From contig CAVQOI010000006.1 of NCBI GenBank assembly GCA_963714425.1, positions 6,230-70,229 of the forward strand: a DNA stretch of 64,000 nt. The letters run 5' to 3'. Positions 1 to 64,000 of this stretch are shown one piece after another. Made by a program: the position numbers and the translations under genes. Origin of the DNA: an uncultured Chloroflexia bacterium (lineage in GTDB: Bacteria; Chloroflexota; Anaerolineae; Anaerolineales; UBA4823). The first letter of the stretch is position 1; each line of letters begins with the position of its first letter. The notes under the pieces are model-generated. The model made no database searches, had not been told where the DNA came from, and saw nothing but the letters and a program-made list of their open reading frames with translations.

Positions 1-1298
1 ATGGCGCCCATCAAGCCCACCATCTCCTCGTGCTCGTTGCGCTGCGCGTATAGCGGTACCAACCAGTAGTCCCCCCACTGGAATAATGTTTCCTTCGTGC
101 CATTTTGGGCTGCTTGCTTCAATACCTCCTGCGACAGGTCTTCTTTTTGCAGAATGTGTTCGCTGCCGATAGTGACCACCGTCTCCAGGCCGTTTTGACC
201 CAGCGAGGCCACGAACGCATTGGATGCCTGCAAGCGGTCGCACACAGCAGCCAGCACCAATTCGAGGAACTGGTGGAGGTCGCTGGATGTGAGCAAGCGT
301 TCTTCGAGGTGTTGGAGCAGCTCGATATTTCCCCGGTCGCCCCCATGGAACAGCCAGCGTTCCCACAAAGGCGCTGCCAGCGTGATCAGGTATTCCAGGA
401 TCAGCACCAAAGCGACCATGATGATGGGCACGGCCGCGGTGTAACTCTGCCCGGCCGACTCTCCAGCACGGCGCACCAATGTGGTAGCTGCCAGCACGGT
501 GGAGGCGGTCACCGGACCGCGCATCAGCCATTTGAACAGCCTGCGCTTGACCACCCGGTCGGGCCAGGGCACGCCGAAGAATGCGACCGCATACGCCATC
601 AGCACCAGCAGCGCTGAGACCGCCAGGTTGCTGACGGTTGCGGCGATCCAGAAGAGCAGCGGGGTGCTGGCCGCCAGGCCCGAGCCAAAGAGCAGGTACG
701 GGTACGAGCCCAGTGCGGGCGCCAGCCCGCCAACGAGCAAGTAGCTCATGCGCCGGCGGCTGGTCCTCGCCACAGTGCGCCGGAAGGCGCGCAGAAAGTT
801 GACCCAAGCAAAAGCAATATCGATGGCGAAGTAGAGCGTGAAAACCCATGTCAGCCAGGTGCGCTCCAGGTGGGGTGCTGGCTGTTCGTTCTGCACCAGC
901 CGCCCAACGAGCAGCCCGGATGGCAGGGCAAGCAAGAAAGCCAGGGATAGGATATAGGAAAAACGCACAACCATGCGCCTGCGCCCGCGCGAAGGCCGCC
1001 CCGTGGTGGCCAGCAAGGCGTCGGAGAAATGCAGATAGGTCGCGGGGAGGAAGGTGATGCCGATCCATTGCAGGCGCAGCCAGAATTCGAGGTCGCGGGA
1101 GGACGAGGCAGTAGAGCCGATGGCGTCGCCAACAAACACGATCACCACGCACACCAGGATGAGGGCGAAGGAGCGCGCTACGCGGTCGCGCAAGTTGAAG
1201 GTGAGCGCGTAGAGCAGGAGCGAAAATGCCGTGATGGCGATCCCCGCCGTCAGCAGCTGGTTAAGCGTCACCAGGATGGTGAGCAAAAGATCAGTCAT
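1..1298 (-). CDS. Membrane sensor-like protein with N-terminal 7TM (HisKA_7TM-like) region; 3'-partial, runs off the window edge
   Basis: Manual translation from ATG at 1298 (MTDLLLTILVTLNQLLTAGIAITAFSLLLYALTFNLRDRVARSFALIL...WLRLQWIG...) stays open to the window start; many TM segments then a soluble region. Missing from the ORF track because it has no stop. Confidence 0.75.
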   Translation of the reverse strand, partial: MTDLLLTILVTLNQLLTAGIAITAFSLLLYALTFNLRDRVARSFALILVCVVIVFVGDAIGSTASSSRDLEFWLRLQWIGITFLPATYLHFSDALLATTGRPSRGRRRMVVRFSYILSLAFLLALPSGLLVGRLVQNEQPAPHLERTWLTWVFTLYFAIDIAFAWVNFLRAFRRTVARTSRRRMSYLLVGGLAPALGSYPYLLFGSGLAASTPLLFWIAATVSNLAVSALLVLMAYAVAFFGVPWPDRVVKRRLFKWLMRGPVTASTVLAATTLVRRAGESAGQSYTAAVPIIMVALVLILEYLITLAAPLWERWLFHGGDRGNIELLQHLEERLLTSSDLHQFLELVLAAVCDRLQASNAFVASLGQNGLETVVTIGSEHILQKEDLSQEVLKQAAQNGTKETLFQWGDYWLVPLYAQRNEHEEMVGLMGA

Positions 1299-1397
1299 TA
1301 CCCTTGTTTATCCTACCTGTTCCCTCCTAGCCACCTTCAGGGCGAGGAGGAAAAAGCCCCAACAATCAAATAATGGTGCTTAGAGGGAGTCATTTCG

Positions 1398-1937
1398 CTA
1401 TCGCAAAGACTTTGCAAAAAACAAACCAATATCATGGTTGGCGAAAAACCGGTCGTTGTACCCGCAAAAGTCGAAGCCCAGCTTGCGCGCCATTTGCAGA
1501 GCGGGGTAGTTCTTAGGCTGCATCTCAAGCACCAAACGGCGGCAGTCATGATTCTCACCCCATTCCTGGGCTGCCAGGAGTAAGGCGCTGCCGATTCCCT
1601 GGCGACGCAGGCGGCGCAGCACCACCAGGTCGGTCACCCAGGCAGTCACCGGGGCGATGTCCAGGTTCAGGCTGATGTAGCCAACCGGTATATCGTCCAG
1701 CAATGCTACCAATACACCCGCGCGCTGCTCCCAATCTTGCTCCAAGCGGCTCGCCAGACGAGGATATTCAACGCGCACGGAATGTGGCAGGCGAGTCTCG
1801 CGGAAACGAACGTTCACCTGGCCTTCATCAACCTTGAGCTCCATTTGCCAAACAGAATCACTGGTGTAGTTGTGGTCGATTGCGATCAAGGCAGCGATAT
1901 CTGCTGCGTTTCCTGGGCGGATGTTGATCTCTGGCAT
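1398..1937 (-). CDS. GNAT family N-acetyltransferase
   Basis: Acetyl-CoA motif LRRQGIGSALL and C-terminal N-x-x-A...KLGF. Confidence 0.9.
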   Translation of the reverse strand: MPEINIRPGNAADIAALIAIDHNYTSDSVWQMELKVDEGQVNVRFRETRLPHSVRVEYPRLASRLEQDWEQRAGVLVALLDDIPVGYISLNLDIAPVTAWVTDLVVLRRLRRQGIGSALLLAAQEWGENHDCRRLVLEMQPKNYPALQMARKLGFDFCGYNDRFFANHDIGLFFAKSLR

Positions 1938-1956
1938 AAATGCTACCTTCCTGGGT

Positions 1957-2658
1957 TCACGGGGTGGGATTGGTCACACGCACGGCGACGATGCATGGCG
2001 GCATGGACTGCCCCTGATTATCGGAGACCACCAGGCTGAGCTGATGATCGCCGGGCGAGAGCAGGCTGGTGTTCCAGGCGCCTAGGGTGGCGTCCACCTT
2101 GACCTCGTTGCCTGCCAGGATGGTCAGCCAGTTCTCCTCTTCGACACGCTTCATCTCCAGCTTGAAGAAGCCAAAGTTTGGGATGCTCGCCGTGCCTGTG
2201 ATGACTACCACACCGCCGATCTCGCCCCCATTCGTTGGCGAGGTGATAGTTATCTGGCCTGGGATGCAGCCCTCTCCGGATTGCGGCATGGTAGGAGCCA
2301 GGGTGGGTGTGGCTGGCAGGGGTGTCCCAGCTTCAGCCTGAACGGTGGGCTGCAGGGTAGAGGTAGGGGTCGCTAACAGGTCCAGGGTGGGGGTGAGCAA
2401 CGGCACAGCTCCGGGCATGGTTGGGATGATAATAGATACCAGAAAGAATTCAGCGATCACCAGCGCAACCAGCAATGCCATGATGCTGGCGGATTGGTTG
2501 AGACGCGCCTGCGCACTTTCACGCTCCAATCCAAAAGCAGCCTCGCGCAACTCCTGCCACGCCAGGATAAATTTTCGGACATAGATGAGGCCCCCCAGGC
2601 CTAGAAGGAGGTAGATCCATACTTCGTAGGCTCGGAAAAACCGGAACGCTTCTTCCAT
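1957..2658 (-). CDS. Membrane protein, 2 TM + Pro/Thr linker + C-terminal Ig-like domain
   Basis: Two hydrophobic helices, PT-rich linker, ITSPTNG...ITGTA...WNT...L.LVV.D beta-rich tail bounded by two Cys. Confidence 0.75.
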   Translation of the reverse strand: MEEAFRFFRAYEVWIYLLLGLGGLIYVRKFILAWQELREAAFGLERESAQARLNQSASIMALLVALVIAEFFLVSIIIPTMPGAVPLLTPTLDLLATPTSTLQPTVQAEAGTPLPATPTLAPTMPQSGEGCIPGQITITSPTNGGEIGGVVVITGTASIPNFGFFKLEMKRVEEENWLTILAGNEVKVDATLGAWNTSLLSPGDHQLSLVVSDNQGQSMPPCIVAVRVTNPTP

Positions 2659-2724
2659 GCGGAATCTGCTTTACCCTGCTGGACTGGCGTCGGATTTGAA
2701 CAGACACCAGCGGTTGCGAATAGG

Positions 2725-3561
2725 TCACAGCCGGCGTAGTACCCCTCGGATGAGGGTCGTCAGCTTGGGCACGAGCACGCGTCCGGCTTCTAAGACTTCT
2801 TCATGAGTTGTGGTTGTGCTGCCATCCAGGTTAGCTTTATTGCTGATCCCCGAGATGCCCATCACGCGCATGTTGCCGTGCCGCGCTACGGTTACTTCGG
2901 GAACGGTAGACATACCTACCGCGTCAGCGCCGGCTGCCTTCAAAAAGCGCAGGTCGGCGGGGGTTTCGAATGACGGTCCAGCCAGGCTGACATATACTCC
3001 CTGGTGGAGCAGGATGTCCTCTTCAGCCGCCACAGCGAGGGCGGTTTGGCGCAAAGCACGGTCATAGCACTGGCTCATATCGGGGAAGCGCGGCCCGATC
3101 TCGTCCAGGTTTGGGCCACGCAGCGGGTTCAACCCAGCCATGCCGATCATGTTGAGGTGATCGATAATCAGCATCAGGTCGCCGGGGTTAAAATCCGTAT
3201 TGACTGCCCCTGCCGCATTGGTCACAATCAGAATCTCCACCCCAAGGCGTTGCATGACGCGCACGGGTAGCGTGATCTGTGCCATGCTGTAGCCCTCATA
3301 ATAGTGCACCCTACCCTGCATCGCCATCACATCCATGCCCTCGAGGGTCCCGATGACTAGCCGCCCCTGATGACCTACCACGGTCGAGACCGGCCAACCG
3401 GGCAAATCCCGTATCGGGATGTCGGCAGGGTTTTGCACGCTGTCGGCCAGCCCGCCCAGACCCGACCCCAGGATGAGCGCCACTCGTGGAATAGCTGCGA
3501 TACGCCCCCGGATCAGCCCAGCCAGCTGGTCGATTTGCTCTAATGTCACGTATTCGTTCAT
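2725..3561 (-). CDS. punA: Purine-nucleoside phosphorylase (trimeric type)
   Basis: ILGSGLG, GRVHYYEG, TNAAG, GPSFETPA, VGMSTVPE motifs. Confidence 0.95.
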   Translation of the reverse strand: MNEYVTLEQIDQLAGLIRGRIAAIPRVALILGSGLGGLADSVQNPADIPIRDLPGWPVSTVVGHQGRLVIGTLEGMDVMAMQGRVHYYEGYSMAQITLPVRVMQRLGVEILIVTNAAGAVNTDFNPGDLMLIIDHLNMIGMAGLNPLRGPNLDEIGPRFPDMSQCYDRALRQTALAVAAEEDILLHQGVYVSLAGPSFETPADLRFLKAAGADAVGMSTVPEVTVARHGNMRVMGISGISNKANLDGSTTTTHEEVLEAGRVLVPKLTTLIRGVLRRL

Positions 3562-3660
3562 CGGATTAATCCTATTTTTAAAGGATGGAAGCCCCGCCCA
3601 GGGTGCGCATGGAATTATATCACGCCGACTATTTCAGTTAATGGGGTGAATTTGTGAACC

Positions 3661-4704
3661 TCAGGCGATGACCAAGATTTCTTCAAATGCTTCTACTGCC
3701 CTGCTCACGTCCTCATCGCTGATCCAGTGATGTGTCACCAGCCGGAAACGCTGCAGCCCTATCGCACCTACCAGCACGCCTTGGGTCTTGAGGGCAGCAG
3801 CAACCTGGTTAGCGTCTCGCGGCACATCTGCAGCCAGGGAGCAGAAGACCATGTTGGTGTGGGGTGTGCCCGGATCGAGCAGCAAGCCAGGGATGCTGGC
3901 AAGCCCATCGGCCAGTAGGCGGGCGCGGCGATGGTCCTCGCTGAGGCGACTTGTCATGCTCTTCAGGGCGACAATACCCGCTGCAGCCAGCACCCCGGCC
4001 TGGCGCATGCCCCCGCCGAGCTGCTTGCGGATGCGATGGGCACGGACGACGAACTCTTTTGTGCCACACAGCAAAGAGCCAACCGGTGCGCACAAACCCT
4101 TGCTTAAGCAGAAGGTGATCGAGTCGGCGGGAGCTGCCAGCGCGGTAGCATCTACCCCCAGAGCCACGGCTGCATTGAAGATGCGCGCCCCATCGATGTG
4201 CAGTCGAAGGCCGTGTTGGTGGGCAAGCTCACCCACCTGCTGCGTGTACTCGACGCTCAATGCAGCCCCGCCACAACGGTTGTGGGTGTTCTCCAGCGTC
4301 ACCAGTCGCGAGATGGGATGGTGAGCTTCGTCGGGACGGATGGCAAGGCGGATATCTTCCAGCTTCAGGCTGCCGTCCGGCTGGTTGGGAATCTGGCGCG
4401 GAAAGACACCCCCCAACGCAGCCACACCGCCAGCCTCGAACAATACGGTGTGGGCTTTATCCCCCAGGATCACTTCGTCGCCGCGCCCGCAAATTGCCAG
4501 GACGGCAGCCAGGTTGCCCATCGTGCCAGAGGCTACAAACAGGGCAGCTTCTTTGCCCATGCGCTCGGCAGCCATCTCCTGCAGGCGGTTCACACTGGGG
4601 TCCTCGCCGTACACGTCGTCGCCCACTTCAGCACGCTGCATGGCTTCCCACATCTCTGGAGTGGGTTTGGTCACTGTGTCGGAACGTAAGTCGATGTAGT
4701 CCAT
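3661..4704 (-). CDS. ltaE: Low-specificity L-threonine aldolase
   Basis: DLRSDTVT, SGTMGN, LENTHN, HIDGARIFNA, FCLSKGL (PLP Lys), GGGMRQAG. Confidence 0.95.
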   Translation of the reverse strand: MDYIDLRSDTVTKPTPEMWEAMQRAEVGDDVYGEDPSVNRLQEMAAERMGKEAALFVASGTMGNLAAVLAICGRGDEVILGDKAHTVLFEAGGVAALGGVFPRQIPNQPDGSLKLEDIRLAIRPDEAHHPISRLVTLENTHNRCGGAALSVEYTQQVGELAHQHGLRLHIDGARIFNAAVALGVDATALAAPADSITFCLSKGLCAPVGSLLCGTKEFVVRAHRIRKQLGGGMRQAGVLAAAGIVALKSMTSRLSEDHRRARLLADGLASIPGLLLDPGTPHTNMVFCSLAADVPRDANQVAAALKTQGVLVGAIGLQRFRLVTHHWISDEDVSRAVEAFEEILVIA

Positions 4705-4725
4705 AATTGCCTCATTTTTTCGTTG

Positions 4726-4986
4726 CTAAGCGGAATTCTGCCCGATGAACGCCAGCCAGGGCACGCCGCCGCCGATATGGGTAGGCGTGATGGTCGGCGT
4801 CAGCGTTGGCGAGGGAGTGTGGGTTGGGCTGGGTGTGGGGGTGAGGGTAGGAGTAGGCGTAATGGTTGCGGTAGAGGTTTGTGTTGAGCTGGCTGTCTGA
4901 CTGGCGGCTGGGTTTGTAGTTGCTAGGGAAGCGTTACACGCCGTTACGAACAAGGCAAGCAGAGAAGTACAAAACAGGTGCTTCAT
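4726..4986 (-). CDS. Short Thr/Pro-rich lipoprotein, probably a truncated remnant
   Basis: RBS GGAGG, lipobox VTAC, TP repeats, ends abruptly after GGGVPWLAF. Confidence 0.5.
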   Translation of the reverse strand: MKHLFCTSLLALFVTACNASLATTNPAASQTASSTQTSTATITPTPTLTPTPSPTHTPSPTLTPTITPTHIGGGVPWLAFIGQNSA

Positions 4987-5026
4987 CTTCCAAGCCCTCC
5001 CTGATTAAGACACCAATTGAACCGTT

Positions 5027-5242
5027 ATGGCGAGGAGTGCGCTATGCGACAAGACTATCCCCATGTTGGGCTTCGGGTTAGATTGCTTCGACCTGCCTGG
5101 CGGCAGGCAGGTCGCCATGCAGGCTCGCTCGCACTGACGAAAATTTTCCGTCATTGCGAGGAGGGCGCCAGCCCGACGAAGCAATCCTTATCACCGCCCT
5201 AGGTGATCGCATTGGCGGCAAAAAAAGCCGCCTCGCAATGAC
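5027..5242. repeat. Cluster of REP-like palindromic elements
   Basis: gtcattgcgagg...gaagcaatc...cctcgcaatgac (about 5150-5242), a degenerate copy at about 5027-5137 with gattgcttcg, and nested palindrome acctgcctg-gcgg-caggcaggt (5091-5112). Confidence 0.65.
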
Positions 5243-5256
5243 ACTCCACGTATCCT

Positions 5257-6183
5257 TCAACTTTCCAACCTTAAATCCTTCAACACCTCAGCCAGCTCCT
5301 CCGGCAACGCCGCGACGAATGTTTGCGGTGATTCCTCGCCTGGCAAGCGGATAGACAGTCGCGCCGCGTGCAGGAAGTGGCGTGCGAGCGAAACGCTTGG
5401 CTTGCGCAGCCCATAGATAGTATCTCCTACCACCGGGCAGCCCAGGAAGCGCATGTGCAAGCGGATTTGGTGGGTGCGTCCGGTGATGGGGCGCACTTCG
5501 AGCAGCGTGTGTGCCTTGAAAGTTTCCAGCGTCTTGTACTCGCTGACCGCCTGCCTGCCTTTGTTCGCAGGTACCACCGCCATGCGCCTGCGCTGTGCCG
5601 TATCCCGACCAACAGCAGCCTCGACGCGCCCCGTGGGTGTGGGCGGATTCCCATCCACCAGTGCCAGGTAGACCTTCTCCACCTGGCGGGAGCGAAACTG
5701 CTCCTGCAGCCAGTGGTGAGCCCTGTCGTTCTTGGCAAGCAGGATCAAGCCAGATGTGTCTTTATCCAGGCGGTGTACCACACCGGGGCGTACCTCACCG
5801 CCGATGCCAGCCATCATGGGGGCGTGTGCCAGGGCAGCGTGCACCAGCGTGCCACGCGAGTGCCCCACCCCGGGGTGAACCACCATGCCGGCAGGTTTAT
5901 CCACCACAATCAGGTCGTCATTCTCAAAAACGATGGTAAGCGGGATAGGCTCTGCTTCTAAGGTGGTAGGCTCGGGAGGGGGAATGCGCACCACCACGGA
6001 GACTCCCCGGTCCACAGCCTGACCGCTCTTATGAGCGGGGACACCGTCGACAAGCACGAAGCCCTCCTGGATCAGCCCCTGCAGCCGGGCGCGTGAAAAC
6101 TCTGGTAGGCAACTCACCAGGAATTTGTCCAGCCTTTGGGATTCACCCTCGGTGTACTCGAAGGTCTCCAGGCGTTCACTCAC
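5257..6183 (-). CDS. rluD: RluA/RluD family pseudouridine synthase
   Basis: S4 domain (RLDKFL), VDKPAGMVVHP, HRLDKDTSG, TGRTHQIR; GTG start at 6183 overlaps the lspA end. Confidence 0.93.
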   Translation of the reverse strand: MSERLETFEYTEGESQRLDKFLVSCLPEFSRARLQGLIQEGFVLVDGVPAHKSGQAVDRGVSVVVRIPPPEPTTLEAEPIPLTIVFENDDLIVVDKPAGMVVHPGVGHSRGTLVHAALAHAPMMAGIGGEVRPGVVHRLDKDTSGLILLAKNDRAHHWLQEQFRSRQVEKVYLALVDGNPPTPTGRVEAAVGRDTAQRRRMAVVPANKGRQAVSEYKTLETFKAHTLLEVRPITGRTHQIRLHMRFLGCPVVGDTIYGLRKPSVSLARHFLHAARLSIRLPGEESPQTFVAALPEELAEVLKDLRLES

Positions 6184-6754
6184 CCTGGACCTCCTCCGCC
6201 TGGGGATTGCTGCCTGCCGTGGCAAGGTCTGAGCTTCGGCGTTCGTTGAACCACATGCCCAGAATCAGGACTGCTACACCTGTGGAGATGCATGCATCGG
6301 CAACATTAAAGACCGGGAAGGTACCCACGGAGATGAAATCCGTGACGAAACCTCGAGTCAGGCGGTCGATCAGGTTGCCCAGAGCGCCGCCGAGCTGCAT
6401 GCCCATTGCCAGGCGCAGGCTCCACTCGCCGCGCGGCACCTGGGGGTAATAAATGAAGATGGCGATTGCTACTACGATCGCCAGGATCGTGAATACGTCG
6501 CTGAGGCCCGGCAACATGCCGAAAGCCGCACCAGTATTCTTCCAATGAACGATGCGGGCATAGGGCAGAAGCCAATCCCACGGCACCCACATCTCTTCAA
6601 AGTCAAGGTTGTTGCGCACCAGCGCTTTGGTCCATTGGTCGAGGGTGACGATCACTGCGGCAAAGCTAATCAGAAACCCGTATTGGCGAAAAAATCTTTT
6701 CAAAAGATGCTCCAGTAAGATAGGTATGTCCCCCCATTTTACCTCAGAGTGCAT
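6176..6754 (-). CDS. lspA: Lipoprotein signal peptidase II
   Basis: DQWTK, NTGAAFG, GGALGNLIDR, VTDFI, FNVAD; start uncertain. Confidence 0.95.
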   Translation of the reverse strand: MHSEVKWGDIPILLEHLLKRFFRQYGFLISFAAVIVTLDQWTKALVRNNLDFEEMWVPWDWLLPYARIVHWKNTGAAFGMLPGLSDVFTILAIVVAIAIFIYYPQVPRGEWSLRLAMGMQLGGALGNLIDRLTRGFVTDFISVGTFPVFNVADACISTGVAVLILGMWFNERRSSDLATAGSNPQAEEVQGE

Positions 6755-7073
6755 CGCCCTCGCCCAGCGCTCTCTAGTGGTAAGAATTTCCTGATAAAGT
6801 TTCCTGTCTAAGGGAGCTCTAACCAGTCGAACAGGGTAACGTGCCCCCGTGTTACCGATGGTGTACTTTCTCCCTCCGAGACCTGAGGGGATTACGCAAA
6901 AAATGACGACGAGGCGCCGCGCCTGGCGATAATCTTCTCCCTGGGTGCTAGCAATCAGCTCTTAAACCTGATCACATTTTCCACCCCAGCTCGCTTTCCG
7001 ATCTGTAGGGTTTCTCATAACATATTAGTGATAAAAATAATTACTCATAAAGTGCAAAGGGTGCATCAAGGGC

Positions 7074-10055
7074 ATGTACTGGCAATATCACCCCTATATT
7101 CTGCCCTGTCTGGTAACAGCTGGCATCTCTGGGTTGCTGTCGCTGACAACCTGGCGCCGCCGGAAATTACCCGGGGCGCTAGCCTTGAGCTTGCTAATGC
7201 TTGCTGTAGCCGAGTGGTGCCTCGGGTACGCAGTGGGTCTTGCCAGCACAAGCCTGTCTGCCAAAGTGTTATGGGCGCAGGTGCAATACTTCGGGATCGC
7301 CCCCATCGCGGTTCTCTGGCTGGTCTTTGCGCTGCAATTTTCCGGGCATGGGAAAGTGCTCACCCGGCGAAATCTGGTGCTGCTCTCTATTATCCCCCTG
7401 ATCACCATCTTCTTGGTTTGGACTAACGCCAGCCATTCCTTAATGTGGAGCCAGGTAAGCCTGGTAACTCGCGGCGCGTTACGCTCTCTGGCGCTTTCGT
7501 ATGGAGCATGGTTTTGGGTGCAGACCGCCTACACCTACCTGCTGCTGTTTGCAGGGATCGTGCTGCTGGTGGGGGTGGTTGGACAGCGAACCTGGATACA
7601 ACGCGGCCAGGTGCTGACCCTGTCGTTTGGCGCAGTCTTACCATTGCTCGGAAACCTGGTTCGCATCACTGGCCTCAGCCCCATCCCCGACCTGGACCTC
7701 ACTCCTCTCGCTTTCAGTCTGTCGGGCACCCTATTTGTTTTTGGACTGCTGCGCTTCCGTCTTTTTGATATCCTCCCGGTGGCGCGCAGTGCCATCCTGG
7801 AGAGCATGAGCGAAGGGGTCCTCGTCATAGACCCGGAGAAGCGCGTGGTGGAGATTAACCCTTCTGCAGAGCGCTTTCTACACTGTCGCGCCTCAGAGAT
7901 CCTGGGTAAAGGTGCACATGCTGTGTTCCCAGACTCTGATCTCCTGAGTGATATGTTGAATGGGGGAGACGGCCAGGCTGTCGAAATCTCGCTGAGCAAT
8001 GCATATGGCACAGGGGTATACGATGTGCGCGGGACAACCCTGAAAGATACTCGCGGCAAGCTGCGCGGCCGCTTGATTGTGCTGCGCGAGATCACTGAGC
8101 GCAAACAGATCGAGGAAAATCTGCGGGATAGCGAGGAGCGTTTTCGCCAACTTTCCGAAGCCTCGTTTGAGGCGGTTGTTATCGGTCAGGACGGAGTTAT
8201 CCTGGATGTCAACCCCCAATTCTTGGAGATGTTTGGCTACCAGCGCCCCGAAGAGGTGGTTGGAAAAGGCGCGGGTGTTTTCATTGCCCCGGAGCACCTC
8301 GACCAGGTGAAGCACAATATTGCTGCTAACTACCAGCAGATCTACCAAAGTGTAGCCCTGCGCAAAGATGGAACCCGCTTCCAGGTGGAAATCCGTGGTA
8401 AGAGCGTTCGCTACCAGGATCGCCAGGTTCGTGTCACCTCCATTCGTGATATCAGCGATCGCCTGAAGGATGAAGACGCCCTGAACCGCAGGACTGAGGA
8501 ACTTACTTCACTCTATCATCTTTCGCTGGAGATCGCTGCGCCCCATGATCTCTCGGTATTGCTGGAAAAGATCGTCACAAAAGCTGTGCAATTGCTGGGT
8601 GCAGGGGGTGGCGGGCTGTATGTGTGTGACCCTGTAAAGCGTGTAGTCCGGTGTGTGGTCAGCTACCAGACACCCCAAGATTACCGGGGTACCGTGCTGA
8701 AGTATGGCGAAGGTGCAGCAGGAATTGTCGCCGAGAGCGGGAAGCCCGTGATCATCGATGATTACCGTACATGGCAAGGGCGAGCCGAGATCTACGAGCC
8801 CGATAGCCCTTTCCGCTCGGTGCTCAGCGTTCCGCTCCTGTGGAGCGAGGAGGTGATTGGCGTGCTCCACGTGCTTAGATACGAAGAAGGGCAGAAGTTC
8901 ACCCAGGCGAACCAGGAGCTGCTCTCTTTATTTGCCAACCAGGCGGCGCTTGCCATCGAGAATTCCGACTTTGTGAACAAGGTGCAATCCTACGCACACC
9001 GCATGGCTTTGTTGAACGACCTGACCCAGGTGGCTATCAGCGCTCCGAATATGGTTACCATGCTCCAGCGCATGGCAGGCAGGCTGGGTGAGCTCTTCGA
9101 AGCCGATGGGGCATACATCACCCTATGGGATGAGGAGCATCAGTCTCCGATCCCTAGTGCCGCCTTCGGTCAGGTGAGCGAAGAATATACGAGTATGCTC
9201 ATCGAGCCAGGCGAAGCGACCATGACAGCAGCTGTTCTGGAGGCTGGGCGCGTACTGGCGATTGAAGATGTAACCGTCTCTAGCTATGTCAGCCCTCGCA
9301 TCGCAGCACTTTTCCCCACGCGCGCCATGATGGGCTTGCCCTTGGTCGCTGACGGGCGCAAGCTGGGCGCGGTGTTCATTAGTTACGATAAGCCCCATCC
9401 ATTCACTCGAGATGAGATCACCCTGGGTGAACAGGCTGGCGCCCAGGTAGCTTTAGCGATTGCCAAAGCGCAGTTCCTGGAGGCCGAGCAGCGCCGGTTG
9501 GAAGAGTTGAAAGCTATGAACGCCATCATCCAGCAGATGGCGTTCACTGACGAGCTTACAGGTCTTTATAACCGGCGGGGTATTTGGGAATTTGGTAAAC
9601 GTGAGGTCGATCGCGCCATCCGCTTCAACCGCCCGTTGAGCGCGATCATGCTGGATCTAGACCGCTTCAAGTTAATCAATGATCGCTATGGACACCCCAT
9701 GGGGGATATCGTGCTGCGCCAATTTGCAAACTTCTGCCGGGGTAGCGTGCGTACCATCGACGTCGTGGGGCGCTATGGAGGCGAGGAGTTTATTATCCTG
9801 TTGCCTGAAGCCAGCATGCGACAGGCGGCAGTAGTAGCCGAGCGCATCCGCAAGAACCTGGCGGAAATGGACTTCCAGACCCCGAACGGAGACATCCACA
9901 TTACCGTGAGCGCCGGCGTGACCGAGTTCACACCCGAGGTCGAAAGCCTGGAAGTCTTGTTTGACATGGCGGATCGGGCGCTATACAAGGCTAAGCGCCA
10001 GGGGCGCAACAAGGTAGTGGCTCTGCGGGAGGAATCTCCTGATATACATCAATGA
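7074..10055 (+). CDS. Diguanylate cyclase, 7TM-PAS-PAS-GAF-GAF-GGDEF
   Basis: N-terminal TM region, PAS/PAC ends (REITERK, RDISDR), two GAF-like repeats, DELTGLYNRR, GGEEF with RxxD I-site (RTID). Confidence 0.92.
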   Translation: MYWQYHPYILPCLVTAGISGLLSLTTWRRRKLPGALALSLLMLAVAEWCLGYAVGLASTSLSAKVLWAQVQYFGIAPIAVLWLVFALQFSGHGKVLTRRNLVLLSIIPLITIFLVWTNASHSLMWSQVSLVTRGALRSLALSYGAWFWVQTAYTYLLLFAGIVLLVGVVGQRTWIQRGQVLTLSFGAVLPLLGNLVRITGLSPIPDLDLTPLAFSLSGTLFVFGLLRFRLFDILPVARSAILESMSEGVLVIDPEKRVVEINPSAERFLHCRASEILGKGAHAVFPDSDLLSDMLNGGDGQAVEISLSNAYGTGVYDVRGTTLKDTRGKLRGRLIVLREITERKQIEENLRDSEERFRQLSEASFEAVVIGQDGVILDVNPQFLEMFGYQRPEEVVGKGAGVFIAPEHLDQVKHNIAANYQQIYQSVALRKDGTRFQVEIRGKSVRYQDRQVRVTSIRDISDRLKDEDALNRRTEELTSLYHLSLEIAAPHDLSVLLEKIVTKAVQLLGAGGGGLYVCDPVKRVVRCVVSYQTPQDYRGTVLKYGEGAAGIVAESGKPVIIDDYRTWQGRAEIYEPDSPFRSVLSVPLLWSEEVIGVLHVLRYEEGQKFTQANQELLSLFANQAALAIENSDFVNKVQSYAHRMALLNDLTQVAISAPNMVTMLQRMAGRLGELFEADGAYITLWDEEHQSPIPSAAFGQVSEEYTSMLIEPGEATMTAAVLEAGRVLAIEDVTVSSYVSPRIAALFPTRAMMGLPLVADGRKLGAVFISYDKPHPFTRDEITLGEQAGAQVALAIAKAQFLEAEQRRLEELKAMNAIIQQMAFTDELTGLYNRRGIWEFGKREVDRAIRFNRPLSAIMLDLDRFKLINDRYGHPMGDIVLRQFANFCRGSVRTIDVVGRYGGEEFIILLPEASMRQAAVVAERIRKNLAEMDFQTPNGDIHITVSAGVTEFTPEVESLEVLFDMADRALYKAKRQGRNKVVALREESPDIHQ

Positions 10056-10087
10056 GCTGACGCTGTGGAGCTCGGTGAAGGAACCGA

Positions 10088-10129
10088 AAAAGACCGCTTT
10101 GCGGGTACTGTCCCACACAGCGGTCTTTT
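10088..10129. terminator. Probable bidirectional terminator between convergent genes
   Basis: aaaagaccgct ... agcggtctttt inverted repeat with A/T tails; long loop. Confidence 0.55.
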
Positions 10130-10152
10130 ATTGCAGCTTCATCTCCGGAGGT

Positions 10153-11088
10153 TCAGGCCTCGACCACGGGCTCCAACTCGGCTGGCTTGGGAGCTGTCAG
10201 TCGCATAAAGGTCAACGTCCAGGCCGTCTCAGTATAGCTTCGCAAGATACCGCTCAGCACCAGCAGCACCGGTAGGTAGGCGATGAAGCATACCGCCGCA
10301 AAAATAATCGTTCCCATCGCCTCTTGCCTGCCGATCGCTGCCCCGATGGCAGCCGGGATGACGATCAATGCAACCGGTAGCCCTGCAACCAACCCCCCGA
10401 CCAGGCCAATGGCAGCCAGGATGAGCGCCATGACGATCATCGTACCCAGGTTCTCGCGCACCACCTGCCAGCCACGCTGTAGTGCATCCAATATTTTCAA
10501 GTCCTCGAGCACAATGGCAATGTTAGCTTGCTCAATAATCACGTTGACAAACCAGGCGACTGGTACTAGCACGCATAGGAGCGGAAGCAGGCAGATCAAG
10601 CCAATGCCTAAGGTGGCAATAGTCCCCACCACCGCTATGATTGCTATTGCAATCCCTATGAAGGCGATCGCCAATCCTACCAGCAGGTTGAGCCCGAATA
10701 CTCGCCAGAAGTAGGGTGTGCTTCCGCTGAAGAGCTCACCAAAGGAGAGGCTCTCTGCGCCGCCTTCGGCTTGCTGCGTGCCGCGGATCAAGCCGACGCG
10801 CCCGATTGTGCCCAAGAAGACCGCCAGCACAACCAGCACCAGGATAACCAGTATGGCTACCAGGACGGTCAGAACAATCAGCCAATCTGGGATATTCTGA
10901 AATTGGTTGAAGAAAGATTGGAGCTCGGGAGGAAGATTTCCACTGTCGGTGGTAACCCTCGAATTTGCGCCACCTCCCCCGCCTCCACCGCCTGCGTTGC
11001 TGCAACCCGCAAGGATGCCAAAAATCCAAAGCACCTTGTGTTTCCAGATAATCTCCCAGGCGCGAGTAAGTACATTTCCGAAATCCAT
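10153..11088 (-). CDS. Conserved polytopic membrane protein
   Basis: RBS AGGAGA before MDFGNVLTRAW; about 6 TM helices; Gly-rich loop. Confidence 0.8.
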   Translation of the reverse strand: MDFGNVLTRAWEIIWKHKVLWIFGILAGCSNAGGGGGGGGANSRVTTDSGNLPPELQSFFNQFQNIPDWLIVLTVLVAILVILVLVVLAVFLGTIGRVGLIRGTQQAEGGAESLSFGELFSGSTPYFWRVFGLNLLVGLAIAFIGIAIAIIAVVGTIATLGIGLICLLPLLCVLVPVAWFVNVIIEQANIAIVLEDLKILDALQRGWQVVRENLGTMIVMALILAAIGLVGGLVAGLPVALIVIPAAIGAAIGRQEAMGTIIFAAVCFIAYLPVLLVLSGILRSYTETAWTLTFMRLTAPKPAELEPVVEA

Positions 11089-11316
11089 TTGCATTCTCCT
11101 TGTTATTTGATAACACAGCTGCACTGGGGACGCGCAGCGTTCATTATAGCATACGGGCGTTTGAAGATTAGGTCGCGCGAGTTGGCTGCAGCGATAGTAC
11201 CGCGCTTAACCGTTGTCGGTTCCCCCCACCCCTGCCCGCCCTCCAACGGGCAGAAGTTTGAGGGCGAAAAGGCAAAACCACGGTCTATATGAGGCTACCG
11301 ATTGCAGCAGAAAGCA

Positions 11317-12687
11317 TCAATCTGTGGCTGCCTTGGCGGCGCGGGCAGCCAGCTCCGAGCGCACCTGGGCATGCCGGTCTCGGCTGAGCGGATAACGCAG
11401 TGCAAAGAGGATGCCTGCGCACAGCAATACGGCAGGCACGGGACCCATCAACATCCGGATGGCGGTCACTGCGCTGGGCGTCTGCACGGCGGCATTAGAT
11501 ACATAGCCTGTCCACTCTAACACCAGCAGGATCAGGGGCAGCGAGATGGATGAGGCGACTTTGCGGAAGAGAGTCACAAGGCTGTAGAATACCCCCTCGT
11601 GGCGCTCACCGGTCACCAGCTCGTCCCACTCGATTGCGTCGGGAATCATCGACCATGGCAGGACGTGCACTGCTCCCACGCCTACACCCGCCAAAGCCGC
11701 CAGAGTGAAGACAATCGGCAGCCCCCAGGACGGGCTGATGATGATCAAGATAATCATGACCGAGGAGAGGAAGACCATACCGGCGATATAAGCCAAGCGT
11801 TTGTCCCAGCGCCGCGACGTCCGCTCCCAGAAGGGAAGGGTGACCAGGGCGGCGATGAACACCGTGCCAGCAACCAGGTCGGATTCCGCCTCCAGGTTCA
11901 TGCGATATTTCAGGAAGAACAGCAGCATAGCCTGGATGATCTCGATGGCGGTCCAGGTGAACAGGAAGATGCCTGAAGCAAATACAAACGGGCGGTTGCG
12001 CGCAGCCGCCTTAAGCGAGTCCCGTAATTTGGGCTGGACGCGTTGGGTGTAATCGGTTCGCTCGCGGGTACCCAAAAATGTGAGCAATAGCGGCAAGGCG
12101 CTGGCTAAGCCAAATAGACCTCCCACCAGAGTAACCCGGGACGCATTCTCAGGGCGCATGCTGCCGATAATCATCAGGGGTACGGTGAAGGCGATCAGCC
12201 CGCCCAGGATCGAGAAGGCCATGCGGTAGCTGGTGAGAGATGTGCGCTCGTCGTAATCGGGAGTAAGCTCGGGGGTCAACGCGAAATAGGGCATGTACAC
12301 GAAAGTGGCGCTGGCATCGTAGAACAGGTAGGCTACAGAGTAATAAGCAGCCAGCAAGAAGGGGCTCTGGACAGGAGGTATCCACCACAAAGCAGCGAAA
12401 GCCAGTGCAAATGGCAGGAAGCCAAAGAGCAGGTAAGGACGGCGCCGTCCCCAGCGCGAGCGTGTGCGGTCGGTCAGGTGACCAATGAGCGGGTCGTTGA
12501 TCCAGTCCCAGCTGCGCCCAACGAAGACCGCAATGGCGGCAATGCCTGGTGCCAGCCCGACCACGTCAGTGAGGAAGATGGCAAAGAGCACACCGATGGC
12601 GGTATCTGTAAAGGAAAAACCGAAATCGCCGGCGCCATACAGGAGCTTAGTCAGCCTGGGCAAGCGCTCATTGGGTGCAGTGGTCAT
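11317..12687 (-). CDS. MFS transporter, GPH/MelB (MFS_2) family
   Basis: YGAGD, DPLIGHLTDRTRSRWGRRRPY, LTPDYDERTSL, ERHEGVFY. Confidence 0.93.
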   Translation of the reverse strand: MTTAPNERLPRLTKLLYGAGDFGFSFTDTAIGVLFAIFLTDVVGLAPGIAAIAVFVGRSWDWINDPLIGHLTDRTRSRWGRRRPYLLFGFLPFALAFAALWWIPPVQSPFLLAAYYSVAYLFYDASATFVYMPYFALTPELTPDYDERTSLTSYRMAFSILGGLIAFTVPLMIIGSMRPENASRVTLVGGLFGLASALPLLLTFLGTRERTDYTQRVQPKLRDSLKAAARNRPFVFASGIFLFTWTAIEIIQAMLLFFLKYRMNLEAESDLVAGTVFIAALVTLPFWERTSRRWDKRLAYIAGMVFLSSVMIILIIISPSWGLPIVFTLAALAGVGVGAVHVLPWSMIPDAIEWDELVTGERHEGVFYSLVTLFRKVASSISLPLILLVLEWTGYVSNAAVQTPSAVTAIRMLMGPVPAVLLCAGILFALRYPLSRDRHAQVRSELAARAAKAATD

Positions 12688-12703
12688 AAGGAAGTGACCT
12701 CTT

Positions 12704-13822
12704 TCAAAGCTGGCGCATGTAGCTGCGGTGGCGTTTGTACCAGGTCACACCGATGGCTTCCATATCCGAGAAGCTCGCGACGTTAGCCTCATTCACCTGG
12801 ACGATATCCACGTGCTCAAAACCAAACTCGCGGATGCTGCGAGACAGCTCAGCGTAGAGCACAGTATTAGCGCCCAGCCCCTGGTAGGATGGCAGTAAAC
12901 CAACTCCATTGACATTAACCCAACGCGTGCGTTTTCGTTCCTGTAGCAGGTAGAGCCACCCCAGGGGGAACAAGCGCCCGTGGGCGCGCTGCAAGCCGGC
13001 TGAGATATCCGGGTAAGCGAAGATGAAGCCAATCACCTCATCAGCCTTCATCACCAGCTTAATCAGGCGCGGGTGGGTGATGCCTATGAGCGTGTTAGCG
13101 ATGATTTGCATCTCTTCCTGGCTGGGCGGGTAAAAGGTGTGGGTGTTGGCGAATGCCTGGCGGTGAACAGGTATGAGGCGTGGGATCCATTGGCGCATCT
13201 CGGCTTTGGAGGAAAACGTCTTTACCCACAGGCCCCGGCGTTCTACGACCCGCGCAGCAATGCGCTGCAAGCGTTCTGGCAGGATGTGATCGCCGCGGGC
13301 GTAGCCGGAGAGGTGGTCCGTGTCTTTCTCGAAACCTGCCTGGCAGATGAGGTGGTTGTAATAGGGGAAGTTGTAGGGCACGCCCAGAGCCGGGCGGTGC
13401 TCGAAGCCCTCCACCAGCACCCCACCCCCATCGGTGCCGATCAGTCCGCGCGGCCCAATGATGCGCTCCAGGCCGCGCTGGCGCGCCCACTCGAAGGCAG
13501 CCTCAAAGAGCAGCGAGGCCACCTGCGAGTCATCCACGCTTTCGAAGAAACCGAAGAAGGCGGTGCGCGTCTTCCGGTAATCGTTGGCGCGGCGGTTCTC
13601 AATTGCGGCGATGCGCCCGATAACCTGTCCTTCGCTTTCCACGACGAAGAACCCGGCTTCGGAATGCTGGTAGAAGGGATGCACCTGGGGGTCGAGTGCC
13701 TCCCGGGCTTCAGCGAGCAGCGGTGGGACCCACAGGCGATTCTGCCGGTACAGGCGGAATGGACACTCGACAAAACCCCGCACGTCAGCGCCTTTCAGCA
13801 GATCGATGGGGCGTACGCGCAT
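12704..13822 (-). CDS. Double-GNAT acyltransferase, YghO/bacterial ceramide synthase-like family
   Basis: RBS GGAGGT before MRVRPI; PFRLY...WVPPL...HPFY...GRIAA...FFGFFES; C-terminal GNAT motif YQGLG. Confidence 0.75.
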   Translation of the reverse strand: MRVRPIDLLKGADVRGFVECPFRLYRQNRLWVPPLLAEAREALDPQVHPFYQHSEAGFFVVESEGQVIGRIAAIENRRANDYRKTRTAFFGFFESVDDSQVASLLFEAAFEWARQRGLERIIGPRGLIGTDGGGVLVEGFEHRPALGVPYNFPYYNHLICQAGFEKDTDHLSGYARGDHILPERLQRIAARVVERRGLWVKTFSSKAEMRQWIPRLIPVHRQAFANTHTFYPPSQEEMQIIANTLIGITHPRLIKLVMKADEVIGFIFAYPDISAGLQRAHGRLFPLGWLYLLQERKRTRWVNVNGVGLLPSYQGLGANTVLYAELSRSIREFGFEHVDIVQVNEANVASFSDMEAIGVTWYKRHRSYMRQL

Positions 13823-13914
13823 GCTACCTCCATAATAAAAAGTGGGATTTCCTGGGGAGACACATCCTGGAAATCCCACGTCTATTCGGTGTATGCACCG
13901 GTCAGTCGTATAGC

Positions 13915-14499
13915 CTAACGGTAGAACCTCTGGCACTCGACTTTATCTGTGAACGAGTTCTTGGCGCAGACCTCAAGGTACTCGCCATCCCACAGCGCGC
14001 GAGGCAGTTTCAAGGTGGCGGTAGCATTGCCATTTTTGTCGGTATTGACGCGCGCAAACTTAAACCACTCGTCGTTGGCGCGGTGGTATTTCCTGGCTTT
14101 GATGATGTAGTTGGACTTCTTCTTTACGTCGGTGAGCTTGATGGCAACGAGGTTATCTGTGAAAGTAGCACTAATGCCTTGGCTCGCTGTTGTCGTCGTC
14201 GAAGTTGTGGTAGTCGTGGATGGGGCGACGCCAGGGATGCATAGCTGCTGGCCTACAAAGATCGGGTAGGGCTCCTTGAGGTTGTTGGCAGCCGCCAGCT
14301 CAAGGATGCTGATATCATAAGTGACTGAGACGCTGCTCAGTGTGTCTCCAGATTGCACGGTGTAATATCTGGCGCAGGTGCCCGTCTGGGCCAGGACGGT
14401 TGCCGGGAGGGCAGCCGCCAGAAGCGCCAGCACCAGCAGCAGGCTGATGGCTATCAAGCTGAGCCTGCGGGGGGAGAGAGAAATCGATAGGTCTTTCAT
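13915..14499 (-). CDS. Secreted LysM domain protein
   Basis: Signal peptide, YTVQSGDTLS...LAAANNL...IFVGQQLCIP, Thr linker; RBS AGGAG. Confidence 0.88.
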   Translation of the reverse strand: MKDLSISLSPRRLSLIAISLLLVLALLAAALPATVLAQTGTCARYYTVQSGDTLSSVSVTYDISILELAAANNLKEPYPIFVGQQLCIPGVAPSTTTTTSTTTTASQGISATFTDNLVAIKLTDVKKKSNYIIKARKYHRANDEWFKFARVNTDKNGNATATLKLPRALWDGEYLEVCAKNSFTDKVECQRFYR

Positions 14500-14671
14500 T
14501 TGTGTACTCCTTTTAAACTTGGGGCATTTTACCACAGATAAGGGGCTTTTTTGGGGATTCAGGTTATGCACAAATTAAGCGTTAGCACGTTTGCGCGTTA
14601 GAACGTTAGAGAAATGATCCGAAAATTGGGTGTACGCAGGGGGCGTGAGTAGATACAACCAGGAAATTGTT

Positions 14672-15929
14672 CTAACGTTTCAACGCGAGAGCGTTGAGCA
14701 AAGGCAGGGTCATCAGGTTCGTGACCAGGGCGACGACCACGATGATGGTGAACGTAACCGGGGTGATGATGCGCAGCTGCAAGCCCACCAATCCCACAAC
14801 CAGCACCAACAAGCCGCGCGTATTGAACAGCGCTCCCATCACCAACGCTTCACGCCAGTTTAACCCGGTAGCGGCGGCGGGCAGCGCTGCCAGGAATTTG
14901 CCTCCAATCGCCGCTAATAACACCAGCCCGAACACCGGCAGCGTCTCGTGGGGTGAGCAGCTTGAGGTCAGCCGAGAAGCCTGCCATGGCGAAGAACACC
15001 GGCAGCAATAGGATCATGGCAACGTCGCGCACCCGGGCTGCCACCCCCCGGCGAAAGTCAGTATCGGCAGGTAGCAAGAAGCCCCAGGCGAAGCCCCCCA
15101 CCAGGGCGTTGATGCCGATCAGATGGGCCACCAATCCATACAGCAACATCCCGGCGAAGAGCAGCGCCATGCTGTTCCCCGAGACTATCCCGGCAGCCAC
15201 ATCGCCTTTCAGGGCGCTAGCGAGCCAGGGGCGAACCACCCAGGCGGAGACCGCCACGAACACCAGCGTCCAGACCACTTTGATAGCAAAGTCGTTGAAG
15301 CCGCTGGCGGCAGCCACGGCGGCGGCGAAAGCGATATAGGTGAACATCAGCACCGAGATCAGCCCGGCAGTGGCGACGCTAACCGCTCCGAGGGGCGTGT
15401 TGAGCTCGCCGCGCTCCATCAAGATGTGCGCCATCACCGGAAAGGCAGTCACCGAGAGGGCTGCGCCCAGGAACAGGGCAAATGGCAGCAGCGCCTGCCC
15501 TTGAGCACCGGCGTAGGTTGAGGTATGCATCGCCGCTGCCACCGGGAATCCCAACAGCGCCGGCACCCCCACAGAAAGCAGCGCCAGCAACCCCGCCTGG
15601 CGCATGCGTCCCCGCACCTGGGAGGCATCATATTCAACTCCCGCCAGAAACATGAACAGGATCAAGCCCAGCATGGAGATCAGGTTGAGGATCGGGCGCA
15701 CAGGCATGGGCGTAATCAGCAGGGAGAGCTCATCGCCCAACAGGGTCGGACCCAGCAAGATGCCCGCCAGGATTTCGCCCACCACGCGCGGCTGCCCCAG
15801 GCGTGCCGCCAGGTTGCCCAGCAGGCGCGCCAGGCTCACGATCAGGAACAGGTCGAACATGGCGAAGGCCATCAGCCCCGCCCCTCCCTGCCCTGCCAAA
15901 GATTTCAGTGCTTCCAACCATTCCAACAT
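14672..15929 (-). pseudogene. Cation:proton antiporter (CPA2/Kef type) with a +1 frameshift near 14949; likely intact in vivo
   Basis: QPRVVGEILAGILLGP, ALSVTAFPV, then NTRGL in another frame; removing one base restores LTPETLPVFG. Confidence 0.8.
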
Positions 15930-15958
15930 ATGCGCTTTGTTTCCCGTGAAAAACCTAT

Positions 15959-16046
15959 TTCCGATCAGGAATGCGGCGCACAGCGCCGCATTCCTGATCG
16001 GAATTCTTCTCCCCCTTCCCCCGGGGAAGGGGGAGGGGGGATGGGG
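15959..16046. repeat. Bipartite element: 21-bp perfect hairpin + C/G-rich REP-like unit
   Basis: ttccgatcaggaatgcggcgc-aca-gcgccgcattcctgatcggaa, then cccccttccc..gggaagggggagggggg. Confidence 0.75.
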
Positions 16047-16051
16047 TAAAA

Positions 16052-17524
16052 TCAAAACAAATCGGTCCCCGCCCCCTCCGCCTCGACGCCTGCTGGCTCG
16101 TATGGGCGCGGCACCAACCGCCTAAAATAAATCCACTCCAGCAGCGGGGCAGTCATAAAAGTAGTCACCAGCGCCATCAGCACCAGCATGGTGAACAAAG
16201 TCGGAGAGATCACACCGATATCCAGGCCCACGTTCAGCAGAACCAGCTCCATCAAGCCGCGCGTATTCATTAATACACCCAGGGCGCTGGCTTCACGCCA
16301 GGGCATACCGCTCAGGCGCGCCGCTAGGGCTGAGCCTCCGAACTTGCCCAGGATCGCCACCAGGATGATCAGCAGGCAATACAGCCACATTTGCGCCCCG
16401 CTCACCAGCCCGATGCTGGTGCGCAGCCCGGTGAAGGCGAAGAATAGCGGCAGCAGAAGCACCACGGCGGCGTCGTTCAGCTTATTGGTCAGCGCGTGGA
16501 CGAATGGCGGGTGCTTGGGCATGATGGCCCCGATCAGGAATGCGCCGAATAAGGCATGGATGCCCAGCAGCTCGGTTGCCCAGCTGGATGCCAGCAGCAG
16601 CAGCAAGACCATCGCCATCATGTTTTGGGTCAGCATGCCCCGCTTCTCGTACATGCCTTCCAGCCGCCACAGCCAGCGGCGGGCGACGAACAGCATGATG
16701 ACGATGTAAGCCAATACCCCAATCAGGATCAGCCAGATGGAGTGCGCGGCTTCGCTCGAGCGCACCAGCAGCACCAGGAAAGCCAGGATGCACCAGCCAG
16801 CCACATCATTCACCGCAGCCACGGCAATGCTCACCGAGCCGAGCTGTGTATTGAGCAGCTTGCGCTCGGTGAGGATGCGTGCCAGTACGGGGAAGGCAGT
16901 GATGCTCAGCGCCGTGCCCATGAACAGGGCGAAGGTGGCGAAAGGCACGTTGGCGGTCGAGAGGCGCGGGTACAGGTACAACGCCAGCAGGACGCCTAAT
17001 ATGAAGGGGGCGAAGATGCTGGCGTGACCGGTCGCAATGGCGACGCCGCCGCGGCCGCGCATCATCTTGGGGTCAAGCTCCAGCCCCACCAGGAACATAA
17101 ACAGCAGCAGACCAATCTGGCTGAGCACGTTGATGAAGCCCAGGCTTTCAACCGGGAAGAGGGCGTTATACGCGCCCGGCGCGGCCCAGCCCAGCAGTGA
17201 CGGTCCCAACAGGATGCCCGCCAGCATCTCGCCCATCACCTGGGGCTGGTGGATCTTGCGAAACAGCCAGCCCACCAGGCGGGCGGCAAATAAGATAGCG
17301 CCGATCTGGGCGAAGAGCAGCGGCAGGCGCAGTGCGCCCTCGGGCTGCTGGCTGCCCTGGGCCTCCGCAACTACATTCGTGCCTGCCGGCGCGCGCAGGT
17401 CGCCTCCCAGTTGCAGCAGCCCCCAGATAAGCAAGATAGACGCCGCCGCCATCAATGTGAATTTAAGCACCGTTCTCATAAAAGGATGTTCTCTTTGTTC
17501 GTGCGCGTTGTAGTTTGTTTCCAC
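16052..17524 (-). CDS. Cation:proton antiporter (CPA2/Kef type)
   Basis: QPQVMGEMLAGILLGP, ALSITAFPVLARIL, ND motif, MNTRGLMEL; start at 17524 or 17479. Confidence 0.92.
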   Translation of the reverse strand: METNYNAHEQREHPFMRTVLKFTLMAAASILLIWGLLQLGGDLRAPAGTNVVAEAQGSQQPEGALRLPLLFAQIGAILFAARLVGWLFRKIHQPQVMGEMLAGILLGPSLLGWAAPGAYNALFPVESLGFINVLSQIGLLLFMFLVGLELDPKMMRGRGGVAIATGHASIFAPFILGVLLALYLYPRLSTANVPFATFALFMGTALSITAFPVLARILTERKLLNTQLGSVSIAVAAVNDVAGWCILAFLVLLVRSSEAAHSIWLILIGVLAYIVIMLFVARRWLWRLEGMYEKRGMLTQNMMAMVLLLLLASSWATELLGIHALFGAFLIGAIMPKHPPFVHALTNKLNDAAVVLLLPLFFAFTGLRTSIGLVSGAQMWLYCLLIILVAILGKFGGSALAARLSGMPWREASALGVLMNTRGLMELVLLNVGLDIGVISPTLFTMLVLMALVTTFMTAPLLEWIYFRRLVPRPYEPAGVEAEGAGTDLF

Positions 17525-17837
17525 CCAAAGGTCAGAGCTTGTTTAGAATTCGGCTGATTATACTGGATAAAAATGATCCGAACAATAGGAAGAAAGACAT
17601 GCTGCACGGCTTTCTCAAATCCGCGTCCGGTATTCCCCTCACCCCTGCCCCTGTCCGCCGGCTGAGCCACTTGCGGGTATCCGACCCGCCTACGAGGTCT
17701 GTTCACCCGGGCATGACAAAGAGCACTTGAATCGCTCGGCATTTTTTGCTAAGATAGGTCATGGTCATTTTTGGGGAGGGCTCCTGGGTCCGTGAAGTTC
17801 ACTACTTGTTTTACAACGCCGACCTGACCGAAGGAAC

Positions 17838-18170
17838 TGTTGTATGGTGCGGTTTTACCGCACCATTTTTTTCTCCAAATATAATATCAAGATATGCCTG
17901 AATATCGTCGATTATTTATCGTGGGCGGCACATACTTTTTCACTGTGGTTTCCTACCACCGCCTGCCCATATTGACATCTTCTCAAGCCAGATCATTGTT
18001 ACGCGCTGCTTGGGAGAATGTCCGCCAACGATTCTCTTTCAGCATTGATTTCGTTTGCCTGCTGCCTGACCAAACCCTGCGCTTGGGGAGGATATGGGCA
18101 GGATGGGCTGTAGGGAGTGAAGGTTGGTGTGGTCGCAGACCACACCCTACGACTACTACGCAGAGGATGG
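17838..18170 (+). mobile_element. Internally deleted REP-associated tyrosine transposase (RAYT) remnant with flanking REP hairpins
   Basis: MPEYRR...GGTYFFTVV...CLLPD homology ends just before the HUH motif; upstream gta-tggtgcggt-ttt-accgcacca hairpin; downstream ggtgtggtc-gca-gaccacacc-ctac. Confidence 0.8.
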
Positions 18171-18285
18171 GCTTTACCACCAGGTTACGAGAATGGTGAT
18201 TGGGAAAAGATCAAGAAACTTCAATCGCCCCCACCCCGGGCTGAATGATCGATAGCTGATATTGAAATTCTGAGGTGATGAACCC

Positions 18286-19032
18286 ATGTCCAAGCGAGTC
18301 AGAAAGTGGCTTATCTGTCCCATCTTAGTGTCGCTAATCGCGAGCCTAACCTTTTCCTGCGGAATATTGGATCCGGAGACTATGGTCTACAGTAAGAACG
18401 AATACTTCTCCATAGATCCAGGTACAATCCTGGCGGCTCTTGACCAGGGGAAAACGGATGTCTTTACTCCGCAGGATAAGACCCCTTTCGAAGCGAGCCC
18501 AACGCTAGGTACTCCTGTTCATTGGAGTACGAGCGACTATTTTCGAATAGCAGCGGCTTTGCATGAATTGCTATGGGGTGAATCTTTAGAAACCTGGCAG
18601 CTAGATAGAATGAGCTATGGTATGGATTGCGCATATCTCCATAATGGGCCGCAGGATGCAAATATAGAATTTTTCAAAGAAGCCAGAATGAACGATCGGG
18701 AATCGCGTTTTGTGAGTGAGTTAATCATTGAACCCCGGAGAAATTCGGTCGTTGGGCACATAACAAAATATTCTCCTCAACGAGTGCGCTGGCAGGTAAT
18801 TGACCAGACTGAATTTAAGATTTCATTCGAAGACGCGTTGCAAATTGCTGAACTGAATGGGGGGGCAGAAGCTCGATTGGCTGTTGAAAATGCGTGTGAG
18901 ATAAGTATAATACTAAACCCAGATGAGTTTTACTATCAAGGTTGGCAAGTAGAGTACTTTAATACTGCTGGGGATACGTTGGTTCTCAACTGCATTGATC
19001 CGCTAACCGGAGAACTGAAGGGCGGAAATTAG
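18286..19032 (+). CDS. Hypothetical lipoprotein with PepSY-like C-terminus
   Basis: Lipobox TFSC; ISFEDALQIA...WQVEY...IDPLTGE; RBS GAGGT; visibly AT-richer than flanks. Confidence 0.7.
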   Translation: MSKRVRKWLICPILVSLIASLTFSCGILDPETMVYSKNEYFSIDPGTILAALDQGKTDVFTPQDKTPFEASPTLGTPVHWSTSDYFRIAAALHELLWGESLETWQLDRMSYGMDCAYLHNGPQDANIEFFKEARMNDRESRFVSELIIEPRRNSVVGHITKYSPQRVRWQVIDQTEFKISFEDALQIAELNGGAEARLAVENACEISIILNPDEFYYQGWQVEYFNTAGDTLVLNCIDPLTGELKGGN

Positions 19033-19051
19033 CTTATCTGAAGCAGGGATA

Positions 19052-19330
19052 GTTGTAGGGTGCGGTTTTATCGCACTATTTTTTCATTCTCCTATATCAT
19101 TTCAAGATATGCCTGAATACCGTCGATTTTTATCGAGGGCAGCACATACTTTTTCACTATGGTTTCTTACTGCATCTGGGCATTGCCGGAAGGGCGAAGC
19201 TGCCATCTGGCAGCGACGATTTTGGGAGCACACCATCCGGGATGAGGCTGATCTGAACCGGCATCGAGATACCATCCATTACAATCCTGTGAAGCACAGA
19301 TTGGTACACAGGGTGGTTGAATGGCCATTA
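19052..19330 (+). mobile_element. Second RAYT remnant (frameshifted, doubly deleted)
   Basis: Near-duplicate of 17838-17956 with GTAG REP, then CIWALPE and IWQRRFWEHTIRDEADL...IHYNPVKH. Confidence 0.8.
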
Positions 19331-19668
19331 CAACATTCAACTTTCAACCATCAACCTACAACTGAGAAAAAAAGGGATATTTTGGGGATATCGCCTGGAA
19401 CCCCTTGCAAACCTAGAAAATATGTGCTATATATACATCATCTTCGGGGTGTCGCTCTCTGCGTAGATCCCTCCAGGCGCCGCACCCTACCAACCCACCC
19501 GGCTTCTCACCTTCGTACCAGCCGCAAAAAGAGGAATTGTTTCGAATTGAATTTTTTTCTGGAACAATTCGCGTTATTCGTTCATTAGCGGCATTCGCGT
19601 TGAGATCTCAGCGCTCTCTGCGCACTCAGCTTTTTTTCTTTTTGGAATTCGCCTTCCCGCCCCCTCCG

Positions 19669-19703
19669 CTCACCATTCACTCTTCACTATTCACTTTTCA
19701 CTG
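19669..19703. repeat. Heptamer tandem repeat (ttcacNN)
   Basis: (t/c)tcac recurs every 7 nt, 5 copies; similar tracts at 19331-19363, 20803-20845, 22105-22131, 61990-62010, 14578-14610. Confidence 0.7.
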
Positions 19704-19724
19704 TTCTCCGCTCCCCGCTCCCCC

Positions 19725-20795
19725 CTACCCCAACCCCCAATTCGGGAGCACGTCCATCTCCAATCCATCGCGCTGCCCGTGGACGAAGCGGTAATAGCCC
19801 GCCCCGGCGATCATGGCGGCGTTGTCCGTGCACAGGGAAATGGGCGGGATATGCACCGGGAAGCGCTTCTGCTCGGCGAAAGCCTGGCGCAGCGCCTGGT
19901 TGGCGCTTACGCCTCCCGCCACCAGGATATCCTTGGCTTTGAACTCCTCGGCGGCGCGCAGGGTCTTGCCCGCCAGCACCTCCACCACGGCAGCCTGGAA
20001 GCTGGCAGCCATATCCGGCACGGGCACGGGCCGGCTGTGCTCCTGGATGCGGCGCACCTCGCGCAGCACGGCGGTCTTCAACCCGCTGAAGGAGAAATTC
20101 CAGGTGTCCTCCAGCCAGGCGCGCGGCAGGTCGAAGGCGCGCGGGTTGCCCAGCACCGCGGATCTTTGGATCGATGGTCCGCCCGGGTAAGCCAGCCCCA
20201 GCAGCCGGGCAACCTTGTCGAAAGCCTCGCCGGCGGCGTCGTCCAGCGTGCCGCCCAGGCGGCGGTATTCCAGGTGACCGGTCATCAGCACCAGCTCGGT
20301 ATGCCCGCCCGAGACAACCAGCGTCAGGAGTGGAAAACGCGGCTCGGGCTGGGGTTGGGCGTTGGCATCGTGCAGCCATGCAGAATACACATGCGCCTCC
20401 AGGTGGTTGACCCCGATCAACGGCAGCCCGCTGCTCAAAGCCATGCCCTTGGCGGCATTCATGCCCACCACCAGCGATCCGGGCAAGCCGGGCCCGCGTG
20501 TCACAGCGATGACATCCACATCGCGCAGGTCGAGGTGCGCCTGCTGCAAAGCCCCTTCAACGATGGGGGAAATGGCGCGAATGTGCTGGCGCGAGGCCAC
20601 TTCCGGGAACACGCCGCCGTACTGGGCGTGTAGTTCCACCTGCGAAGCCACCAGGCTGGAAAGGATGGCGCGCCCGTTCTCCACTACTGCCGCGGCGGTC
20701 TCGTCGCATGATGTCTCGATGCCCAGCACGCGCGCCGGCGGCATGCCGTCAGGGGACGGGACAGCGGGGGAGGGTGTATTTTTTATGGACATCAT
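19725..20795 (-). CDS. tsaD: tRNA N6-threonylcarbamoyltransferase
   Basis: LGIETSCDET, HLEAH, LVVSGGHT, DDAAGEAFDK, FSFSGLKT, CTDNAAMIA. Confidence 0.97.
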   Translation of the reverse strand: MMSIKNTPSPAVPSPDGMPPARVLGIETSCDETAAAVVENGRAILSSLVASQVELHAQYGGVFPEVASRQHIRAISPIVEGALQQAHLDLRDVDVIAVTRGPGLPGSLVVGMNAAKGMALSSGLPLIGVNHLEAHVYSAWLHDANAQPQPEPRFPLLTLVVSGGHTELVLMTGHLEYRRLGGTLDDAAGEAFDKVARLLGLAYPGGPSIQRSAVLGNPRAFDLPRAWLEDTWNFSFSGLKTAVLREVRRIQEHSRPVPVPDMAASFQAAVVEVLAGKTLRAAEEFKAKDILVAGGVSANQALRQAFAEQKRFPVHIPPISLCTDNAAMIAGAGYYRFVHGQRDGLEMDVLPNWGLG

Positions 20796-20832
20796 TTTCC
20801 CTTTCAACCTTCAACCTTCAATATTCCAACCT

Positions 20833-22068
20833 TCAACCTTCCACCGGAAGTATCAGGTCATGCGAGAACTCGCCCAGCGGTTCGGGCAGCCCATCTGCGC
20901 GGATCAGGTAGGTATCCTCCAGCCGCACGCCCAGTTTGCGCTCCGGGTAGTACAACCCGGGCTCATGGGTCACCACCGAGCCAGGCTCGAGGACGTCCTG
21001 AGGGGTTGCGTTGCGTCCGTAGCGCGGGCGCTCGTGGATATTTAACCCTAAACCGTGCCCCAAAGAGTGCACGTAACCGCGCTGCGTCTGCGGGTCGTTA
21101 CGTATTGTGGGATGACCGCGAGCCTCAAAGAGATCGCAGGTGCGCTTCTGGAGCTCAGGGCCGGGGATGCCTGGCTTGAGCGCATCCAGCAGCTGGTGAT
21201 AAACGCTGTGCACGTCTTCATACAGCGCCAGTGCCTCGTCCGTGGCATAGCCCAGGCACCAGGTACGCGTCATGTCGTAGAAATAGCCTCCGCCAGCCTC
21301 GCAGGGGTAGATGTCAAACACAATCGTCTCGCCCAGGCGCAGCGGTGCGGCGTCATCGCCGGTGCTGTGCGGCACAGCCGAGTTGTAGCCAGCCGCAAAG
21401 ATTGTCCCCTCGGGGTTCTCAGCCCCGCGCTCTGCCAGCCACAGGTTGATGCGCCGCTTGACCTCGCCGATGGTGAGCGGCTCTCCGTCCGGGCGCCGCA
21501 ACATGCCATCTCGGGCGGAGTGAGAGCTGAGGAATTCGGCGGTCAGCCCCACAACCTCACAGGTGATCTTCCCCATGCGCCGGATGCGGGCGATTTCATC
21601 TGTATCTTTGGTCTGGCGGGCGTTCAGTAGCAGCGAGTTGTCCGTCTCGCCTACCAGCTCCAGCCCGGGTGCGATCTGTCCCAGCCTCGAGAAGATTGCC
21701 AGGGTCGCCCCGGCATCCACCTTCCCGTACAGCGCCACCCGTCCACTTTCCATGCCTATGTCGGCGAACATCTTTTGGTAGCGCAGGGCAGTGGCCAGCG
21801 CCAGGTCGCCGTCCGCCTGCTTGAGCAGCTCGGGGAGGCGATACTCGTCCAGGCTCTTGGTCCGCAAGCCGGACTTAGCCGCTTCGTCGCGTTCCATGCT
21901 GGCGTGGAAAAGCACCGGCTCCTTGCCGCGCAGCTTGATCAGGTCAGCGTTGCCCATATGGACGGTGCCGGTGAAGTACACCATCGCCGGGTTGTGCATG
22001 CCTCCGCCCGTGACCAGCAGGGCGTCGATGCTATGGTCTTGCATGAGGGTGTCAAGGTCTGATTTCAT
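20833..22068 (-). CDS. Xaa-Pro peptidase (M24 family)
   Basis: VPH, DIYP, DMTRT, HSLGHGLG, HEPGLY, GVRLED. Confidence 0.92.
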   Translation of the reverse strand: MKSDLDTLMQDHSIDALLVTGGGMHNPAMVYFTGTVHMGNADLIKLRGKEPVLFHASMERDEAAKSGLRTKSLDEYRLPELLKQADGDLALATALRYQKMFADIGMESGRVALYGKVDAGATLAIFSRLGQIAPGLELVGETDNSLLLNARQTKDTDEIARIRRMGKITCEVVGLTAEFLSSHSARDGMLRRPDGEPLTIGEVKRRINLWLAERGAENPEGTIFAAGYNSAVPHSTGDDAAPLRLGETIVFDIYPCEAGGGYFYDMTRTWCLGYATDEALALYEDVHSVYHQLLDALKPGIPGPELQKRTCDLFEARGHPTIRNDPQTQRGYVHSLGHGLGLNIHERPRYGRNATPQDVLEPGSVVTHEPGLYYPERKLGVRLEDTYLIRADGLPEPLGEFSHDLILPVEG

Positions 22069-22162
22069 AGCAGTGAGAGAGTGGAGATTTAAGAATAGAG
22101 AGTAGTGAGGTGTGAAGAGTGAGGAGTGAGGTATAGTTGGCGATTATTCGCTATATTTTATC

Positions 22163-22438
22163 CTAAGAACCGTAATGATAGCGCGCCTGCAGGAAGTCGA
22201 TGCGCTCGTCGCGCACCAGGTAGACAATGCGGTGCTCCTGAGACACCCGGCGTGACCAGACGCCGGGCGATAAGTATTTCAATGGTTCCGGCTTGCCGAT
22301 CCCTTTGAATGGGTCGCGTAGGATCGCCTCGATCAGGTTGAATATCCGCAGGGCGGTCTTGCGGTCAGTTTCCACCCAGTACCGCAAGTCTCCCAGGAAT
22401 TCCGGTTGGAAGACCGCCTCACGCTGACCGCGACTCAA
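22163..22438 (-). CDS. yoeB: Txe/YoeB toxin
   Basis: PFKGIGKPEPLK, WSRRVSQEHRIVY, RYHY. Confidence 0.93.
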   Translation of the reverse strand: MSRGQREAVFQPEFLGDLRYWVETDRKTALRIFNLIEAILRDPFKGIGKPEPLKYLSPGVWSRRVSQEHRIVYLVRDERIDFLQARYHYGS

Positions 22439-22709
22439 GGCCTACCTCGCGGCGAAGCACTTCCAGGGTTTGAGGTGAGCCCTCATCGCGCAAGGCGCGC
22501 CCTAATGCAGAGAGCAGCCGCTCGGCGTTCTTGGGAGAGCGCAGTAGGGAAGCTGTCTCTAGCAAGGCCTCCAGCTCATCAACAGACACCAGGGCGACGT
22601 CTTCTTGCCCACGGCGCTGGATAATGACCACCTGGCGGTTTTTGGTGACTTCGTCAAGCAACTTCGCCAGGCTGGCACGCGCCTGTGTGTAATTGGTTTG
22701 GATAGTCAT
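22419..22709 (-). CDS. yefM: Phd/YefM antitoxin
   Basis: NYTQARASLAKLLD, ETASLLRSPKNAERL; overlaps the toxin. Confidence 0.93.
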   Translation of the reverse strand: MTIQTNYTQARASLAKLLDEVTKNRQVVIIQRRGQEDVALVSVDELEALLETASLLRSPKNAERLLSALGRALRDEGSPQTLEVLRREVGLESRSA

Positions 22710-22726
22710 GAGCGCCTCCTGGAAAC

Positions 22727-22766
22727 TGTACAGAGATACTGTACAACAAGAAGGCTAGTTTGTCAA
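22727..22766 (-). promoter_or_regulatory. yefM-yoeB promoter/operator
   Basis: TTGACA (22766-22761)-17 nt-TACAGT; two TGTACA palindromes at 22727 and 22740, the core known from the E. coli yefM operator. Confidence 0.8.
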
Positions 22767-22874
22767 TAGAAATCTCATAATATAGGACTTACGCAGATGT
22801 ATGTAGGTCGATCGCCCGCAGTTCATGCGGATCATGTGGTCATAAATATAAAGCTCTTGACCGCCAATGCGAGC

Positions 22875-24209
22875 TTAGCAATCCAGCAAATAGGTTTCCT
22901 GCTCTTCCAGCACCGTCCTGGGATCGAGCACCACGCGCTCATCCTGTGCGCGTGCGATCAACGGAGGCACTCCCTGGCGCAGCAGCTTCAACAAACGATC
23001 GGGGCTGGGCACATCCAGCGCCAGCAGCCAGGTGGGCAGCGTCTCGCCGGGCAGGCTGCCCCCGCCCACAGTTGATTCGCCAGGGATGACCTCACCTCTT
23101 CCGAGGGTAGCCGCCCAGCGCTCGGCTGTAGCCTTGATCGCCTCGGGCTGAGCGGCGATCATGCGCCAGATGGGGATCTCACGCTCAGCCTCATCCTTCA
23201 GGTAGTGCAGCAAGGTGGCATTCAGCGCCGCCAGGCACAGCTTGTCTGCGCGCACAGCCCGCGCCAGGGGATGTTTCTTCAACTTTGCCACCAGGTCGCG
23301 GCGCCCCACAGCGATGCCTGCCTGCGGGCCGCCCAGCAGCTTGTCGCCGGAAAAGCACACCAGGTCGGCGCCCGCCCTCAGCAATTCCTGCACGGTCGGC
23401 TCGTGCGCCAGCCCAAAGCGGGCCGTGTCCACCAGCGAGCCAGAGCCCAGATCATCCACGACTGGGATGCCAGCCTCGTGTGCAACGGCTGCGATCTCCT
23501 CCAGGGATGGCTCGCTTGTGAAGCCCACGATACGGAAATTGGAGCGATGGGCGCGCAGGAACAGGGCAGGTTTCTCTTCCAGGGCGGCTTCGTAGTCGCT
23601 GAGGTGCACGCGGTTGGTGGTGCCTACCTCCAAGAGCCGCGCTCCGGATTGCTTCATCACATCCGGGACGCGGAAGCCCCCGCCGATCTCCACCAGCTGG
23701 GTGCGCGCGATGACCACTGCCCGGCGGCGCGCCAGAGCAGTCAGCGCCAACAGCACAGCTGCGGCGTTGTTGTTCACCACCAGGGCAGATTCCGCGCCAG
23801 TCAGGCGGGCGAGCAAGGCTTCGGCATGGAACAAGCGCGAGCCGCGCCGCCCTTGCTCCAGGTCATATTCCAGGTTGGAGTAGCTCAGCGAGATCTCTCG
23901 CACCGCATACAAGGAGGCGGCGCTGAGCGGGGCGCGGCCTAAGTTTGTCTGCAGGATGACTCCCGTGGCGTTGATCACAGGCAGCAGGGTGGGCGTCGCC
24001 CAGGTCTGCAGTAAGTCCCTGGCGCGGGCGAGAAGCGCAGGCTGGTCTGGCACAGTTTGTTTTTTGGGGTAATGGAGGCGCGCTTCATCCAGTGCGAGGC
24101 GCAGGGCTTCAACGGTCAGCGGTCGCCCAAAATTGGCGACCCATTCAATCACATCAGGGGATTGCAGGAGCTGGTCAACGGAAGGAAGTGAGCGCAGGTT
24201 AATCGCCAC
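22875..24209 (-). CDS. selA: L-seryl-tRNA(Sec) selenium transferase
   Basis: LRSLPSVD, VINATGV.L.TNLGRA, SNLEYDL, VNNNAAA, LVEIGGGFR, FSGDKLLGGPQAG, VGGGSLP. Confidence 0.97.
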   Translation of the reverse strand: MAINLRSLPSVDQLLQSPDVIEWVANFGRPLTVEALRLALDEARLHYPKKQTVPDQPALLARARDLLQTWATPTLLPVINATGVILQTNLGRAPLSAASLYAVREISLSYSNLEYDLEQGRRGSRLFHAEALLARLTGAESALVVNNNAAAVLLALTALARRRAVVIARTQLVEIGGGFRVPDVMKQSGARLLEVGTTNRVHLSDYEAALEEKPALFLRAHRSNFRIVGFTSEPSLEEIAAVAHEAGIPVVDDLGSGSLVDTARFGLAHEPTVQELLRAGADLVCFSGDKLLGGPQAGIAVGRRDLVAKLKKHPLARAVRADKLCLAALNATLLHYLKDEAEREIPIWRMIAAQPEAIKATAERWAATLGRGEVIPGESTVGGGSLPGETLPTWLLALDVPSPDRLLKLLRQGVPPLIARAQDERVVLDPRTVLEEQETYLLDC

Positions 24210-24615
24210 TCTCCTCCCCGGTCTCTTGTGGCTTCCACTGGCTCTTCTCGCGCATGCGCATCAGCCATTCAATGATGATCAAGCCCACCGCCAGCAATAG
24301 TGCCATTGGGCCGGTGAGCACGCGCCCGATCTGCAGCCAGGCCAGCGTACTGCAGTACACGCCTACCCACAGGGCTTGCCTCAGGATAATGCCGGCATCC
24401 GCGGACGGGACGCTGGGAAATCGCCTGTTGAGAAAAGCGATGGCGGGCAGGGTAGTGCCGGTCAGGGCTAGTACCCCCAGGAAGAAGAACAGCCAGCGCG
24501 GGCCAACTGTTGGTAGGGTCATGAACACCACACCAGCCAGTCCGCCCCAGCCAACCAGCGCCAGTGCGATGGCGGCGGGCAAGACAGATTTTACAGAGGG
24601 AGAAGAATCGTCCAA
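24199..24615 (-). CDS. 4-TM membrane protein overlapping the selA start
   Basis: Four hydrophobic helices; TTG start uncertain; 11-nt overlap with selA. Confidence 0.75.
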   Translation of the reverse strand: MDDSSPSVKSVLPAAIALALVGWGGLAGVVFMTLPTVGPRWLFFFLGVLALTGTTLPAIAFLNRRFPSVPSADAGIILRQALWVGVYCSTLAWLQIGRVLTGPMALLLAVGLIIIEWLMRMREKSQWKPQETGEESGD

Positions 24616-24720
24616 TTCAGATTACTCTTGAAACATGTCGGTTGGTTTTGAGCTATTCTATCATGCAAACTCTCGCACACTCAAAGTGTGCAATAAACAT
24701 GCCCGCACCCAGGAAGTTAA

Positions 24721-26439
24721 TCAGCTTGACGGTAGACTCACCGTGAGACGCGTGCCTTCACCTGGGGTTGAGGCGATTCGCAGGGTGGCGCTGATCAACT
24801 CTGCGCGCTCGTAGAGACCCAGCAGTCCGAAGTGTCCGCCCGGTGCGAACTCTGCCGGGCTTTTGGGCACTTCAAATCCCCTGCCGTTGTCGCTTACCTC
24901 TAGCACCACCTCGTCTGGTGAGAACCGAAATTCAAGCGATGCAGCGCTGGCTTGAGCGTGACGGGCAATATTGCTCAAAGCCTCCTGGGCGATGCGGTAA
25001 AAGGCCAGCTCGATATCAGGCTGTAAGCGCCGCTCCACCCCTATTTTTTGGAATTGGATTTGCAAATCCATCGTTTGTCCGATCTCACGCGTGAGCATCT
25101 CCAGTGCAGTCACCAGCCCGAGGTCTTCCAGGTAGATAGGTCGCAAGGCGCGCGTCAGGCGGCGCAGGTTTTCAATGGTTTGCTCGGTCAGGGCGCTGAG
25201 CTCTGCCAGCGACTCTGGACTGGCCTGATTGCCAATCTGCATCTCGGCGAGCTGGACGCGCTGTTTGAGGGCGATTAGCGACTGCAGGGTGTCATCGTGT
25301 AACTCGCGTGCCAGGCGCCGGCGCTCCTCTTCCTGCGCAGCAGTCATTGCACCAATGTAACCACGCAACCCTTGTTGAGCAGCGCGTACTTTGTGCGCCA
25401 GGTGCACCAGCGCGGTTTGCAGGCGGCGGATCTCCTCGATCCCGCCCACGGGCTTTTGGATGGCGTCAAAATCCCCCCAGGCAAGCTGGGAGGACTTCAC
25501 CTCGAGAGCCTGAAGTGGCTGCACTACCTGGCGCACGGCAAATGCCAGCGCGATTAACGTTAGTAGCAGCACAGGCACCAGCACGAGCGGAGCGATCTGC
25601 GTGGTGCGCAGTGTGGGGGTGGACACCATCTCCCAGGGTTCCTCCACCACCAGAGCCCATCCCAGTGTATCGACTGTGCTGTAAGCCACCACGTGCTCGC
25701 CTTCAGATGTCTGGACATAGACAGTACCGCTCTCACCCTTGAGTGCCTCCGCAATCCCCGAATGTTCGCCAATTGTGGCACTATCCCGAAACTCACCGCT
25801 AATGTATATCGGGTTCCCTGCAGCGTCCACCACGGCTACGCTGGTATGCTCATCCGGGAAGACCGCTGATAGGGCGTTGCTCACTAGAGCATCTGCGGAA
25901 AACGCGCCGGCAGCTACCCAACCGTTTGGGTTGGCAGCCAACACCAGCACAGACGGCTTGCCCAGGGTGTTTGTATGCAGAGTCGCGGTAGTGTGAGGAA
26001 TGTTCTCAGGTGCCGATTGCAGGGATTGGATCATCTCCCGGACAAATTCCTCTCGTTCTTCCCAAAAGGAGCGATCTGCGCGGGTAACTTCCAGGCCGCC
26101 ATCCGGAGCAAAGAAGGCGAGTCCTTGATCAAATTCTGTCAGCAACAATTCCGAAGCCGAGAGGATTTCTTGTGGATCGATACTCCCCACCTGCTGTGCC
26201 AGTCCGCGCACAACCGTGATGCGATGCTGAACCTGTCCATCCAGAGCATCTGCTACTGCGCGCGCCAGGCGTGCATCTCGCTCGCCCACCATGCTGCGCA
26301 TAGCTTTCTGGTGCAGGCTTAAACTACCAAAAGTAATCGCTAACAGCAACGCTGTTAGCGGAAGGATGGTCATCAGGAACAGCTGCAGGGTTAAGCCTCG
26401 CCATCGAGATTGGGCGCCGGACAATGCTTTAAGCCTCAC
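24721..26439 (-). CDS. Sensor histidine kinase (Cache-like, HAMP, HisKA_3, HATPase)
   Basis: EEERRRLARELHDD, QEALSNI.RHA, DNGRGF, FGLLG; 2 TM; start uncertain (GTG 26439 or ATG 26490). Confidence 0.92.
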   Translation of the reverse strand: MRLKALSGAQSRWRGLTLQLFLMTILPLTALLLAITFGSLSLHQKAMRSMVGERDARLARAVADALDGQVQHRITVVRGLAQQVGSIDPQEILSASELLLTEFDQGLAFFAPDGGLEVTRADRSFWEEREEFVREMIQSLQSAPENIPHTTATLHTNTLGKPSVLVLAANPNGWVAAGAFSADALVSNALSAVFPDEHTSVAVVDAAGNPIYISGEFRDSATIGEHSGIAEALKGESGTVYVQTSEGEHVVAYSTVDTLGWALVVEEPWEMVSTPTLRTTQIAPLVLVPVLLLTLIALAFAVRQVVQPLQALEVKSSQLAWGDFDAIQKPVGGIEEIRRLQTALVHLAHKVRAAQQGLRGYIGAMTAAQEEERRRLARELHDDTLQSLIALKQRVQLAEMQIGNQASPESLAELSALTEQTIENLRRLTRALRPIYLEDLGLVTALEMLTREIGQTMDLQIQFQKIGVERRLQPDIELAFYRIAQEALSNIARHAQASAASLEFRFSPDEVVLEVSDNGRGFEVPKSPAEFAPGGHFGLLGLYERAELISATLRIASTPGEGTRLTVSLPSS

Positions 26440-26446
26440 GATGAAA

Positions 26447-27124
26447 TCAATTCTCGTCGATGGTTCCCACGGTTTGGGATATCCAGCCAAGCGATACGGC
26501 GCGCATCACCGCCTCAGTCCGGCTGGCAGCCTGTAGTTTATTGAAGATGTGCGCCAGGTGACCCTGCACGGTTCTGTCGCTGATACCTAATTGCACACCA
26601 ATGGCTTTATTGGTATAGCCTCTGGCAGTCAATTTGAGTACCTCCAGCTCGCGCTCGGTGAGCGCTTCCACCGCTTGCTTATCGGGCTTGCCGGCGATTT
26701 GGGCAATCAATTTGCGGGCGATGGATGCATCCAGGGCGGATTTTCCCGCATGCACGTCCCGCACGGCCCGGATGATCTCACCTGGCGCGGCGGTCTTGAG
26801 CACATAGCCGTTTGCCCCCGCTTGCAAGACAGCCATCACGTAAGGATCATCATCGTAAGCAGTGAGCACCAGCACGCCCACGCTGCGCATGTTGACACGC
26901 ACCCAACGCGTGACCTCGATCCCGCTGGCCTTTGGCATCTGGATATCCAGCACAGCCACATCGGGAGCGTGTTGTTGGATCAGTGCTTTGGCGCTCTCAC
27001 CGTCATCTGCCTCAGCAACCACCTGGATATCGCCGGCGTGCTCAAGAAATTGACGGATACCGGCGCGCACCACAGCGTGGTCATCGGCAAGCAGGACGCG
27101 AATGGGAGGGGTGGGTGCTTCCAT
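26447..27124 (-). CDS. NarL/LuxR family response regulator
   Basis: LADDH, LDIQMP, LTERELEVL...NKAIG..L.IS.RTV. Confidence 0.95.
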   Translation of the reverse strand: MEAPTPPIRVLLADDHAVVRAGIRQFLEHAGDIQVVAEADDGESAKALIQQHAPDVAVLDIQMPKASGIEVTRWVRVNMRSVGVLVLTAYDDDPYVMAVLQAGANGYVLKTAAPGEIIRAVRDVHAGKSALDASIARKLIAQIAGKPDKQAVEALTERELEVLKLTARGYTNKAIGVQLGISDRTVQGHLAHIFNKLQAASRTEAVMRAVSLGWISQTVGTIDEN

Positions 27125-27786
27125 TAGGCTTCCTCAGTGAATAGAGCCCTTTCGAGACGTGGAAAAGCAAACCAGACGAACCCCAGCCCAAACAGCACGC
27201 CAGTCAGCAACCGCATCAGCGAGTTAAAGGACCCCCAGGCGTCTCCTGCGTAGAAGCTAGATGGCAGGGTGTGAGCAGTGATGGCCGCCAGCCATGAGTT
27301 GACTGAGCGAAAGCCTTGCTCATTGCCGGCGAGGTCACTGATGAAGTGGCTGGTGCCATCCAGCGCCATGGGAAAGAGCAGCAGAGCCAAACCCCACCCC
27401 GAGAGCGCCCTTATACGGAGTCGCAAAGGATACCAGATCACGCTAATGAGCCAAACGCTCATAAACATTGATACCATTCGATCAGACCAGGCGACCTTCC
27501 AGCCCATCTCCGGGTTGCCAATGAACTGCCTCAAAACCATGGGGTTCGTTGTGAGCTGCCAGGAGTCCTGAATTTCTGCCAGCGAATAGGTCGCTGCTTG
27601 TCCAAAGAAGAAATACGATCGCTGCGGAAGTTGGTGACAGAAAAAAGAGTAGATGAAGTATATCGCATTTGCCGTCCTCTCCAGCGTCAATTCCATAAGT
27701 ACAGGAGCCAGGAACGGGGTAAGCGCAAATATCCCCAGAAGCACGCTAAATGAGACAAACCAGCGACGAAGCAGAAATGCCATCAC
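27124..27786 (-). CDS. DUF2085-like membrane protein
   Basis: CHQLPQRS motif, PMALDG.SH, RLLTGVLFG. Confidence 0.75.
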   Translation of the reverse strand: MMAFLLRRWFVSFSVLLGIFALTPFLAPVLMELTLERTANAIYFIYSFFCHQLPQRSYFFFGQAATYSLAEIQDSWQLTTNPMVLRQFIGNPEMGWKVAWSDRMVSMFMSVWLISVIWYPLRLRIRALSGWGLALLLFPMALDGTSHFISDLAGNEQGFRSVNSWLAAITAHTLPSSFYAGDAWGSFNSLMRLLTGVLFGLGFVWFAFPRLERALFTEEA

Positions 27787-28139
27787 GAGCTTGATGTCTG
27801 GTTAAGGAGCGTGCGCCGCACGACGCTTTCAAGGTTTTCGTCTGTAGCCTCCCCTGGGGTTTCCACGAGGGTGATGCGCGCATGTTGCCCTCTGCCGTGC
27901 ACGACAAGGCTTGCCGGTTGGGAATTTGGGCCATAGACCAGGAGGACGACGATTTGACAATCGCACTGATTGCTGCCATGCTGCGGGCAAACGCAGTCCG
28001 CATGGGCGAACCGCGCCACCTGGAGGTCAAACGTACGCATGACCTGCAGACCTGCACCAGCCAGCCGCTGGCTTATCCAACGGAGGGTGGCATCAAGAGG
28101 TTGGTCCATTTCCACGATCGGGCTGGCAATCATCATCAC
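27783..28139 (-). CDS. Small Cys/His-rich putative metal-binding protein (DUF302-like fold possible)
   Basis: H-x2-CVCPQH-x4-CDC; stop overlaps the next gene. Confidence 0.7.
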   Translation of the reverse strand: MMMIASPIVEMDQPLDATLRWISQRLAGAGLQVMRTFDLQVARFAHADCVCPQHGSNQCDCQIVVLLVYGPNSQPASLVVHGRGQHARITLVETPGEATDENLESVVRRTLLNQTSSS

Positions 28140-28166
28140 TCACCTTTCTGCCTGCTCAACCACATG

Positions 28167-28661
28167 TCAGGGCACCCAGTTGGAAAGAACAGTCAGTTCA
28201 TGCTCGGGCTGGGTTGGGTCGTTGCTCGCCAGGTGGACGCGAAAGTCGTGCGGTCCTCCCATATCTCCGTGCATCATAAACTTCATCGAAAGGGTCGTCG
28301 TATTTCCCGGTTGAAGGACCATCGAACCGATGGCGGGAGTTGGCGGTCAACACCCCGCCACGACTTCAATGTACGGTGTGTCCTGGAAGCGAAGTGGCTG
28401 GTCGCCAACGTTCGTTAGGTCGAAGGAGACCGTTACCCATTCTCCCAGGCGCACGTCGCCAAGATCAACATGCTCCTTGTCGACCTTCAATTTGGGCGAG
28501 CCATTCACCTCGATGACGGTATTGCTGCCCGATCTGCTTCTGAAGAAAGACCCGGCAGCCAGGATGAGCAAGCCCAAGCCGCCAACGGCAAAGACGATAG
28601 GCCAAAACGATGTACGCTTGCGAGCCTGCTTGAAAGAGCCTTTGGATTTGGTTTGGCTCAT
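28167..28661 (-). CDS. Candidate selenoprotein: membrane-anchored Ig-like (DUF1573-like) protein, 164 aa, Sec at residue 105
   Basis: In-frame TGA (28349-28347) after VVAGC; frame continues 59 codons (PPTPAIGSMVLQPGNTTTLSMKFMMHGDMGGPHDFRVHLASNDPTQPEHELTVLSNWVP), completing the domain; SECIS-like hairpin; selA nearby. Confidence 0.8.
28318..28334 (-). promoter_or_regulatory. Bacterial SECIS-like stem-loop
   Basis: mRNA UGA-N12-GCCAUCG-GUU-CGAUGGU; apical loop about 19-20 nt after UGA and beginning with G. Confidence 0.65.
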
Positions 28662-29674
28662 GGTATTACCTCCATGTCAAATTGGAATGTCCATAAAAAG
28701 GCTACTAGGTCCCAGGTCTCTGCTTCAGTGAAGATCGGACCCCAGTAGGGCATACCCGTGCCCATCCCGCCACGGATTATCTTGCCCTGGAGATGCGCCG
28801 GGCTGGCGGCGAGCATGTGCTCGGCCTCGGTGAAGTCGGTGGGAGGCTGGCTCATCTCCCCCTGTAGCATGTCGGCGTGCTCGCCACCATCGAGTTCAGC
28901 CACCTCGGCTGCGAAAACCCCATCTCCCTTGCCGCTCTCGCCGTGACAGGCAGAGCAATTTTGTAGGTATAGCATCTTCCCGGCGACCAAAGTCTGTGTG
29001 GGTGCATTCAATTGCCAGGCATAAGCCACCAGGTCCCATAAATCCGCATCGGTTAGTTCATGTGAATTATCCAGGTATCCACCTTTACCCAGATCCTTCC
29101 GGGCATCTTCCGGGCTGTGCGTGCGGTAATAATCTACGCTCAGGTACACTTCTGGGATCTTGATCCCCAAGGCCGCGCCGCGCGCAGCCGACGGGCGACG
29201 TTCAGGCAGATCCTCTGCGTGGTGCTCGGCATCAATATCCAGCCCTAATTGGGCATATAATGGCGCAGGCGGTTCGCTGGCATCTGAGGCCCCGCCTGTA
29301 ACCTCGATCGTGCCACGCATACGCCAGTGGTTAGCCCCACACCAGCGCGTGCAGTAGTACGTGTATTTACCCGGCTGGTCGAATAGCAGTTCGACTTCGC
29401 TGTACTGACCTGGCAAGACGTCCACAGCAGGTTTGTCGCTCTGCCCCAAGGCAAAACCATGAACCACATCGTCGGATGTTAGGATCAACCGCAGAGGCAC
29501 ACCCATCTGGGCGGTCAGGTCGCCGGGTATCCAACCGCCTGCCTCGGGCATGCGGGCGCGCACTACCACGACCTGCGCGCTTGGAAAGAGCCAGTAAAGG
29601 CTCACCGCCAGCGCGATTGAGAGGAGCAATCCCAGGACCAGTATGCGAGCCAGCCGTTCCGAGCGCGTTATCAT
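28658..29674 (-). CDS. CuA-type cupredoxin fused to cytochrome c
   Basis: N-terminal TM, DVVHG + CTRWCGANHWRM (CuA ligand pattern), CSACH heme motif, GMP axial Met; ATG at 29674 right after the upstream stop. Confidence 0.85.
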   Translation of the reverse strand: MITRSERLARILVLGLLLSIALAVSLYWLFPSAQVVVVRARMPEAGGWIPGDLTAQMGVPLRLILTSDDVVHGFALGQSDKPAVDVLPGQYSEVELLFDQPGKYTYYCTRWCGANHWRMRGTIEVTGGASDASEPPAPLYAQLGLDIDAEHHAEDLPERRPSAARGAALGIKIPEVYLSVDYYRTHSPEDARKDLGKGGYLDNSHELTDADLWDLVAYAWQLNAPTQTLVAGKMLYLQNCSACHGESGKGDGVFAAEVAELDGGEHADMLQGEMSQPPTDFTEAEHMLAASPAHLQGKIIRGGMGTGMPYWGPIFTEAETWDLVAFLWTFQFDMEVIP

Positions 29675-29675
29675 C

Positions 29676-31031
29676 TCAAGCCACCAATACCCCCAGCATC
29701 CCGAGTGTAAACCCAAGGCTGAATATTGCCACAGGCAGTGCCAGAAGACGTGCAGGGCGCTCTGGCAGGCTCTCAGAAGCGATCCGGTAGGCTGTGCGCG
29801 CAGACCAGATAAGCCCACCAAGCAATACTGCCACCTGAAGGGCGGGCACAGCACTGCTCAAATAAGGCGTCCAGGTTGCGCCAGACGTGCCCAATAAGTT
29901 CCAGCCCCAGCCCATCGGGTCGGACAAGACAGGCCAGATATAGGAGGCATTGGCAAACACAAAGGAGAGACTGAATGCGATCCAGGCAGAGAGTCCCAGC
30001 GGCACCATGGCGTAGCCAAAACGGATGAAAGCCCTGCGCAGGGGGAGCTGGATGCCTGAAAGTCGCCTTCCCAGCCAGACAGCCAGCCAGAACAAGCCAG
30101 GCAAGATGCCCAAAACAAATAGCACGAACACCAGGGCATAGATCAGCCAGGGCAGGCTGCCTGTTGCATTTGCGGCCATTTTGAGTGCACCCCAAGGACC
30201 GAGCATCATCGCTGAATACAACATGGCTGAGCCAAGCATGATAAAGGCTTTGTAGACCTCATCCAGACTTTGCCCGCGAATTTGATCAAGGTCGGCGCCG
30301 AAAGGCCGTAGCCGGATGGCAACGTTATCATGCGGGCAGGTACGCAAGCACTCCATGCAGGTCCCGCAATATGTGTTCTTCACCAGACCACCCGGGAAGA
30401 CCTGCCAGGGGCAGCCGTAACCATCGGAATTTCCAGTGTAACAAGTTTTCTCTGTATGAGCGGCGCAAATGGCAGTATCGCGCACGCGCACCTCCATAGG
30501 AGCAAGCTGCGAGTACAGTCCGATAAACCCACCTACCGGGCAAAGGTAACGGCAGAAGGCGCGCCGCTCGAAGACAAGGCTGGCGCCAATCGCCAGGAAT
30601 AAGAAAGCTGCCAGCACCACCGCAGAGATCAGCGGCTGGGTAAGCACGGTGATGCTGAAAAGCGCGATCAGCAGGAATCCTGCATTTTGCAGCCAAATAT
30701 TTCGCAGACGGTTCGGCCAGCGCAAACCCAGGCCAATTCCTTTACCTCCGGGTTTCAAGATTGCTCCGCGCTGCAACCACTCACCGGGTACCGGGATCGG
30801 GCAGATGCTGCACCAGCCGCGCCCGAAGAAGGGCACCGCCACCAGGATCAGGATCGCCCACCAAGCAATCCATACGAAGATGATGCTGAAATTGCGGCTG
30901 CCAACCGGCGTTCCGAACACCCCTGAGACAATCGCAACCACAAAACCGCCCAGAGCGACCAATGTGACCAGTAGCTGGGGCCAGCGGTTGCGCAAAATCG
31001 CCATTACGAGAGGGTTGCGGGTGATATCCAT
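29676..31031 (-). CDS. Membrane polyferredoxin (NapH/RdxA/FixG-like 4Fe-4S binding protein)
   Basis: GRGWCSICP, FCRYLCPVG, C-x5-C-x8-CP, CGTCMECLRTCP; multiple TM. Confidence 0.88.
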   Translation of the reverse strand: MDITRNPLVMAILRNRWPQLLVTLVALGGFVVAIVSGVFGTPVGSRNFSIIFVWIAWWAILILVAVPFFGRGWCSICPIPVPGEWLQRGAILKPGGKGIGLGLRWPNRLRNIWLQNAGFLLIALFSITVLTQPLISAVVLAAFLFLAIGASLVFERRAFCRYLCPVGGFIGLYSQLAPMEVRVRDTAICAAHTEKTCYTGNSDGYGCPWQVFPGGLVKNTYCGTCMECLRTCPHDNVAIRLRPFGADLDQIRGQSLDEVYKAFIMLGSAMLYSAMMLGPWGALKMAANATGSLPWLIYALVFVLFVLGILPGLFWLAVWLGRRLSGIQLPLRRAFIRFGYAMVPLGLSAWIAFSLSFVFANASYIWPVLSDPMGWGWNLLGTSGATWTPYLSSAVPALQVAVLLGGLIWSARTAYRIASESLPERPARLLALPVAIFSLGFTLGMLGVLVA

Positions 31032-31035
31032 GCTT

Positions 31036-31512
31036 TCAAGTTCGCTTCGTTGCGAGAGAGAAGACGACAGCTAGGGCTAACAACGCCAGGCTTGCGGAAC
31101 GCCAGATCAGTGTATTACTACCGACCACAAGTTTCCCTGTCATAAACGGATGCAGTGCACCGCAAGTTACCGAGCAGCGCAGTCGGAACGTCCCCGGTTG
31201 GTTGGCAGTGAAGGAAAGGCGCTCTGCCTGGCCTGGATCGGCGGTTTGGCTGAGCCCGTAACCATCGATGTAGATACCATGCACGACATCTGTGGAAATC
31301 AGCTCGATGGTGACCTGGTCTCCTGTGTTCACGTGGATGGTTGCAGGGGAATATTGGTAAGCACTGGCGTGGACACGAAAGGTGCGTTCCTGTGGAGCGA
31401 TCGCACCCGCTGGAGCGGGAGCAAATATGATGATCGCGCCCATCCCTAGCCAGACCAGCCACTGCCAGGGTTTGAGAACCTTGCTAATTCTCGTCGGTGG
31501 GTAAGCGTTCAA
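31036..31512 (-). CDS. Small membrane-anchored CuA-type cupredoxin (COX2-like domain)
   Basis: DVVHG + CSVTCGALHPFM; RBS GGAGG before TTG at 31512. Confidence 0.85.
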   Translation of the reverse strand: MNAYPPTRISKVLKPWQWLVWLGMGAIIIFAPAPAGAIAPQERTFRVHASAYQYSPATIHVNTGDQVTIELISTDVVHGIYIDGYGLSQTADPGQAERLSFTANQPGTFRLRCSVTCGALHPFMTGKLVVGSNTLIWRSASLALLALAVVFSLATKRT

Positions 31513-31622
31513 TACGATCCGCCTCCAGTAAATTATTTGCAAACGTTAATTTTAGACCTTCCCCCTCCCGCCGCCTGCGCTTGTTGCGGCTTACAAGGAG
31601 GCCGGAGAGAGGCCGGGAACAT

Positions 31623-32063
31623 TCAGGGCATATTGGAAGGCCCATATTTGGCGTAGGTCTGATCTACATAGGAGCGTATTTCTGCTACGCTCTTATCCTG
31701 CTTGAGCAGGCGCATTGCGTCTAGGGTTATATCGACACAGATCGAACAGCCCTGGGCGTGCGCGTCGTAGATCGGGGCTCCGTTCGGATCCACGCCCGAG
31801 GCATAACAGGCATAGTTAGACGTGTGCCCCATGGCGCCGCACCCGCAGTAACAGGGGAGTTGCTCGAGCACATCCGGGTTAGCAAAAGCGAACTGGTATG
31901 CCTGCTGGACCGAGACTGGCGCAGACTGGACCTCCGCTGGCATTTCCTCGAGGGAGGCCATCTTTAGTTGCGTTGCGCTGGACGTGTCTTCACCGGAACA
32001 GCCGGCTGCCAGGAGCGTAATGGAAAGCAGGAGTACGAAGACAAGCAATGGTTTTCGTTTCAT
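31623..32063 (-). CDS. PCYCGC motif lipoprotein
   Basis: Lipobox AAGC; PCYCGC, H-x-SN-x2-CY, HAQGCSIC; start may be 32069. Confidence 0.9.
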   Translation of the reverse strand: MKRKPLLVFVLLLSITLLAAGCSGEDTSSATQLKMASLEEMPAEVQSAPVSVQQAYQFAFANPDVLEQLPCYCGCGAMGHTSNYACYASGVDPNGAPIYDAHAQGCSICVDITLDAMRLLKQDKSVAEIRSYVDQTYAKYGPSNMP

Positions 32064-32156
32064 GGGCATTGGCATTCCTGAGTGAGTGAATGTAACCGCC
32101 ATTGTTAGACATTATAAAGGTGTGTATTTGTGACAGATAGCGCAATCTGCCGGGTG

Positions 32157-32184
32157 GGGGTATAGGCATTAATGCCTATACCCC
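32157..32184. promoter_or_regulatory. Perfect 28-bp palindrome in the divergent promoter region; probable operator
   Basis: ggggtataggcatt|aatgcctatacccc. Confidence 0.65.
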
Positions 32185-32254
32185 AAAAGGTAACACTGCC
32201 CATGCCGGGTGTTTGACGTGCCAGTATGATCCTTCCTGAAGGGAGGAAGGGAGT

Positions 32255-32770
32255 ATGAAAACCGCATTGATTTTGCTTCTGGCTGGGATGTTGTTGGCTG
32301 CATGCGGATTGCCTGTCTGGGGTATGCGCCGTCCTGATCCCCAAGGGTCGAATGCGTGGTTTGGGCAAAAGCATGACTCAGACGGTGAGCAAATCTATCT
32401 CACTGCCACCAACCAGCAGGGTGAGAGCATCCCATACACAGGTGGACCGGGCTCTGGTGGCATGATGCAATCGCGGTTGGCTTGCGTCTCCTGTCACGGG
32501 AAGGGCGGCAAGGGCGGGGAGCATTGGATGCACATGGATTATATGAAAGCGCCGGAGATCCGCTGGCAAGCTTTGAACAATGAGGAACGGGATGAGCATG
32601 AGGGATTGGAAGGGGACGCTCACGAGGGCTATACGCTGGAGATGTTCCGCCAGGCCGTGGTCGATGGGCAGCATCCGGATGGGGAAGCCCTCGATTGGGA
32701 TATGCCCCGCTGGCAGTTGGCAGATGGTGACCTAGAGGACTTGTTCGAGTATTTGAAGACCCTGCCATAG
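32255..32770 (+). CDS. Monoheme cytochrome c lipoprotein
   Basis: Lipobox LAAC, CVSCH, DMPRW; His/Glu-rich loop. Confidence 0.85.
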   Translation: MKTALILLLAGMLLAACGLPVWGMRRPDPQGSNAWFGQKHDSDGEQIYLTATNQQGESIPYTGGPGSGGMMQSRLACVSCHGKGGKGGEHWMHMDYMKAPEIRWQALNNEERDEHEGLEGDAHEGYTLEMFRQAVVDGQHPDGEALDWDMPRWQLADGDLEDLFEYLKTLP

Positions 32771-32803
32771 CTCTAGCGCTGCAAATTCATAAACTCTACT
32801 TCG

Positions 32804-32825
32804 ATTCTTCACAGATTCTTCACAG
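32804..32825 (+). promoter_or_regulatory. 11-bp tandem direct repeat, OmpR-family-like site
   Basis: attcttcacag x2 upstream of 32901. Confidence 0.5.
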
Positions 32826-32900
32826 GCGTTTGGTATCGTTGGAGTATAGACACTTGTTCAAGGTGATTCGACGAAGACCTCGAGGTATAGGAGCTATCGA

Positions 32901-33272
32901 ATGAAAGCAACGACGATCTGGATCATTGCCGTCATCCTGATCTTGGCAATCTTCCTGTTCTTACCGGGTATCCTGAGGCTTGCTGGATTAGGATGGTACG
33001 GAGACATGATGGGAGGCCGCGGGATGATGGGGGGCGGATTTGGTTACTTTTCCCCACTTGGTTTCATCGGGATGGGGGTGATGGCTTTACTGCCGGTGGC
33101 TCTGATTGTGCTGCTGGTACTGGGTGGTGTAGCTTTGATGAATAGCCTCTCGGGATCAGGACGCCCTGTACCTCCTCCGACGGCGGCTACCGGGCGAAGC
33201 TGTCCGAGTTGCGGCAAGCCTGCTCAGGTGGATTGGAACACCTGCCCTTATTGTAGCTCTACGCTAATCTAA
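32901..33272 (+). CDS. Membrane protein with Met/Gly-rich loop and C-terminal zinc ribbon
   Basis: MMGGRGMMGGG, CPSCG...CPYC; RBS AGGAG. Confidence 0.8.
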   Translation: MKATTIWIIAVILILAIFLFLPGILRLAGLGWYGDMMGGRGMMGGGFGYFSPLGFIGMGVMALLPVALIVLLVLGGVALMNSLSGSGRPVPPPTAATGRSCPSCGKPAQVDWNTCPYCSSTLI

Positions 33273-33290
33273 TTCGCTCCCCTTCATACA

Positions 33291-34112
33291 TTAACCATTA
33301 AGAAATTGGCTCGCATCTACCCCAAAACGCTCGCATAGCTCCTGGATTTGCTCATCGGTCAACCCGCCGACGGGTGAGCCCAGGTGCAGGTTCTCTACCT
33401 CGTAGCGCGCTGCAGTCTCTGCGTACTCTACCAGGTCGGCGGCGTGCCTCGCGCTCAGGTGGCTGCGCGCCACAACCCCGTGCTTTTGCCAGACAACCAG
33501 TCGGTGTTTTGTGAGCCCGGCGACGGTTGCTTCCATCAACCCTGCCGAGCCAGTGATCTGGTAGGGGATCATGCCAATCCCTTCCGGAAAGACGACCAGT
33601 GTCTCAGGCTGCCAGCGCACCAGGCGGTGGTTCAGCCCGGGAGTGGTAGCATAACCTGGGTGGTGGCTGAGGTATGTCAGGCAGAACGGTTGGGCGTGGA
33701 CCAGGGCATGATATGCGACCCCCAGGCGTGCAACTTGGTCGGCGTGTTCCGCCAGGTGCGAGTTGAGCTCGCTTGTGGGCTGGATCTCTGAGGCGCTATA
33801 GCGCAGTGCCCGCTCGCCACTTGCTAAAATGTGCAAGACCACCAGAGCCTTTTCCGGCTGGCGGGTCACGTCGCGCAGGCGCTGCCCGCTTCCCGTCACG
33901 ACAACCCAGCCGCCCGATAGTGCCGGGACGCGAAGCGGTAAGGAGAGCTCCTCGCGCTCGACGAAGCGACCGTCAAGGTTTGCCAAAGCGCGGGCGAATA
34001 CGGAGATGTTGCCGGCAGCGCCCTCGGCAGCCCCAAGCTGGGTGAGCTGCATGCCGCACTCGCCGATGTCGCTGGCGATCAGGTCGAAGTCAAGTGCATG
34101 GGTGGTCGTCAT
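33291..34112 (-). CDS. Class II aldolase, rhamnulose-1-phosphate aldolase-like
   Basis: GNIS, VTGSG, PTSELNSH, HAQP, WQKHG. Confidence 0.82.
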   Translation of the reverse strand: MTTTHALDFDLIASDIGECGMQLTQLGAAEGAAGNISVFARALANLDGRFVEREELSLPLRVPALSGGWVVVTGSGQRLRDVTRQPEKALVVLHILASGERALRYSASEIQPTSELNSHLAEHADQVARLGVAYHALVHAQPFCLTYLSHHPGYATTPGLNHRLVRWQPETLVVFPEGIGMIPYQITGSAGLMEATVAGLTKHRLVVWQKHGVVARSHLSARHAADLVEYAETAARYEVENLHLGSPVGGLTDEQIQELCERFGVDASQFLNG

Positions 34113-34320
34113 GAGCGGGTTCCCCAAAGATTATACATTCCGAGTCCGAACTCCTATTATCTTGCCCAATATGCCAGTCTGTCAAGCACTTGAGTGCTCG
34201 CATTGTTGGGTCTGAGCGCTGGAAATCAACCGATATTTAGTGTATTCTAGTGATGGTACTACCTGAGGGCGCTTCTTGACCTTTCCGGTAGAACGGATCA
34301 TCGTAAAGGAGCGTGGAGAA

Positions 34321-35931
34321 ATGCAACGAACGCACATGCTGCGACTGGGGGCTGTTGCTTTTGCCCTGGCATGGTGTTTCGACCAGCTATTCTGGCAGAA
34401 GCAGCCAGGGATATCTTTTTTGATCTTCGTCCTGCTCTGCCTGGGGGTGGGGTATTCCCTCACCTGGGGCGAGAAGCTGCGCCCTGCACCGCCAGGCCTG
34501 CTCCTGCTGATCCCCATCCTGTTCTTTGCCGGGATGAGCGCCTGGCGCCAGGAGCCCTTTAGCCTGCTGCTCGATTACGGACTAACGCTGGGTTGCATGG
34601 CGATTCTTTCGTTCACCTGGCTGGGCGGCAGTTGGTGGCGCTACAATGTGGGCGATTACGTTCTTAACGCTCTGCGCTGGATTGGGGATATGCTGGTCAG
34701 GCCGGTTCGGATCTTTGCGCCAGAGAAAGAGAATCCGGATAGCGATCCCGAACGAGATATTGCCTCAAGTGCTATGTCAGGGGTAGGGTTGAGACGCAGG
34801 CGATGGCGAACGGTTCTCTCAGTGCTTCTGGGTTTGCTGCTGGCTTTTCCGGTGGTCGTCTTGTTGGCCTCGCTTCTGGCGCAGGCAGACCCGATTTTCG
34901 ATAAGCAGCTGGCGAATTTGCTAAAGCTGATCGACCTGGAGAAGCTGGACGAATACATGTTTCGCCTGTTTTATATCTCCATCGCTGCATATCTGCTCAG
35001 TGGGGTATTCCTGCACGCACTGCTGTCCAGCGAGGATGAGAGGGTGAGCGCAGGTGACAAGGCCTGGTTGCCGCCCTTCGTGGGGTGGGTGATATCTGCC
35101 ACCCTGCTCGCTTGCGTGGACCTGCTCTACGCTTTCTTCGTCCTCGTGCAGTTCCGCTATTTCTTCGGCGGGCAAGCCAACATCCACCTGGAAGGCTTCA
35201 CCTATTCTGAATATGCCCGGCGCGGATTTGGCGAGCTGGTGGCAGTTGCAGTGATCAGCTTGCTGCTCTTGCTGTTGATGAACGCCGTCACCCGCCGGGA
35301 GAGCAGCCGCTCACGCTGGACATTCTCTGTGCTGGGGATCGTACTGGTCTCGCTGGTGGCTGTCATCCTGGTCTCAGCTTTTCAACGCCTGTTGCTCTAT
35401 GAAGCGGCCTATGGCTTTACGCGCCTGCGCGCTTATACGCACGTCTTTATGATCTGGGTGGGGGTGCTCCTGCTTTTAACCGCCGCGCTGGAAGCTGCGG
35501 GACGTATGCGACATTTCGCCCTGGTGGCTGTGCTGGCAGGGCTGGGCTTCGGTGCCAGCTTAAATCTTCTCAATGTTGATAGCTTTATCGTACGCCAAAA
35601 TGTACAACGAGTCGTTCAGGGTACGGAACTGGACCGCGCCTACCTGGTAAGTTTGTCGGATGACGCCGTTCCGGCGCTATACGCGGCGTTCGATGCGCCT
35701 GCCCTTACGCAGCACGTTCGCGACCAGCTCGGAGCCGCACTGGCATGCCGGGCCACGATTCAGCAAAAGGACGATAAGGGTCCTCCCTGGCCATCGTTCA
35801 ACTGGTCCACCCATAGGGCGCTTCGGCTATCCATGGCACATCAAGACCAATTGGTCGCTTACCCGGTGCGACGTGTCAACGGGGTCTGGAAAGTGAAGGT
35901 CAACGGCCTCGAGCTCAGTTGTCTGGACTAA
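34321..35931 (+). CDS. DUF4153/DUF4173-like membrane protein
   Basis: ADPIF, VQFRYFFGG, YSEYARRGFGEL, YGFTRLR, YLVSLSDDAVP. Confidence 0.82.
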   Translation: MQRTHMLRLGAVAFALAWCFDQLFWQKQPGISFLIFVLLCLGVGYSLTWGEKLRPAPPGLLLLIPILFFAGMSAWRQEPFSLLLDYGLTLGCMAILSFTWLGGSWWRYNVGDYVLNALRWIGDMLVRPVRIFAPEKENPDSDPERDIASSAMSGVGLRRRRWRTVLSVLLGLLLAFPVVVLLASLLAQADPIFDKQLANLLKLIDLEKLDEYMFRLFYISIAAYLLSGVFLHALLSSEDERVSAGDKAWLPPFVGWVISATLLACVDLLYAFFVLVQFRYFFGGQANIHLEGFTYSEYARRGFGELVAVAVISLLLLLLMNAVTRRESSRSRWTFSVLGIVLVSLVAVILVSAFQRLLLYEAAYGFTRLRAYTHVFMIWVGVLLLLTAALEAAGRMRHFALVAVLAGLGFGASLNLLNVDSFIVRQNVQRVVQGTELDRAYLVSLSDDAVPALYAAFDAPALTQHVRDQLGAALACRATIQQKDDKGPPWPSFNWSTHRALRLSMAHQDQLVAYPVRRVNGVWKVKVNGLELSCLD

Positions 35932-36788
35932 GTTTTTTGTTTCGACCTGCTTGTCTCCATATAAATGAACAAGCCCGCCATACCCAGCAGCACCACCGCC
36001 ACGCTGATGAGATACCAGTTGAACGGGTAGCCCTGGGTGAAATCTCCCGGGCTGAGCGCCGCCCCCAGCAAAACCAGGGCGTGCCACAGGCCGATGCTCC
36101 CCAGCCCCACGCGCCAGGCGCTCCAGCGTGATTCGCGCCCGATGGCGACCCCGCCTGTCCCTAAGAGAGCCAGCCAGCCGCCCATGATGCGCGCCGTCAG
36201 TGGGGTGAGCGCCCAGGGCCAAATCGCCTGCAGGAATGCGGGGGCGACGAATGCCCCCACTGCGAAGCCCAGCAATACAACTCCCAGCCCCCCTAGCGCC
36301 AGCCTGGCGATGCGTGGCACGACCAGATCGTCCGCTTCGGGCGCCCCAGAGTCCGTGACACGGTTGTTCCAGCCTAACCACGGTACCAGAAACGGGGTGA
36401 TCACATACAGGACCAGCCACAGTTGGAAGGGGAAGTGGCGGATATCGAAGCGGCTCCAATGCAGCCCGGTCGCCAGCAGCATGCCAACGGTGAAAGCGGT
36501 CACCGGAGGGAATCCGGGAGCGACGCGGTGCCAGCGCCGCCCAAAAATGACATTTACAAAAAGGAACGCCCCACCCAGGTATCCGGCCCCGATGAAACGC
36601 GCCATCATGTGCGGCTTGATCTCCCAGGCAAAGCGCTGCCCGGATTGGTCGGGGGTCAGGTACAAGATGATAAAAGCCAGTACCAGGACTGGCACCACCA
36701 GCGCCGCCACCAGGCGCGTGAGGGGGAAGATGCGGTCATCTTTGGAACTTTTGGCGATGTTGGTGTAGGGGATGTCGGTCTTTGTCAC
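35928..36788 (-). CDS. Polytopic membrane protein with two internal repeats
   Basis: FAWEIKP..ARFIG / WPWALTPLTARIMG repeats; RBS GGAGG before GTG at 36788. Confidence 0.75.
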   Translation of the reverse strand: MTKTDIPYTNIAKSSKDDRIFPLTRLVAALVVPVLVLAFIILYLTPDQSGQRFAWEIKPHMMARFIGAGYLGGAFLFVNVIFGRRWHRVAPGFPPVTAFTVGMLLATGLHWSRFDIRHFPFQLWLVLYVITPFLVPWLGWNNRVTDSGAPEADDLVVPRIARLALGGLGVVLLGFAVGAFVAPAFLQAIWPWALTPLTARIMGGWLALLGTGGVAIGRESRWSAWRVGLGSIGLWHALVLLGAALSPGDFTQGYPFNWYLISVAVVLLGMAGLFIYMETSRSKQKT

Positions 36789-37014
36789 GTTTCTTGCCTC
36801 CCTAATGAGAAAATTGCCTCCATGGCCCAACTTGATAGGTCGCGATTACGTGCTAATCGGGGTTATAGGGTCTAAATTCCCGTAGTTGGTTATAACGTAA
36901 AAGCGGGTAAAACGCAACCGGCAATTGCTGGGTTCTGCCGCCGTCCTGGTTGGATTGCTTAAACATTCAAAGATTAGGTCTTGACACATTCCTGTATGGG
37001 AATATAATATACCC

Positions 37015-37350
37015 ATGGCGCGCACCCCAACTACCCATGACCCGTTCAACGCCGTGGCTGAGCCCAAGAGACGGCAGATCCTTGATTTGCTGGGCACGCG
37101 TGAACTCTCCGTCAATGAGATCGTGGATGAAATTGGCTGGACCCAGCCGATGGTATCGAAGCACCTCGGGGTGTTGAAGCAGGTCGGTTTGGTGAGCGAG
37201 CGGCGGGTGGGGCGTCAAAGGTTGTATCGGGTCGATGCGGAGCAGCTCAAGCCCATCTATGACTGGGTCGCTCCGTTTGAACAATACTGGAGCGAGCGAT
37301 TTGATCAACTCGACGAAGTTTTACAGGTACTTCAAAAAAAGGAGAAATAG
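37015..37350 (+). CDS. ArsR/SmtB family regulator
   Basis: [28 protein letters not shown]; TATAAT just upstream of ATG. Confidence 0.92.
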
Positions 37351-37351
37351 C

Positions 37352-37852
37352 ATGTCGGCAAACAAGAATCCGGTAACTATGGTCGCTGAGCCCGAAAAAC
37401 AGGAAGTCTTCATCAGCAGGGAGTTCGATGCGCCCCGCCAGCTTGTTTTCAAGGCGCATATTGACCCGGACCTTTATGTCCAGTGGCTGGGCCCGCATGG
37501 ATACGAGATGCTGCTTGAAACATTTGAGCCCTACAGCGGCGGCAGGTATCGTTATATCCACAAGGATAAAGAGGGAAACGAATACGGCTTTCATGGCGTG
37601 TTCCATGAAATCTCTGAAGAGCTGATGATCCAGACATTTGAGTTTGAAGGCCTCCCCGAAAAGGGACACGTAGCCCTCGATACCATGCGCCTCGAGCAGC
37701 TGCCAGGAGACAGGACCCGCGTCACGATTCAATCCGTATTTCAGTCTGTTGCGGATCGGGATGGCATGATCGAGTCTGGGATGGAGCGCGGCGTCCACGA
37801 GGGCTACGAGCGTCTCGATGAGATATTAGCAAAGATCGAAAGCAGAATGTAA
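37352..37852 (+). CDS. SRPBCC/AHSA1 family protein
   Basis: [29 protein letters not shown]; typical ArsR-SRPBCC pair. Confidence 0.9.
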
Positions 37853-37861
37853 TCCAAGGGC

Positions 37862-37895
37862 GTATTGCCGGGCGGGCTTTGTCCGCCCGCAATAC
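37862..37895. repeat. Hairpin (REP-like or terminator)
   Basis: gtattgc..gcggg...ccgcccgcaatac. Confidence 0.45.
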
Positions 37896-37967
37896 CCACA
37901 TACCAACCATCTAACCTTCAACAGTGCAAAAACGGGGGACAAAGCCTGCCTCTAGAGAGAGATTTGC

Positions 37968-38036
37968 TTGACAATTCCAATAGTATCGTATACAATACAA
38001 CAAAGATACAATAGTACAATAAAACAATCGTACAAT
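37968..38036 (+). promoter_or_regulatory. gntR promoter with an 8-bp-periodic operator array
   Basis: TTGACA-17-TACAAT; WACAAW units at 37991, 37999, 38007, 38015, 38023, 38031. Confidence 0.75.
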
Positions 38037-38050
38037 CTGGAGGTACTCTA

Positions 38051-38476
38051 ATCAACAACCTCTCCGGGCGCATCCGGGTCGACTTCCGCTCCGACGAGCC
38101 GCTCTTCATGCAAATTGCCAGGCAGGTGCAAGGACTGGTTCTCAGCGGTGAGCTCAAAGTAGGCGACCAGCTCCCCACAGTTCGCGAGCTGGCCACCGAG
38201 CTGCGCATCAACTTCAACACCGTCGCACGAGCCTACCGCACCCTGGATGAAACCCGGCTCATCTCAACCCAGCGCGGGCGAGGCACCTACATTTGGGAGG
38301 CACCCACAACCGAGGGTGTGGACGGCATGCGCCAGAAGAGCCTGCAAGCCCTGTCGAAGAATTATCTCGCCAGAGCCACGCAGCTGGGATTCGCCCCCGA
38401 GCAGATTGAGGCAGCGTTGAAGGCGCTCCTTCGAGAAGGGTACGACAACGACCAGGTCAGGACCGAAGACAAGTAG
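38051..38476 (+). CDS. GntR (YtrA-like) regulator
   Basis: VDFRSDEPLFMQI, LPTVRELA, NTVARAY, RGRGTY; homology extends upstream of ATG 38108 to an ATC preceded by GGAGGT. Confidence 0.88.
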   Translation: MNNLSGRIRVDFRSDEPLFMQIARQVQGLVLSGELKVGDQLPTVRELATELRINFNTVARAYRTLDETRLISTQRGRGTYIWEAPTTEGVDGMRQKSLQALSKNYLARATQLGFAPEQIEAALKALLREGYDNDQVRTEDK

Positions 38477-38489
38477 ATTGTGAGGAGCC

Positions 38490-39464
38490 ATGGCTAAGAA
38501 AACGGATCAAACACAAAACCGTGATCAGGAACCAACCCAACCCCCCGTTTCCCAAAAGCAGGAAACCGTGCGCATCAACGGCGTCGCCGCCGCGCTGGCT
38601 GTGCTGGTGGAGACGGTCGCCATCTTGGGGATTCCCCTGATGGATGGTCGCCTGGGCGACGATTGGATCGCTGCCTATGTGATTGTCCTGTCCCTGATCG
38701 CTGTGTATATCTTGATTGCCTTGAAGATTGCGCGTCAGTGGGAGAAAGTCATAGTGCTGCGCCTGGGCAAGTTCCATGGTTTGCGCGGTCCGGGCATGTT
38801 CTGGATCATCCCCATCGTGGATACCACGCCTATCTGGATCGACCACCGCGTCATGGTCACGCCCTTCAATGCCGAGAAGACCCTCACCAAGGACACCGTG
38901 CCGGTGGACGTGGACGCCGTGCTCTTTTGGCTGGTCTGGGATGCCGAGAAAGCCGCCCTGGAGGTGGAAGACTATCGCCTGGCGATCACCTGGGCAGCCC
39001 AGACGGCGCTGCGCGAGGTCATCGGGCAGATGCCGTTAGCCGATATCCTGGTGGGGCGCGCCCGCATGGACGCCGACCTGCAGGAGATTATCGACGAGCG
39101 CACCACGCCCTGGGGAATCTCTGTGCAGAGCGTCGAGATCCGCGACATCATCATCCCGCAGGCCCTGGAGGACGCCATGAGCCGCCAGGCGCAGGCTGAG
39201 CGCGAGCGCCAGGCGCGCGTCATCCTGGGCGAATCGGAGATGCAGATCGCCTCCAGCTTCGCCGAGGCCTCGCGAGCCTATGCGGATAACCCCACCGCAC
39301 TGCACCTGCGGGCGATGAACATGCTCTTTGAAGGGTTGAAGGAGAAGGGCGCCCTGGTGATTGTGCCCTCCAGCGCGGTGGATACCATGAACCTGGGTGG
39401 TCTGAGCGGCATGGTGGCCCTGGCGCAGAACAGCGCCGCGCACATAGAGGAGGATGAGGGCTAA
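38490..39464 (+). CDS. SPFH/stomatin (slipin) family protein
   Basis: VLRLGK, GPG, LTKDTVPVDVDAV, AQTALREVIG, QAQAERERQA. Confidence 0.93.
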   Translation: MAKKTDQTQNRDQEPTQPPVSQKQETVRINGVAAALAVLVETVAILGIPLMDGRLGDDWIAAYVIVLSLIAVYILIALKIARQWEKVIVLRLGKFHGLRGPGMFWIIPIVDTTPIWIDHRVMVTPFNAEKTLTKDTVPVDVDAVLFWLVWDAEKAALEVEDYRLAITWAAQTALREVIGQMPLADILVGRARMDADLQEIIDERTTPWGISVQSVEIRDIIIPQALEDAMSRQAQAERERQARVILGESEMQIASSFAEASRAYADNPTALHLRAMNMLFEGLKEKGALVIVPSSAVDTMNLGGLSGMVALAQNSAAHIEEDEG

Positions 39465-39477
39465 ACGTCCTCAACTT

Positions 39478-39562
39478 ATCTCCCCCCACCCCTGCCCTCA
39501 CCCAAAATGAATCAGCGCCAAAAGGATGGTTTTCCGGCGTAGTCACCGGAAAACCATCCTTT
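39478..39562. repeat. Bipartite element: C-rich unit + 17-bp hairpin
   Basis: ccccccacccctgccc then aaaggatggttttccgg-N8-ccggaaaaccatccttt. Confidence 0.7.
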
Positions 39563-39573
39563 ATAATACCCCT

Positions 39574-40437
39574 ATGTCTGCTCGTCGCGCACTGCGCCGC
39601 CTGCCATCCCTCCTGGGATGGACGCGCGCCAGCTATTACCTTCTGAGTGCCTTCCTGCTTACGGTGTTCCTGATCGCCTACATCTGGTGGCCGCTGGCAG
39701 AGGAGCTGCTCGCCTACGTCGACTGGCAGGGACCCTGGTGGCTGTATATGGACTGGCTGCTGCTGGGCATCTTCGCGGTCATATCCCTGCTGATCATGTC
39801 CGGAGCCGACCTGCGCCGCGATGCCCTGATCGTGGGGGTGGGTCTGGCGGGCGGGTTGGCGATCGAAGCCTGGGGCACGCAGACCAACCTATGGTTCTAC
39901 TACACCCACGAGCGCCCTCCGCTGTGGATCATCCCTGCCTGGCCGATTGCCAGCCTGGCGATCGATCGCATTGTGCGCTTCTTGGCTCGCCTGTTCCCGG
40001 CTCCATCCGAGCGACTTTACCGGCTGTCGTACTGGCTGGTCTTCCTCAACTTTTTCGCGCTTATGCTGGTCTTCATCGCCCCCACGCTGGATAAGTCTCT
40101 CACCTGGGCGGCTAGCCTGCTGACCGTGGCTTTCATCCTCACTCCCACAAATCACCGCACCGCCCTATTAACCTTCATCGCTGGCTCCGCTCTAGGCTAT
40201 TTTCTGGAATACTGGGGTACAACTCGGGAATGCTGGACGTACTATACGTTCCAAAAGCCGCCGCTCTTCGCCGTGCTGGCGCACGGGATGGCGGCGGTGT
40301 CATTCTGGCGGGCGGGGATGATCCTGTCGGTGGTCTGGCGTACACTCCGCACGGTCACTGCGCGGAGCTTTCTAGGTGGTGAAGCCGTCTTGCCTTACGC
40401 CTGGGCAGACCGATTGCTGCGAAAATTACGCTCCTAG
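39574..40437 (+). CDS. Polytopic membrane protein with duplicated E-x-W-G-T...W-x-Y-Y motif
   Basis: EAWGTQTNLWFYYT / EYWGTTRECWTYYT; TATAAT 6 nt before ATG. Confidence 0.78.
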   Translation: MSARRALRRLPSLLGWTRASYYLLSAFLLTVFLIAYIWWPLAEELLAYVDWQGPWWLYMDWLLLGIFAVISLLIMSGADLRRDALIVGVGLAGGLAIEAWGTQTNLWFYYTHERPPLWIIPAWPIASLAIDRIVRFLARLFPAPSERLYRLSYWLVFLNFFALMLVFIAPTLDKSLTWAASLLTVAFILTPTNHRTALLTFIAGSALGYFLEYWGTTRECWTYYTFQKPPLFAVLAHGMAAVSFWRAGMILSVVWRTLRTVTARSFLGGEAVLPYAWADRLLRKLRS

Positions 40438-40537
40438 GCATCCACAGGGGCGAAACGGTCTCGCCTGCCGCTCTCACAGCTCCATCATGAATAAACGGAG
40501 CATACGCAGTGATGCTCCTCGGAAAAAACCCTGACTT

Positions 40538-41428
40538 TTACCCCTGCCTGTTTAGCATCCGCTGCAGCCAGCCGCGCAGCCCGGGTTGGGATTCGGATTG
40601 CCAGCGCAAGATCTCGCTTTTAGCCTGAGCATAGCCACGTTCGATCAGTTCCTGGGGATGGGTGAAATCCCACACTGGCGCAGGTGTAGCGCTCTGCAGG
40701 TGGATAAGCCGCAACTGCACGCTTCTCGCTGAAGCCAAAGCTATTTCCAGCTGCAGCTGCCGCCGGTCTACGGTGGCGAGCAAGCGAGCCAGGAACACGC
40801 TAAAGCCTCCGGATTCGTTCTCCAGGCCGGAGAGGTCGGTCAGATCCAGGGCGATGATCTCCGTTGCGCCTGCAAGCATGGCTGGCTCGATGGGCACGTT
40901 GCTGACCACACCCCCGTCCATGAGCAGCTGCTGGCCTTTTTCAATAGGCGCCACCCAGGGGGGAAGTGCCGTGGAAGCTAGCAAGCCTTCCATAACCGAT
41001 TCATTCTGGTCCATGCCGTACAGCACCGGAGAGCCGCTTTTCAAGTCGGCAGTCACCAGAATCAGGCGGGGACCATGCAGGTCGCTGAAACGCAGGCTGC
41101 TCTCGATTCCGTGCGCAACAAAAAAATCTCTCAGTAGGTGCGACGGCTGGACGTCGGAGCGGCGGAACATCGAGCGCACGGTGAGCCACAGGTAATTCTG
41201 CGGTAGGAGATCTGCCTCGGCAGCGTCGTACCAGGCCTGTTCCAGCTCATCTAAGCTCTGCAGGTTGACGCCGCGCAGCGCTAAAAAGGTGGCGTTGATT
41301 GCCCCGGCTGACGTGCCCACCAGCAGTTCCGGCTGGTACCCGGCTTCGAGTAGGGCGCGCAGTGCGCCCACTTGCAGCGCGCCGCGTGCCCCGCCTCCAC
41401 CCAATGCGAATGCCAGTTGCTTTTTCAT
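40538..41428 (-). CDS. Patatin-like phospholipase
   Basis: GGGARG, GTSAG, DGG. Confidence 0.93.
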   Translation of the reverse strand: MKKQLAFALGGGGARGALQVGALRALLEAGYQPELLVGTSAGAINATFLALRGVNLQSLDELEQAWYDAAEADLLPQNYLWLTVRSMFRRSDVQPSHLLRDFFVAHGIESSLRFSDLHGPRLILVTADLKSGSPVLYGMDQNESVMEGLLASTALPPWVAPIEKGQQLLMDGGVVSNVPIEPAMLAGATEIIALDLTDLSGLENESGGFSVFLARLLATVDRRQLQLEIALASARSVQLRLIHLQSATPAPVWDFTHPQELIERGYAQAKSEILRWQSESQPGLRGWLQRMLNRQG

Positions 41429-41478
41429 CCTAATCTTCTTTACGCATAGGCAGCGGGAAAGGTTGCATGGGGTAAATT

Positions 41479-41571
41479 GCCGAAATCAGGTTTTCCAGCG
41501 GCGTAGCCGCTGGAAAACCTGATTTCGGCTGCCCCCCCTTCCCCTCGGGAAGGGGGGATGGGGGGATGGGC
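41479..41571. repeat. Bipartite element: 24-bp perfect hairpin + C/G-rich REP-like unit
   Basis: gccgaaatcaggttttccagcggc-gta-gccgctggaaaacctgatttcggc then ccccttccc..gggaagggggg. Confidence 0.75.
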
Positions 41572-41580
41572 ATATCGGAC

Positions 41581-43539
41581 TCATTCCTGCACGCTTACCA
41601 GAACTGCGCGCACAACCCGCCGCCAGGAGTAATCGCCGCTCTTTTCATTAAATCCCTGGCAGGTGATCAGAGTGACCCAATCCAGGTCCTCGTGCTTGAG
41701 CACGCCCAGTTGCTCCGGTTTGACCATCGTATTCTCGCGCACCTCGTATATATAGCGTGTGCCCCAGGCGTGGATGACCACCTGGTCGCCAAAACGCAGC
41801 GTGTGCAGTTTCGCGAAGGGCCCCGGCTTGCCATCCGAGAGCACGGTATGCCCCGCCAGGCCGGTGTTGCCCTGCCAGGTGGGAAACGCGGTGCCCTCCA
41901 GGTATCCAGCCTGGTCGCCCAGCCAGCGCACGTCCCACCCGCTGCCCGATTTGGGCACCCCGGCGATTTCCATCTGCACATCCAGGGCGGGGATGTCCAG
42001 CGTCATGGCGCCGTAGTCCTGGTAAGACAGGCTGGCGGGCTGGGCAGGGAGCGCGGTCTGCACCATGGGAGCGAAACCTGTCTCAGGTAGCTGCACCGGC
42101 CCCAGCAGGCTCAGGAATGCCTCGCCAGCGCGCGTTTTCCGGTTCGGGTCGCGCCCATTGGCGCCCACTACAAACCAGTTGCCATGCACGCTCACAGACT
42201 TGCCGAAGTAGTCGTCCTCCTGGGCAGGATCGGTGACGGCACGCGTTTGCATGCTCCATTCGCCGTTGGCTTTTTTGAATACATACACTGCCCCGGCCCC
42301 AGAGTTGCCCGATTGGGTTGCGCCATCGGCGCCCACCACAATCGTGTCGCCATAGATATCCACCGACTGTCCGAACTGGTCGAAGGGCAGGCCATAAGGC
42401 GCGGTGAGCATGGTGGTCTCCTCCCACTCGTCACCGGTATCGGTAAAAACGTAAGCTGCTCCGCCGCTGGTCACGCGTCCATTGCCAATTTTCGGGTCGG
42501 CGTGGCTGGCGCCAACTACCACCGTTTTGCCGTATACTGCCACCGAGTTGCCGAATGCGTCGCCCGGGCGATCGTCTGTGGCTTCCAGACAAGCTATTTG
42601 ATTCCAATTTCCTCCACTTCGGCTGAACAGGATCACCTTGCCGGGACCGCTCACATCCGTGGGGTCGAACTGGGTGGCGCCGACCGCCGCCAGGTTTCCG
42701 TAGATTGCGACAGACGTGCCGAAGTAATCGCCGAACCAAGGGAGGCAGGACTTGTTTATATCAAGGTAAGAATCATTGTCGGCCTTACCAGGAAACAGCT
42801 TGGCCTGCTGCCTCCAGTTCTTGCCGCTGCCGTAGAAGACATAGGCTGCTCCCCCATCGAAAAAGAGTGGGAATATATCCGTGGGATCTGGTCCAACAAC
42901 CTTTAGATCCTTGGTTTCCGCAGCGACAACGGCGGTGTTCTTATGGATGGCAACCGCTGAGCCGAAACCATCGTCCTCGGCGCGGTCGTCGGGGATGAGC
43001 TTGACCTGCTGCACCCAATCGCCGCTGGTGCGCGTGAACACGTAGGCCGCGCCGGCGTCCTTGAGCTCACCATCCTCCTCGTTCTCAATCTCGTCCTCAT
43101 CCGTGATATCCACACCGGTGGCGCCGACGAGGATAGTGTTACCGCTAATGGCAACCGAGACGCCAAATGTATCCCCAGGGGACGGGTTTTTAGCCGTGAG
43201 CTTGGCATCCAGGATCCAGGTTTTCCCGTTGTAGGTGTAAACATAGGCAGCCCCGGCGTTGTCGATGGGACCGTTGCCCAGGTTTGGGTCGGCATTGCGC
43301 GCCCCCACCACGGCGGTGTTGCCATCGATTGCCACAGCGAAGCCGAACTCGTCCAGGATATCCCCATCGGGCGCGGCCACCGACCACTGCTGGACGACGC
43401 CCAATGACGACAGGGCGCTGGGGGCTGGTTGCACGGCTGCCAGGCCGGGCGGTGCCGCCAGCGAGAAAGCCAGTGCGATAAGCAGTGGGATGGCTAGCAG
43501 GCGTTTGTGCTTTGTGTGGGTTGTACCTGTAGGTTGCAT
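41581..43539 (-). CDS. Secreted FG-GAP repeat beta-propeller fused to a sortase domain
   Basis: Signal peptide; about 7 FGxSVAIxGxxxVVGA...GAAYVF repeats; LPETG; sortase AGH, TLITC, R; RBS GGAGGAG. Confidence 0.88.
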   Translation of the reverse strand: MQPTGTTHTKHKRLLAIPLLIALAFSLAAPPGLAAVQPAPSALSSLGVVQQWSVAAPDGDILDEFGFAVAIDGNTAVVGARNADPNLGNGPIDNAGAAYVYTYNGKTWILDAKLTAKNPSPGDTFGVSVAISGNTILVGATGVDITDEDEIENEEDGELKDAGAAYVFTRTSGDWVQQVKLIPDDRAEDDGFGSAVAIHKNTAVVAAETKDLKVVGPDPTDIFPLFFDGGAAYVFYGSGKNWRQQAKLFPGKADNDSYLDINKSCLPWFGDYFGTSVAIYGNLAAVGATQFDPTDVSGPGKVILFSRSGGNWNQIACLEATDDRPGDAFGNSVAVYGKTVVVGASHADPKIGNGRVTSGGAAYVFTDTGDEWEETTMLTAPYGLPFDQFGQSVDIYGDTIVVGADGATQSGNSGAGAVYVFKKANGEWSMQTRAVTDPAQEDDYFGKSVSVHGNWFVVGANGRDPNRKTRAGEAFLSLLGPVQLPETGFAPMVQTALPAQPASLSYQDYGAMTLDIPALDVQMEIAGVPKSGSGWDVRWLGDQAGYLEGTAFPTWQGNTGLAGHTVLSDGKPGPFAKLHTLRFGDQVVIHAWGTRYIYEVRENTMVKPEQLGVLKHEDLDWVTLITCQGFNEKSGDYSWRRVVRAVLVSVQE

Positions 43540-43799
43540 GGTTCTCCTCCACCTGAAAATTGCTATCGATGAAAGCAGTGATGCGATTAACAGCGTTGGG
43601 AAACGCATCCGGGAATGAGACCGTCCACGATTTGTGCCATGAATCCACGAAACGCATCCAAGTGGTATCCGTGGATTTGTGTGTCATGCATGGAAGACCC
43701 TCCCAGGTTTCGATTTCTAAGCGCGTATGCTCCTAATTGTAATACGCATTGTGCCCGAAAATGGCTGATTGCCGGGTGAAATTGGTCACAATTAGAGAA

Positions 43800-43945
43800 G
43801 AGGAGCTGCCTGCTTCGCTGCCCGTGTCCGCTGCTGTCTTCACCCAGGGCCGGTCCGGGCTCGAGTCAACGCTTGTAGCCATGGCGCTGCTGCCGGGTTG
43901 ATCGGCGTGCGCCTCGCCACGCCCCTGGTGGCGGGGTTGCTGGGC
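43800..43945 (+). pseudogene. Decayed copy of the 5' end of the TSUP gene at 47065
   Basis: gctgtcttcacccag..tccggg..atggcgctgctgcc..ttgatcggc..cgc.tcgccacgcccctggtggcg aligns by eye with about 47100-47205. Confidence 0.7.
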
Positions 43946-43984
43946 GAGGCGTACAAACCCTCCAATTTCGAGGTATAATAATGG

Positions 43985-43995
43985 ATAATGATTAT
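43985..43995 (+). promoter_or_regulatory. Per/Fur box core
   Basis: ATAAT-G-ATTAT just downstream of TATAAT, upstream of the Fur-family gene. Confidence 0.6.
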
Positions 43996-44025
43996 TAGTA
44001 AAGATCAATTCTCAATAGAAGTCTC

Positions 44026-44463
44026 ATGACTGATCCAGATGTCCGTTTTAATCAACTGGTTGCCGCATTGAAGGAGCGCGATTTCCGGCTGACCCCCCAA
44101 CGCGTCGAGCTGGTGCGTTTGATTGCAGTGAGTGAAGGTCATCCCAGTGCAAGTGAACTATATACAAAAATCAATGGCAAGTTTCCAACCATGAGTCGTG
44201 CAACAGTGTACAAAACCCTCACTTTGTTGAAAGAAATGAACCAGGTGTTGGAGATCGATTTGCGTAACGACAGCCGTTATGATGGCAACCGTCCCCAACC
44301 TCATCCCCACTTGATATGCATCCAGTGTAACAAGATTCTCGATGGGGATGTGTCTCTCGACCAGGAATCCCTGCGGAGTTTGGAGCAGGCGTCAGGTTTT
44401 AAGATTCTCCGGCCGCAAATATCCCTGTATGGGCTTTGCCCGGATTGTAACGAGGAGAGATAA
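44026..44463 (+). CDS. perR: Fur family regulator, PerR-like
   Basis: RLTPQR, HPSA, SRATVY, RYD, HPHLICIQC, CPDC; precedes katG. Confidence 0.85.
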   Translation: MTDPDVRFNQLVAALKERDFRLTPQRVELVRLIAVSEGHPSASELYTKINGKFPTMSRATVYKTLTLLKEMNQVLEIDLRNDSRYDGNRPQPHPHLICIQCNKILDGDVSLDQESLRSLEQASGFKILRPQISLYGLCPDCNEER

Positions 44464-44524
44464 GATCCTCTTTTTCATGAAACAACGGATCACATATTCA
44501 TCGTAGGGCTGCTCAACAATTTAA

Positions 44525-46738
<2,214 letters not shown>

Positions 46739-46801
46739 TCGTAACATAAACATTTTCGAGACCTTCTGACAGGGCTGCGAAAACACAGCCAACGAACAAC
46801 T

Positions 46802-46836
46802 GGATCAGCGGACGGCATATCGCCATCCGCTGATCC
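46802..46836. terminator. Hairpin downstream of katG
   Basis: ggatcagcgga...tccgctgatcc, followed by gtttt. Confidence 0.45.
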
Positions 46837-47064
46837 GGAAGTTTTGGGAGCTGCAGAAGTAATCCATCCGACCTTGTGTCACGCTTCAGCAGCCAGAGGA
46901 AGGCGCGAAAAACCAGCCTCCCCCCGCACGTCCATTCGCGAGCATACCTTCCAAAACCTTTGGTGGATTTAGCTATTCATTGCTATTGGCATTGAAAGCT
47001 CCCTGGCAATCTTTTTCCCTATCCCACTTGAAAATCGATTACAATCCCCCCGTTTGGGTCCAAC

Positions 47065-47775
47065 ATGCAAGAGATCGCCGTCGCCCTGGTCGTCTTCACA
47101 GCTGTCTTCACACAGAGCCTGTCCGGGTTCGGATCGGCGCTGGTGGCGATGGCTCTGCTGCCCGCCTTGATTGGCATACGCATCGCCACACCGCTGGTGG
47201 CGGTTGTGGCGATGAGCCTCGAGGCCTTCTTGCTGCTGCGCTATCGCCGCTCCCTCAACCTGCGCCTGGTATGGCGGCTTGCAGTTGGTTCGCTGGTCGG
47301 CATCCCGCTGGGCATGCTCGCCTTGCGGCGCATCGACGAAGATGTCGCCTTGACAGCCCTGGGGGTGGTGATTATTCTCTACGCCCTGTATGCCCTGTTC
47401 GAGCTCAAGCCGCCAGCGCTCAACCATCCCGCCTGGGCGTATACTTTCGGGCTTGTAGCAGGTATGTTGGGCGGGGCGTACAATACCTCAGGCCCGCCGG
47501 TGGTGGTGTATGGCAACGCCCGGCGCTGGTCTCCTCTGGAGTTCAAGAGCAACTTGCAGGGTTTCTTCTTCCTGAACAGCGTGTTGGTTGTCACCGGGCA
47601 CGCTCTAAGCGGCAACTTCAGCCCCCAGGTATGGCGTTATTACTGGATCGCCCTGCCGGCGCTGGCGCTTGGGGTGCTGGTGGGGGTGAGCCTGGACAGG
47701 CGCGTCAATCCGGCGACATTTCGCAAGATCGTGCTGGTGCTGCTGCTGGTGATGGGGGTCAGGCTGGTTTTGTAA
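47065..47775 (+). CDS. Sulfite exporter TauE/SafE (TSUP) family
   Basis: QSLSGFGSAL, GIPLG, GMLGG..NTSGPP. Confidence 0.9.
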   Translation: MQEIAVALVVFTAVFTQSLSGFGSALVAMALLPALIGIRIATPLVAVVAMSLEAFLLLRYRRSLNLRLVWRLAVGSLVGIPLGMLALRRIDEDVALTALGVVIILYALYALFELKPPALNHPAWAYTFGLVAGMLGGAYNTSGPPVVVYGNARRWSPLEFKSNLQGFFFLNSVLVVTGHALSGNFSPQVWRYYWIALPALALGVLVGVSLDRRVNPATFRKIVLVLLLVMGVRLVL

Positions 47776-47779
47776 TCTA

Positions 47780-47960
47780 TCCGTTCAGGATGGTCAAGAT
47801 CGAGACCGAAGACGAACCAGGTGATGGCGCTCATCACCAGCATCTCCCCCGTCTCCTCGATCATTTTCATGATCTCGGATATCCCCGGCCGTTTCAACAT
47901 ATCTCATCCATATCCACCAGCACGCCGAACAGCGCCAGCAGGACTACCAGGCAAGCACGG
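47780..47960 (-). pseudogene. Fragment of a membrane protein gene
   Basis: Broken frames LVVLLALFGVLVDM and MIEETGEMLVMSAITWFVF; no start context. Confidence 0.4.
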
Positions 47961-48113
47961 TCCTGGCCACTGCCCGTGCGAGGGTCGCTCATGCAACTTG
48001 CAGCAAATCATCATTGGTCTTTAAAGAACTCATGAGCTGAATTCTGGTGCTTGCAGCAATAATGATCATGCGGGCGCATACGCCCGCATGATCTTTTTAC
48101 TGCTATGGTTGGT

Positions 48114-48443
48114 TTACCAATCGTTACGCCTGCCCCTGCCACCCTGACCGCCCTGGCCGCGCCGGTCGGAGTATCCACCGCGCCCGCGGTCACTCCTTTC
48201 CTCACGTGGCCTGGCTGGGTTCACGGTCAGGCTCCGACCTTTGAAATCGGTCCCGTTCAAGGCCGTGATCGCACTCTGCGCGGCTGTATCGTCCGCCATT
48301 TCAACGAACCCAAATCCGCGTGAGCGACCGGTGATCTTATCCCGGATCACCGCCGCAGAGGCGACGTCTCCATGGGTGGCGAACAGCTCCCGAAGTTCGT
48401 CCTCGGTTGTGTCGAAGTTCAAATTGCCGACATAGATATTCAT
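48114..48443 (-). CDS. RRM RNA-binding protein
   Basis: RNP2 IYVGNL, RNP1 RGFGFVEM, Gly/Arg tail. Confidence 0.95.
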   Translation of the reverse strand: MNIYVGNLNFDTTEDELRELFATHGDVASAAVIRDKITGRSRGFGFVEMADDTAAQSAITALNGTDFKGRSLTVNPARPREERSDRGRGGYSDRRGQGGQGGRGRRNDW

Positions 48444-48598
48444 CTTCTCCTCAATCTCCTGTTTGCAAAACGAGTATTCTTCACACTATTTCGAGGCCGA
48501 ACGTAGGAGCGCGCACTGATCGTCATCGAACGGTAAATCGATATTCGGTATTATACACCTGTTTTGATAACAGGTATTTGATACAATTACACCAATTT

Positions 48599-49651
48599 AT
48601 GAAGGCTCACAAGGATTCCCACTCCCCTGAAAGTAAAGACAATCCCACGCATGAACATAACCCTGCCGCAGATGGATGGCTGAGACGCATTGCAAATGCC
48701 ATCTCACCCCACGAACATGGCCATGGCGGGGTGGCGCTCGACCGCGCACTCGCAACCGAGCGAGGGATCTGGGCGCTAAAGATCTCCTTGGGGGGGTTGC
48801 TGGCGACGGCGATCTTTCAGGTGGGGGTGGTGGCAATCAGCGGCAGTGTGGCCCTGCTGGCTGATACGCTGCACAACTTCTCCGACGCCCTAACAGCCAT
48901 CCCGTTGTGGCTGGCCTTCAGCCTGTCACGGCGCTCGAGCAACCGGCGCTACACCTATGGCTACGGGCGTGCCGAAGACCTGGCTGGAGTTGCTATTGTT
49001 GCCATGATCCTTATCAGCGCCTTAGCGACCTTCTACCAATCCTATCTGAAGATTATTAACCCTCAACCAATAGCCAATATCGGATGGGTGGCTGCTGCGG
49101 CGCTGATCGGCTTTGCTGGTAACGAGCTGGTAGCGCTCTTCCGCATCCGTGTCGGCAAGCAGATCGGCTCTGCAGCCTTGATCGCTGATGGCATGCATGC
49201 CCGCACTGACGGGCTAACCTCGCTGGGCGTGCTGGCTGGTGTGATCGGGGTGTGGTTGGGCTTCCCCATGGCCGACCCGCTGGTGGGATTCGCCATCGGT
49301 CTGGCAATCCTGTGGATAGTATGGAACGCGAGCAGGGAGATTTTACTGCGCGCCATGGACGCAGTCGACCCGACACTCTCTCGGCAGATCGAATCGATTA
49401 CTCGCTCAGTGGCAGGGGTGATGGATGTGCACGATGTGGCGTTACGCTGGCTGGGGCACCGCCAGCGAGGGGAGCTGCACATCACGGTGGACTGTCAGTT
49501 GCCAACCTATGCCAGCCACCGCATCGCCGAAGAAGTGCGCCATGAGCTGTTCCACGCCCTTCCGGCCCTATCGACCATGACCGTACACGTGGACCCGTGC
49601 GAGTGCGAGTTTACTCACCAGCACCACCCGGCGGAGCATCACGGGGGTTAG
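48599..49651 (+). CDS. Cation diffusion facilitator transporter
   Basis: ADTLHNFSD, YGYGRAE, HARTD, His-rich termini; start uncertain. Confidence 0.92.
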   Translation: MKAHKDSHSPESKDNPTHEHNPAADGWLRRIANAISPHEHGHGGVALDRALATERGIWALKISLGGLLATAIFQVGVVAISGSVALLADTLHNFSDALTAIPLWLAFSLSRRSSNRRYTYGYGRAEDLAGVAIVAMILISALATFYQSYLKIINPQPIANIGWVAAAALIGFAGNELVALFRIRVGKQIGSAALIADGMHARTDGLTSLGVLAGVIGVWLGFPMADPLVGFAIGLAILWIVWNASREILLRAMDAVDPTLSRQIESITRSVAGVMDVHDVALRWLGHRQRGELHITVDCQLPTYASHRIAEEVRHELFHALPALSTMTVHVDPCECEFTHQHHPAEHHGG

Positions 49652-49665
49652 TTTAGGATTTGAAA

Positions 49666-49692
49666 ATGGGTCGGATTGCCAATCCGACCCAT
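49666..49692. repeat. Palindrome (REP-like/terminator)
   Basis: atgggtcggattg-c-caatccgacccat. Confidence 0.6.
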
Positions 49693-49902
49693 CAATGAGA
49701 ATATAGCGCGGTCTGAAAATGCAATTGTGCACTTTTTCATTAATTTGATTTTGCTACAATAATCCTCTATAAATATAGCAAAACCGATCTTCATCCTCGT
49801 AATAGCGAGCGCTGCTGAATGAGGATCAACGCAGCCGGCTGACAGGGTCTGTCTGATTGAGCCGTTTTGGTGTCTGCTAACTTGACTCCAGGAGAGATCA
49901 AA

Positions 49903-50904
49903 ATGGATATAAAACTTTCAACCAGCTATTCGTTCAAACGTATATTTGTGAAGATCCTGCGTATAAGTGCCTTCCTGGCGCTTGCTTTGGTGAACACAGG
50001 GTTCGTGGGTGATAGCACGCGGGGAGATAAGGCTGGCAACTGGGATGAATTATTTGTGCAGAAGCCGAGCGTGCTCCGTGAGAAGAGCGGTTACAAGATA
50101 TGGTATGACGGTGCTGATTTCGACGGGAATACGCAGGTTGGTCTGGCCAAATCTAAGGATGGGGTGAGCTGGAAGAAAGCTCCGCAGAACCCTGTGTTAG
50201 ATGGCAAACCAGGTGCCTGGGATGCCACCAGCGAGCATGCGCCGTTTGTCATGAAACAGGGCAACCTGTACAAGATGTGGTACGAGGGCTCCGATGGCAA
50301 TGTGAGGCAGCTGGGCTATGCAACCAGCCACAATGGAATTCACTGGAAAAAATATCCAGGAAACCCGGTGCTTATAGCCGGACCGGAGAATTACGATCAG
50401 TTTGTTGCCGGGCATGGTACGGTTCTCTACGAGCATGGCCTCTATAAGCTTTGGTACCATGCCATCGGCGACCTGGACGGTGTTGGCGATCTGGACGCCA
50501 TTATCGCCTATGCCACCTCACCGGATGGGATCAACTGGACCAAGCACGGACCCGTATTAGTGGGAGAAACAGATGGCTGGGATACAGGGCTGTGGGGACC
50601 AAGCGTGCTGAAGGTGAATGGCACCTACTGGATGTGGTACTCCGCAGGCGGTCCAGTTTATAACATCTCAATCGGTGCTGCCACCAGCCCAGACGGGGTG
50701 ACATGGACGCGTGTGGGAGATACTCCCGTCATTACCGATCCTGCTTTTATCAATCACTTTTCGGATCCACACGTGATTTTCGATGGAGGACTCTTCAAAG
50801 TGTGGATCGGTAACTTTAGTGATAACGCAATCTATTATGCAGAATCTGGAAATGGAGTTGACTGGAGCGAGCCGACCCCTAGCCTGTTTCCTGGAACCAG
50901 GTAG
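49903..50904 (+). CDS. Secreted beta-propeller glycosidase-like protein (GH32/43/130-type repeats)
   Basis: Five repeats of WD...P.V...YKMWY...GYATS.DG..W.K..NPV; RBS AGGAG. Confidence 0.75.
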   Translation: MDIKLSTSYSFKRIFVKILRISAFLALALVNTGFVGDSTRGDKAGNWDELFVQKPSVLREKSGYKIWYDGADFDGNTQVGLAKSKDGVSWKKAPQNPVLDGKPGAWDATSEHAPFVMKQGNLYKMWYEGSDGNVRQLGYATSHNGIHWKKYPGNPVLIAGPENYDQFVAGHGTVLYEHGLYKLWYHAIGDLDGVGDLDAIIAYATSPDGINWTKHGPVLVGETDGWDTGLWGPSVLKVNGTYWMWYSAGGPVYNISIGAATSPDGVTWTRVGDTPVITDPAFINHFSDPHVIFDGGLFKVWIGNFSDNAIYYAESGNGVDWSEPTPSLFPGTR

Positions 50905-50930
50905 CCGATCTGTCGTGACCTTACCTATGA

Positions 50931-52090
50931 TCAACTCGGGCTGGTTTCTCCCAGGACGACCTGCACCTGGATGGTTTGACCATCTCTCACCACCTCTACG
51001 ACCACCTGGTCCCCCGGGTTGTACTGGAAGAGCGCATTGATATATGAATGGTTCTCATCGATGGTAACATCCCCAATGCGCGTGATCAAATCGCCCGGTC
51101 GCAGGTCTGCCAGGCTGGCTGGGCTATCTGCTACGACCTCCGTCACGTAGATCGCCCAGTCAACGGGTAAATCGTAAGCTCTCGCGACTCTGGGGGTGAT
51201 GAGCTGCCAGCGGATGCCCATATACGGACGGGAGAAATAACCCTTGGCAATGATCTGCTCCGCCACTGCTTGGGCTGTGCTGACAGGCACGGCAAACCCC
51301 AATCCCTCCGCCACTGTCCCATATCCAGAGCCCCGTACCACCAGTGTGTTGATCCCGATCACCTCCCCAGCCAGGTTCACCAGCGGACCCCCTGAGTTGC
51401 CCTGGTTGATGGCAGCATCAGTCTGGATCAAGTTTTCAATCTGGTAGCCCTTCCCGGTGTCGATCGAACGTCCGGTAGCGCTGACAACACCGACCGTCAC
51501 TGTATTCCTGAAATCTCCCAGGGGTGAGCCGATGGCAATCACCATCTCACCCGGATTGAGTACATCCGAGTTACCCAGAGTTGCAGTAGCTGGTGCGGGG
51601 CTGTCGGTTTTCAGCACCGCAAGGTCGGCAAATGGATCAGTCCCAACGATGGTCGCTGGCTGCTGGCTCCCATCCGAAAGGATGATCGCCACTTCTGTTG
51701 TACCCTCCACCACGTGGTTATTGGTCAGTAAGTAACCTTCGGACGAGATGAACACCCCGCTACCACTCACCGTCTCTGGGCTTGTACGCCCGAAGAAGGT
51801 CACCTGCCCTGGGATGGTGCCCACGACCGTTACAACCGCCGGGCCGATCTTCTCCACCGCCTGGGTTATGCTCGTCTCGACCTCGGTCGTGTCCACTTGC
51901 AGAACCTGGTCTTGCCCGCCATCGTTACTGGCAGTTGCTTCGATCGCTGGAGAAGGGAGCTCGATTACGGCTCCCTCGCCTGGGCGCAAGGCCCGGTAGA
52001 CGGCGATGCCGCCGGCTATTGCACCCCCAGTGCGGCTAAGCCAGCCACGCTGATTACGAAGAGCACATAGATCAGCCGTTTCCAAGACAT
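50931..52090 (-). CDS. HtrA/DegP-like serine protease with PDZ; -1 frameshift in the G-run at 52024-52028
   Basis: TNNHV, DLAV, GNSGGPL; true N-terminus MSWKRLIYVLF (ATG 52090, RBS GGAGG) is in another frame. Confidence 0.88.
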
Positions 52091-52110
52091 CCTCGCCTCC
52101 CCAGGAATGT

Positions 52111-53640
52111 TCAGGGTGTACGCTTGTTAACTTCGTCGATTTTCGAGAGCAGCATTTCCCGCAGCTCTCTTGCAAGCGATTTGTCCTTCAAATATAAGTT
52201 TTTCAGCTCTTCGGGATCATCTTCCAGCTGGTACATCTCGTACTTCTGCTTTTCGTCCATATTGTAGCCGTGATAATGGATCAGCTTTTGTTTGCCTTTG
52301 AGCAGGGCGAACGATGCCAGGGTTAGGGGAGCTTGTTTTGGGTTGGTTTTAGCTTCCATGCTATAGATAACCCGCTCGGGGTCTTCCCGGCTTCCATCAA
52401 AAGGCGGCAAGATCTCCCCTTCACTCCCGCTGGGAGCATCCAGACCCGCCAGCCTCAGGACGGTGGGAAGCAGATCCACGCTGCTGGTGTTGATGTGGAT
52501 ATCCTGGCGCTGAGTCTGTCCCGGCTTGAGGATCACGAGCGGTGTGCGGATGACAGGCTGGTATAACGTGGGGGTCGTATGCGCCTGAATGCCGCGTTCA
52601 AACATCTCCCCGTGATCGGATGTTAGGATGAAATATGTGTTATCCAGCTGCCCTGACCGTTCCAAAAAATCAACCAGCCGTCCCAATTCGGCATCTATGT
52701 TGGCGATAAAGGCATCATAACTGCGCCGATTTCTATTCAAGGCCCTTTGGGTGTGACCTTTAGAAAAGGGATTTGAGCGTTTACGTACAGGTTTCCAACC
52801 ATCATTGAACATATCCTTAAATTCAATGCGAGGGCGGTAGGGTGCGTGCGGGGGTATGAGATGGATGTAAGCAAAGTAGGGCTGCCTGATACGGGTTACA
52901 AGCTCCATCAGCCCATCGAGTGTATCTTCAAGCTTAAAGTAAAGGCCGTGATGGAAGGGTAAGCCATCCGGATAGCGGTCTTCCAGGGATACTTTCAGAT
53001 CGCGCTTTTGTACGCTGGTCGACCAGGCGCGAATCAGAGATGAGAATAATGAGCCCGGGATGGTTCCATCATTGGGCAGCATCAAATTTTCGGCGAAGTT
53101 AGCAATGTTGAAATCATCCTGGAAGACCAAATCAGAGAATTCCAGATCGATCGTTCCAAACGACCGGGGCCACTGGAAATATTCGATTTCGTCGATGAAC
53201 TGATACAGCAAGTTTACAGCAAGGGAGTTATGCGTATACCCCAAGCGAGTGTAGCCTTTCGGAGCCAGTAGACGGAATATATTGTTCCCTACCAGATGCT
53301 GATCGACCATCCCACGCAATTGGAGGGCGCGATGCGTCCATGGGTAGGTACCGGTCAGAATGGAGCCCACGCCGGATGAAGTGAAGTTGGATGCAGAATA
53401 GTGGTTGTGATAGACAATGGCTCGCTCGGCAATGCGTTCCAGGTTGGGGGTGGTCCGCCGAGGATAGCCATGGAGAGATGCATGTGGAGCGGAGAAGGCG
53501 TCGAAGAGTAGCACCAAGAAATTTGGAGGGGTAGCTGCCTGGTCGCTCTGCGTTGCTGGCAATGACCGCCAGTCCCGCGCCAAAAAGGGCAAGACGGTGG
53601 AAAACTTTAAAAAATCACGTCGAGAGATTGTTGGTTTCAT
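52111..53640 (-). CDS. Tat-exported sulfatase-like hydrolase/transferase
   Basis: SRRDFLK; FDA, TTPN, NFTSSG, PHAPY, TSDHGE, DPEE..NL. Confidence 0.88.
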   Translation of the reverse strand: MKPTISRRDFLKFSTVLPFLARDWRSLPATQSDQAATPPNFLVLLFDAFSAPHASLHGYPRRTTPNLERIAERAIVYHNHYSASNFTSSGVGSILTGTYPWTHRALQLRGMVDQHLVGNNIFRLLAPKGYTRLGYTHNSLAVNLLYQFIDEIEYFQWPRSFGTIDLEFSDLVFQDDFNIANFAENLMLPNDGTIPGSLFSSLIRAWSTSVQKRDLKVSLEDRYPDGLPFHHGLYFKLEDTLDGLMELVTRIRQPYFAYIHLIPPHAPYRPRIEFKDMFNDGWKPVRKRSNPFSKGHTQRALNRNRRSYDAFIANIDAELGRLVDFLERSGQLDNTYFILTSDHGEMFERGIQAHTTPTLYQPVIRTPLVILKPGQTQRQDIHINTSSVDLLPTVLRLAGLDAPSGSEGEILPPFDGSREDPERVIYSMEAKTNPKQAPLTLASFALLKGKQKLIHYHGYNMDEKQKYEMYQLEDDPEELKNLYLKDKSLARELREMLLSKIDEVNKRTP

Positions 53641-53642
53641 AG

Positions 53643-54176
53643 TTAATAGTTGCGCAAGAATGCGATCAGCAACCCTGCCAATCCCGTAAAAATGTAAGCA
53701 GATGCCAAAATCGATATCTGGCTAACCAGGCGCTCGACCCAAACTCCAAAAATCTTGACCTTCCACAGGACGAATTCAGCCGCCAGGAGGGAGAGTAAAT
53801 AGGCGGGAACCCAAGAAACCACGCCCGTGCCCCAGGCATAAACCCCCTGCGCATTAATGTGGATCACGACCGCCCAGATCGCAGAGACCCATACAATGAC
53901 GGTCGAGTGTATAACAAGCCTGTCACGCAAATAGGCGGCAGGTAATAGTCCTGCGACGAGAACAAAAAACAGCCACAGCAACAGGCTCTCAATCAGGGTA
54001 TAGGCGAGGGTATAGGCTATGATGCTGATCACCTCCCAGATGCTGAGCTTGATCGCCCAGGAGGGAATCAGATCGAATAAGCGGAAAAACGTCCACAGGA
54101 AAAGCGGGAATGAACAGGTCACGAACGTATGGAACAACTCCTGTCTTGCCGGCAGTCTGCGCGTAAAGAACGTCAT
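53643..54176 (-). CDS. Membrane protein (about 5 TM) coupled to the sulfatase-like gene
   Basis: RLP...F...WT...AY.L...L.ES...RN C-terminus; paralog of 59225-59818. Confidence 0.75.
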   Translation of the reverse strand: MTFFTRRLPARQELFHTFVTCSFPLFLWTFFRLFDLIPSWAIKLSIWEVISIIAYTLAYTLIESLLLWLFFVLVAGLLPAAYLRDRLVIHSTVIVWVSAIWAVVIHINAQGVYAWGTGVVSWVPAYLLSLLAAEFVLWKVKIFGVWVERLVSQISILASAYIFTGLAGLLIAFLRNY

Positions 54177-54361
54177 ATCGGTTCCCAAGATCGAGATTCC
54201 ACAAACATTCTAGGGAGGATACCTGTAGGGAGTGCCGTATGTCAAGGGATCACAGGAGCAAATCGATTGGATGCCTGCTGCAGCTGCCCTCCTTGGGGCA
54301 GACAGAAAAACCAGGGCTTGATGAGTTAAGCCTCAAGCTGCGGCGCGGCGACTTTAGCTGG

Positions 54362-54815
54362 TCATCTGCCGATGATCGGAAGTCCTTGCTTTTCCCACTC
54401 CACCATGCCACCTTTCAAATTCCACACATCGGTGTAGCCCAGCCCTACCAGGGTTTCGGCGGCGATGGCGCTCATGCGCCCGCTCCGGCAGTACAGGACG
54501 ATCTTGGCGCCTTTATCAGCTGGCAGCTGGTCAAGGTGCTGGTCAATCTCGTCAAAGGGGATCGATACGTCGGTCTTGGCGATGTCACCTTCGAAGGGGA
54601 TGTGCACATTGACGAAGGTGAAGTCCTTATTCTCCAGCATGGGCTCGAACTCTGACACGCTGACATCCGTATAAGCGCCGCCTTCCACGGTGACGGGCTC
54701 GCCCACCGGCGAGGTCGCCGCGCCCTCCGCAGGCTGCTAGGGCAAGGGCGAGAAACAGCACAGAGAAGAGCAAAATGCGCTGTTTATTAAAGGGGTTGAT
54801 TTGGATTGTCTTCAT
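54362..54815 (-). CDS. Rhodanese-like lipoprotein; +1 frameshift near 54724
   Basis: Lipobox LAAC in one frame, YCRSGRMS and LKGGM..W in another; deleting one G joins them (CGGAATSPVGE). Confidence 0.8.
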
Positions 54816-54946
54816 AAGCGTATTGTAACCAATGCCAGCGAGAATGGGAATATGCGATATCGTCCAATCGCCCAGGCCATAAAAGCCCGCGTAGGACGGG
54901 CCTCCTGCCTGCCGGCATGCCAAACCCGACCTCAACGTGTACCAGC

Positions 54947-55541
54947 CTACCTCACGAAAGGGATGCTCAGCGAGGTAGTGGATAGGTTTCTCGGAGAGCG
55001 CCCGCATAGCATTGACCACCCCCTGGTAAGTGCTGAATATGCCGATCAAAATCATCGGCGCGGGCGCGCACAATATCATGAGTTCTAATATCCCAAGCTT
55101 CATCATCCCAACGCCCCCTTGCGACTCCCCGACCAGAGTGAAAACGGCGGGCAAGAGCATGAGCAGGAAGCCGCTTAATAACATCAGAAGCACCATTGTG
55201 ATCTGGAAGTTGAGCACCAGGCGTCCCTGCTGGTCAATTTTATAGCTCTGATTTTTCTTCCACGACCACAACAGCAGCGGGATAACCACCAGCGGGATGC
55301 TGCTGCTCAGGTGCAGGACGGCAAGCCAGAGCGGCTCGTTTTGGGTGTTCTCCTGCCCAAAATCAAAATCGAGCGCCTGGCTCAGGCACTGTAAGGTATA
55401 GAGGCGAGGGTCCACCTCGCCGCTTTCGATGCGCTGGACGGTGCGCGCGCTGACTTCACATTTCTCCGCCAGTTGCTCCTGTGTGAAGCCCTTTTGCTGG
55501 CGTAGTTCATTGACTTTGAGTCCGAGATCGGGTTGTTTCAT
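54947..55541 (-). CDS. XRE HTH + DUF4870-like membrane domain; +1 frameshift near 54973
   Basis: LRQQKGFTQEQLAE..VS.RTVQRIESG, LNFQI; removing one base gives YPLSIPFVR-stop. Confidence 0.8.
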
Positions 55542-55678
55542 GGCTGTCTCCTCATTAATTCTTCCCACATTATAGAAGAAGCCATCAATTCCACAATGTC
55601 ATATACACGACACTTACACGACATTTGCTTTTCCGCTGCGGGCGAGCGAGGAAAAGAACTTACCTCACACTTCGCCCC

Positions 55679-57409
55679 TCACTTCTCCTCCTCCACCTCC
55701 ACCTTCAGCCTGCCCAACCCTGCCTGGATGGCCTCCAGCCCGTCTTTCGCCTCGCTCAGCTTGCTCTGCTCGGCGCGCACGAAGCGCGTGTAAGGCGCCA
55801 TGGCCTCCCCGATGCGCCCCAGGCTGCGCTCGATCTCGCTCTCGAACTGCCCGCTCAGCGAGCGCACCAGCTGCTCTCGCAGTTGTCCGATCTTCTCCCG
55901 CATCTCGATTTTGGCCTGGCGTTTTTTGGCGGGGATCAAGAACAACCCCAATGCAGCCATCAGGCTGGCAAGTAGCACACCGGTCACGTCGGCAGCCGCG
56001 GTAGTGGCCAGCACGGCTACCAGCGTGCCCAGCCCCACAGCGCCCACCTCCACCGCAGCCAGGGCGGCTACTGCGTTGCGCGCCCCATCGGCGATGGCCT
56101 CGGCTTCCTGAGTTTTGTCGTAGCTCTCAACAAGGCGGCGCGCCTCTTTCCCCACACCCTCGATTAAGCGCTGGCGGTCGTGGTGGAAGGTCCCTCCGGC
56201 GGTGTCACCCACGATGCGCTCGGCGTGCCGGCGGCGCCGCTCTGCCAGGTGCTCGTCCACCGCCTGCCACTGGCGCAGATCGGAATCTACCAGCCAGTCG
56301 ATGATCTCAGCGGCTTTCGCCTCGATTTTCTGCGGGGAGTCGCCCACCACGTGGCTCTCGAACTCACGCTGGATCTTGGATTTGTTGAGCAGGTCGAAGA
56401 CCCTCCCTAGGCGCAGGGTCTCGTCGAAGTATTCCTGTCCACGCTGCTCCATCTCGAGCAGCACGTTCTCGATATCGGCCATGCGGAAGTGGAAGTCGCG
56501 GCCCATGTCGCCTTTGTAGACGCCAAGCTGAGCTTCTACATCCTCCAGGGTGGTGAAGTCGTCCTTGAGCAAGCCCAGGCGGTCGTCGATCTCGTCCAGG
56601 TACTTGCCGGTCAGGTGCGTACCCACACCCAAGGGGTTGAGGAACTTGAGGCGCAGGCGGCCTTTCTCGTCGAGGGTGTCGTGGATATAACTCTCCAACG
56701 GCTCGAAGCGGCTCTCCGCCCATAGCTCAGGCTCACCGTTCTTGGCGCGCAGCGCCAGGCGCGAGCTGACCGGAAAGATCTCAGGGGTGATGCCCAGCAG
56801 GGAGCGCGTGTTCTCGGCGATGAAATCCCGCACCTGCACCAACTCATCCTCATCCTGAAACAGGTCGATTTTGTTGAGCACCACCACCACCTTCTTGCCC
56901 CAGTCGCGGATCTTCTCCAGGAATTGGCGCTCGCTCTCGGTGAAGGGGCGGTCAGCGGAAGTGATGAACAGCACCAGGTCGGAACGGGGTACGAACTGGG
57001 CAGTGATTGTCTCGTGCTCGCGGATGATGGCGTTGGTGCCGGGCGTATCCACGATGCTGATCTCTGCCAGCATGTCCACCGGGGCGGTAACCGTCTGCAC
57101 GTTCTCGGTCTCATATTGGCGAGCGGGTGCGTCAGCGTAGCGCAGGATGTTGATCTGCGTGGTAGTGGGGGTGACGCCCTCTTTGAGCACTTTCTGCCCC
57201 AATAAGGCGTTGATGAAGGCCGATTTGCCGGCGTTGAATTCACCCACCACCACCAGCAGGAACAGCTCGTCTAAATTGCGGATGGACTGCCCCAAGGTCT
57301 CCTGGTCGTTATCGGCTGCGCCAAACTGCACCAGGGCGACGCGCAGGTCGTTGAGCAGGGCGCGTTCTTCAACGAGCAAGTCTTCTTGTTTTTTGGTCAG
57401 GATGCGCAT
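55679..57409 (-). CDS. Bacterial dynamin-like GTPase
   Basis: GEFNAGKS, PTT, DTPG, NKID; helical stalk with hydrophobic paddle. Confidence 0.9.
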   Translation of the reverse strand: MRILTKKQEDLLVEERALLNDLRVALVQFGAADNDQETLGQSIRNLDELFLLVVVGEFNAGKSAFINALLGQKVLKEGVTPTTTQINILRYADAPARQYETENVQTVTAPVDMLAEISIVDTPGTNAIIREHETITAQFVPRSDLVLFITSADRPFTESERQFLEKIRDWGKKVVVVLNKIDLFQDEDELVQVRDFIAENTRSLLGITPEIFPVSSRLALRAKNGEPELWAESRFEPLESYIHDTLDEKGRLRLKFLNPLGVGTHLTGKYLDEIDDRLGLLKDDFTTLEDVEAQLGVYKGDMGRDFHFRMADIENVLLEMEQRGQEYFDETLRLGRVFDLLNKSKIQREFESHVVGDSPQKIEAKAAEIIDWLVDSDLRQWQAVDEHLAERRRRHAERIVGDTAGGTFHHDRQRLIEGVGKEARRLVESYDKTQEAEAIADGARNAVAALAAVEVGAVGLGTLVAVLATTAAADVTGVLLASLMAALGLFLIPAKKRQAKIEMREKIGQLREQLVRSLSGQFESEIERSLGRIGEAMAPYTRFVRAEQSKLSEAKDGLEAIQAGLGRLKVEVEEEK

Positions 57410-57651
57410 ATTTGTAAATCCCTTGGCTACCGAACAGTTCTTGTTGAAATACTTTTTGACCCCAGAGATACACGGATCTACGGATCGGGAGGGTGTGCTT
57501 ATCAGCGTCGTTCGAGTTTATCCGCGCGACGAAAAAGCGTGCCTGGTAGCCGGTTTATCCCAGTGCAAATTATAGCATTCTTGGGCATGAATAATTGCAG
57601 GGGAGATAAAGATGCCGAAATCAGGGGAGTGCCTGGCGAAATCTCCCGCAC

Positions 57652-59187
57652 TTACCTGTTCTCAAGATAAGGCCTGTTCACCTGCTCCAGCTTATCATCC
57701 AATTCAGCTTGGAGGTCCTGGACCGCTGGGTGAGCATCGATGAGGTTCTCGCGTTCTTCAGGATCGTTCTCCAGATCGAAGAATTCGTCTTCATCATATG
57801 TGCGATAACCAAGATAGCGGATCAGCTTATACCGCCCGCGCATAAGGCAGATGGTGGCTTTAGTCAGCGGCTCGTGGGCTGGATTCTTCTTCGCCTCCAG
57901 GGAGAACACACTGCGATCCGTATTCTCCTCTCCCCCAAATCCAGGCAAGAGCTGACCTTCACACCATTCCGGTTGCTCTACTCCTGTGATCTGAGCCAGG
58001 GTGGGCAGCAGGTCCACGTTGCTGGTGAGGGCATGGAAGTCACGGCGCTCCCTCTGACCCGGAGCTGCGATGAGCAGGGGGACGCGGATGACAGGCTCGA
58101 AAAGAAACGGGTTGACGTGCCCGTGTTCCCCTCTTTCGAAAAGCTCGCCATGATCGGAAGTGACAATCAGGTAGCTATCTTCAAGCACACCTGACACCTC
58201 CAGGTGATCGATCAGCTTCCCGAACTCGAAATCCAGGTTGGCAATATACTCATCGTAGTTCTGCCTGCGCTCATTGAGTCGCTCTTCGGACAGCCTGGTC
58301 GCCAGGGGATGCCGTTTCTTCCGCTTGGGGGTCCAGCCATCTGAGAACATGCCCCTGAAATCGCGGGCGGGCAAATATGGCGTATGCGGCGGCATCAAAT
58401 GCACATAGGAAAAAAACGGGGCTGGCAGGCTGCTGAGCAGCTCCTGCACGCCGCTCATCACCTCTTCGATAGCGAAATAGATTTCCACGCTCGAGAGGTC
58501 AGGCAGCCCGTCGGGGTGCAGGTCAGACATCCGCGCGTCGACCAGGCGCCTTGCCATCTGTGTGCGCACGTCGTTCAGGATAGACAGGAACAACGACCCG
58601 CGCCGGCTTTCGGGCTTGAACAGGAACTGGTCGTAGCTCATCAATCCATTGATGGCGTCATTTGGGAAGAGCTTGTCGAAGATAGTGTTTCCGGCAGCGC
58701 TGAAGCTGTCCGGCCCGAGATGGCGCGGCATGCGCTCGTTGAACTGGTAGAGCAGCAGGTCTGCATATGTATTCTGGGCGAATCCAGCCTGGTAGTATGC
58801 GCTATCGAGCACCTGCAACAGATTATTCGAGCGCACCTGAGGCCTGACCAAACCGCTCAATGTGAACGCTCGGTGCGTCCAGGGATACGTGCCGCTGAAG
58901 AGCGAGGCTGTGCTCGGCGTGGTGAAGTTGGCCGCGGAGTGGTGGTTGTGGTACACGGTGGCGCGTCCCGCCAGGCGCTCGATGTTGGGGCTGGTCTTAC
59001 GTGGGTATCCATACAACGAGAGATGCTCTGCGGACATAGCATCGAAGATGAGCACGATCACGTTCGGCCGCGCTTGTTCCTGGGTGCGCGCTTCCTCCAG
59101 CTCGGCAGGCAGTGCTCGCGCCAGGGGCGCCAGGCAGACTGCCGAGCCCAGCTTTAGGAAATCGCGCCGGGTGAGTTTCGTGGACAT
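57652..59187 (-). CDS. Tat-exported sulfatase-like hydrolase/transferase (paralog 2)
   Basis: TRRDFLK; FDA, NFTTPS, PHTPY, TSDHGE, DPEE..NL. Confidence 0.88.
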   Translation of the reverse strand: MSTKLTRRDFLKLGSAVCLAPLARALPAELEEARTQEQARPNVIVLIFDAMSAEHLSLYGYPRKTSPNIERLAGRATVYHNHHSAANFTTPSTASLFSGTYPWTHRAFTLSGLVRPQVRSNNLLQVLDSAYYQAGFAQNTYADLLLYQFNERMPRHLGPDSFSAAGNTIFDKLFPNDAINGLMSYDQFLFKPESRRGSLFLSILNDVRTQMARRLVDARMSDLHPDGLPDLSSVEIYFAIEEVMSGVQELLSSLPAPFFSYVHLMPPHTPYLPARDFRGMFSDGWTPKRKKRHPLATRLSEERLNERRQNYDEYIANLDFEFGKLIDHLEVSGVLEDSYLIVTSDHGELFERGEHGHVNPFLFEPVIRVPLLIAAPGQRERRDFHALTSNVDLLPTLAQITGVEQPEWCEGQLLPGFGGEENTDRSVFSLEAKKNPAHEPLTKATICLMRGRYKLIRYLGYRTYDEDEFFDLENDPEERENLIDAHPAVQDLQAELDDKLEQVNRPYLENR

Positions 59188-59224
59188 TGGTCTCAATGGA
59201 TCATGCATGGAGATATAACCTGGA

Positions 59225-59818
59225 CTAGAACAGGTTGCGCAAGATAACAACCACCCATCCAGCCAGGCTTAGTGGGACATAAATATAGGTGAAGACCGTC
59301 ATCCGGTCAGCAAATCCGTTCAGCTGGCGGGACAAGAACGGAATGCGATCAATCAACCATGAAGTCACGTCGACGCAGATGGTGATCGCTAACAGGCCAA
59401 GTACAATGGTGCCCAGGAGCATCTGCAGATCCATCTTCGGGATAATCTCCAGCCTGCCCTGCATCAGAATTGCTCCGACGCTGAACAGCAGCAGCAATGC
59501 TATCCCCACCTCGATAAACTTATCTCTGAAGGTGCGGGGTGGGAAGATCAGGCTTAGGGCAAACAAGACCCCCAGGAGCGCCAGGCTTTCGACCAGGGCG
59601 AAGGATAGGATGTAAGCCGCCAGGATGAGCACGTTTAACAGGCTCAGGGTATACAGCCAGCTGGCCATTTGCCAGAAGAGATGGTAGATCGTCCAGCTAA
59701 AAACGACAAAGACGATGGTCGAGAAGACTGGCAGAATTTGCCCCCATGAGGGCAGGCGGGAGGTGAGCCTCTGCCTGAGGGCAGGCAGGGCTTGTGGTTT
59801 TGTGTCGATAGCGTCCAT
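59225..59818 (-). CDS. Membrane protein (about 5 TM) upstream of the sulfatase-like gene (paralog 2)
   Basis: Same motif order as 53643-54176, ending LRNLF. Confidence 0.75.
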   Translation of the reverse strand: MDAIDTKPQALPALRQRLTSRLPSWGQILPVFSTIVFVVFSWTIYHLFWQMASWLYTLSLLNVLILAAYILSFALVESLALLGVLFALSLIFPPRTFRDKFIEVGIALLLLFSVGAILMQGRLEIIPKMDLQMLLGTIVLGLLAITICVDVTSWLIDRIPFLSRQLNGFADRMTVFTYIYVPLSLAGWVVVILRNLF

Positions 59819-59924
59819 TTCGTGGGGGAATTATAGCTTAAGAAAATGCGTGACACTTTCAAAGTGCCACGCAGACGGTAAGTCCATTCAGGTGTTGGAA
59901 CACCCTTCCGCTAGCATTTCTAGG

Positions 59925-60584
59925 TCACAAGCCTCCCATCTCTTGAGCCAGCTGTTCAAAATACGCCACCATCACGTGGTGGCGATCTTCTGCCAGCGCC
60001 CGCCCTGCGGACGTGAACATGCGCTCCTTGATGTGCCGCAGCTTGAAGATGTATTCGTGGTAGGCGGAGTGGGGCTCGCCGGGGGCCAGCTCGCCACTCT
60101 CGATGAACTGCTGCGATGGCGTGGCGTACGCCGGCTGCCCGGCTTGAACTGCGTAGCCGATGGCGCGCGCCACCCCGATGGCCCCGATGGCGTCCAGCTT
60201 GTCGGCGTCGAACAGGACCTGCGCCTCCAGCGTGGCGGGTGGCTCACGTTCATCGCGGAAGCGGTGGGCGCGGATGCAGTGCTCCACGCGGGCGATGCGC
60301 TCCTCGGGCCAGCCCTCCCCTTGCAGCACCTGGGCAGCGAAGGAGGCCGAAGCGTGATGGTGATTTTCACGCAAGCTGCTCGTATCAGCTTGCGTATAGC
60401 GTATAGCGTTTTGCGTATCGGGGTTGGCGTCATGCAGGAGAGCGGCGAGGCGCACGATCTCCAGGTCGGCGCCTTCCAGGCGCGCCAGGTGTTCAGCCAG
60501 GTGGTAGACGCGCAGCACGTGGTCGAAGCCGTGTACGGGGTCGTTGTCAGGGTACCAGCCGCGGGCAGTGTCAATAGAGATCAT
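59925..60584 (-). CDS. HD domain phosphohydrolase
   Basis: H...HVLRV, AALLHD, H, DADKLDAIGAIG. Confidence 0.9.
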   Translation of the reverse strand: MISIDTARGWYPDNDPVHGFDHVLRVYHLAEHLARLEGADLEIVRLAALLHDANPDTQNAIRYTQADTSSLRENHHHASASFAAQVLQGEGWPEERIARVEHCIRAHRFRDEREPPATLEAQVLFDADKLDAIGAIGVARAIGYAVQAGQPAYATPSQQFIESGELAPGEPHSAYHEYIFKLRHIKERMFTSAGRALAEDRHHVMVAYFEQLAQEMGGL

Positions 60585-60616
60585 GGATGCTCAAGGTCAC
60601 AAACCAGATAAGGGTA

Positions 60617-60668
60617 GGACACGGATGGACGCGGATCGATCCGTGATTTCCGTGTATATCCGCGTCCT
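60617..60668. repeat. acacggat/atccgtg-type palindromic repeat
   Basis: ggacacggatggacgcggat...atccgtg...atccgcgtcc; related short units near 43620-43680 and 57470-57490. Confidence 0.5.
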
Positions 60669-60731
60669 ATCTTTTACACCTAACGGAAAACGAATTGTTT
60701 CTGCGATTCTCCACCTCATCCACATCCTATG

Positions 60732-61985
60732 TCATGCATGTGGATAGACCACCCCTTTTTTGATCACCGTCCCTACTAAGTTGCTGCCGAAGCGGTAGCC
60801 CAGGTGGCGGTAATCCGAGACACTTAAAATTAGGAGGTCCGCCTGCTTGCCGACCTCAATCGAGCCGACTCTGTCTGCGCGGCCGATAGCTGTAGCAGCG
60901 TTGATCGTCGCAGCAGCGATGGCTTGCGCCGGGGTCAGGCGCATATAGCGGCAAGCCAGGGCAATGGCAAATTGCATCGACTCGCACCAGGCGGTGCCGG
61001 GGTTGAGGTCGGTAGCGATCGCCAGCAGGCCGTTTGCCTGCAGGAATGCTTTGGCAGGGGTGTAATCCCTCTCAGCCAGCCCAAATGGTGTGCACGGCAG
61101 CGCCACAGCCACCGTATCGCTGGCGGCCAGGGCTTCGATCTCCTCCGGGGAGGTGGTCACCAGGTGGTCGGCAGACACAGCGCCCAGTTGCGCAGCCAGC
61201 CGCGTCCCTCCCAGGTTGCCAAACTCGTCGGAGTGGATCTTGAGCGGGAAGCCCAACCCTTTGGCAGTCTCCAGGATGCGCCGGGATTGCTCCAGCGTGA
61301 AGGCGCCCTGCTCGCAGAATACATCCACAAAAGGCAGGGGGTGATGCGGGGCATGGTGCGGCCACCAGTCGCGCAGCATGGGCAGCATGGTCTCGCAGAT
61401 CAGCGTGGTGTAGCCGTCAGGGTCGTGGCGGTATTCGGGGGCGATGGCATGCGCTGCCAGGAAGGTGCTGGCAATCTCCAGCGGGCCCTCGGCGTCCAGC
61501 CCGATCAGAGCCTGGAGCATGCGTAGCTCGGTGGCGCTGCGCAGCCCGTAACCGGTCTTCACCTCGGCGGTGGTGGTGCCATGCCGGAACATACCCGCCA
61601 GGCGCAGGCGCGTTTGGTCGAGCAGCTTCTTGAGCGAGGCGGCGCGTGTGGAGCGCACGGTGGATAAGATCCCGCCGCCCTCTGCCAGGATTTCCAGGTA
61701 AGGCTTGCCCTCCAGGCGCAGCTCGAATTCGGCGGCGCGGTCGCCAGCCCAAATGGCGTGGGTGTGCGGGTCTACAAAACCGGGCATGACCACTTTGCCC
61801 CCAGCGTCCAGAGCTGGCTCGTCTGGATAGGAGTTCAGCAGCTCATCGCTTGGGCCTACAGCAGCGATCTTGCCGTCGCGGAAAAGCACGGCGCCATCGG
61901 GGATAATGCCCAGGCGCCCCAGTTTGCCCCCGCGCTGTGGCCCGCCGGTGAGTGTGAGCAGTTGGGAGGTGGAGTGAATGAGCAT
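60732..61985 (-). CDS. hutI: Imidazolonepropionase
   Basis: PGFVDPHTH, GGGILSTV, GTTTAEVKTGYGL, DVFCE, SADHL, TDLNPG. Confidence 0.95.
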   Translation of the reverse strand: MLIHSTSQLLTLTGGPQRGGKLGRLGIIPDGAVLFRDGKIAAVGPSDELLNSYPDEPALDAGGKVVMPGFVDPHTHAIWAGDRAAEFELRLEGKPYLEILAEGGGILSTVRSTRAASLKKLLDQTRLRLAGMFRHGTTTAEVKTGYGLRSATELRMLQALIGLDAEGPLEIASTFLAAHAIAPEYRHDPDGYTTLICETMLPMLRDWWPHHAPHHPLPFVDVFCEQGAFTLEQSRRILETAKGLGFPLKIHSDEFGNLGGTRLAAQLGAVSADHLVTTSPEEIEALAASDTVAVALPCTPFGLAERDYTPAKAFLQANGLLAIATDLNPGTAWCESMQFAIALACRYMRLTPAQAIAAATINAATAIGRADRVGSIEVGKQADLLILSVSDYRHLGYRFGSNLVGTVIKKGVVYPHA

Positions 61986-62093
61986 GGGCAGTGAATAGTG
62001 AATAGTGAGTTGTAAGTGATTAATGCTAATTCCTATTATATCCAGTTTGGCTTGATGCTATCGGGCGATTAAATCAGGTAAAATACCTCCACA

Positions 62094-63549
62094 ATGAACC
62101 CACTTACACGCATTGAAAGAGACTCGTTGGGTGAAGTCAGCGTTCCTGCCCAGGCGTTGTATGGGGCGCAGACTCGAGCGCGCTGTGCACAACTTCCCCA
62201 TTTCAGGTCTCAAGCCCTGGCGGGCGTTCATCTGGGCTATTGCCACCATCAAAAGAGCCGCTGCCGAAGTCAACCGCGACCTGGGGCTTCTGGATGCCGG
62301 GCGAGCCGACGCCATCGCCCAGGCTGCCCAGGAGGTCATCGATGGGCACTGGGATGAGCATTTCGTCGTCGACCCCTTCCAGGCGGGGGCGGGCACCAGC
62401 CATAATATGAACGCCAACGAGGTCATCGCCAACCGCGCCACGCAGCTGCTGGGTGGCGGGCTGGGTGAGTATCTGGTGCATCCCAACGACCATGTTAATA
62501 TGGCCCAATCCACAAACGACACCATTCCCACTGCCATCCGCCTTGGAGCTCTATGGCGCCTTGAAGAGCTGCTGCAAGCAGTAGGCGACCTGGCGGGGGC
62601 ATTAAGCCAGAAAGCCGTTGAGTTCGACGAAGTGATCAAATCCGGGCGCACCCACCTGCAAGACGCCGTGCCCCTGCGCTTGGGCCAGGAGTTCGGAGGG
62701 TACGCCCGCGCGGTGGAGCGGGACGCAGCGCGCATCCGCCGCGCTGCCGAAGGTCTGCGCCGGCTGGGTATTGGCGGCACCGCCGTTGGCACCGGGCTGA
62801 ACGCTCACCCTGAGTACCACATGCGCATGGTGCAGCGCCTGTCCGAGCTTACCGGGCTGGAGCTGCAATCCAGCGACGACCTGTTCGAGAGCATGCAATC
62901 CCAGGCCGACGCCGCCGATTTCTCTGCCTCGTTGCGTACCCTGGCTGTGACGCTGACGCGCATTGCCAACGACTTCCGATTGCTGGCCTCCGGCCCGTCC
63001 ACCGGGCTGGACGAGCTGCGCCTGCCGGTCGTGCAGCCGGGATCCAGCATCATGCCAGGTAAGGTTAACCCGGTCCTGGCAGAGATGCTTAACCAGGCGA
63101 TGTACCATGTGCAGGGCTGCGACCATACCGTGGCGCTGGCTGCACAAGCCGGGCAGCTCGAGCTCAATGTGATGATGCCCGTCATCGCCCACAACCTGTT
63201 CGAGGCCATGCAGGTGACCATCGGGGCAGTGCGCGCCTTCACCGAGAAGTGCGTGCGCGGCCTGCAGGCAAACACCGGGCGCGCCGAGGGCTGGCTGGCG
63301 AAGAACGCCATCGTGGTTACAGCCCTGAACCCATTGATCGGCTACGCAGCCGGAGCGGCGCTTGTGAAAGAGGCGCTCTCGCGCGACCTGACCATCCGCC
63401 AGGTTGCCCTGGAGAAAACCGCCTCGGGAGAGCTCAAGCATCTCGACCAGGATCGCCCGGTGACCGCTGAAGAGATTGATGCCGCCCTGGGCGACCTGCG
63501 CCGCCTGACAGAGGGAGGGTTCGTAGGAGGACCGTCCGGCGGAGGGTAA
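62094..63549 (+). CDS. Aspartate ammonia-lyase / class II fumarase; +1 frameshift near 62176
   Basis: RIERDSLG...LYGAQT then frame switch; GTSHNMNANEV, KSGRTHLQDA, GSSIMPGKVNP. Confidence 0.9.
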
Positions 63550-63681
63550 GGGGAGCTGATAGGAGTTTAAAAGCGATCAATAAATCTTGCTACTTTGCGG
63601 CAAAACGTGATATGATCTGCACTGCAAGCCCATTGCAGCGTTTGATTTTAGCCTGACGCTCACACCGGGGAGGTCTCCCAA

Positions 63682-64000
63682 ATGTATCCCCCATCGGACC
63701 AATTGCGTGTCCTGATCTCAGCCATGGCCATCCAAGCGCGCGTCAAGGAGCTGGCAGACCAGATCTCGAGCGATTTCAGCGGGGTAGAAAGCCTTTACCT
63801 GGTCGGCATCCTAAAAGGCGCCTTCATCTTCCTTGCTGACCTGGCCCGGGAGCTCTCCGTCCCGCACAGTGTCGACTTTATGGCCCTCTCCAGCTACGGC
63901 CAGAGCACCACTTCCGGCGCCGTGCGAATCCTTATGGACCTGCGCGAGCCGATCGAGGGTCGCCATGTCGTGATCGTCGAGGATATCTTAGATACCGGCA
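63682..64000 (+). CDS. hpt: Hypoxanthine phosphoribosyltransferase, 3'-partial
   Basis: GILKGAFIFLADL, DFMALSSYG, VIVEDILDTG; RBS GGAGGT. Confidence 0.93.
   Translation, partial: MYPPSDQLRVLISAMAIQARVKELADQISSDFSGVESLYLVGILKGAFIFLADLARELSVPHSVDFMALSSYGQSTTSGAVRILMDLREPIEGRHVVIVEDILDTG

Follow-up and report, generated by a model that had tools for sequence, protein, structure and literature searches.

A conserved operon of CuA, heme c, Fe-S and selenocysteine proteins in an uncultured Chloroflexia bacterium, possibly an undescribed copper-handling machine

Genes and features of the locus

In the window (the whole stretch of 64,000 nucleotides analysed, from an uncultured Chloroflexia bacterium), nine co-oriented genes, most of them abutting, occupy positions 24721-32102 of the minus strand (Table 1). 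According to the gene coordinates, taken in gene order from the PCYCGC end, the first four junctions are gaps of 80, 4 and 1 nt and a 4-nt overlap, and the last four are a 27-nt gap and overlaps of 4, 1 and 44 nt. The initial annotation had described nine co-oriented, mostly abutting or overlapping genes, and all nine were found on the minus strand; the position at which it ended the operon, 32063, is a real Met codon (MKRKPLL), but is internal to the PCYCGC gene, which runs to 32102.

Table 1. Coordinates of the operon genes, the divergent neighbours and the nucleotide features
Feature	Position	Strand	Remarks
HisKA_3 sensor kinase	24721-26490	-	~260-aa extracytoplasmic domain, weakly Cache-like
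NarL/GerE response regulator	26447-27124	-	Response_reg + GerE
DUF2085 membrane protein	27124-27786	-	PF09858, 28.7 bits (cut-off 25)
118-aa Cys/His-rich protein, cytoplasmic	27783-28139	-	CVCPQH-x4-CDC; general motif CxCPxHGxxxCxC
Ig-like DUF1573 selenoprotein, membrane-anchored	28167-28661	-	PF07610, 33.5 bits (cut-off 26.1)
SECIS-like hairpin	28318-28334	-	7 bp, loop GUU; starts 12 nt past UGA
CuA + cytochrome c fusion, membrane-anchored	28658-29674	-	COX2, Cytochrom_C and Cytochrome_CBB3 domains
Fer4_5 polyferredoxin, polytopic membrane, NapH/NosR/CcoG superfamily	29676-31031	-	PF12801
CuA-motif cupredoxin	31036-31542	-	Cupredoxin_1 and COX2 domains
PCYCGC-family lipoprotein, extracytoplasmic	31623-32102	-	PF13798, 94.4 bits (cut-off 25)
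Perfect 28-nt palindrome	32157-32184		GGGGTATAGGCATT/AATGCCTATACCCC; 14-nt arms, 100% complementary
Lipoprotein c-type cytochrome, 171 aa, divergent	32255-32770	+	Cytochrom_C, 24.9 bits
Met/Gly-rich membrane protein, 123 aa	32901-33272	+	C-terminal zinc ribbon

The PCYCGC lipoprotein has the lipobox LLAAGC and an alternative start at 32063, scores 74.6 against NF041379 (under the cut-off of 90), and keeps the features PCYCGCG..GH.S...C and H..GC.IC (Cys/His across 53 orthologs). The DUF1573 gene has an in-frame TGA at 28347-28349, conserved in 47 of the 52 loci with a match, which gives the vicinal Cys-Sec motif GCUPP when translated with TGA as U; the protein has a conserved Met/His motif (FMMHGDMGGxHDF) and an Ig/PapD-like fold in its AF2 model (pLDDT 86). 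The SECIS-like hairpin pairs in 99.7% of 287 cells with 3 covarying pairs, whereas slid controls pair in 17-67% of cells and 0 of 500 shuffles reached the observed score. Sec/Cys exchange was found in both outer-face proteins, since PCYCGC variants carrying TGA (H..G[U]SIC) occur in loci L036 and L050.

The CuA-cytochrome c fusion, whose likely start is MITRSERL, 1 nt past the polyferredoxin stop, carries DVVHG...CTRWCGANHWRM and the heme site CSACH, and its CuA and CxxCH/GGMGTGMPYWG motifs are conserved among 62 orthologs. Its architecture is like that of caa3 subunit II, with just 31% identity over 88 aa to the real CoxB of the genome. An N-terminal anchor, together with a TM helix at the C-terminus, holds the cupredoxin (DVVHG...CSVTCGALHPFM) in the membrane; its ligands H88, C123, C127 and H131 are the same in all 32 sequences compared, and M134 is kept in at least 90% of them. 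The polyferredoxin has 11 invariant Cys (48 sequences). It carries the motifs CxxCP and CxxxCP as well as a ferredoxin domain in which seven Cys are invariant, and the predicted location of all of these is the cytoplasmic side, opposite the cupredoxin-contacting loops. Its NCBIfam matches are weak (NapH/MauN, the closest, and NosR) and include no CcoG-named model, it has no Fer4_18 or FixG_C domain, and the PDB fold search with its AF2 model (pLDDT 87) gave no match. In 6 genomes, polyferredoxin paralogs other than those of the islands described below are found at 1.5-4 kb from COX1 genes.

Complex modelling, suggested in the initial annotation, was run for the cupredoxin and the polyferredoxin and predicted docking, with a score of 0.74 versus 0.00 for the best control; this mark was attained by 58/80 solved complexes and 2/110 mismatched pairs. 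Contact agreement among runs was at least 78% and partner pLDDT at least 75. The predicted contacts join the CuA loop (residues 118-137) to the polyferredoxin outer loops 43-46, 127-132 and 275-288, and the C-terminal helix of the cupredoxin lies against the last two polyferredoxin helices. As the polyferredoxin resembles no solved fold, such a pass is unlikely to reflect a memorised structure, and the model supports a predicted seat of the cupredoxin on the outer face of the polyferredoxin.

The 118-aa Cys-rich protein had no match in Pfam, NCBIfam or PDB, and in the Atlas search matched Chloroflexota hypothetical proteins only. The DUF2085 protein keeps CHQxPxRS, WSDR and DGxSH (27-sequence alignment), and a paralog on contig C8 stands beside CopA, CcdA and ResA.

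Conservation and the palindromic operator

The cassette was compared among 80 related loci from several phyla (mostly Anaerolineae; also Gemmatimonadota, Rokubacteria and others). The four-gene core (PCYCGC lipoprotein, CuA cupredoxin, Fer4_5 polyferredoxin and CuA-cytochrome c fusion) has a near-constant order: where there was enough flank, PCYCGC was upstream in 68/68 loci, the cupredoxin upstream in 72/74 and the CuA-cytochrome c gene downstream in 64/68. This arrangement far exceeds chance, and the cluster, which the initial annotation allowed might prove not to be conserved, is kept. In the 39 well-sampled loci (at least 8 kb on each side), the DUF1573-Sec gene occurred in 34, orthologs of the NarL-type regulator in 29 and of the kinase in 26, the DUF2085 gene in 19, the 118-aa Cys-rich gene in 16, the Met/Gly-rich protein in 6 and the divergent cytochrome c gene in 4.

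The operator core, TAGGCA-N4-TGCCTA (32163-32178), is upstream of both the PCYCGC ATG, at a distance of 61 nt, and the divergent cytochrome c gene, at 77 nt, and its exact form occurs once in the source genome. When one mismatch or fewer was tolerated, it was found upstream of PCYCGC in 29/71 loci versus 0/71 in the reversed control, and was commoner with the NarL-type regulator in the locus (22/37 versus 7/34). The 80 loci held 52 operator sites (29 before PCYCGC, 10 before an MCO gene, 6 before DUF1573-Sec, 3 before the Cys-rich gene), only 2 of which had no labelled gene nearby; in genome G160, 11 of 12 sites fell within its two islands, and control sites numbered 2. The palindrome is presumably bound by the NarL-type regulator that the operon itself encodes, and the earlier description of the system as self-regulated agrees with this conserved operator. 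The divergent cytochrome c, which shares the operator region and whose gene is preceded by one operator site in the loci, and the Met/Gly-rich zinc-ribbon protein are possible members of the regulon. On the other side, 42/71 loci had no operator within one mismatch, the sites directly before CopA in genomes G160 and G218 carry 2 mismatches, and no metal ligand (Cys, His or Met) is conserved in the sensor domain of the kinase.

Copper genes, oxidases and alternative readings

CopA, MCO or HMA genes were found within ~10 kb in 21/39 well-sampled loci. Copper ATPases stand beside the cassette in Gemmatimonadota loci L015 and L023, and a CopR/CopS-like pair with Lgt does so in L017. The islands of G160 and G218 hold, with the cassette, CopA(YHS+HMA), ResA, Lgt, a cupredoxin, a YtkA/FixH-like protein, a polyferredoxin paralog, an MCO and an HMA protein; homologs of the Met/Gly-rich protein head their CopA gene string, and in both genomes the response-regulator ortholog is encoded in one operon with multicopper-oxidase and DUF2085 genes. 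Relatives have the operator ahead of multicopper-oxidase operons, and its sites are concentrated in islands that also hold copper ATPases, CcdA, DsbA and ResA. The copper handling claimed at first fits these neighbours and the shared operator, and the claimed electron transfer is in line with the conservation of the CuA, heme c and Fe-S ligands and with the predicted cupredoxin-polyferredoxin complex. The cassette is probably, though by no means surely, a copper-regulon electron-transfer module. Against this, no CopA, MCO or HMA gene was near the cassette in 18/39 well-sampled loci; in the window no copper gene adjoins it, and the CopA loci of the genome are on contigs C8 and C12.

The identity of the neighbours also bears on whether the module handles not copper but a different soft metal or a metalloid (Ag, Hg, Se/Te), which we regard as highly improbable. 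Cys-Sec and CxxC/UxxC motifs have a high affinity for Hg and Ag, and SelA lies 500 nt downstream in this genome. Several Sec-containing families that the selenoproteome reviews list are tied to mercury or arsenic (PMC13188914). However, the best-scoring model for the neighbouring ATPases is the copper-translocating one (TIGR01511, 602-609 bits), the oxidases nearby belong to the copper-resistance MCO type, the annotated parts of the loci showed neither mer nor ars genes, and SelA adjacency is kept in 0/80 loci.

The islands also suggest a device for copper trafficking, sequestration or cuproprotein maturation with no substrate redox chemistry, where the polyferredoxin would reduce cytoplasmic Cu(II) for export like CcoG/FixG, the Ig-like protein would act like FixH or PCuAC, and the "CuA" cupredoxins would buffer Cu(I) in binuclear sites, for which Streptococcus pneumoniae CupA, with its cupredoxin-like binuclear Cu(I) site, is a precedent. 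The polyferredoxin paralog, YtkA/FixH-like protein and copper ATPase of the islands form a fixGHI-like set, and the paralogs near COX1 genes accord with this reading. CcoG, a cupric reductase of the polyferredoxin superfamily, raises copper tolerance (PMC7558416). This reading is nevertheless quite unlikely: both the complete set of CuA ligands (2 His, 2 Cys, Met) and the fused heme c are strictly conserved, which argues for electron transfer; the predicted stable TM-helix docking suits a subunit rather than a client; and CcoG-type models and domains are absent from the polyferredoxin matches.

As first annotated, the window contains neither COX1 nor nosZ. The only COX1 of the genome is on another contig, the one caa3 oxidase comes with a subunit II of its own and with a Sco protein, and genome-wide matches to NosZ models were limited to the two CuA domains of this cluster, no NosZ being found. 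COX1 occurred in 43/46 carriers, and separately in 63/74 carriers versus 210/327 non-carriers (class sample, hand collation). This frequency leaves room for a respiratory role, in which a NapH/NosH-like quinol dehydrogenase would feed caa3 oxidase, NosZ or another reductase through the CuA centres and the fused cytochrome c, induced when copper is plentiful, much as plastocyanin replaces cytochrome c6. The closest profile matches of the polyferredoxin, the caa3-like shape of the fusion, and the intact NosZ in 2/11 COX1-negative carriers point the same way. However, neither COX1 nor NosZ was seen in 8/74 carrier genomes, including G066 (96% complete) and G162 and G198 (93%); five cytochrome b genes and an NrfD-type complex are present in the genome of the window as it is; the cassette accompanies copper-export and thiol-repair genes, not respiratory ones; and the PCYCGC, Cys-Sec, Cys-rich and DUF2085 genes are left unaccounted for. 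We hold a respiratory branch to be unlikely. Nor does the cluster match a known oxidase or Nos maturation locus with catalytic genes elsewhere, a possibility raised in the initial annotation, since the genome lacks NosZ and there are carriers in which neither COX1 nor NosZ was seen; the cassette appears to stand outside any known oxidase, in a copper-stress regulon.

Proposed mechanism

Our preferred reading, which we put forward tentatively, is a self-regulated, copper-regulon CuA/heme c/Fe-S complex that exchanges electrons with outer-face copper on thiol/selenol proteins. On binding the palindrome, the regulator would induce the operon in response to copper (or silver) stress. Electrons would leave the membrane or cytoplasmic pool via the polyferredoxin, in the manner of NapH, NosH and NosR, and be handed on at the outer face from CuA to CuA to heme c. 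Cu(II) would then be reduced to Cu(I) at the Cys/Sec/Met/His sites of the outer-face proteins, namely the PCYCGC lipoprotein and the Ig-like Cys-Sec protein with its Met/His motif, and these sites would keep Cu(I) for sequestration or hand-over. Such a module would be the outer-face counterpart of CcoG, a cytoplasmic cupric reductase.

Outward cupric reduction as the reaction, with its putative direction and substrate, is less likely than not, and more doubtful than the copper-regulon electron-transfer module as such. To our knowledge, in every characterised CuA protein electrons pass from cytochrome c to CuA and then inward, opposite to the favoured direction. Also, the protective value of extracellular Cu(I) production is not obvious, and the membrane part of the polyferredoxin (48 sequences) has no conserved His, Met or Cys for cross-membrane electron passage, which leaves the route from cytoplasmic Fe-S to outer CuA unexplained.

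Inward flow, the direction of all known CuA enzymes, would instead suit an O2-independent cuprous (or ferrous) oxidase, in which Cu(I) on the Cys/Sec/Met/His proteins would give its electron to CuA and heme c, and thence to a terminal oxidase or to the polyferredoxin, the cassette being the anaerobic partner of the same-regulon multicopper oxidase, as proposed for FtrB/FtrD, in which the polyferredoxin FtrD would be the electron sink. The MCO genes do belong to the same regulon, the predicted seat of the cupredoxin on the polyferredoxin resembles that of subunit II on subunit I, and in L082 the gene after the cassette encodes an FTR1 permease, although FTR1 adjoins the cassette in only 2/80 loci. 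The potentials of CuA and heme c are about +250 mV; these centres are poor oxidants for Cu(I) on thiolates or selenolate, and onward transfer to low-potential Fe-S clusters or menaquinone would be uphill. FtrB, which is a cupredoxin, has been investigated for Fe(II) oxidase function (PMC11966278). On balance, cuprous oxidation has a low probability.

The literature search found no published description of the operon, which supports the initial suggestion that it is possibly undescribed. The operon, akin to NapH/NosR/CcoG-type modules as a variant of them, may be an undescribed bacterial copper-handling machine.

The nine-gene cassette and its conservation

Nine open reading frames (ORFs) lie closely spaced in one orientation (Table): in gene order, the first three junctions are gaps of 80, 4 and 1 nt, the fourth is a 4-nt overlap, the fifth a 27-nt gap, and the last three are overlaps of 4, 1 and 44 nt. 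The operon as described in the initial annotation was right in every item. Promoter-like sites in the promoter/terminator scan were not above shuffles, terminator-like sites were only modestly above them, and neither kind was informative. The Atlas search with the 118-aa Cys-rich protein returned Chloroflexota hypothetical proteins only, and sequence searches of the PDB with three of the proteins gave no match below E 0.4.

Relatives of the polyferredoxin were collected by a scan with one genome per species, and the best 80 of 112 were taken. These best 80 were mostly from Anaerolineae; four were metagenome-assembled genomes (MAGs) of Gemmatimonadota, and a Rokubacteria MAG, a Sulfomarinibacteraceae MAG, a bin labelled Clostridiales and the cultured Thermanaerothrix solaris were also among them. 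Neighbours were counted by tblastn with the window's proteins against these 80 loci. Conservation of the neighbourhood, which had been proposed as a check, was borne out: the PCYCGC gene was upstream on the same strand in all 68 loci with enough flank, the small cupredoxin gene was directly upstream of the polyferredoxin gene in 72 of 74 loci, and the CuA-cytochrome c gene was directly downstream of it in 64 of 68. Of the 39 well-sampled loci (at least 8 kb on each side), 34 contained the Sec gene, 29 the regulator, 26 the kinase, 19 the DUF2085 gene and 16 the Cys-rich gene. In the sample of the class, orthologs (E <= 1e-100) were counted by inspection in 74 of 401 genomes. The cassette is conserved and patchily distributed, and it is probably mobile.

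SelA and a small membrane protein follow the kinase gene. Adjacency of SelA to the Sec-containing operon was found in 0 of the 80 loci and is not conserved. A toxin/antitoxin pair lies beyond SelA, and three genes elsewhere in the window (catalase-peroxidase type, FG-GAP/sortase and 7TM-PAS-GAF-GGDEF) are all large (Table).

Table. Location of the cassette genes and of other features in the window and in related genomes (G, genome; C, contig; L, locus around a polyferredoxin relative; G000, the window's genome)
Feature	Location	Strand	Assignment or remark
Nine-ORF operon	24721-32102	minus	the next nine rows, in gene order
PCYCGC lipoprotein		minus	PF13798, 94.4 bits; lipobox LLAAGC
Small cupredoxin with CuA pattern		minus	Pfam/NCBIfam
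Fer4_5 membrane polyferredoxin, 451 aa		minus	Pfam/NCBIfam, PF12801
Second CuA cupredoxin fused to c-type cytochrome		minus	Pfam/NCBIfam
DUF1573 protein with interrupting TGA		minus	Pfam/NCBIfam
118-aa Cys/His-rich protein		minus	Pfam/NCBIfam; family-less
DUF2085 membrane protein		minus	Pfam/NCBIfam
NarL/GerE response regulator		minus	Pfam/NCBIfam; Response_reg + GerE
HisKA_3 kinase		minus	Pfam/NCBIfam
SelA	22875-24209	minus	selenocysteine synthase, directly downstream of kinase
Small membrane protein	24199-24615	minus	between SelA and kinase, 105 nt after kinase
Perfect 28-nt palindrome	32157-32184		upstream of PCYCGC
YoeB toxin / Phd-YefM antitoxin	22163-22709	minus	PF06769 116.9 bits, PF02604 62.1 bits; between SelA and M24 peptidase
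Catalase-peroxidase-type gene	44546-46738	plus	PF00141
FG-GAP repeat protein fused to sortase domain	41581-43608	minus	
7TM-PAS-GAF-GGDEF protein	7074-10055	plus	
Second copper-type locus	G000:C8:481024-489737		second Lgt + ResA, CopA (YHS + HMA), CcdA-like, ResA, DUF2085 paralog (28% identity)
G160 island copy, L084/L090	G160:C1, about 4.257-4.287 Mb		
G160 island copy, L085/L086/L092	G160:C1, about 3.084-3.129 Mb		
G160/G218 island, part 1			beta-propeller protein, then Cys-rich gene
G160/G218 island, part 2			operon of MCO, YtkA/FixH-like, DUF3105, DUF2085, orthologous regulator + kinase
G160/G218 island, part 3			CcdA, DsbA-like protein, rhodanese
G160/G218 island, part 4			zinc-ribbon Met-rich protein
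G160/G218 island, part 5			CopA (YHS + HMA domains), ResA, Lgt, methyltransferase, cupredoxin, DoxX, YtkA-like, polyferredoxin paralog
G160/G218 island, part 6			MCO or HMA protein
G160/G218 island, part 7			further HMA protein, then cassette
YtkA/FixH-like Ig-domain proteins	L082:7150-9232; L090:10575-11006		beside polyferredoxin paralog + copper ATPase, or beside MCO
NosZ gene in five pieces	G270:C1:924986-926718		
COX1-near polyferredoxin paralogs	G087:C22, G129:C64, G166:C119, G396:C22, G361:C361, G268:C108		

The predicted Cys-Sec protein and probable Sec forms of PCYCGC

With TGA read as U, the DUF1573 frame continues through GCUPP and a Met/His-rich stretch to ...SNWVP. The protein scores 33.5 bits with PF07610 (gathering threshold 26.1), and its AF2 model is Ig/PapD-like, with a fold match to 2qsv; the fold search with this model returned generic Ig/PapD-like folds and nothing else. 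C-G-C is the hallmark motif of the DUF1573 family; here C-U-P, as GCUPP, takes its place. TGA was found within GCUPP in 47 of the 52 loci with a DUF1573 match, the exceptions being Cys-Cys in two (L055 and L058), the classical SCGCT, retained in L019, and two genes truncated at contig ends.

A SECIS-like hairpin (7 bp, loop GUU) starts 12 nt past the UGA. It was aligned in 41 of 44 distinct sequences (three near-duplicates were excluded, as two chance motif matches had been earlier); 99.7% of the hairpin cells pair, and three pairs covary (G-C/A-U, C-G/U-A and A-U/G-C). The score was equalled by 0 of 500 shuffles, slid controls pair in 17-67% of cells, and some species have a stem-preserving peptide change from IGSM to VGST. 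Support for the hairpin comes from this covariation and not from the single-sequence fold, in which the region was no better than shuffles (z = -0.10); Rfam gave just two sub-threshold chance matches. The Sec machinery of the genome includes the tRNA-Sec on contig C1 and SelA (443.6 bits). With a conserved in-frame UGA, a downstream SECIS hairpin and the Sec machinery, the DUF1573 protein of the cassette is a predicted selenoprotein.

The PCYCGC protein scores 94.4 bits with PF13798 (threshold 25) and just 74.6 with NF041379 (threshold 90); the family motif reads PCYCGCG in 64 cases and PCFCGCG in 1. Two orthologs (L036:9362 and L050:9330), whose hosts are an Anaerolineae MAG and a Rokubacteria MAG, have an in-frame TGA at the first Cys of H..GCSIC, as HAFG[U]SIC, and are probable Sec forms.

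In the portions consulted of a selenoproteome survey and a review (PMC9312934, PMC13188914), DUF1573 and CYCXC (PF13798) are described as occasionally Sec-containing, with the motifs UGC and UxxC; these are the same two Pfam families as the Cys/Sec proteins of the cassette. The TGA position in L036 and L050 agrees with the UxxC form given there for PF13798. Compared with the UGC form of DUF1573 in those portions, the Sec of the cassette protein follows the first Cys, C-U-P replacing C-G-C, and Sec is the rule in this subfamily (47/52 loci) rather than the exception. The strings 'GCU' and 'CUPP' are absent from the main text of the 2026 review (PMC13188914), the supplementary tables of which may hold GCU-type DUF1573.

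CuA proteins and polyferredoxin in relation to known systems

The ligands H...CxxxCxxxHxxM are present in a cupredoxin domain of both CuA proteins of the cluster and are conserved across orthologs; the COX2 Pfam scores are 37.1 and 33.1 (gathering threshold 22). Neither protein matches COX2_TM (PF02790), which is present in the CoxB of the genome, and with TIGR02866 (CoxB) they score 52.5 and 49.6 against a cut-off of 147.7. The genome has exactly three CuA domains. Its one COX1, on contig C4, sits with its own CuA-cytochrome c subunit II (COX2_TM), subunit III and an adjacent Sco, and no subunit I is left as a partner for the cluster; the fusion protein is 31% identical to CoxB over 88 residues. 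When NosZ models of clades II and III were run against the whole genome, just the two CuA domains of the cluster were matched, in that run and in the protein scan alike over the last 60-98 model positions only, which correspond to the CuA domain and not to the CuZ beta-propeller. An accessory locus of the oxidase or of Nos was rejected on these grounds, the caa3 operon having its own subunits II and III and Sco and the genome having no NosZ of any clade; it is also contradicted by genomes that carry the cassette (carriers) and have neither enzyme. Replacement of complex III was weakened as a candidate by the five cytochrome b genes and the NrfD-type gene of the genome.

Co-occurrence with coxA and nosZ had also been proposed as a check, and the outcome was divided: COX1 is common among carriers and is not required. 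It was found in 43 of 46 carriers and, in tallies collated by hand from listings, in 63 of 74 carriers vs 210 of 327 other genomes of the class (the tallies 119/401 and 273/401 and the derived 210/327 take in an unpublished genome, G371, on which no further claim depends). The 11 COX1-negative carriers were searched again; 8 had no match even at E 0.001 and 3 had weak fragments. NosZ was intact in two of the 11 and broken in one. The cassette's CuA proteins do not depend on the oxidase or on NosZ, because eight carriers have neither, among them G066 (96% complete), G162 and G198 (93%). A copper-switched respiratory branch, for which these counts also matter, is rather unlikely. The NosZ gene of G270 was matched in five consecutive pieces with shifting frames (Table); the gene may be disrupted or misassembled. 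Six genomes of the class have polyferredoxin paralogs (about 30% identity) at 1.5-4 kb from COX1 genes, so that another branch of the polyferredoxin family is linked to heme-copper oxidases, in the way that CcoG is linked to cbb3.

The AF2 model of the polyferredoxin, made from 48 sequences, is confident (pLDDT 87, pTM 0.88) and begins with four helices, followed by a small ferredoxin domain and a bundle at the C-terminus; its fold search of the PDB gave no match at E <= 0.001. GWCSICP, FCRYLCP, CGTCMECLRTCP, C189, C197 and C207 are invariant in the 48 sequences, and two CX3CP-type motifs with a cytoplasmic poly-Cys ferredoxin domain are present, as in NapH/MauN. From the positive-inside rule, the CxxCP and CxxxCP motifs and the ferredoxin domain would face the cytoplasm, as in NapH. 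The multimer prediction proposed earlier was made for one pair, the small cupredoxin with the polyferredoxin, and docked the two with a mark of 0.74 vs 0.00 for the best control. Among 80 solved complexes, 58 attained that mark, as did 2 of 110 mismatched pairs. Contacts agreed between runs to 78% or more, and the pLDDT of the partner was 75 or higher. In the predicted complex, the C-terminal helix of the cupredoxin lies against polyferredoxin helices 394-449, and the CuA-ligand loop contacts loops 43-46, 127-132 and 275-288, which had been assigned beforehand to the outer face. The model supports binding of the cupredoxin to the polyferredoxin. No conserved His, Met or Cys that might relay electrons was found in the membrane part among the 48 sequences; for the route across the membrane, a quinone site is our guess.

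In NapGH, NosGH and NosR, too, the membrane polyferredoxin has two CX2-3CP motifs and a ferredoxin domain on the cytoplasmic side, and its partners are a redox protein outside the cytoplasm and a c-type cytochrome; NosR works together with a CuA-bearing enzyme. However, the cassette polyferredoxin scores 30.7 with TIGR02163 (cut-off 213) and 28.8 with NF007013 (cut-off 234) for NapH/MauN and 15.7 for NosR (cut-off 1000); it has 451 aa rather than the roughly 260-290 aa and four helices of NapH and adds a C-terminal bundle of about six helices. Its outer partner is a CuA cupredoxin, and NapG/NosG, an FMN domain and a Nap or Nos catalytic subunit are absent from the cassette. The caa3 subunit II resembles the fusion protein in its CuA ligand pattern, C-terminal c-type cytochrome and membrane anchoring, whereas the fusion protein is anchored by one helix and not by the COX2_TM pair, scores 49.6 against 147.7 for CoxB and has no adjacent subunit I (in some carriers none at all).

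CcoG/FixG with fixGHIS resembles the cassette in its Fer4_5 polyferredoxin and its copper-related setting, an Ig-like membrane protein and a P-type copper ATPase being close by. The cassette polyferredoxin differs in having PF12801 only, Fer4_18 and FixG_C being absent, and no CcoG-named model was among its NCBIfam matches at E 0.01 or better; moreover, the Ig-like protein of the cassette is separate (the DUF1573 selenoprotein), the cassette additionally encodes two CuA proteins and a heme c, and there is no strict tie to an oxidase. According to the portion consulted of PMC7558416, cupric reduction by CcoG affects copper tolerance, which CcoG raises, and CcoG has a periplasmic Ig-like domain of unknown role. 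YtkA/FixH-like Ig-domain proteins in L082 and L090 (Table) give an arrangement that resembles fixGHI outside any cbb3 oxidase context. A role in trafficking or maturation only, in the style of fixGHI, would fit the shared features of this comparison and not the added redox proteins, and is improbable.

FtrABCD likewise has a periplasmic cupredoxin gene beside a membrane polyferredoxin, which we take to be FtrD, and a metal-binding periplasmic protein, and the proposed coupling of a metal redox change to a membrane electron sink is a further likeness. An O2-independent cuprous oxidase, in which the reaction would run inward as proposed for FtrB/FtrD, draws on this likeness; it is a fairly unlikely alternative. 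FtrB is not a CuA protein in the portion consulted of PMC11966278. The cassette also differs from FtrABCD (P19, FTR1) in having no permease in the operon and no gene assigned to P19, FTR1 being on contig C4 and adjoining the cassette in 2 of the 80 loci and in L082. The tests for membership in NapH, NosR, CcoG, CoxB and NosZ were all negative; by analogy, the module may work like NapGH/NosGH or the NosR-NosZ pair, in a context like that of fixGHIS.

Copper neighbourhood, operator and proposed role

Recurrent neighbours were found by clustering all ORFs of the loci. Lgt adjoins in 18 of the 39 well-sampled loci; multicopper oxidases (MCOs) of copper-resistance type were found in 13, copper-translocating P-type ATPases (TIGR01511, ~600 bits) in 10, ResA-like proteins in 10 and CcdA-like proteins in 9. 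CopA, an MCO or a heavy-metal-associated domain (HMA) protein was present in 21 of the 39. With two CopA-like genes and a single MCO-like gene in the 3.9 Mb of the window's genome, chance adjacency is estimated to be of the order of 1-2%. In Gemmatimonadota, CopA is beside the cassette in L015 and L023, and in L017 a CopR/CopS-like pair with Lgt follows it. The copper link crosses phyla, and a soft metal other than copper as the substrate is very improbable.

G160 and G218 belong to the same taxonomic order as the window's genome, and in both the cassette closes an island of about 37 kb (Table). The complete genome G160 has the whole copper island twice, cassette included, in opposite orientations, which suggests duplication or mobility. 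The window's genome has the island companions away from the cassette, on contig C8 (Lgt with ResA, followed by CopA, CcdA, ResA and a DUF2085 paralog), and at that locus no operator was found at up to two mismatches.

The core of the palindrome upstream of PCYCGC, TAGGCA-N4-TGCCTA (the operator), is the sole exact site in the genome. A second operator-like site with one mismatch (C8:81512), beside genes for a CoA-binding protein and adenylosuccinate lyase, is probably due to chance. When at most one mismatch is allowed, 29 of 71 loci have the operator in the 250 nt upstream of the PCYCGC gene, at a median distance of 99 nt (reversed-hexamer control, 0/71); it is commoner with a NarL-type regulator in the locus (22/37) than without (7/34). 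The 52 operator sites in 1.2 Mb of loci precede PCYCGC (29), an MCO gene (10), the Sec gene (6) and the Cys-rich gene (3); two have no labelled gene nearby. In G160, 11 of 12 operator sites are within the two islands (vs 2 control sites), and in G218, 4 of 6 are just upstream of the island stretch examined. The sites directly before CopA in these two genomes have two mismatches, so the tie of the operator to CopA is weaker than that to MCO. The operon's own regulator may bind the palindrome, to judge from its 6-4-6 symmetry, the autoregulated arrangement and the association of regulator and operator. Conserved metal ligands were looked for in the sensor domain of the kinase, and none was found.

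Known copper-resistance regulons (CopRS/CusRS with CopA/PcoA, CueO and CopA ATPase; the CopI cupredoxin) share two-component control with the proposed cassette regulon, as well as MCO, copper ATPase, thiol-repair and cupredoxin genes. The proposed regulon differs in its operator, in the NarL/GerE regulator and HisKA_3 kinase in place of an OmpR-type regulator with a cztS/silS/copS-type HisKA kinase, and in cupredoxins whose CuA sites would be connected to Fe-S and heme; a pair like CopR/CopS is found with the cassette in some loci only (e.g., L017).

The general reading, a copper-regulon electron-transfer module, is probable, and is close to the self-regulated electron-transfer or copper-handling system that the initial annotation had proposed. 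The computed features behind it are the conserved operon, the conserved ligands of two CuA centres, of one heme c and of Fe-S clusters, the predicted complex of cupredoxin and polyferredoxin, two Cys/Sec proteins of the outer face and an operator shared with copper genes. In the mechanism that we propose, the regulator would switch the operon on under copper stress, electrons would exit via the polyferredoxin, as in NapH, NosH and NosR, and would then traverse the two CuA centres and the heme, and Cu(II) would be reduced to Cu(I) on the Cys-Sec/Met/His and PCYCGC sites. The potentials of CuA and heme c are about +250 mV; as the Cys-Sec/Met/His and PCYCGC sites favour Cu(I), reduction of Cu(II) would be feasible at such potentials. 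By analogy, this mechanism would unite the two characterised roles of the superfamily, outward electron supply and the cupric reduction of CcoG. Outward cupric reduction itself is put forward tentatively as the reaction.

No description of the cluster was found in a full-text literature search, the scope of which excluded supplementary files. The literature found on PCYCGC, DUF1573 and DUF2085 did not describe it, none was found that links polyferredoxin, cupredoxin and copper, or FtrABCD with polyferredoxin, and no title listed for NapH, cupredoxin and CuA concerned it. The cassette could, with considerable doubt, represent a new enzyme system in which CuA has a third setting. In full, and as tentatively, the cassette might encode the first CuA-based enzyme system without heme-copper oxidase, NosZ or PmoD: a polyferredoxin-CuA-CuA-heme c membrane complex for extracytoplasmic copper redox (cupric reduction or O2-independent cuprous oxidation) at a vicinal Cys-Sec/Met/His site, under a previously unrecognised NarL-type copper regulon (operator TAGGCA-N4-TGCCTA) and transferred across at least four phyla.

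The exporters, oxidases and chaperones of bacterial copper homeostasis are well known. To our knowledge, almost no bacterial copper reductases have been defined apart from CcoG, and no O2-independent periplasmic copper oxidase is known. A conserved self-regulated complex of this composition would, if the proposal is true, close one of these gaps. Four families that lack a function (PCYCGC, the cassette subfamily of DUF1573, DUF2085 and the 118-aa Cys-rich protein) would acquire one, CuA centres would have a third biological setting, and a metal-site motif would join the rare cases in which selenocysteine is the norm. The Anaerolineae are abundant in sediments and wastewater and difficult to study at the bench, and the operator is an immediate handle for the definition of a copper regulon in this group.

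Follow-up and report, generated by a model that had tools for sequence, protein, structure and literature searches.

The window, meaning the whole stretch of 64,000 nucleotides that was analysed, carries on its minus strand a gene with an in-frame TGA that is very probably read as selenocysteine (Sec), together with a set of neighbouring genes that recurs beside its homologues. The features of the locus, in the order of their coordinates, are listed below.

22875..24209, minus strand: selA, a Sec synthesis gene, which passes TIGR00474
24721..27124, minus strand: NarL-type response regulator and HisKA_3 sensor kinase, frequently operon-linked
27124..27786, minus strand: DUF2085 membrane protein, found near 30 of 80 homologues
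27783..28139, minus strand: downstream Cys/His-rich protein of 118 aa without a Pfam or NCBIfam match, found near 26 of 80 homologues
28167..28661, minus strand: full coding sequence of the predicted 164-aa Cys-Sec Ig-like selenoprotein, with its true stop at TGA 28169-28167
28170..28496, minus strand: Ig-like DUF1573/ASH-type beta-sandwich, residues 56-164 (PF07610, PF22544 and fold model)
28248..28286, minus strand: Met/His loop, residues 126-138, in which the alignment has M130, M134 and H138 invariant and H131 nearly so
28318..28334, minus strand: SECIS-like hairpin with a 7-bp stem, whose GUU loop (28327-28325) begins 19 nt past the UGA
28347..28349, minus strand: in-frame UGA, predicted Sec105 from the codons of homologues, next to the Cys104 codon (28352-28350)
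28542..28598, minus strand: hydrophobic membrane anchor, about residues 22-40, with a hydropathy of 2.32 over 19 residues
28658..29674, minus strand: upstream gene for a cupredoxin with a CuA motif fused to a c-type cytochrome, its probable start being 29674
29676..31031, minus strand: Fer4_5 (NapH/NosR-like) Fe-S membrane protein
31036..31542, minus strand: membrane-anchored cupredoxin with a CuA-type motif
31623..32063, minus strand: lipoprotein of the PCYCGC family (PF13798), more constant than any other neighbour

The selenoprotein gene begins with an ATG at 28661, and its start is overlapped by 4 nt by the stop of the cupredoxin-cytochrome c gene. An ORF finder returns a frame of 104 aa that closes at TGA 28349-28347, directly after VVAGC; when this TGA is translated as U, the frame continues for 59 sense codons to the second TGA and gives a product of 164 residues (...VVAGC-U-PPTPAIGS...MMHGDMGGPH...NWVP), and the start of the next gene (28139) follows 27 nt downstream of that stop. 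A scan for promoters and terminators gave results at chance level, and the RNA runs X6 and X8 yielded short contigs only, in which no transcription is seen. The N-terminus is rich in Lys and Arg, with six such residues before the hydrophobic segment and two after it, and the protein would be oriented with its N-terminus inside and its domain outside; the hydropathy of this segment upholds the N-terminal membrane anchor that had been proposed in a first-pass annotation of the same DNA. A lipobox-like LAAC or LTAC is present in some homologues.

The Ig-like domain, which the first-pass annotation had described as DUF1573-like, is matched by PF07610 (DUF1573) at 33.5 bits against a Pfam gathering cut-off of 26.1 and by PF22544 at 34.6 bits, again above the cut-off. 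The predicted model of the domain is a beta-sandwich with a pLDDT of 96.8 in which the C-terminal half completes the fold, and its closest solved counterpart is PDB 2qsv (Z 14.2, rmsd 1.8 over 103 residues), so that both the model and the fold search point to the ASH/PapD-type Ig-like sandwich by which DUF1573 is recognized. A search of the ESM Atlas returned generic DUF1573 clusters only, and in a profile search against 1.84 billion representatives, multi-Ig proteins dominated and only 14 single-domain Cys-Cys matches were of use. In 26 aligned sequences, G103, C104, U/C105, P106, M130, M134 and H138 are invariant and H131 is nearly so; moreover, the Met/His patch that had been noticed in the single sequence proves to be a conserved one, as MHx(1-2)MxGxH occurs in 127 of 135 matches, the first His of the motif being missing in five of the 135. 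The order of the strands suggests that the sandwich carries the turn with C-U and the Met/His loop at one and the same end. A fusion protein, in which a Met/Gly-rich domain of about 270 aa precedes the Cys-Sec domain, is encoded by four genomes from a single family (L275:5311-6492, L276, L277 and L278), at sites away from the CuA genes. A decayed gene fragment is found at L273:4688-5113 in genome G043, and a frameshifted gene copy, with a complete operon around it, at L289:5069-5535 in G258; both genomes have intact copies elsewhere.

Read-through of the TGA as Sec, as claimed at first reading, predicts that homologues have TGA or Cys at codon 105 with conserved flanks, and this is what the homologues hold. 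Of 103 distinct homologous genes in the pooled set, 92 have TGA at codon 105 and 11 a Cys codon, and TAA, TAG and TGG do not occur; the in-frame UGA is thus aligned to Cys and never to another stop, with conservation on both of its flanks and with 59 sense codons that complete the domain. In a phylum sample of 30 loci, the aligned codon is TGA in 26 and TGT in one, the others being two unrelated weak matches and one unaligned locus. GTDB contigs contain 412 stretches that encode relatives; the best 80 of these 412, nearly all labelled Anaerolineae or Chloroflexota, carry 81 genes, with TGA in 70, TGC in nine and TGT in two. A sample of 401 genomes of the class, in which two unpublished genomes (G748 and G789) enter the tallies only, gives 85 matches, of which 77 have a single TGA, six have no stop and two have TAA. 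Both TAA matches were rejected as true stops at the Sec site, one being a terminal stop and the other a decayed fragment without the motif; one of the six stop-free matches is a TGT orthologue, and the three that were examined are CGC-type DUF1573 proteins. A quick tree has TGA on all deep branches and the Cys forms nested among them, with five changes for TGC (at least two of them forced by starred branches) and two for TGT, a distribution on which Sec looks ancestral within the subfamily, with several later losses. Natural Cys-Cys orthologues with complete operons are found at loci L068, L098 and L104.

Alternatively, translation could truly end at the TGA, or the triplet could be a sequencing error or encode Trp, with a truncated protein of 104 aa as the product. 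This explanation draws on the protein databases, where the 111 homologues comprise 68 that end at GC, 36 Cys-Cys proteins of full length and seven other forms, at least six of the seven with Trp at the site. Trp at the Sec position is seen in P0157, P0158, P0160, P0174, P0186, P0191 and P0265, all on contigs shorter than 2 kb. In the one Trp cluster that was checked, however, the Trp forms (contigs of about 1 kb) are identical over 102 residues to truncated calls (longer contigs); because of this identity, the Trp forms fit a gene caller that reads TGA as Trp, which is the likely origin of such database entries. The absence of TAA, TAG and TGG at the site in the 103 distinct genes also counts against a stop or an artefact, as do the downstream half, which completes the fold, and the use of TGA as the normal terminator of this gene as well. 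Furthermore, a separately assembled contig of 326 nt (run X1, depth 3.6), which may not be independent of the source of the window, spans the codon and agrees with it there.

In the bSECIS model, a hairpin lies just 3' of the UGA and a G opens its apical loop. Both features are found here, as the first base of the hairpin GCCAUCG-GUU-CGAUGGU (28334-28318) is the 13th past the UGA; the SECIS-like hairpin 13 nt after the UGA had been pointed out at first reading, where the strand of the gene (minus) was left unstated, and comparison confirms it as a covarying structure. The exact geometry, that is, a GT-starting loop 19 nt past the TGA on a stem of at least six pairs, is met with at 12 of 127,376 genomic TGA triplets, the geometry being taken from this gene. 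In an alignment of 25 distinct rows, pairing in the 7-bp stem reaches 97%, with 28 two-sided changes at four pairs; none of 500 shuffles and none of six slid registers attains this covariation, and the same stem is predicted by RNAalifold unprompted. At least six of the seven pairs are kept in 91 of 92 TGA genes, in both TGT genes and in one of nine TGC genes, counts in which kin are not independent, and the apical loop begins with GT in all 92 TGA genes. The stability of the hairpin itself is not unusual (z = +1.23 for 80 nt and z = -0.29 for 45 nt), which is a point for the stop or artefact reading, and the case accordingly rests on comparison.

The genome also encodes the machinery that a bacterial selenoprotein needs, since selB, selD and the gene for tRNA-Sec (selC) are found elsewhere in it in addition to selA. 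The selA gene had been taken at first reading as a marker of Sec synthesis; its identity stands (TIGR00474), but its nearness carries no weight, because selA is absent from the flanks (up to 8 kb) of all 80 homologous loci, and its proximity in the window is thus incidental. In the class sample, 69 of the 70 TGA-holding genomes have selA, selB or tRNA-Sec, the one without any of the three being 85% complete, and four of the seven genomes whose retrieved copies are all TGC have none of the three. The presence of selA by itself is no discriminator, as it is carried by 348 of the 401 class genomes and by 60 of the 70 TGA holders. Three TGA genomes labelled Actinomycetes, Verrucomicrobiota and Pseudomonadota have no selA, selB or tRNA-Sec; since their genes nest among Anaerolineae in the quick tree, these genomes may possibly be misbinned. 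The SelD of the present genome is a selenoprotein itself, with an in-frame TGA (CAG-U-ASK; G000:C13:45596-46531, L003), and the hairpins predicted downstream of that TGA in selD are unlike the GUU-loop type.

The most probable reading of the locus, at roughly 97%, is that UGA105 is decoded as Sec by means of the hairpin and SelA, SelB, SelD and tRNA-Sec, yielding an anchored DUF1573-type protein of 164 aa with a G-C104-U105-P-P site and a Met/His loop. A stop, an error or a Trp codon at this position is correspondingly very improbable. Direct computation supports the recoding and the fold, the function being read from motifs and gene context. The four contrary results that had been named beforehand, namely TGC, TGT or TGG at the codon, no conservation downstream, TAA or TAG in relatives and absence of selB or selC, did not appear, and the checks proposed with them (homologue codons, hairpin covariation, selB, selC and selD, and sequence over the codon) came out as predicted.

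Whether the family was already catalogued had been left open at first reading, and the answer is divided. Selenoproteins with a DUF1573 domain and a UGC motif are catalogued (PMC9312934, PMC13188914) as OS_HP2, first reported from Olavius symbionts (PMC1976440); the xGCU form, by contrast, is not among the 119 families in the list of a 2026 review, in which different Sec positions are counted as separate subfamilies (PMC13188914, as far as its accessible part goes). Similarly, DUF1573 is not mentioned in the main texts on deep-Sep (PMC12013277) and BSepDB (PMC13326102) or in the covered part of the BSepDB supplement (PMC13326102), and the literature search found no description of the xGCU form, which other supplements and the BSepDB database might list.

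For the register of Sec, a comparison set of at least 121 UGC-type loci was collected with a motif pattern, and 38 rows, being every third of 114 usable ones, were aligned. The OS_HP2 model NF041425 matches all 38 rows (best E 9.4e-42); it gives the window protein 25.1 bits against a cut-off of 100 bits, and it has six weak matches among 26 members of the present subfamily (best E 1.1e-6). The two groups have the Ig-like domain of DUF1573 in common (hhalign probability 99.0, E 6.4e-18), with Sec in the same Cys loop. However, the Sec of OS_HP2 replaces the first Cys of CGC (UGC), whereas that of the window protein follows the second Cys (xGCU), three positions further on, and the profile alignment accordingly pairs U-G-C-T of OS_HP2 with E-G-C-U of the window subfamily. 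The column that holds Sec in OS_HP2 is occupied in the window subfamily by Glu, Gln, Ala and others (E in 107 of 135), and never by Cys or Sec; the Met/His loop of the window subfamily is absent from the UGC consensus, and the genes of this operon are found at none of the 121 UGC-type loci listed, of which only 28 are 5 kb or longer. It is therefore well supported that the window protein is a DUF1573 member outside the OS_HP2 subfamily, and it represents a new subfamily and not a new kind of protein, since DUF1573 selenoproteins with Sec elsewhere in the loop are already catalogued.

The CGC-type DUF1573 Cys proteins share with the window subfamily the Pfam match, the 2qsv-like fold and adjacency to PCYCGC in the same class, but they carry CxC in place of a vicinal C-U or C-C followed by Pro-Pro, and the quick tree sets the window subfamily apart on a branch of its own (SH-aLRT 93, not starred). 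CGC-type proteins of the same class at L286:4365-4943, L287:2901-3404 and L288:4526-5585, the last with two in tandem, adjoin PCYCGC, DUF2085 or the Cys/His-rich gene and have His in the corresponding loop; they are probably the non-Sec counterpart of the module. An adjacent Cys-Sec pair is also present in HgcA, SaoL, SaoC, MbdU, KCU-star and Csac_0668 (PMC13188914), in which the domain differs, and the NCBIfam models of these six have no match among 26 subfamily members.

The neighbourhood of the gene is largely conserved. Near the best 80 of the 412 homologues, the cupredoxin-cytochrome is found at 65 loci, the Fe-S protein at 57, the second cupredoxin at 60 and PCYCGC at 63, counts in which the cupredoxins cross-match and which overstate independence because the 80 loci are close kin; in the 41 loci with long flanks, the corresponding numbers are 39, 35, 36 and 40. 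At some loci, PCYCGC or the Fe-S protein adjoins the gene and no cupredoxin lies within the DNA examined. Both cupredoxins of the window and 110 of the 143 ORFs of the cupredoxin cluster contain H-x34/35-C-x3-C-x3-H-x2-M, for which the CuA motif H-X34-CXEXCX3HX2M (PMC6669012) may be compared. The operon with these two CuA-motif proteins (31036-31542 and 28658-29674) contains no oxidase subunit I and no NosZ catalytic domain; one PCuAC protein, two Sco proteins and a heme-copper oxidase are encoded elsewhere in the genome. Genes for YHS, P1B-ATPase or multicopper-oxidase proteins accompany 40 of the 80 loci (1.0 Mb), against three matches in the 3.94-Mb genome of the window itself, and six of the 12 P1B-ATPase ORFs at those loci carry a CPH motif. 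Further along the window, a c-type cytochrome lipoprotein and a Gly/Met-rich zinc-ribbon membrane protein are divergently encoded at 32255-33272 (plus strand) and recur near three and six of the 80 homologues, respectively. Two small ORFs after selA (22163-22709, minus strand) resemble a YefM/YoeB-type antitoxin-toxin pair, and two ORFs starting with MPEYRR (17894-18199 and 19109-19588, plus strand) resemble broken copies of a REP-associated transposase.

The suitability for Cu or other soft metals that had been read from the Met/His patch finds support in this genomic context, from which we infer a copper or soft-metal role. The favoured reading, somewhat more likely than not, is that the protein is a membrane-anchored, outward-facing protein for Cu(I) binding or relay, with Cys-Sec and Met/His ligands, which acts for the CuA proteins of the operon or in copper buffering. 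In this mechanism, the domain would face outward, the Cys-Sec pair and the Met/His loop would form a soft-ligand Cu(I) site, and the selenoprotein, tethered to the membrane, would bind or relay copper on behalf of its own operon; together with the PCYCGC lipoprotein, it would hold Cu(I) or pass it to the two co-encoded CuA-motif proteins, or would buffer copper, while the Fe-S membrane protein would be an electron source in the module. Assembly of CuA requires reduction of its Cys residues and Cu(I) chaperones, of which PCuAC/PcuC and Sco, small extracytoplasmic Met/His or Cys proteins that serve CuA, offer a purely functional analogy (PMC6669012). The mode of work would resemble theirs without membership in either family, as the window protein is not a PCuAC (no PF04314 match at E 0.01, and no HXnMX21HXM) and not a Sco protein (no PF02630 match, no CX3CP, and a beta-sandwich model instead of a thioredoxin fold). 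The need for a new CuA chaperone is weakened by the PCuAC and the two Sco proteins that the genome already encodes elsewhere.

It is improbable that the selenoprotein instead binds a different soft metal or a metalloid, such as Hg, Ag, Au or As, for detoxification or for sensing through the linked two-component system. The CU motifs listed for HgcA, MerB-like SaoL, MbdU and a CopZ-like form (PMC13188914) would agree with it, and so would the sensor kinase near 38 and the regulator near 46 of the 80 loci; however, none of the 27 recurrent-neighbour representatives scanned matches a mer or ars family, and it is copper genes that recur.

The PCYCGC lipoprotein bears on a further alternative. It is described in the relevant part of PMC13068155 as being of unknown function, and a Sec-containing form of its family exists elsewhere (NF041379), the copy in the window being all Cys. 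Its model has a pLDDT of 96, and a fold search with it found nothing above Z 4.8; a faint likeness to CcmH (E 0.031, Z 4.3) is within the range of chance. A complex predicted for a natural Cys-Cys domain and the PCYCGC protein encoded beside it scored 0.12 (mark 0.32) and carries no weight for or against. Three long proteins appeared as PCYCGC fusions; the two examined (P0278 and P0279) look like frameshifted joins with a cupredoxin, neither has an Ig domain, and as evidence they are weak.

The vicinal Cys-Sec pair could instead be a redox couple, passing between selenenylsulfide and selenol plus thiol, which relays electrons from the Fe-S protein to the disulfides of the PCYCGC lipoprotein, to apo-CuA cysteines or to the CxxCH of apocytochrome, with the Met/His loop being secondary. 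G-C-U resembles the tail of animal thioredoxin reductase, CxC-type DUF1573 proteins likewise lie beside PCYCGC (L286 and L287), and the faint likeness of PCYCGC to CcmH would point in the same direction if it were not within the chance range. Moreover, Sec is usually a mark of redox catalysis (PMC13188914), and the cysteines of CuA must be reduced before metalation (PMC6669012). However, such a relay leaves unexplained both the invariant Met/His loop, which is missing from the UGC consensus, and the copper-resistance neighbours, and it is a less likely explanation than Cu(I) binding or relay.

The copper reading can be taken one step further, to an as yet undescribed five-gene copper module of Chloroflexota (PCYCGC, CuA cupredoxin, Fe-S protein, CuA-cytochrome c and selenoprotein) in which a chaperone dedicated to loading CuA would bind Cu(I) directly through Sec; this more specific form is tentative. 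If it were true, there would be a natural selenium-based copper chaperone, a fold with two independent gains of Sec, and CuA clients without an oxidase or NosZ partner in their operon.

As a result, a well-supported subfamily is added to the selenoproteins, its TGA form being present in 70 of the 401 sampled genomes of the class, and the databases hold it mostly as stubs of 100 aa (68 of 111). The two registers suggest that Sec arose twice, separately, within a single loop of the DUF1573 fold, and the natural changes from Sec to Cys, with the matching decay of the SECIS element, are built-in controls. Two domains of unknown function, DUF1573 and PCYCGC, thereby gain a candidate role in copper or CuA biology.
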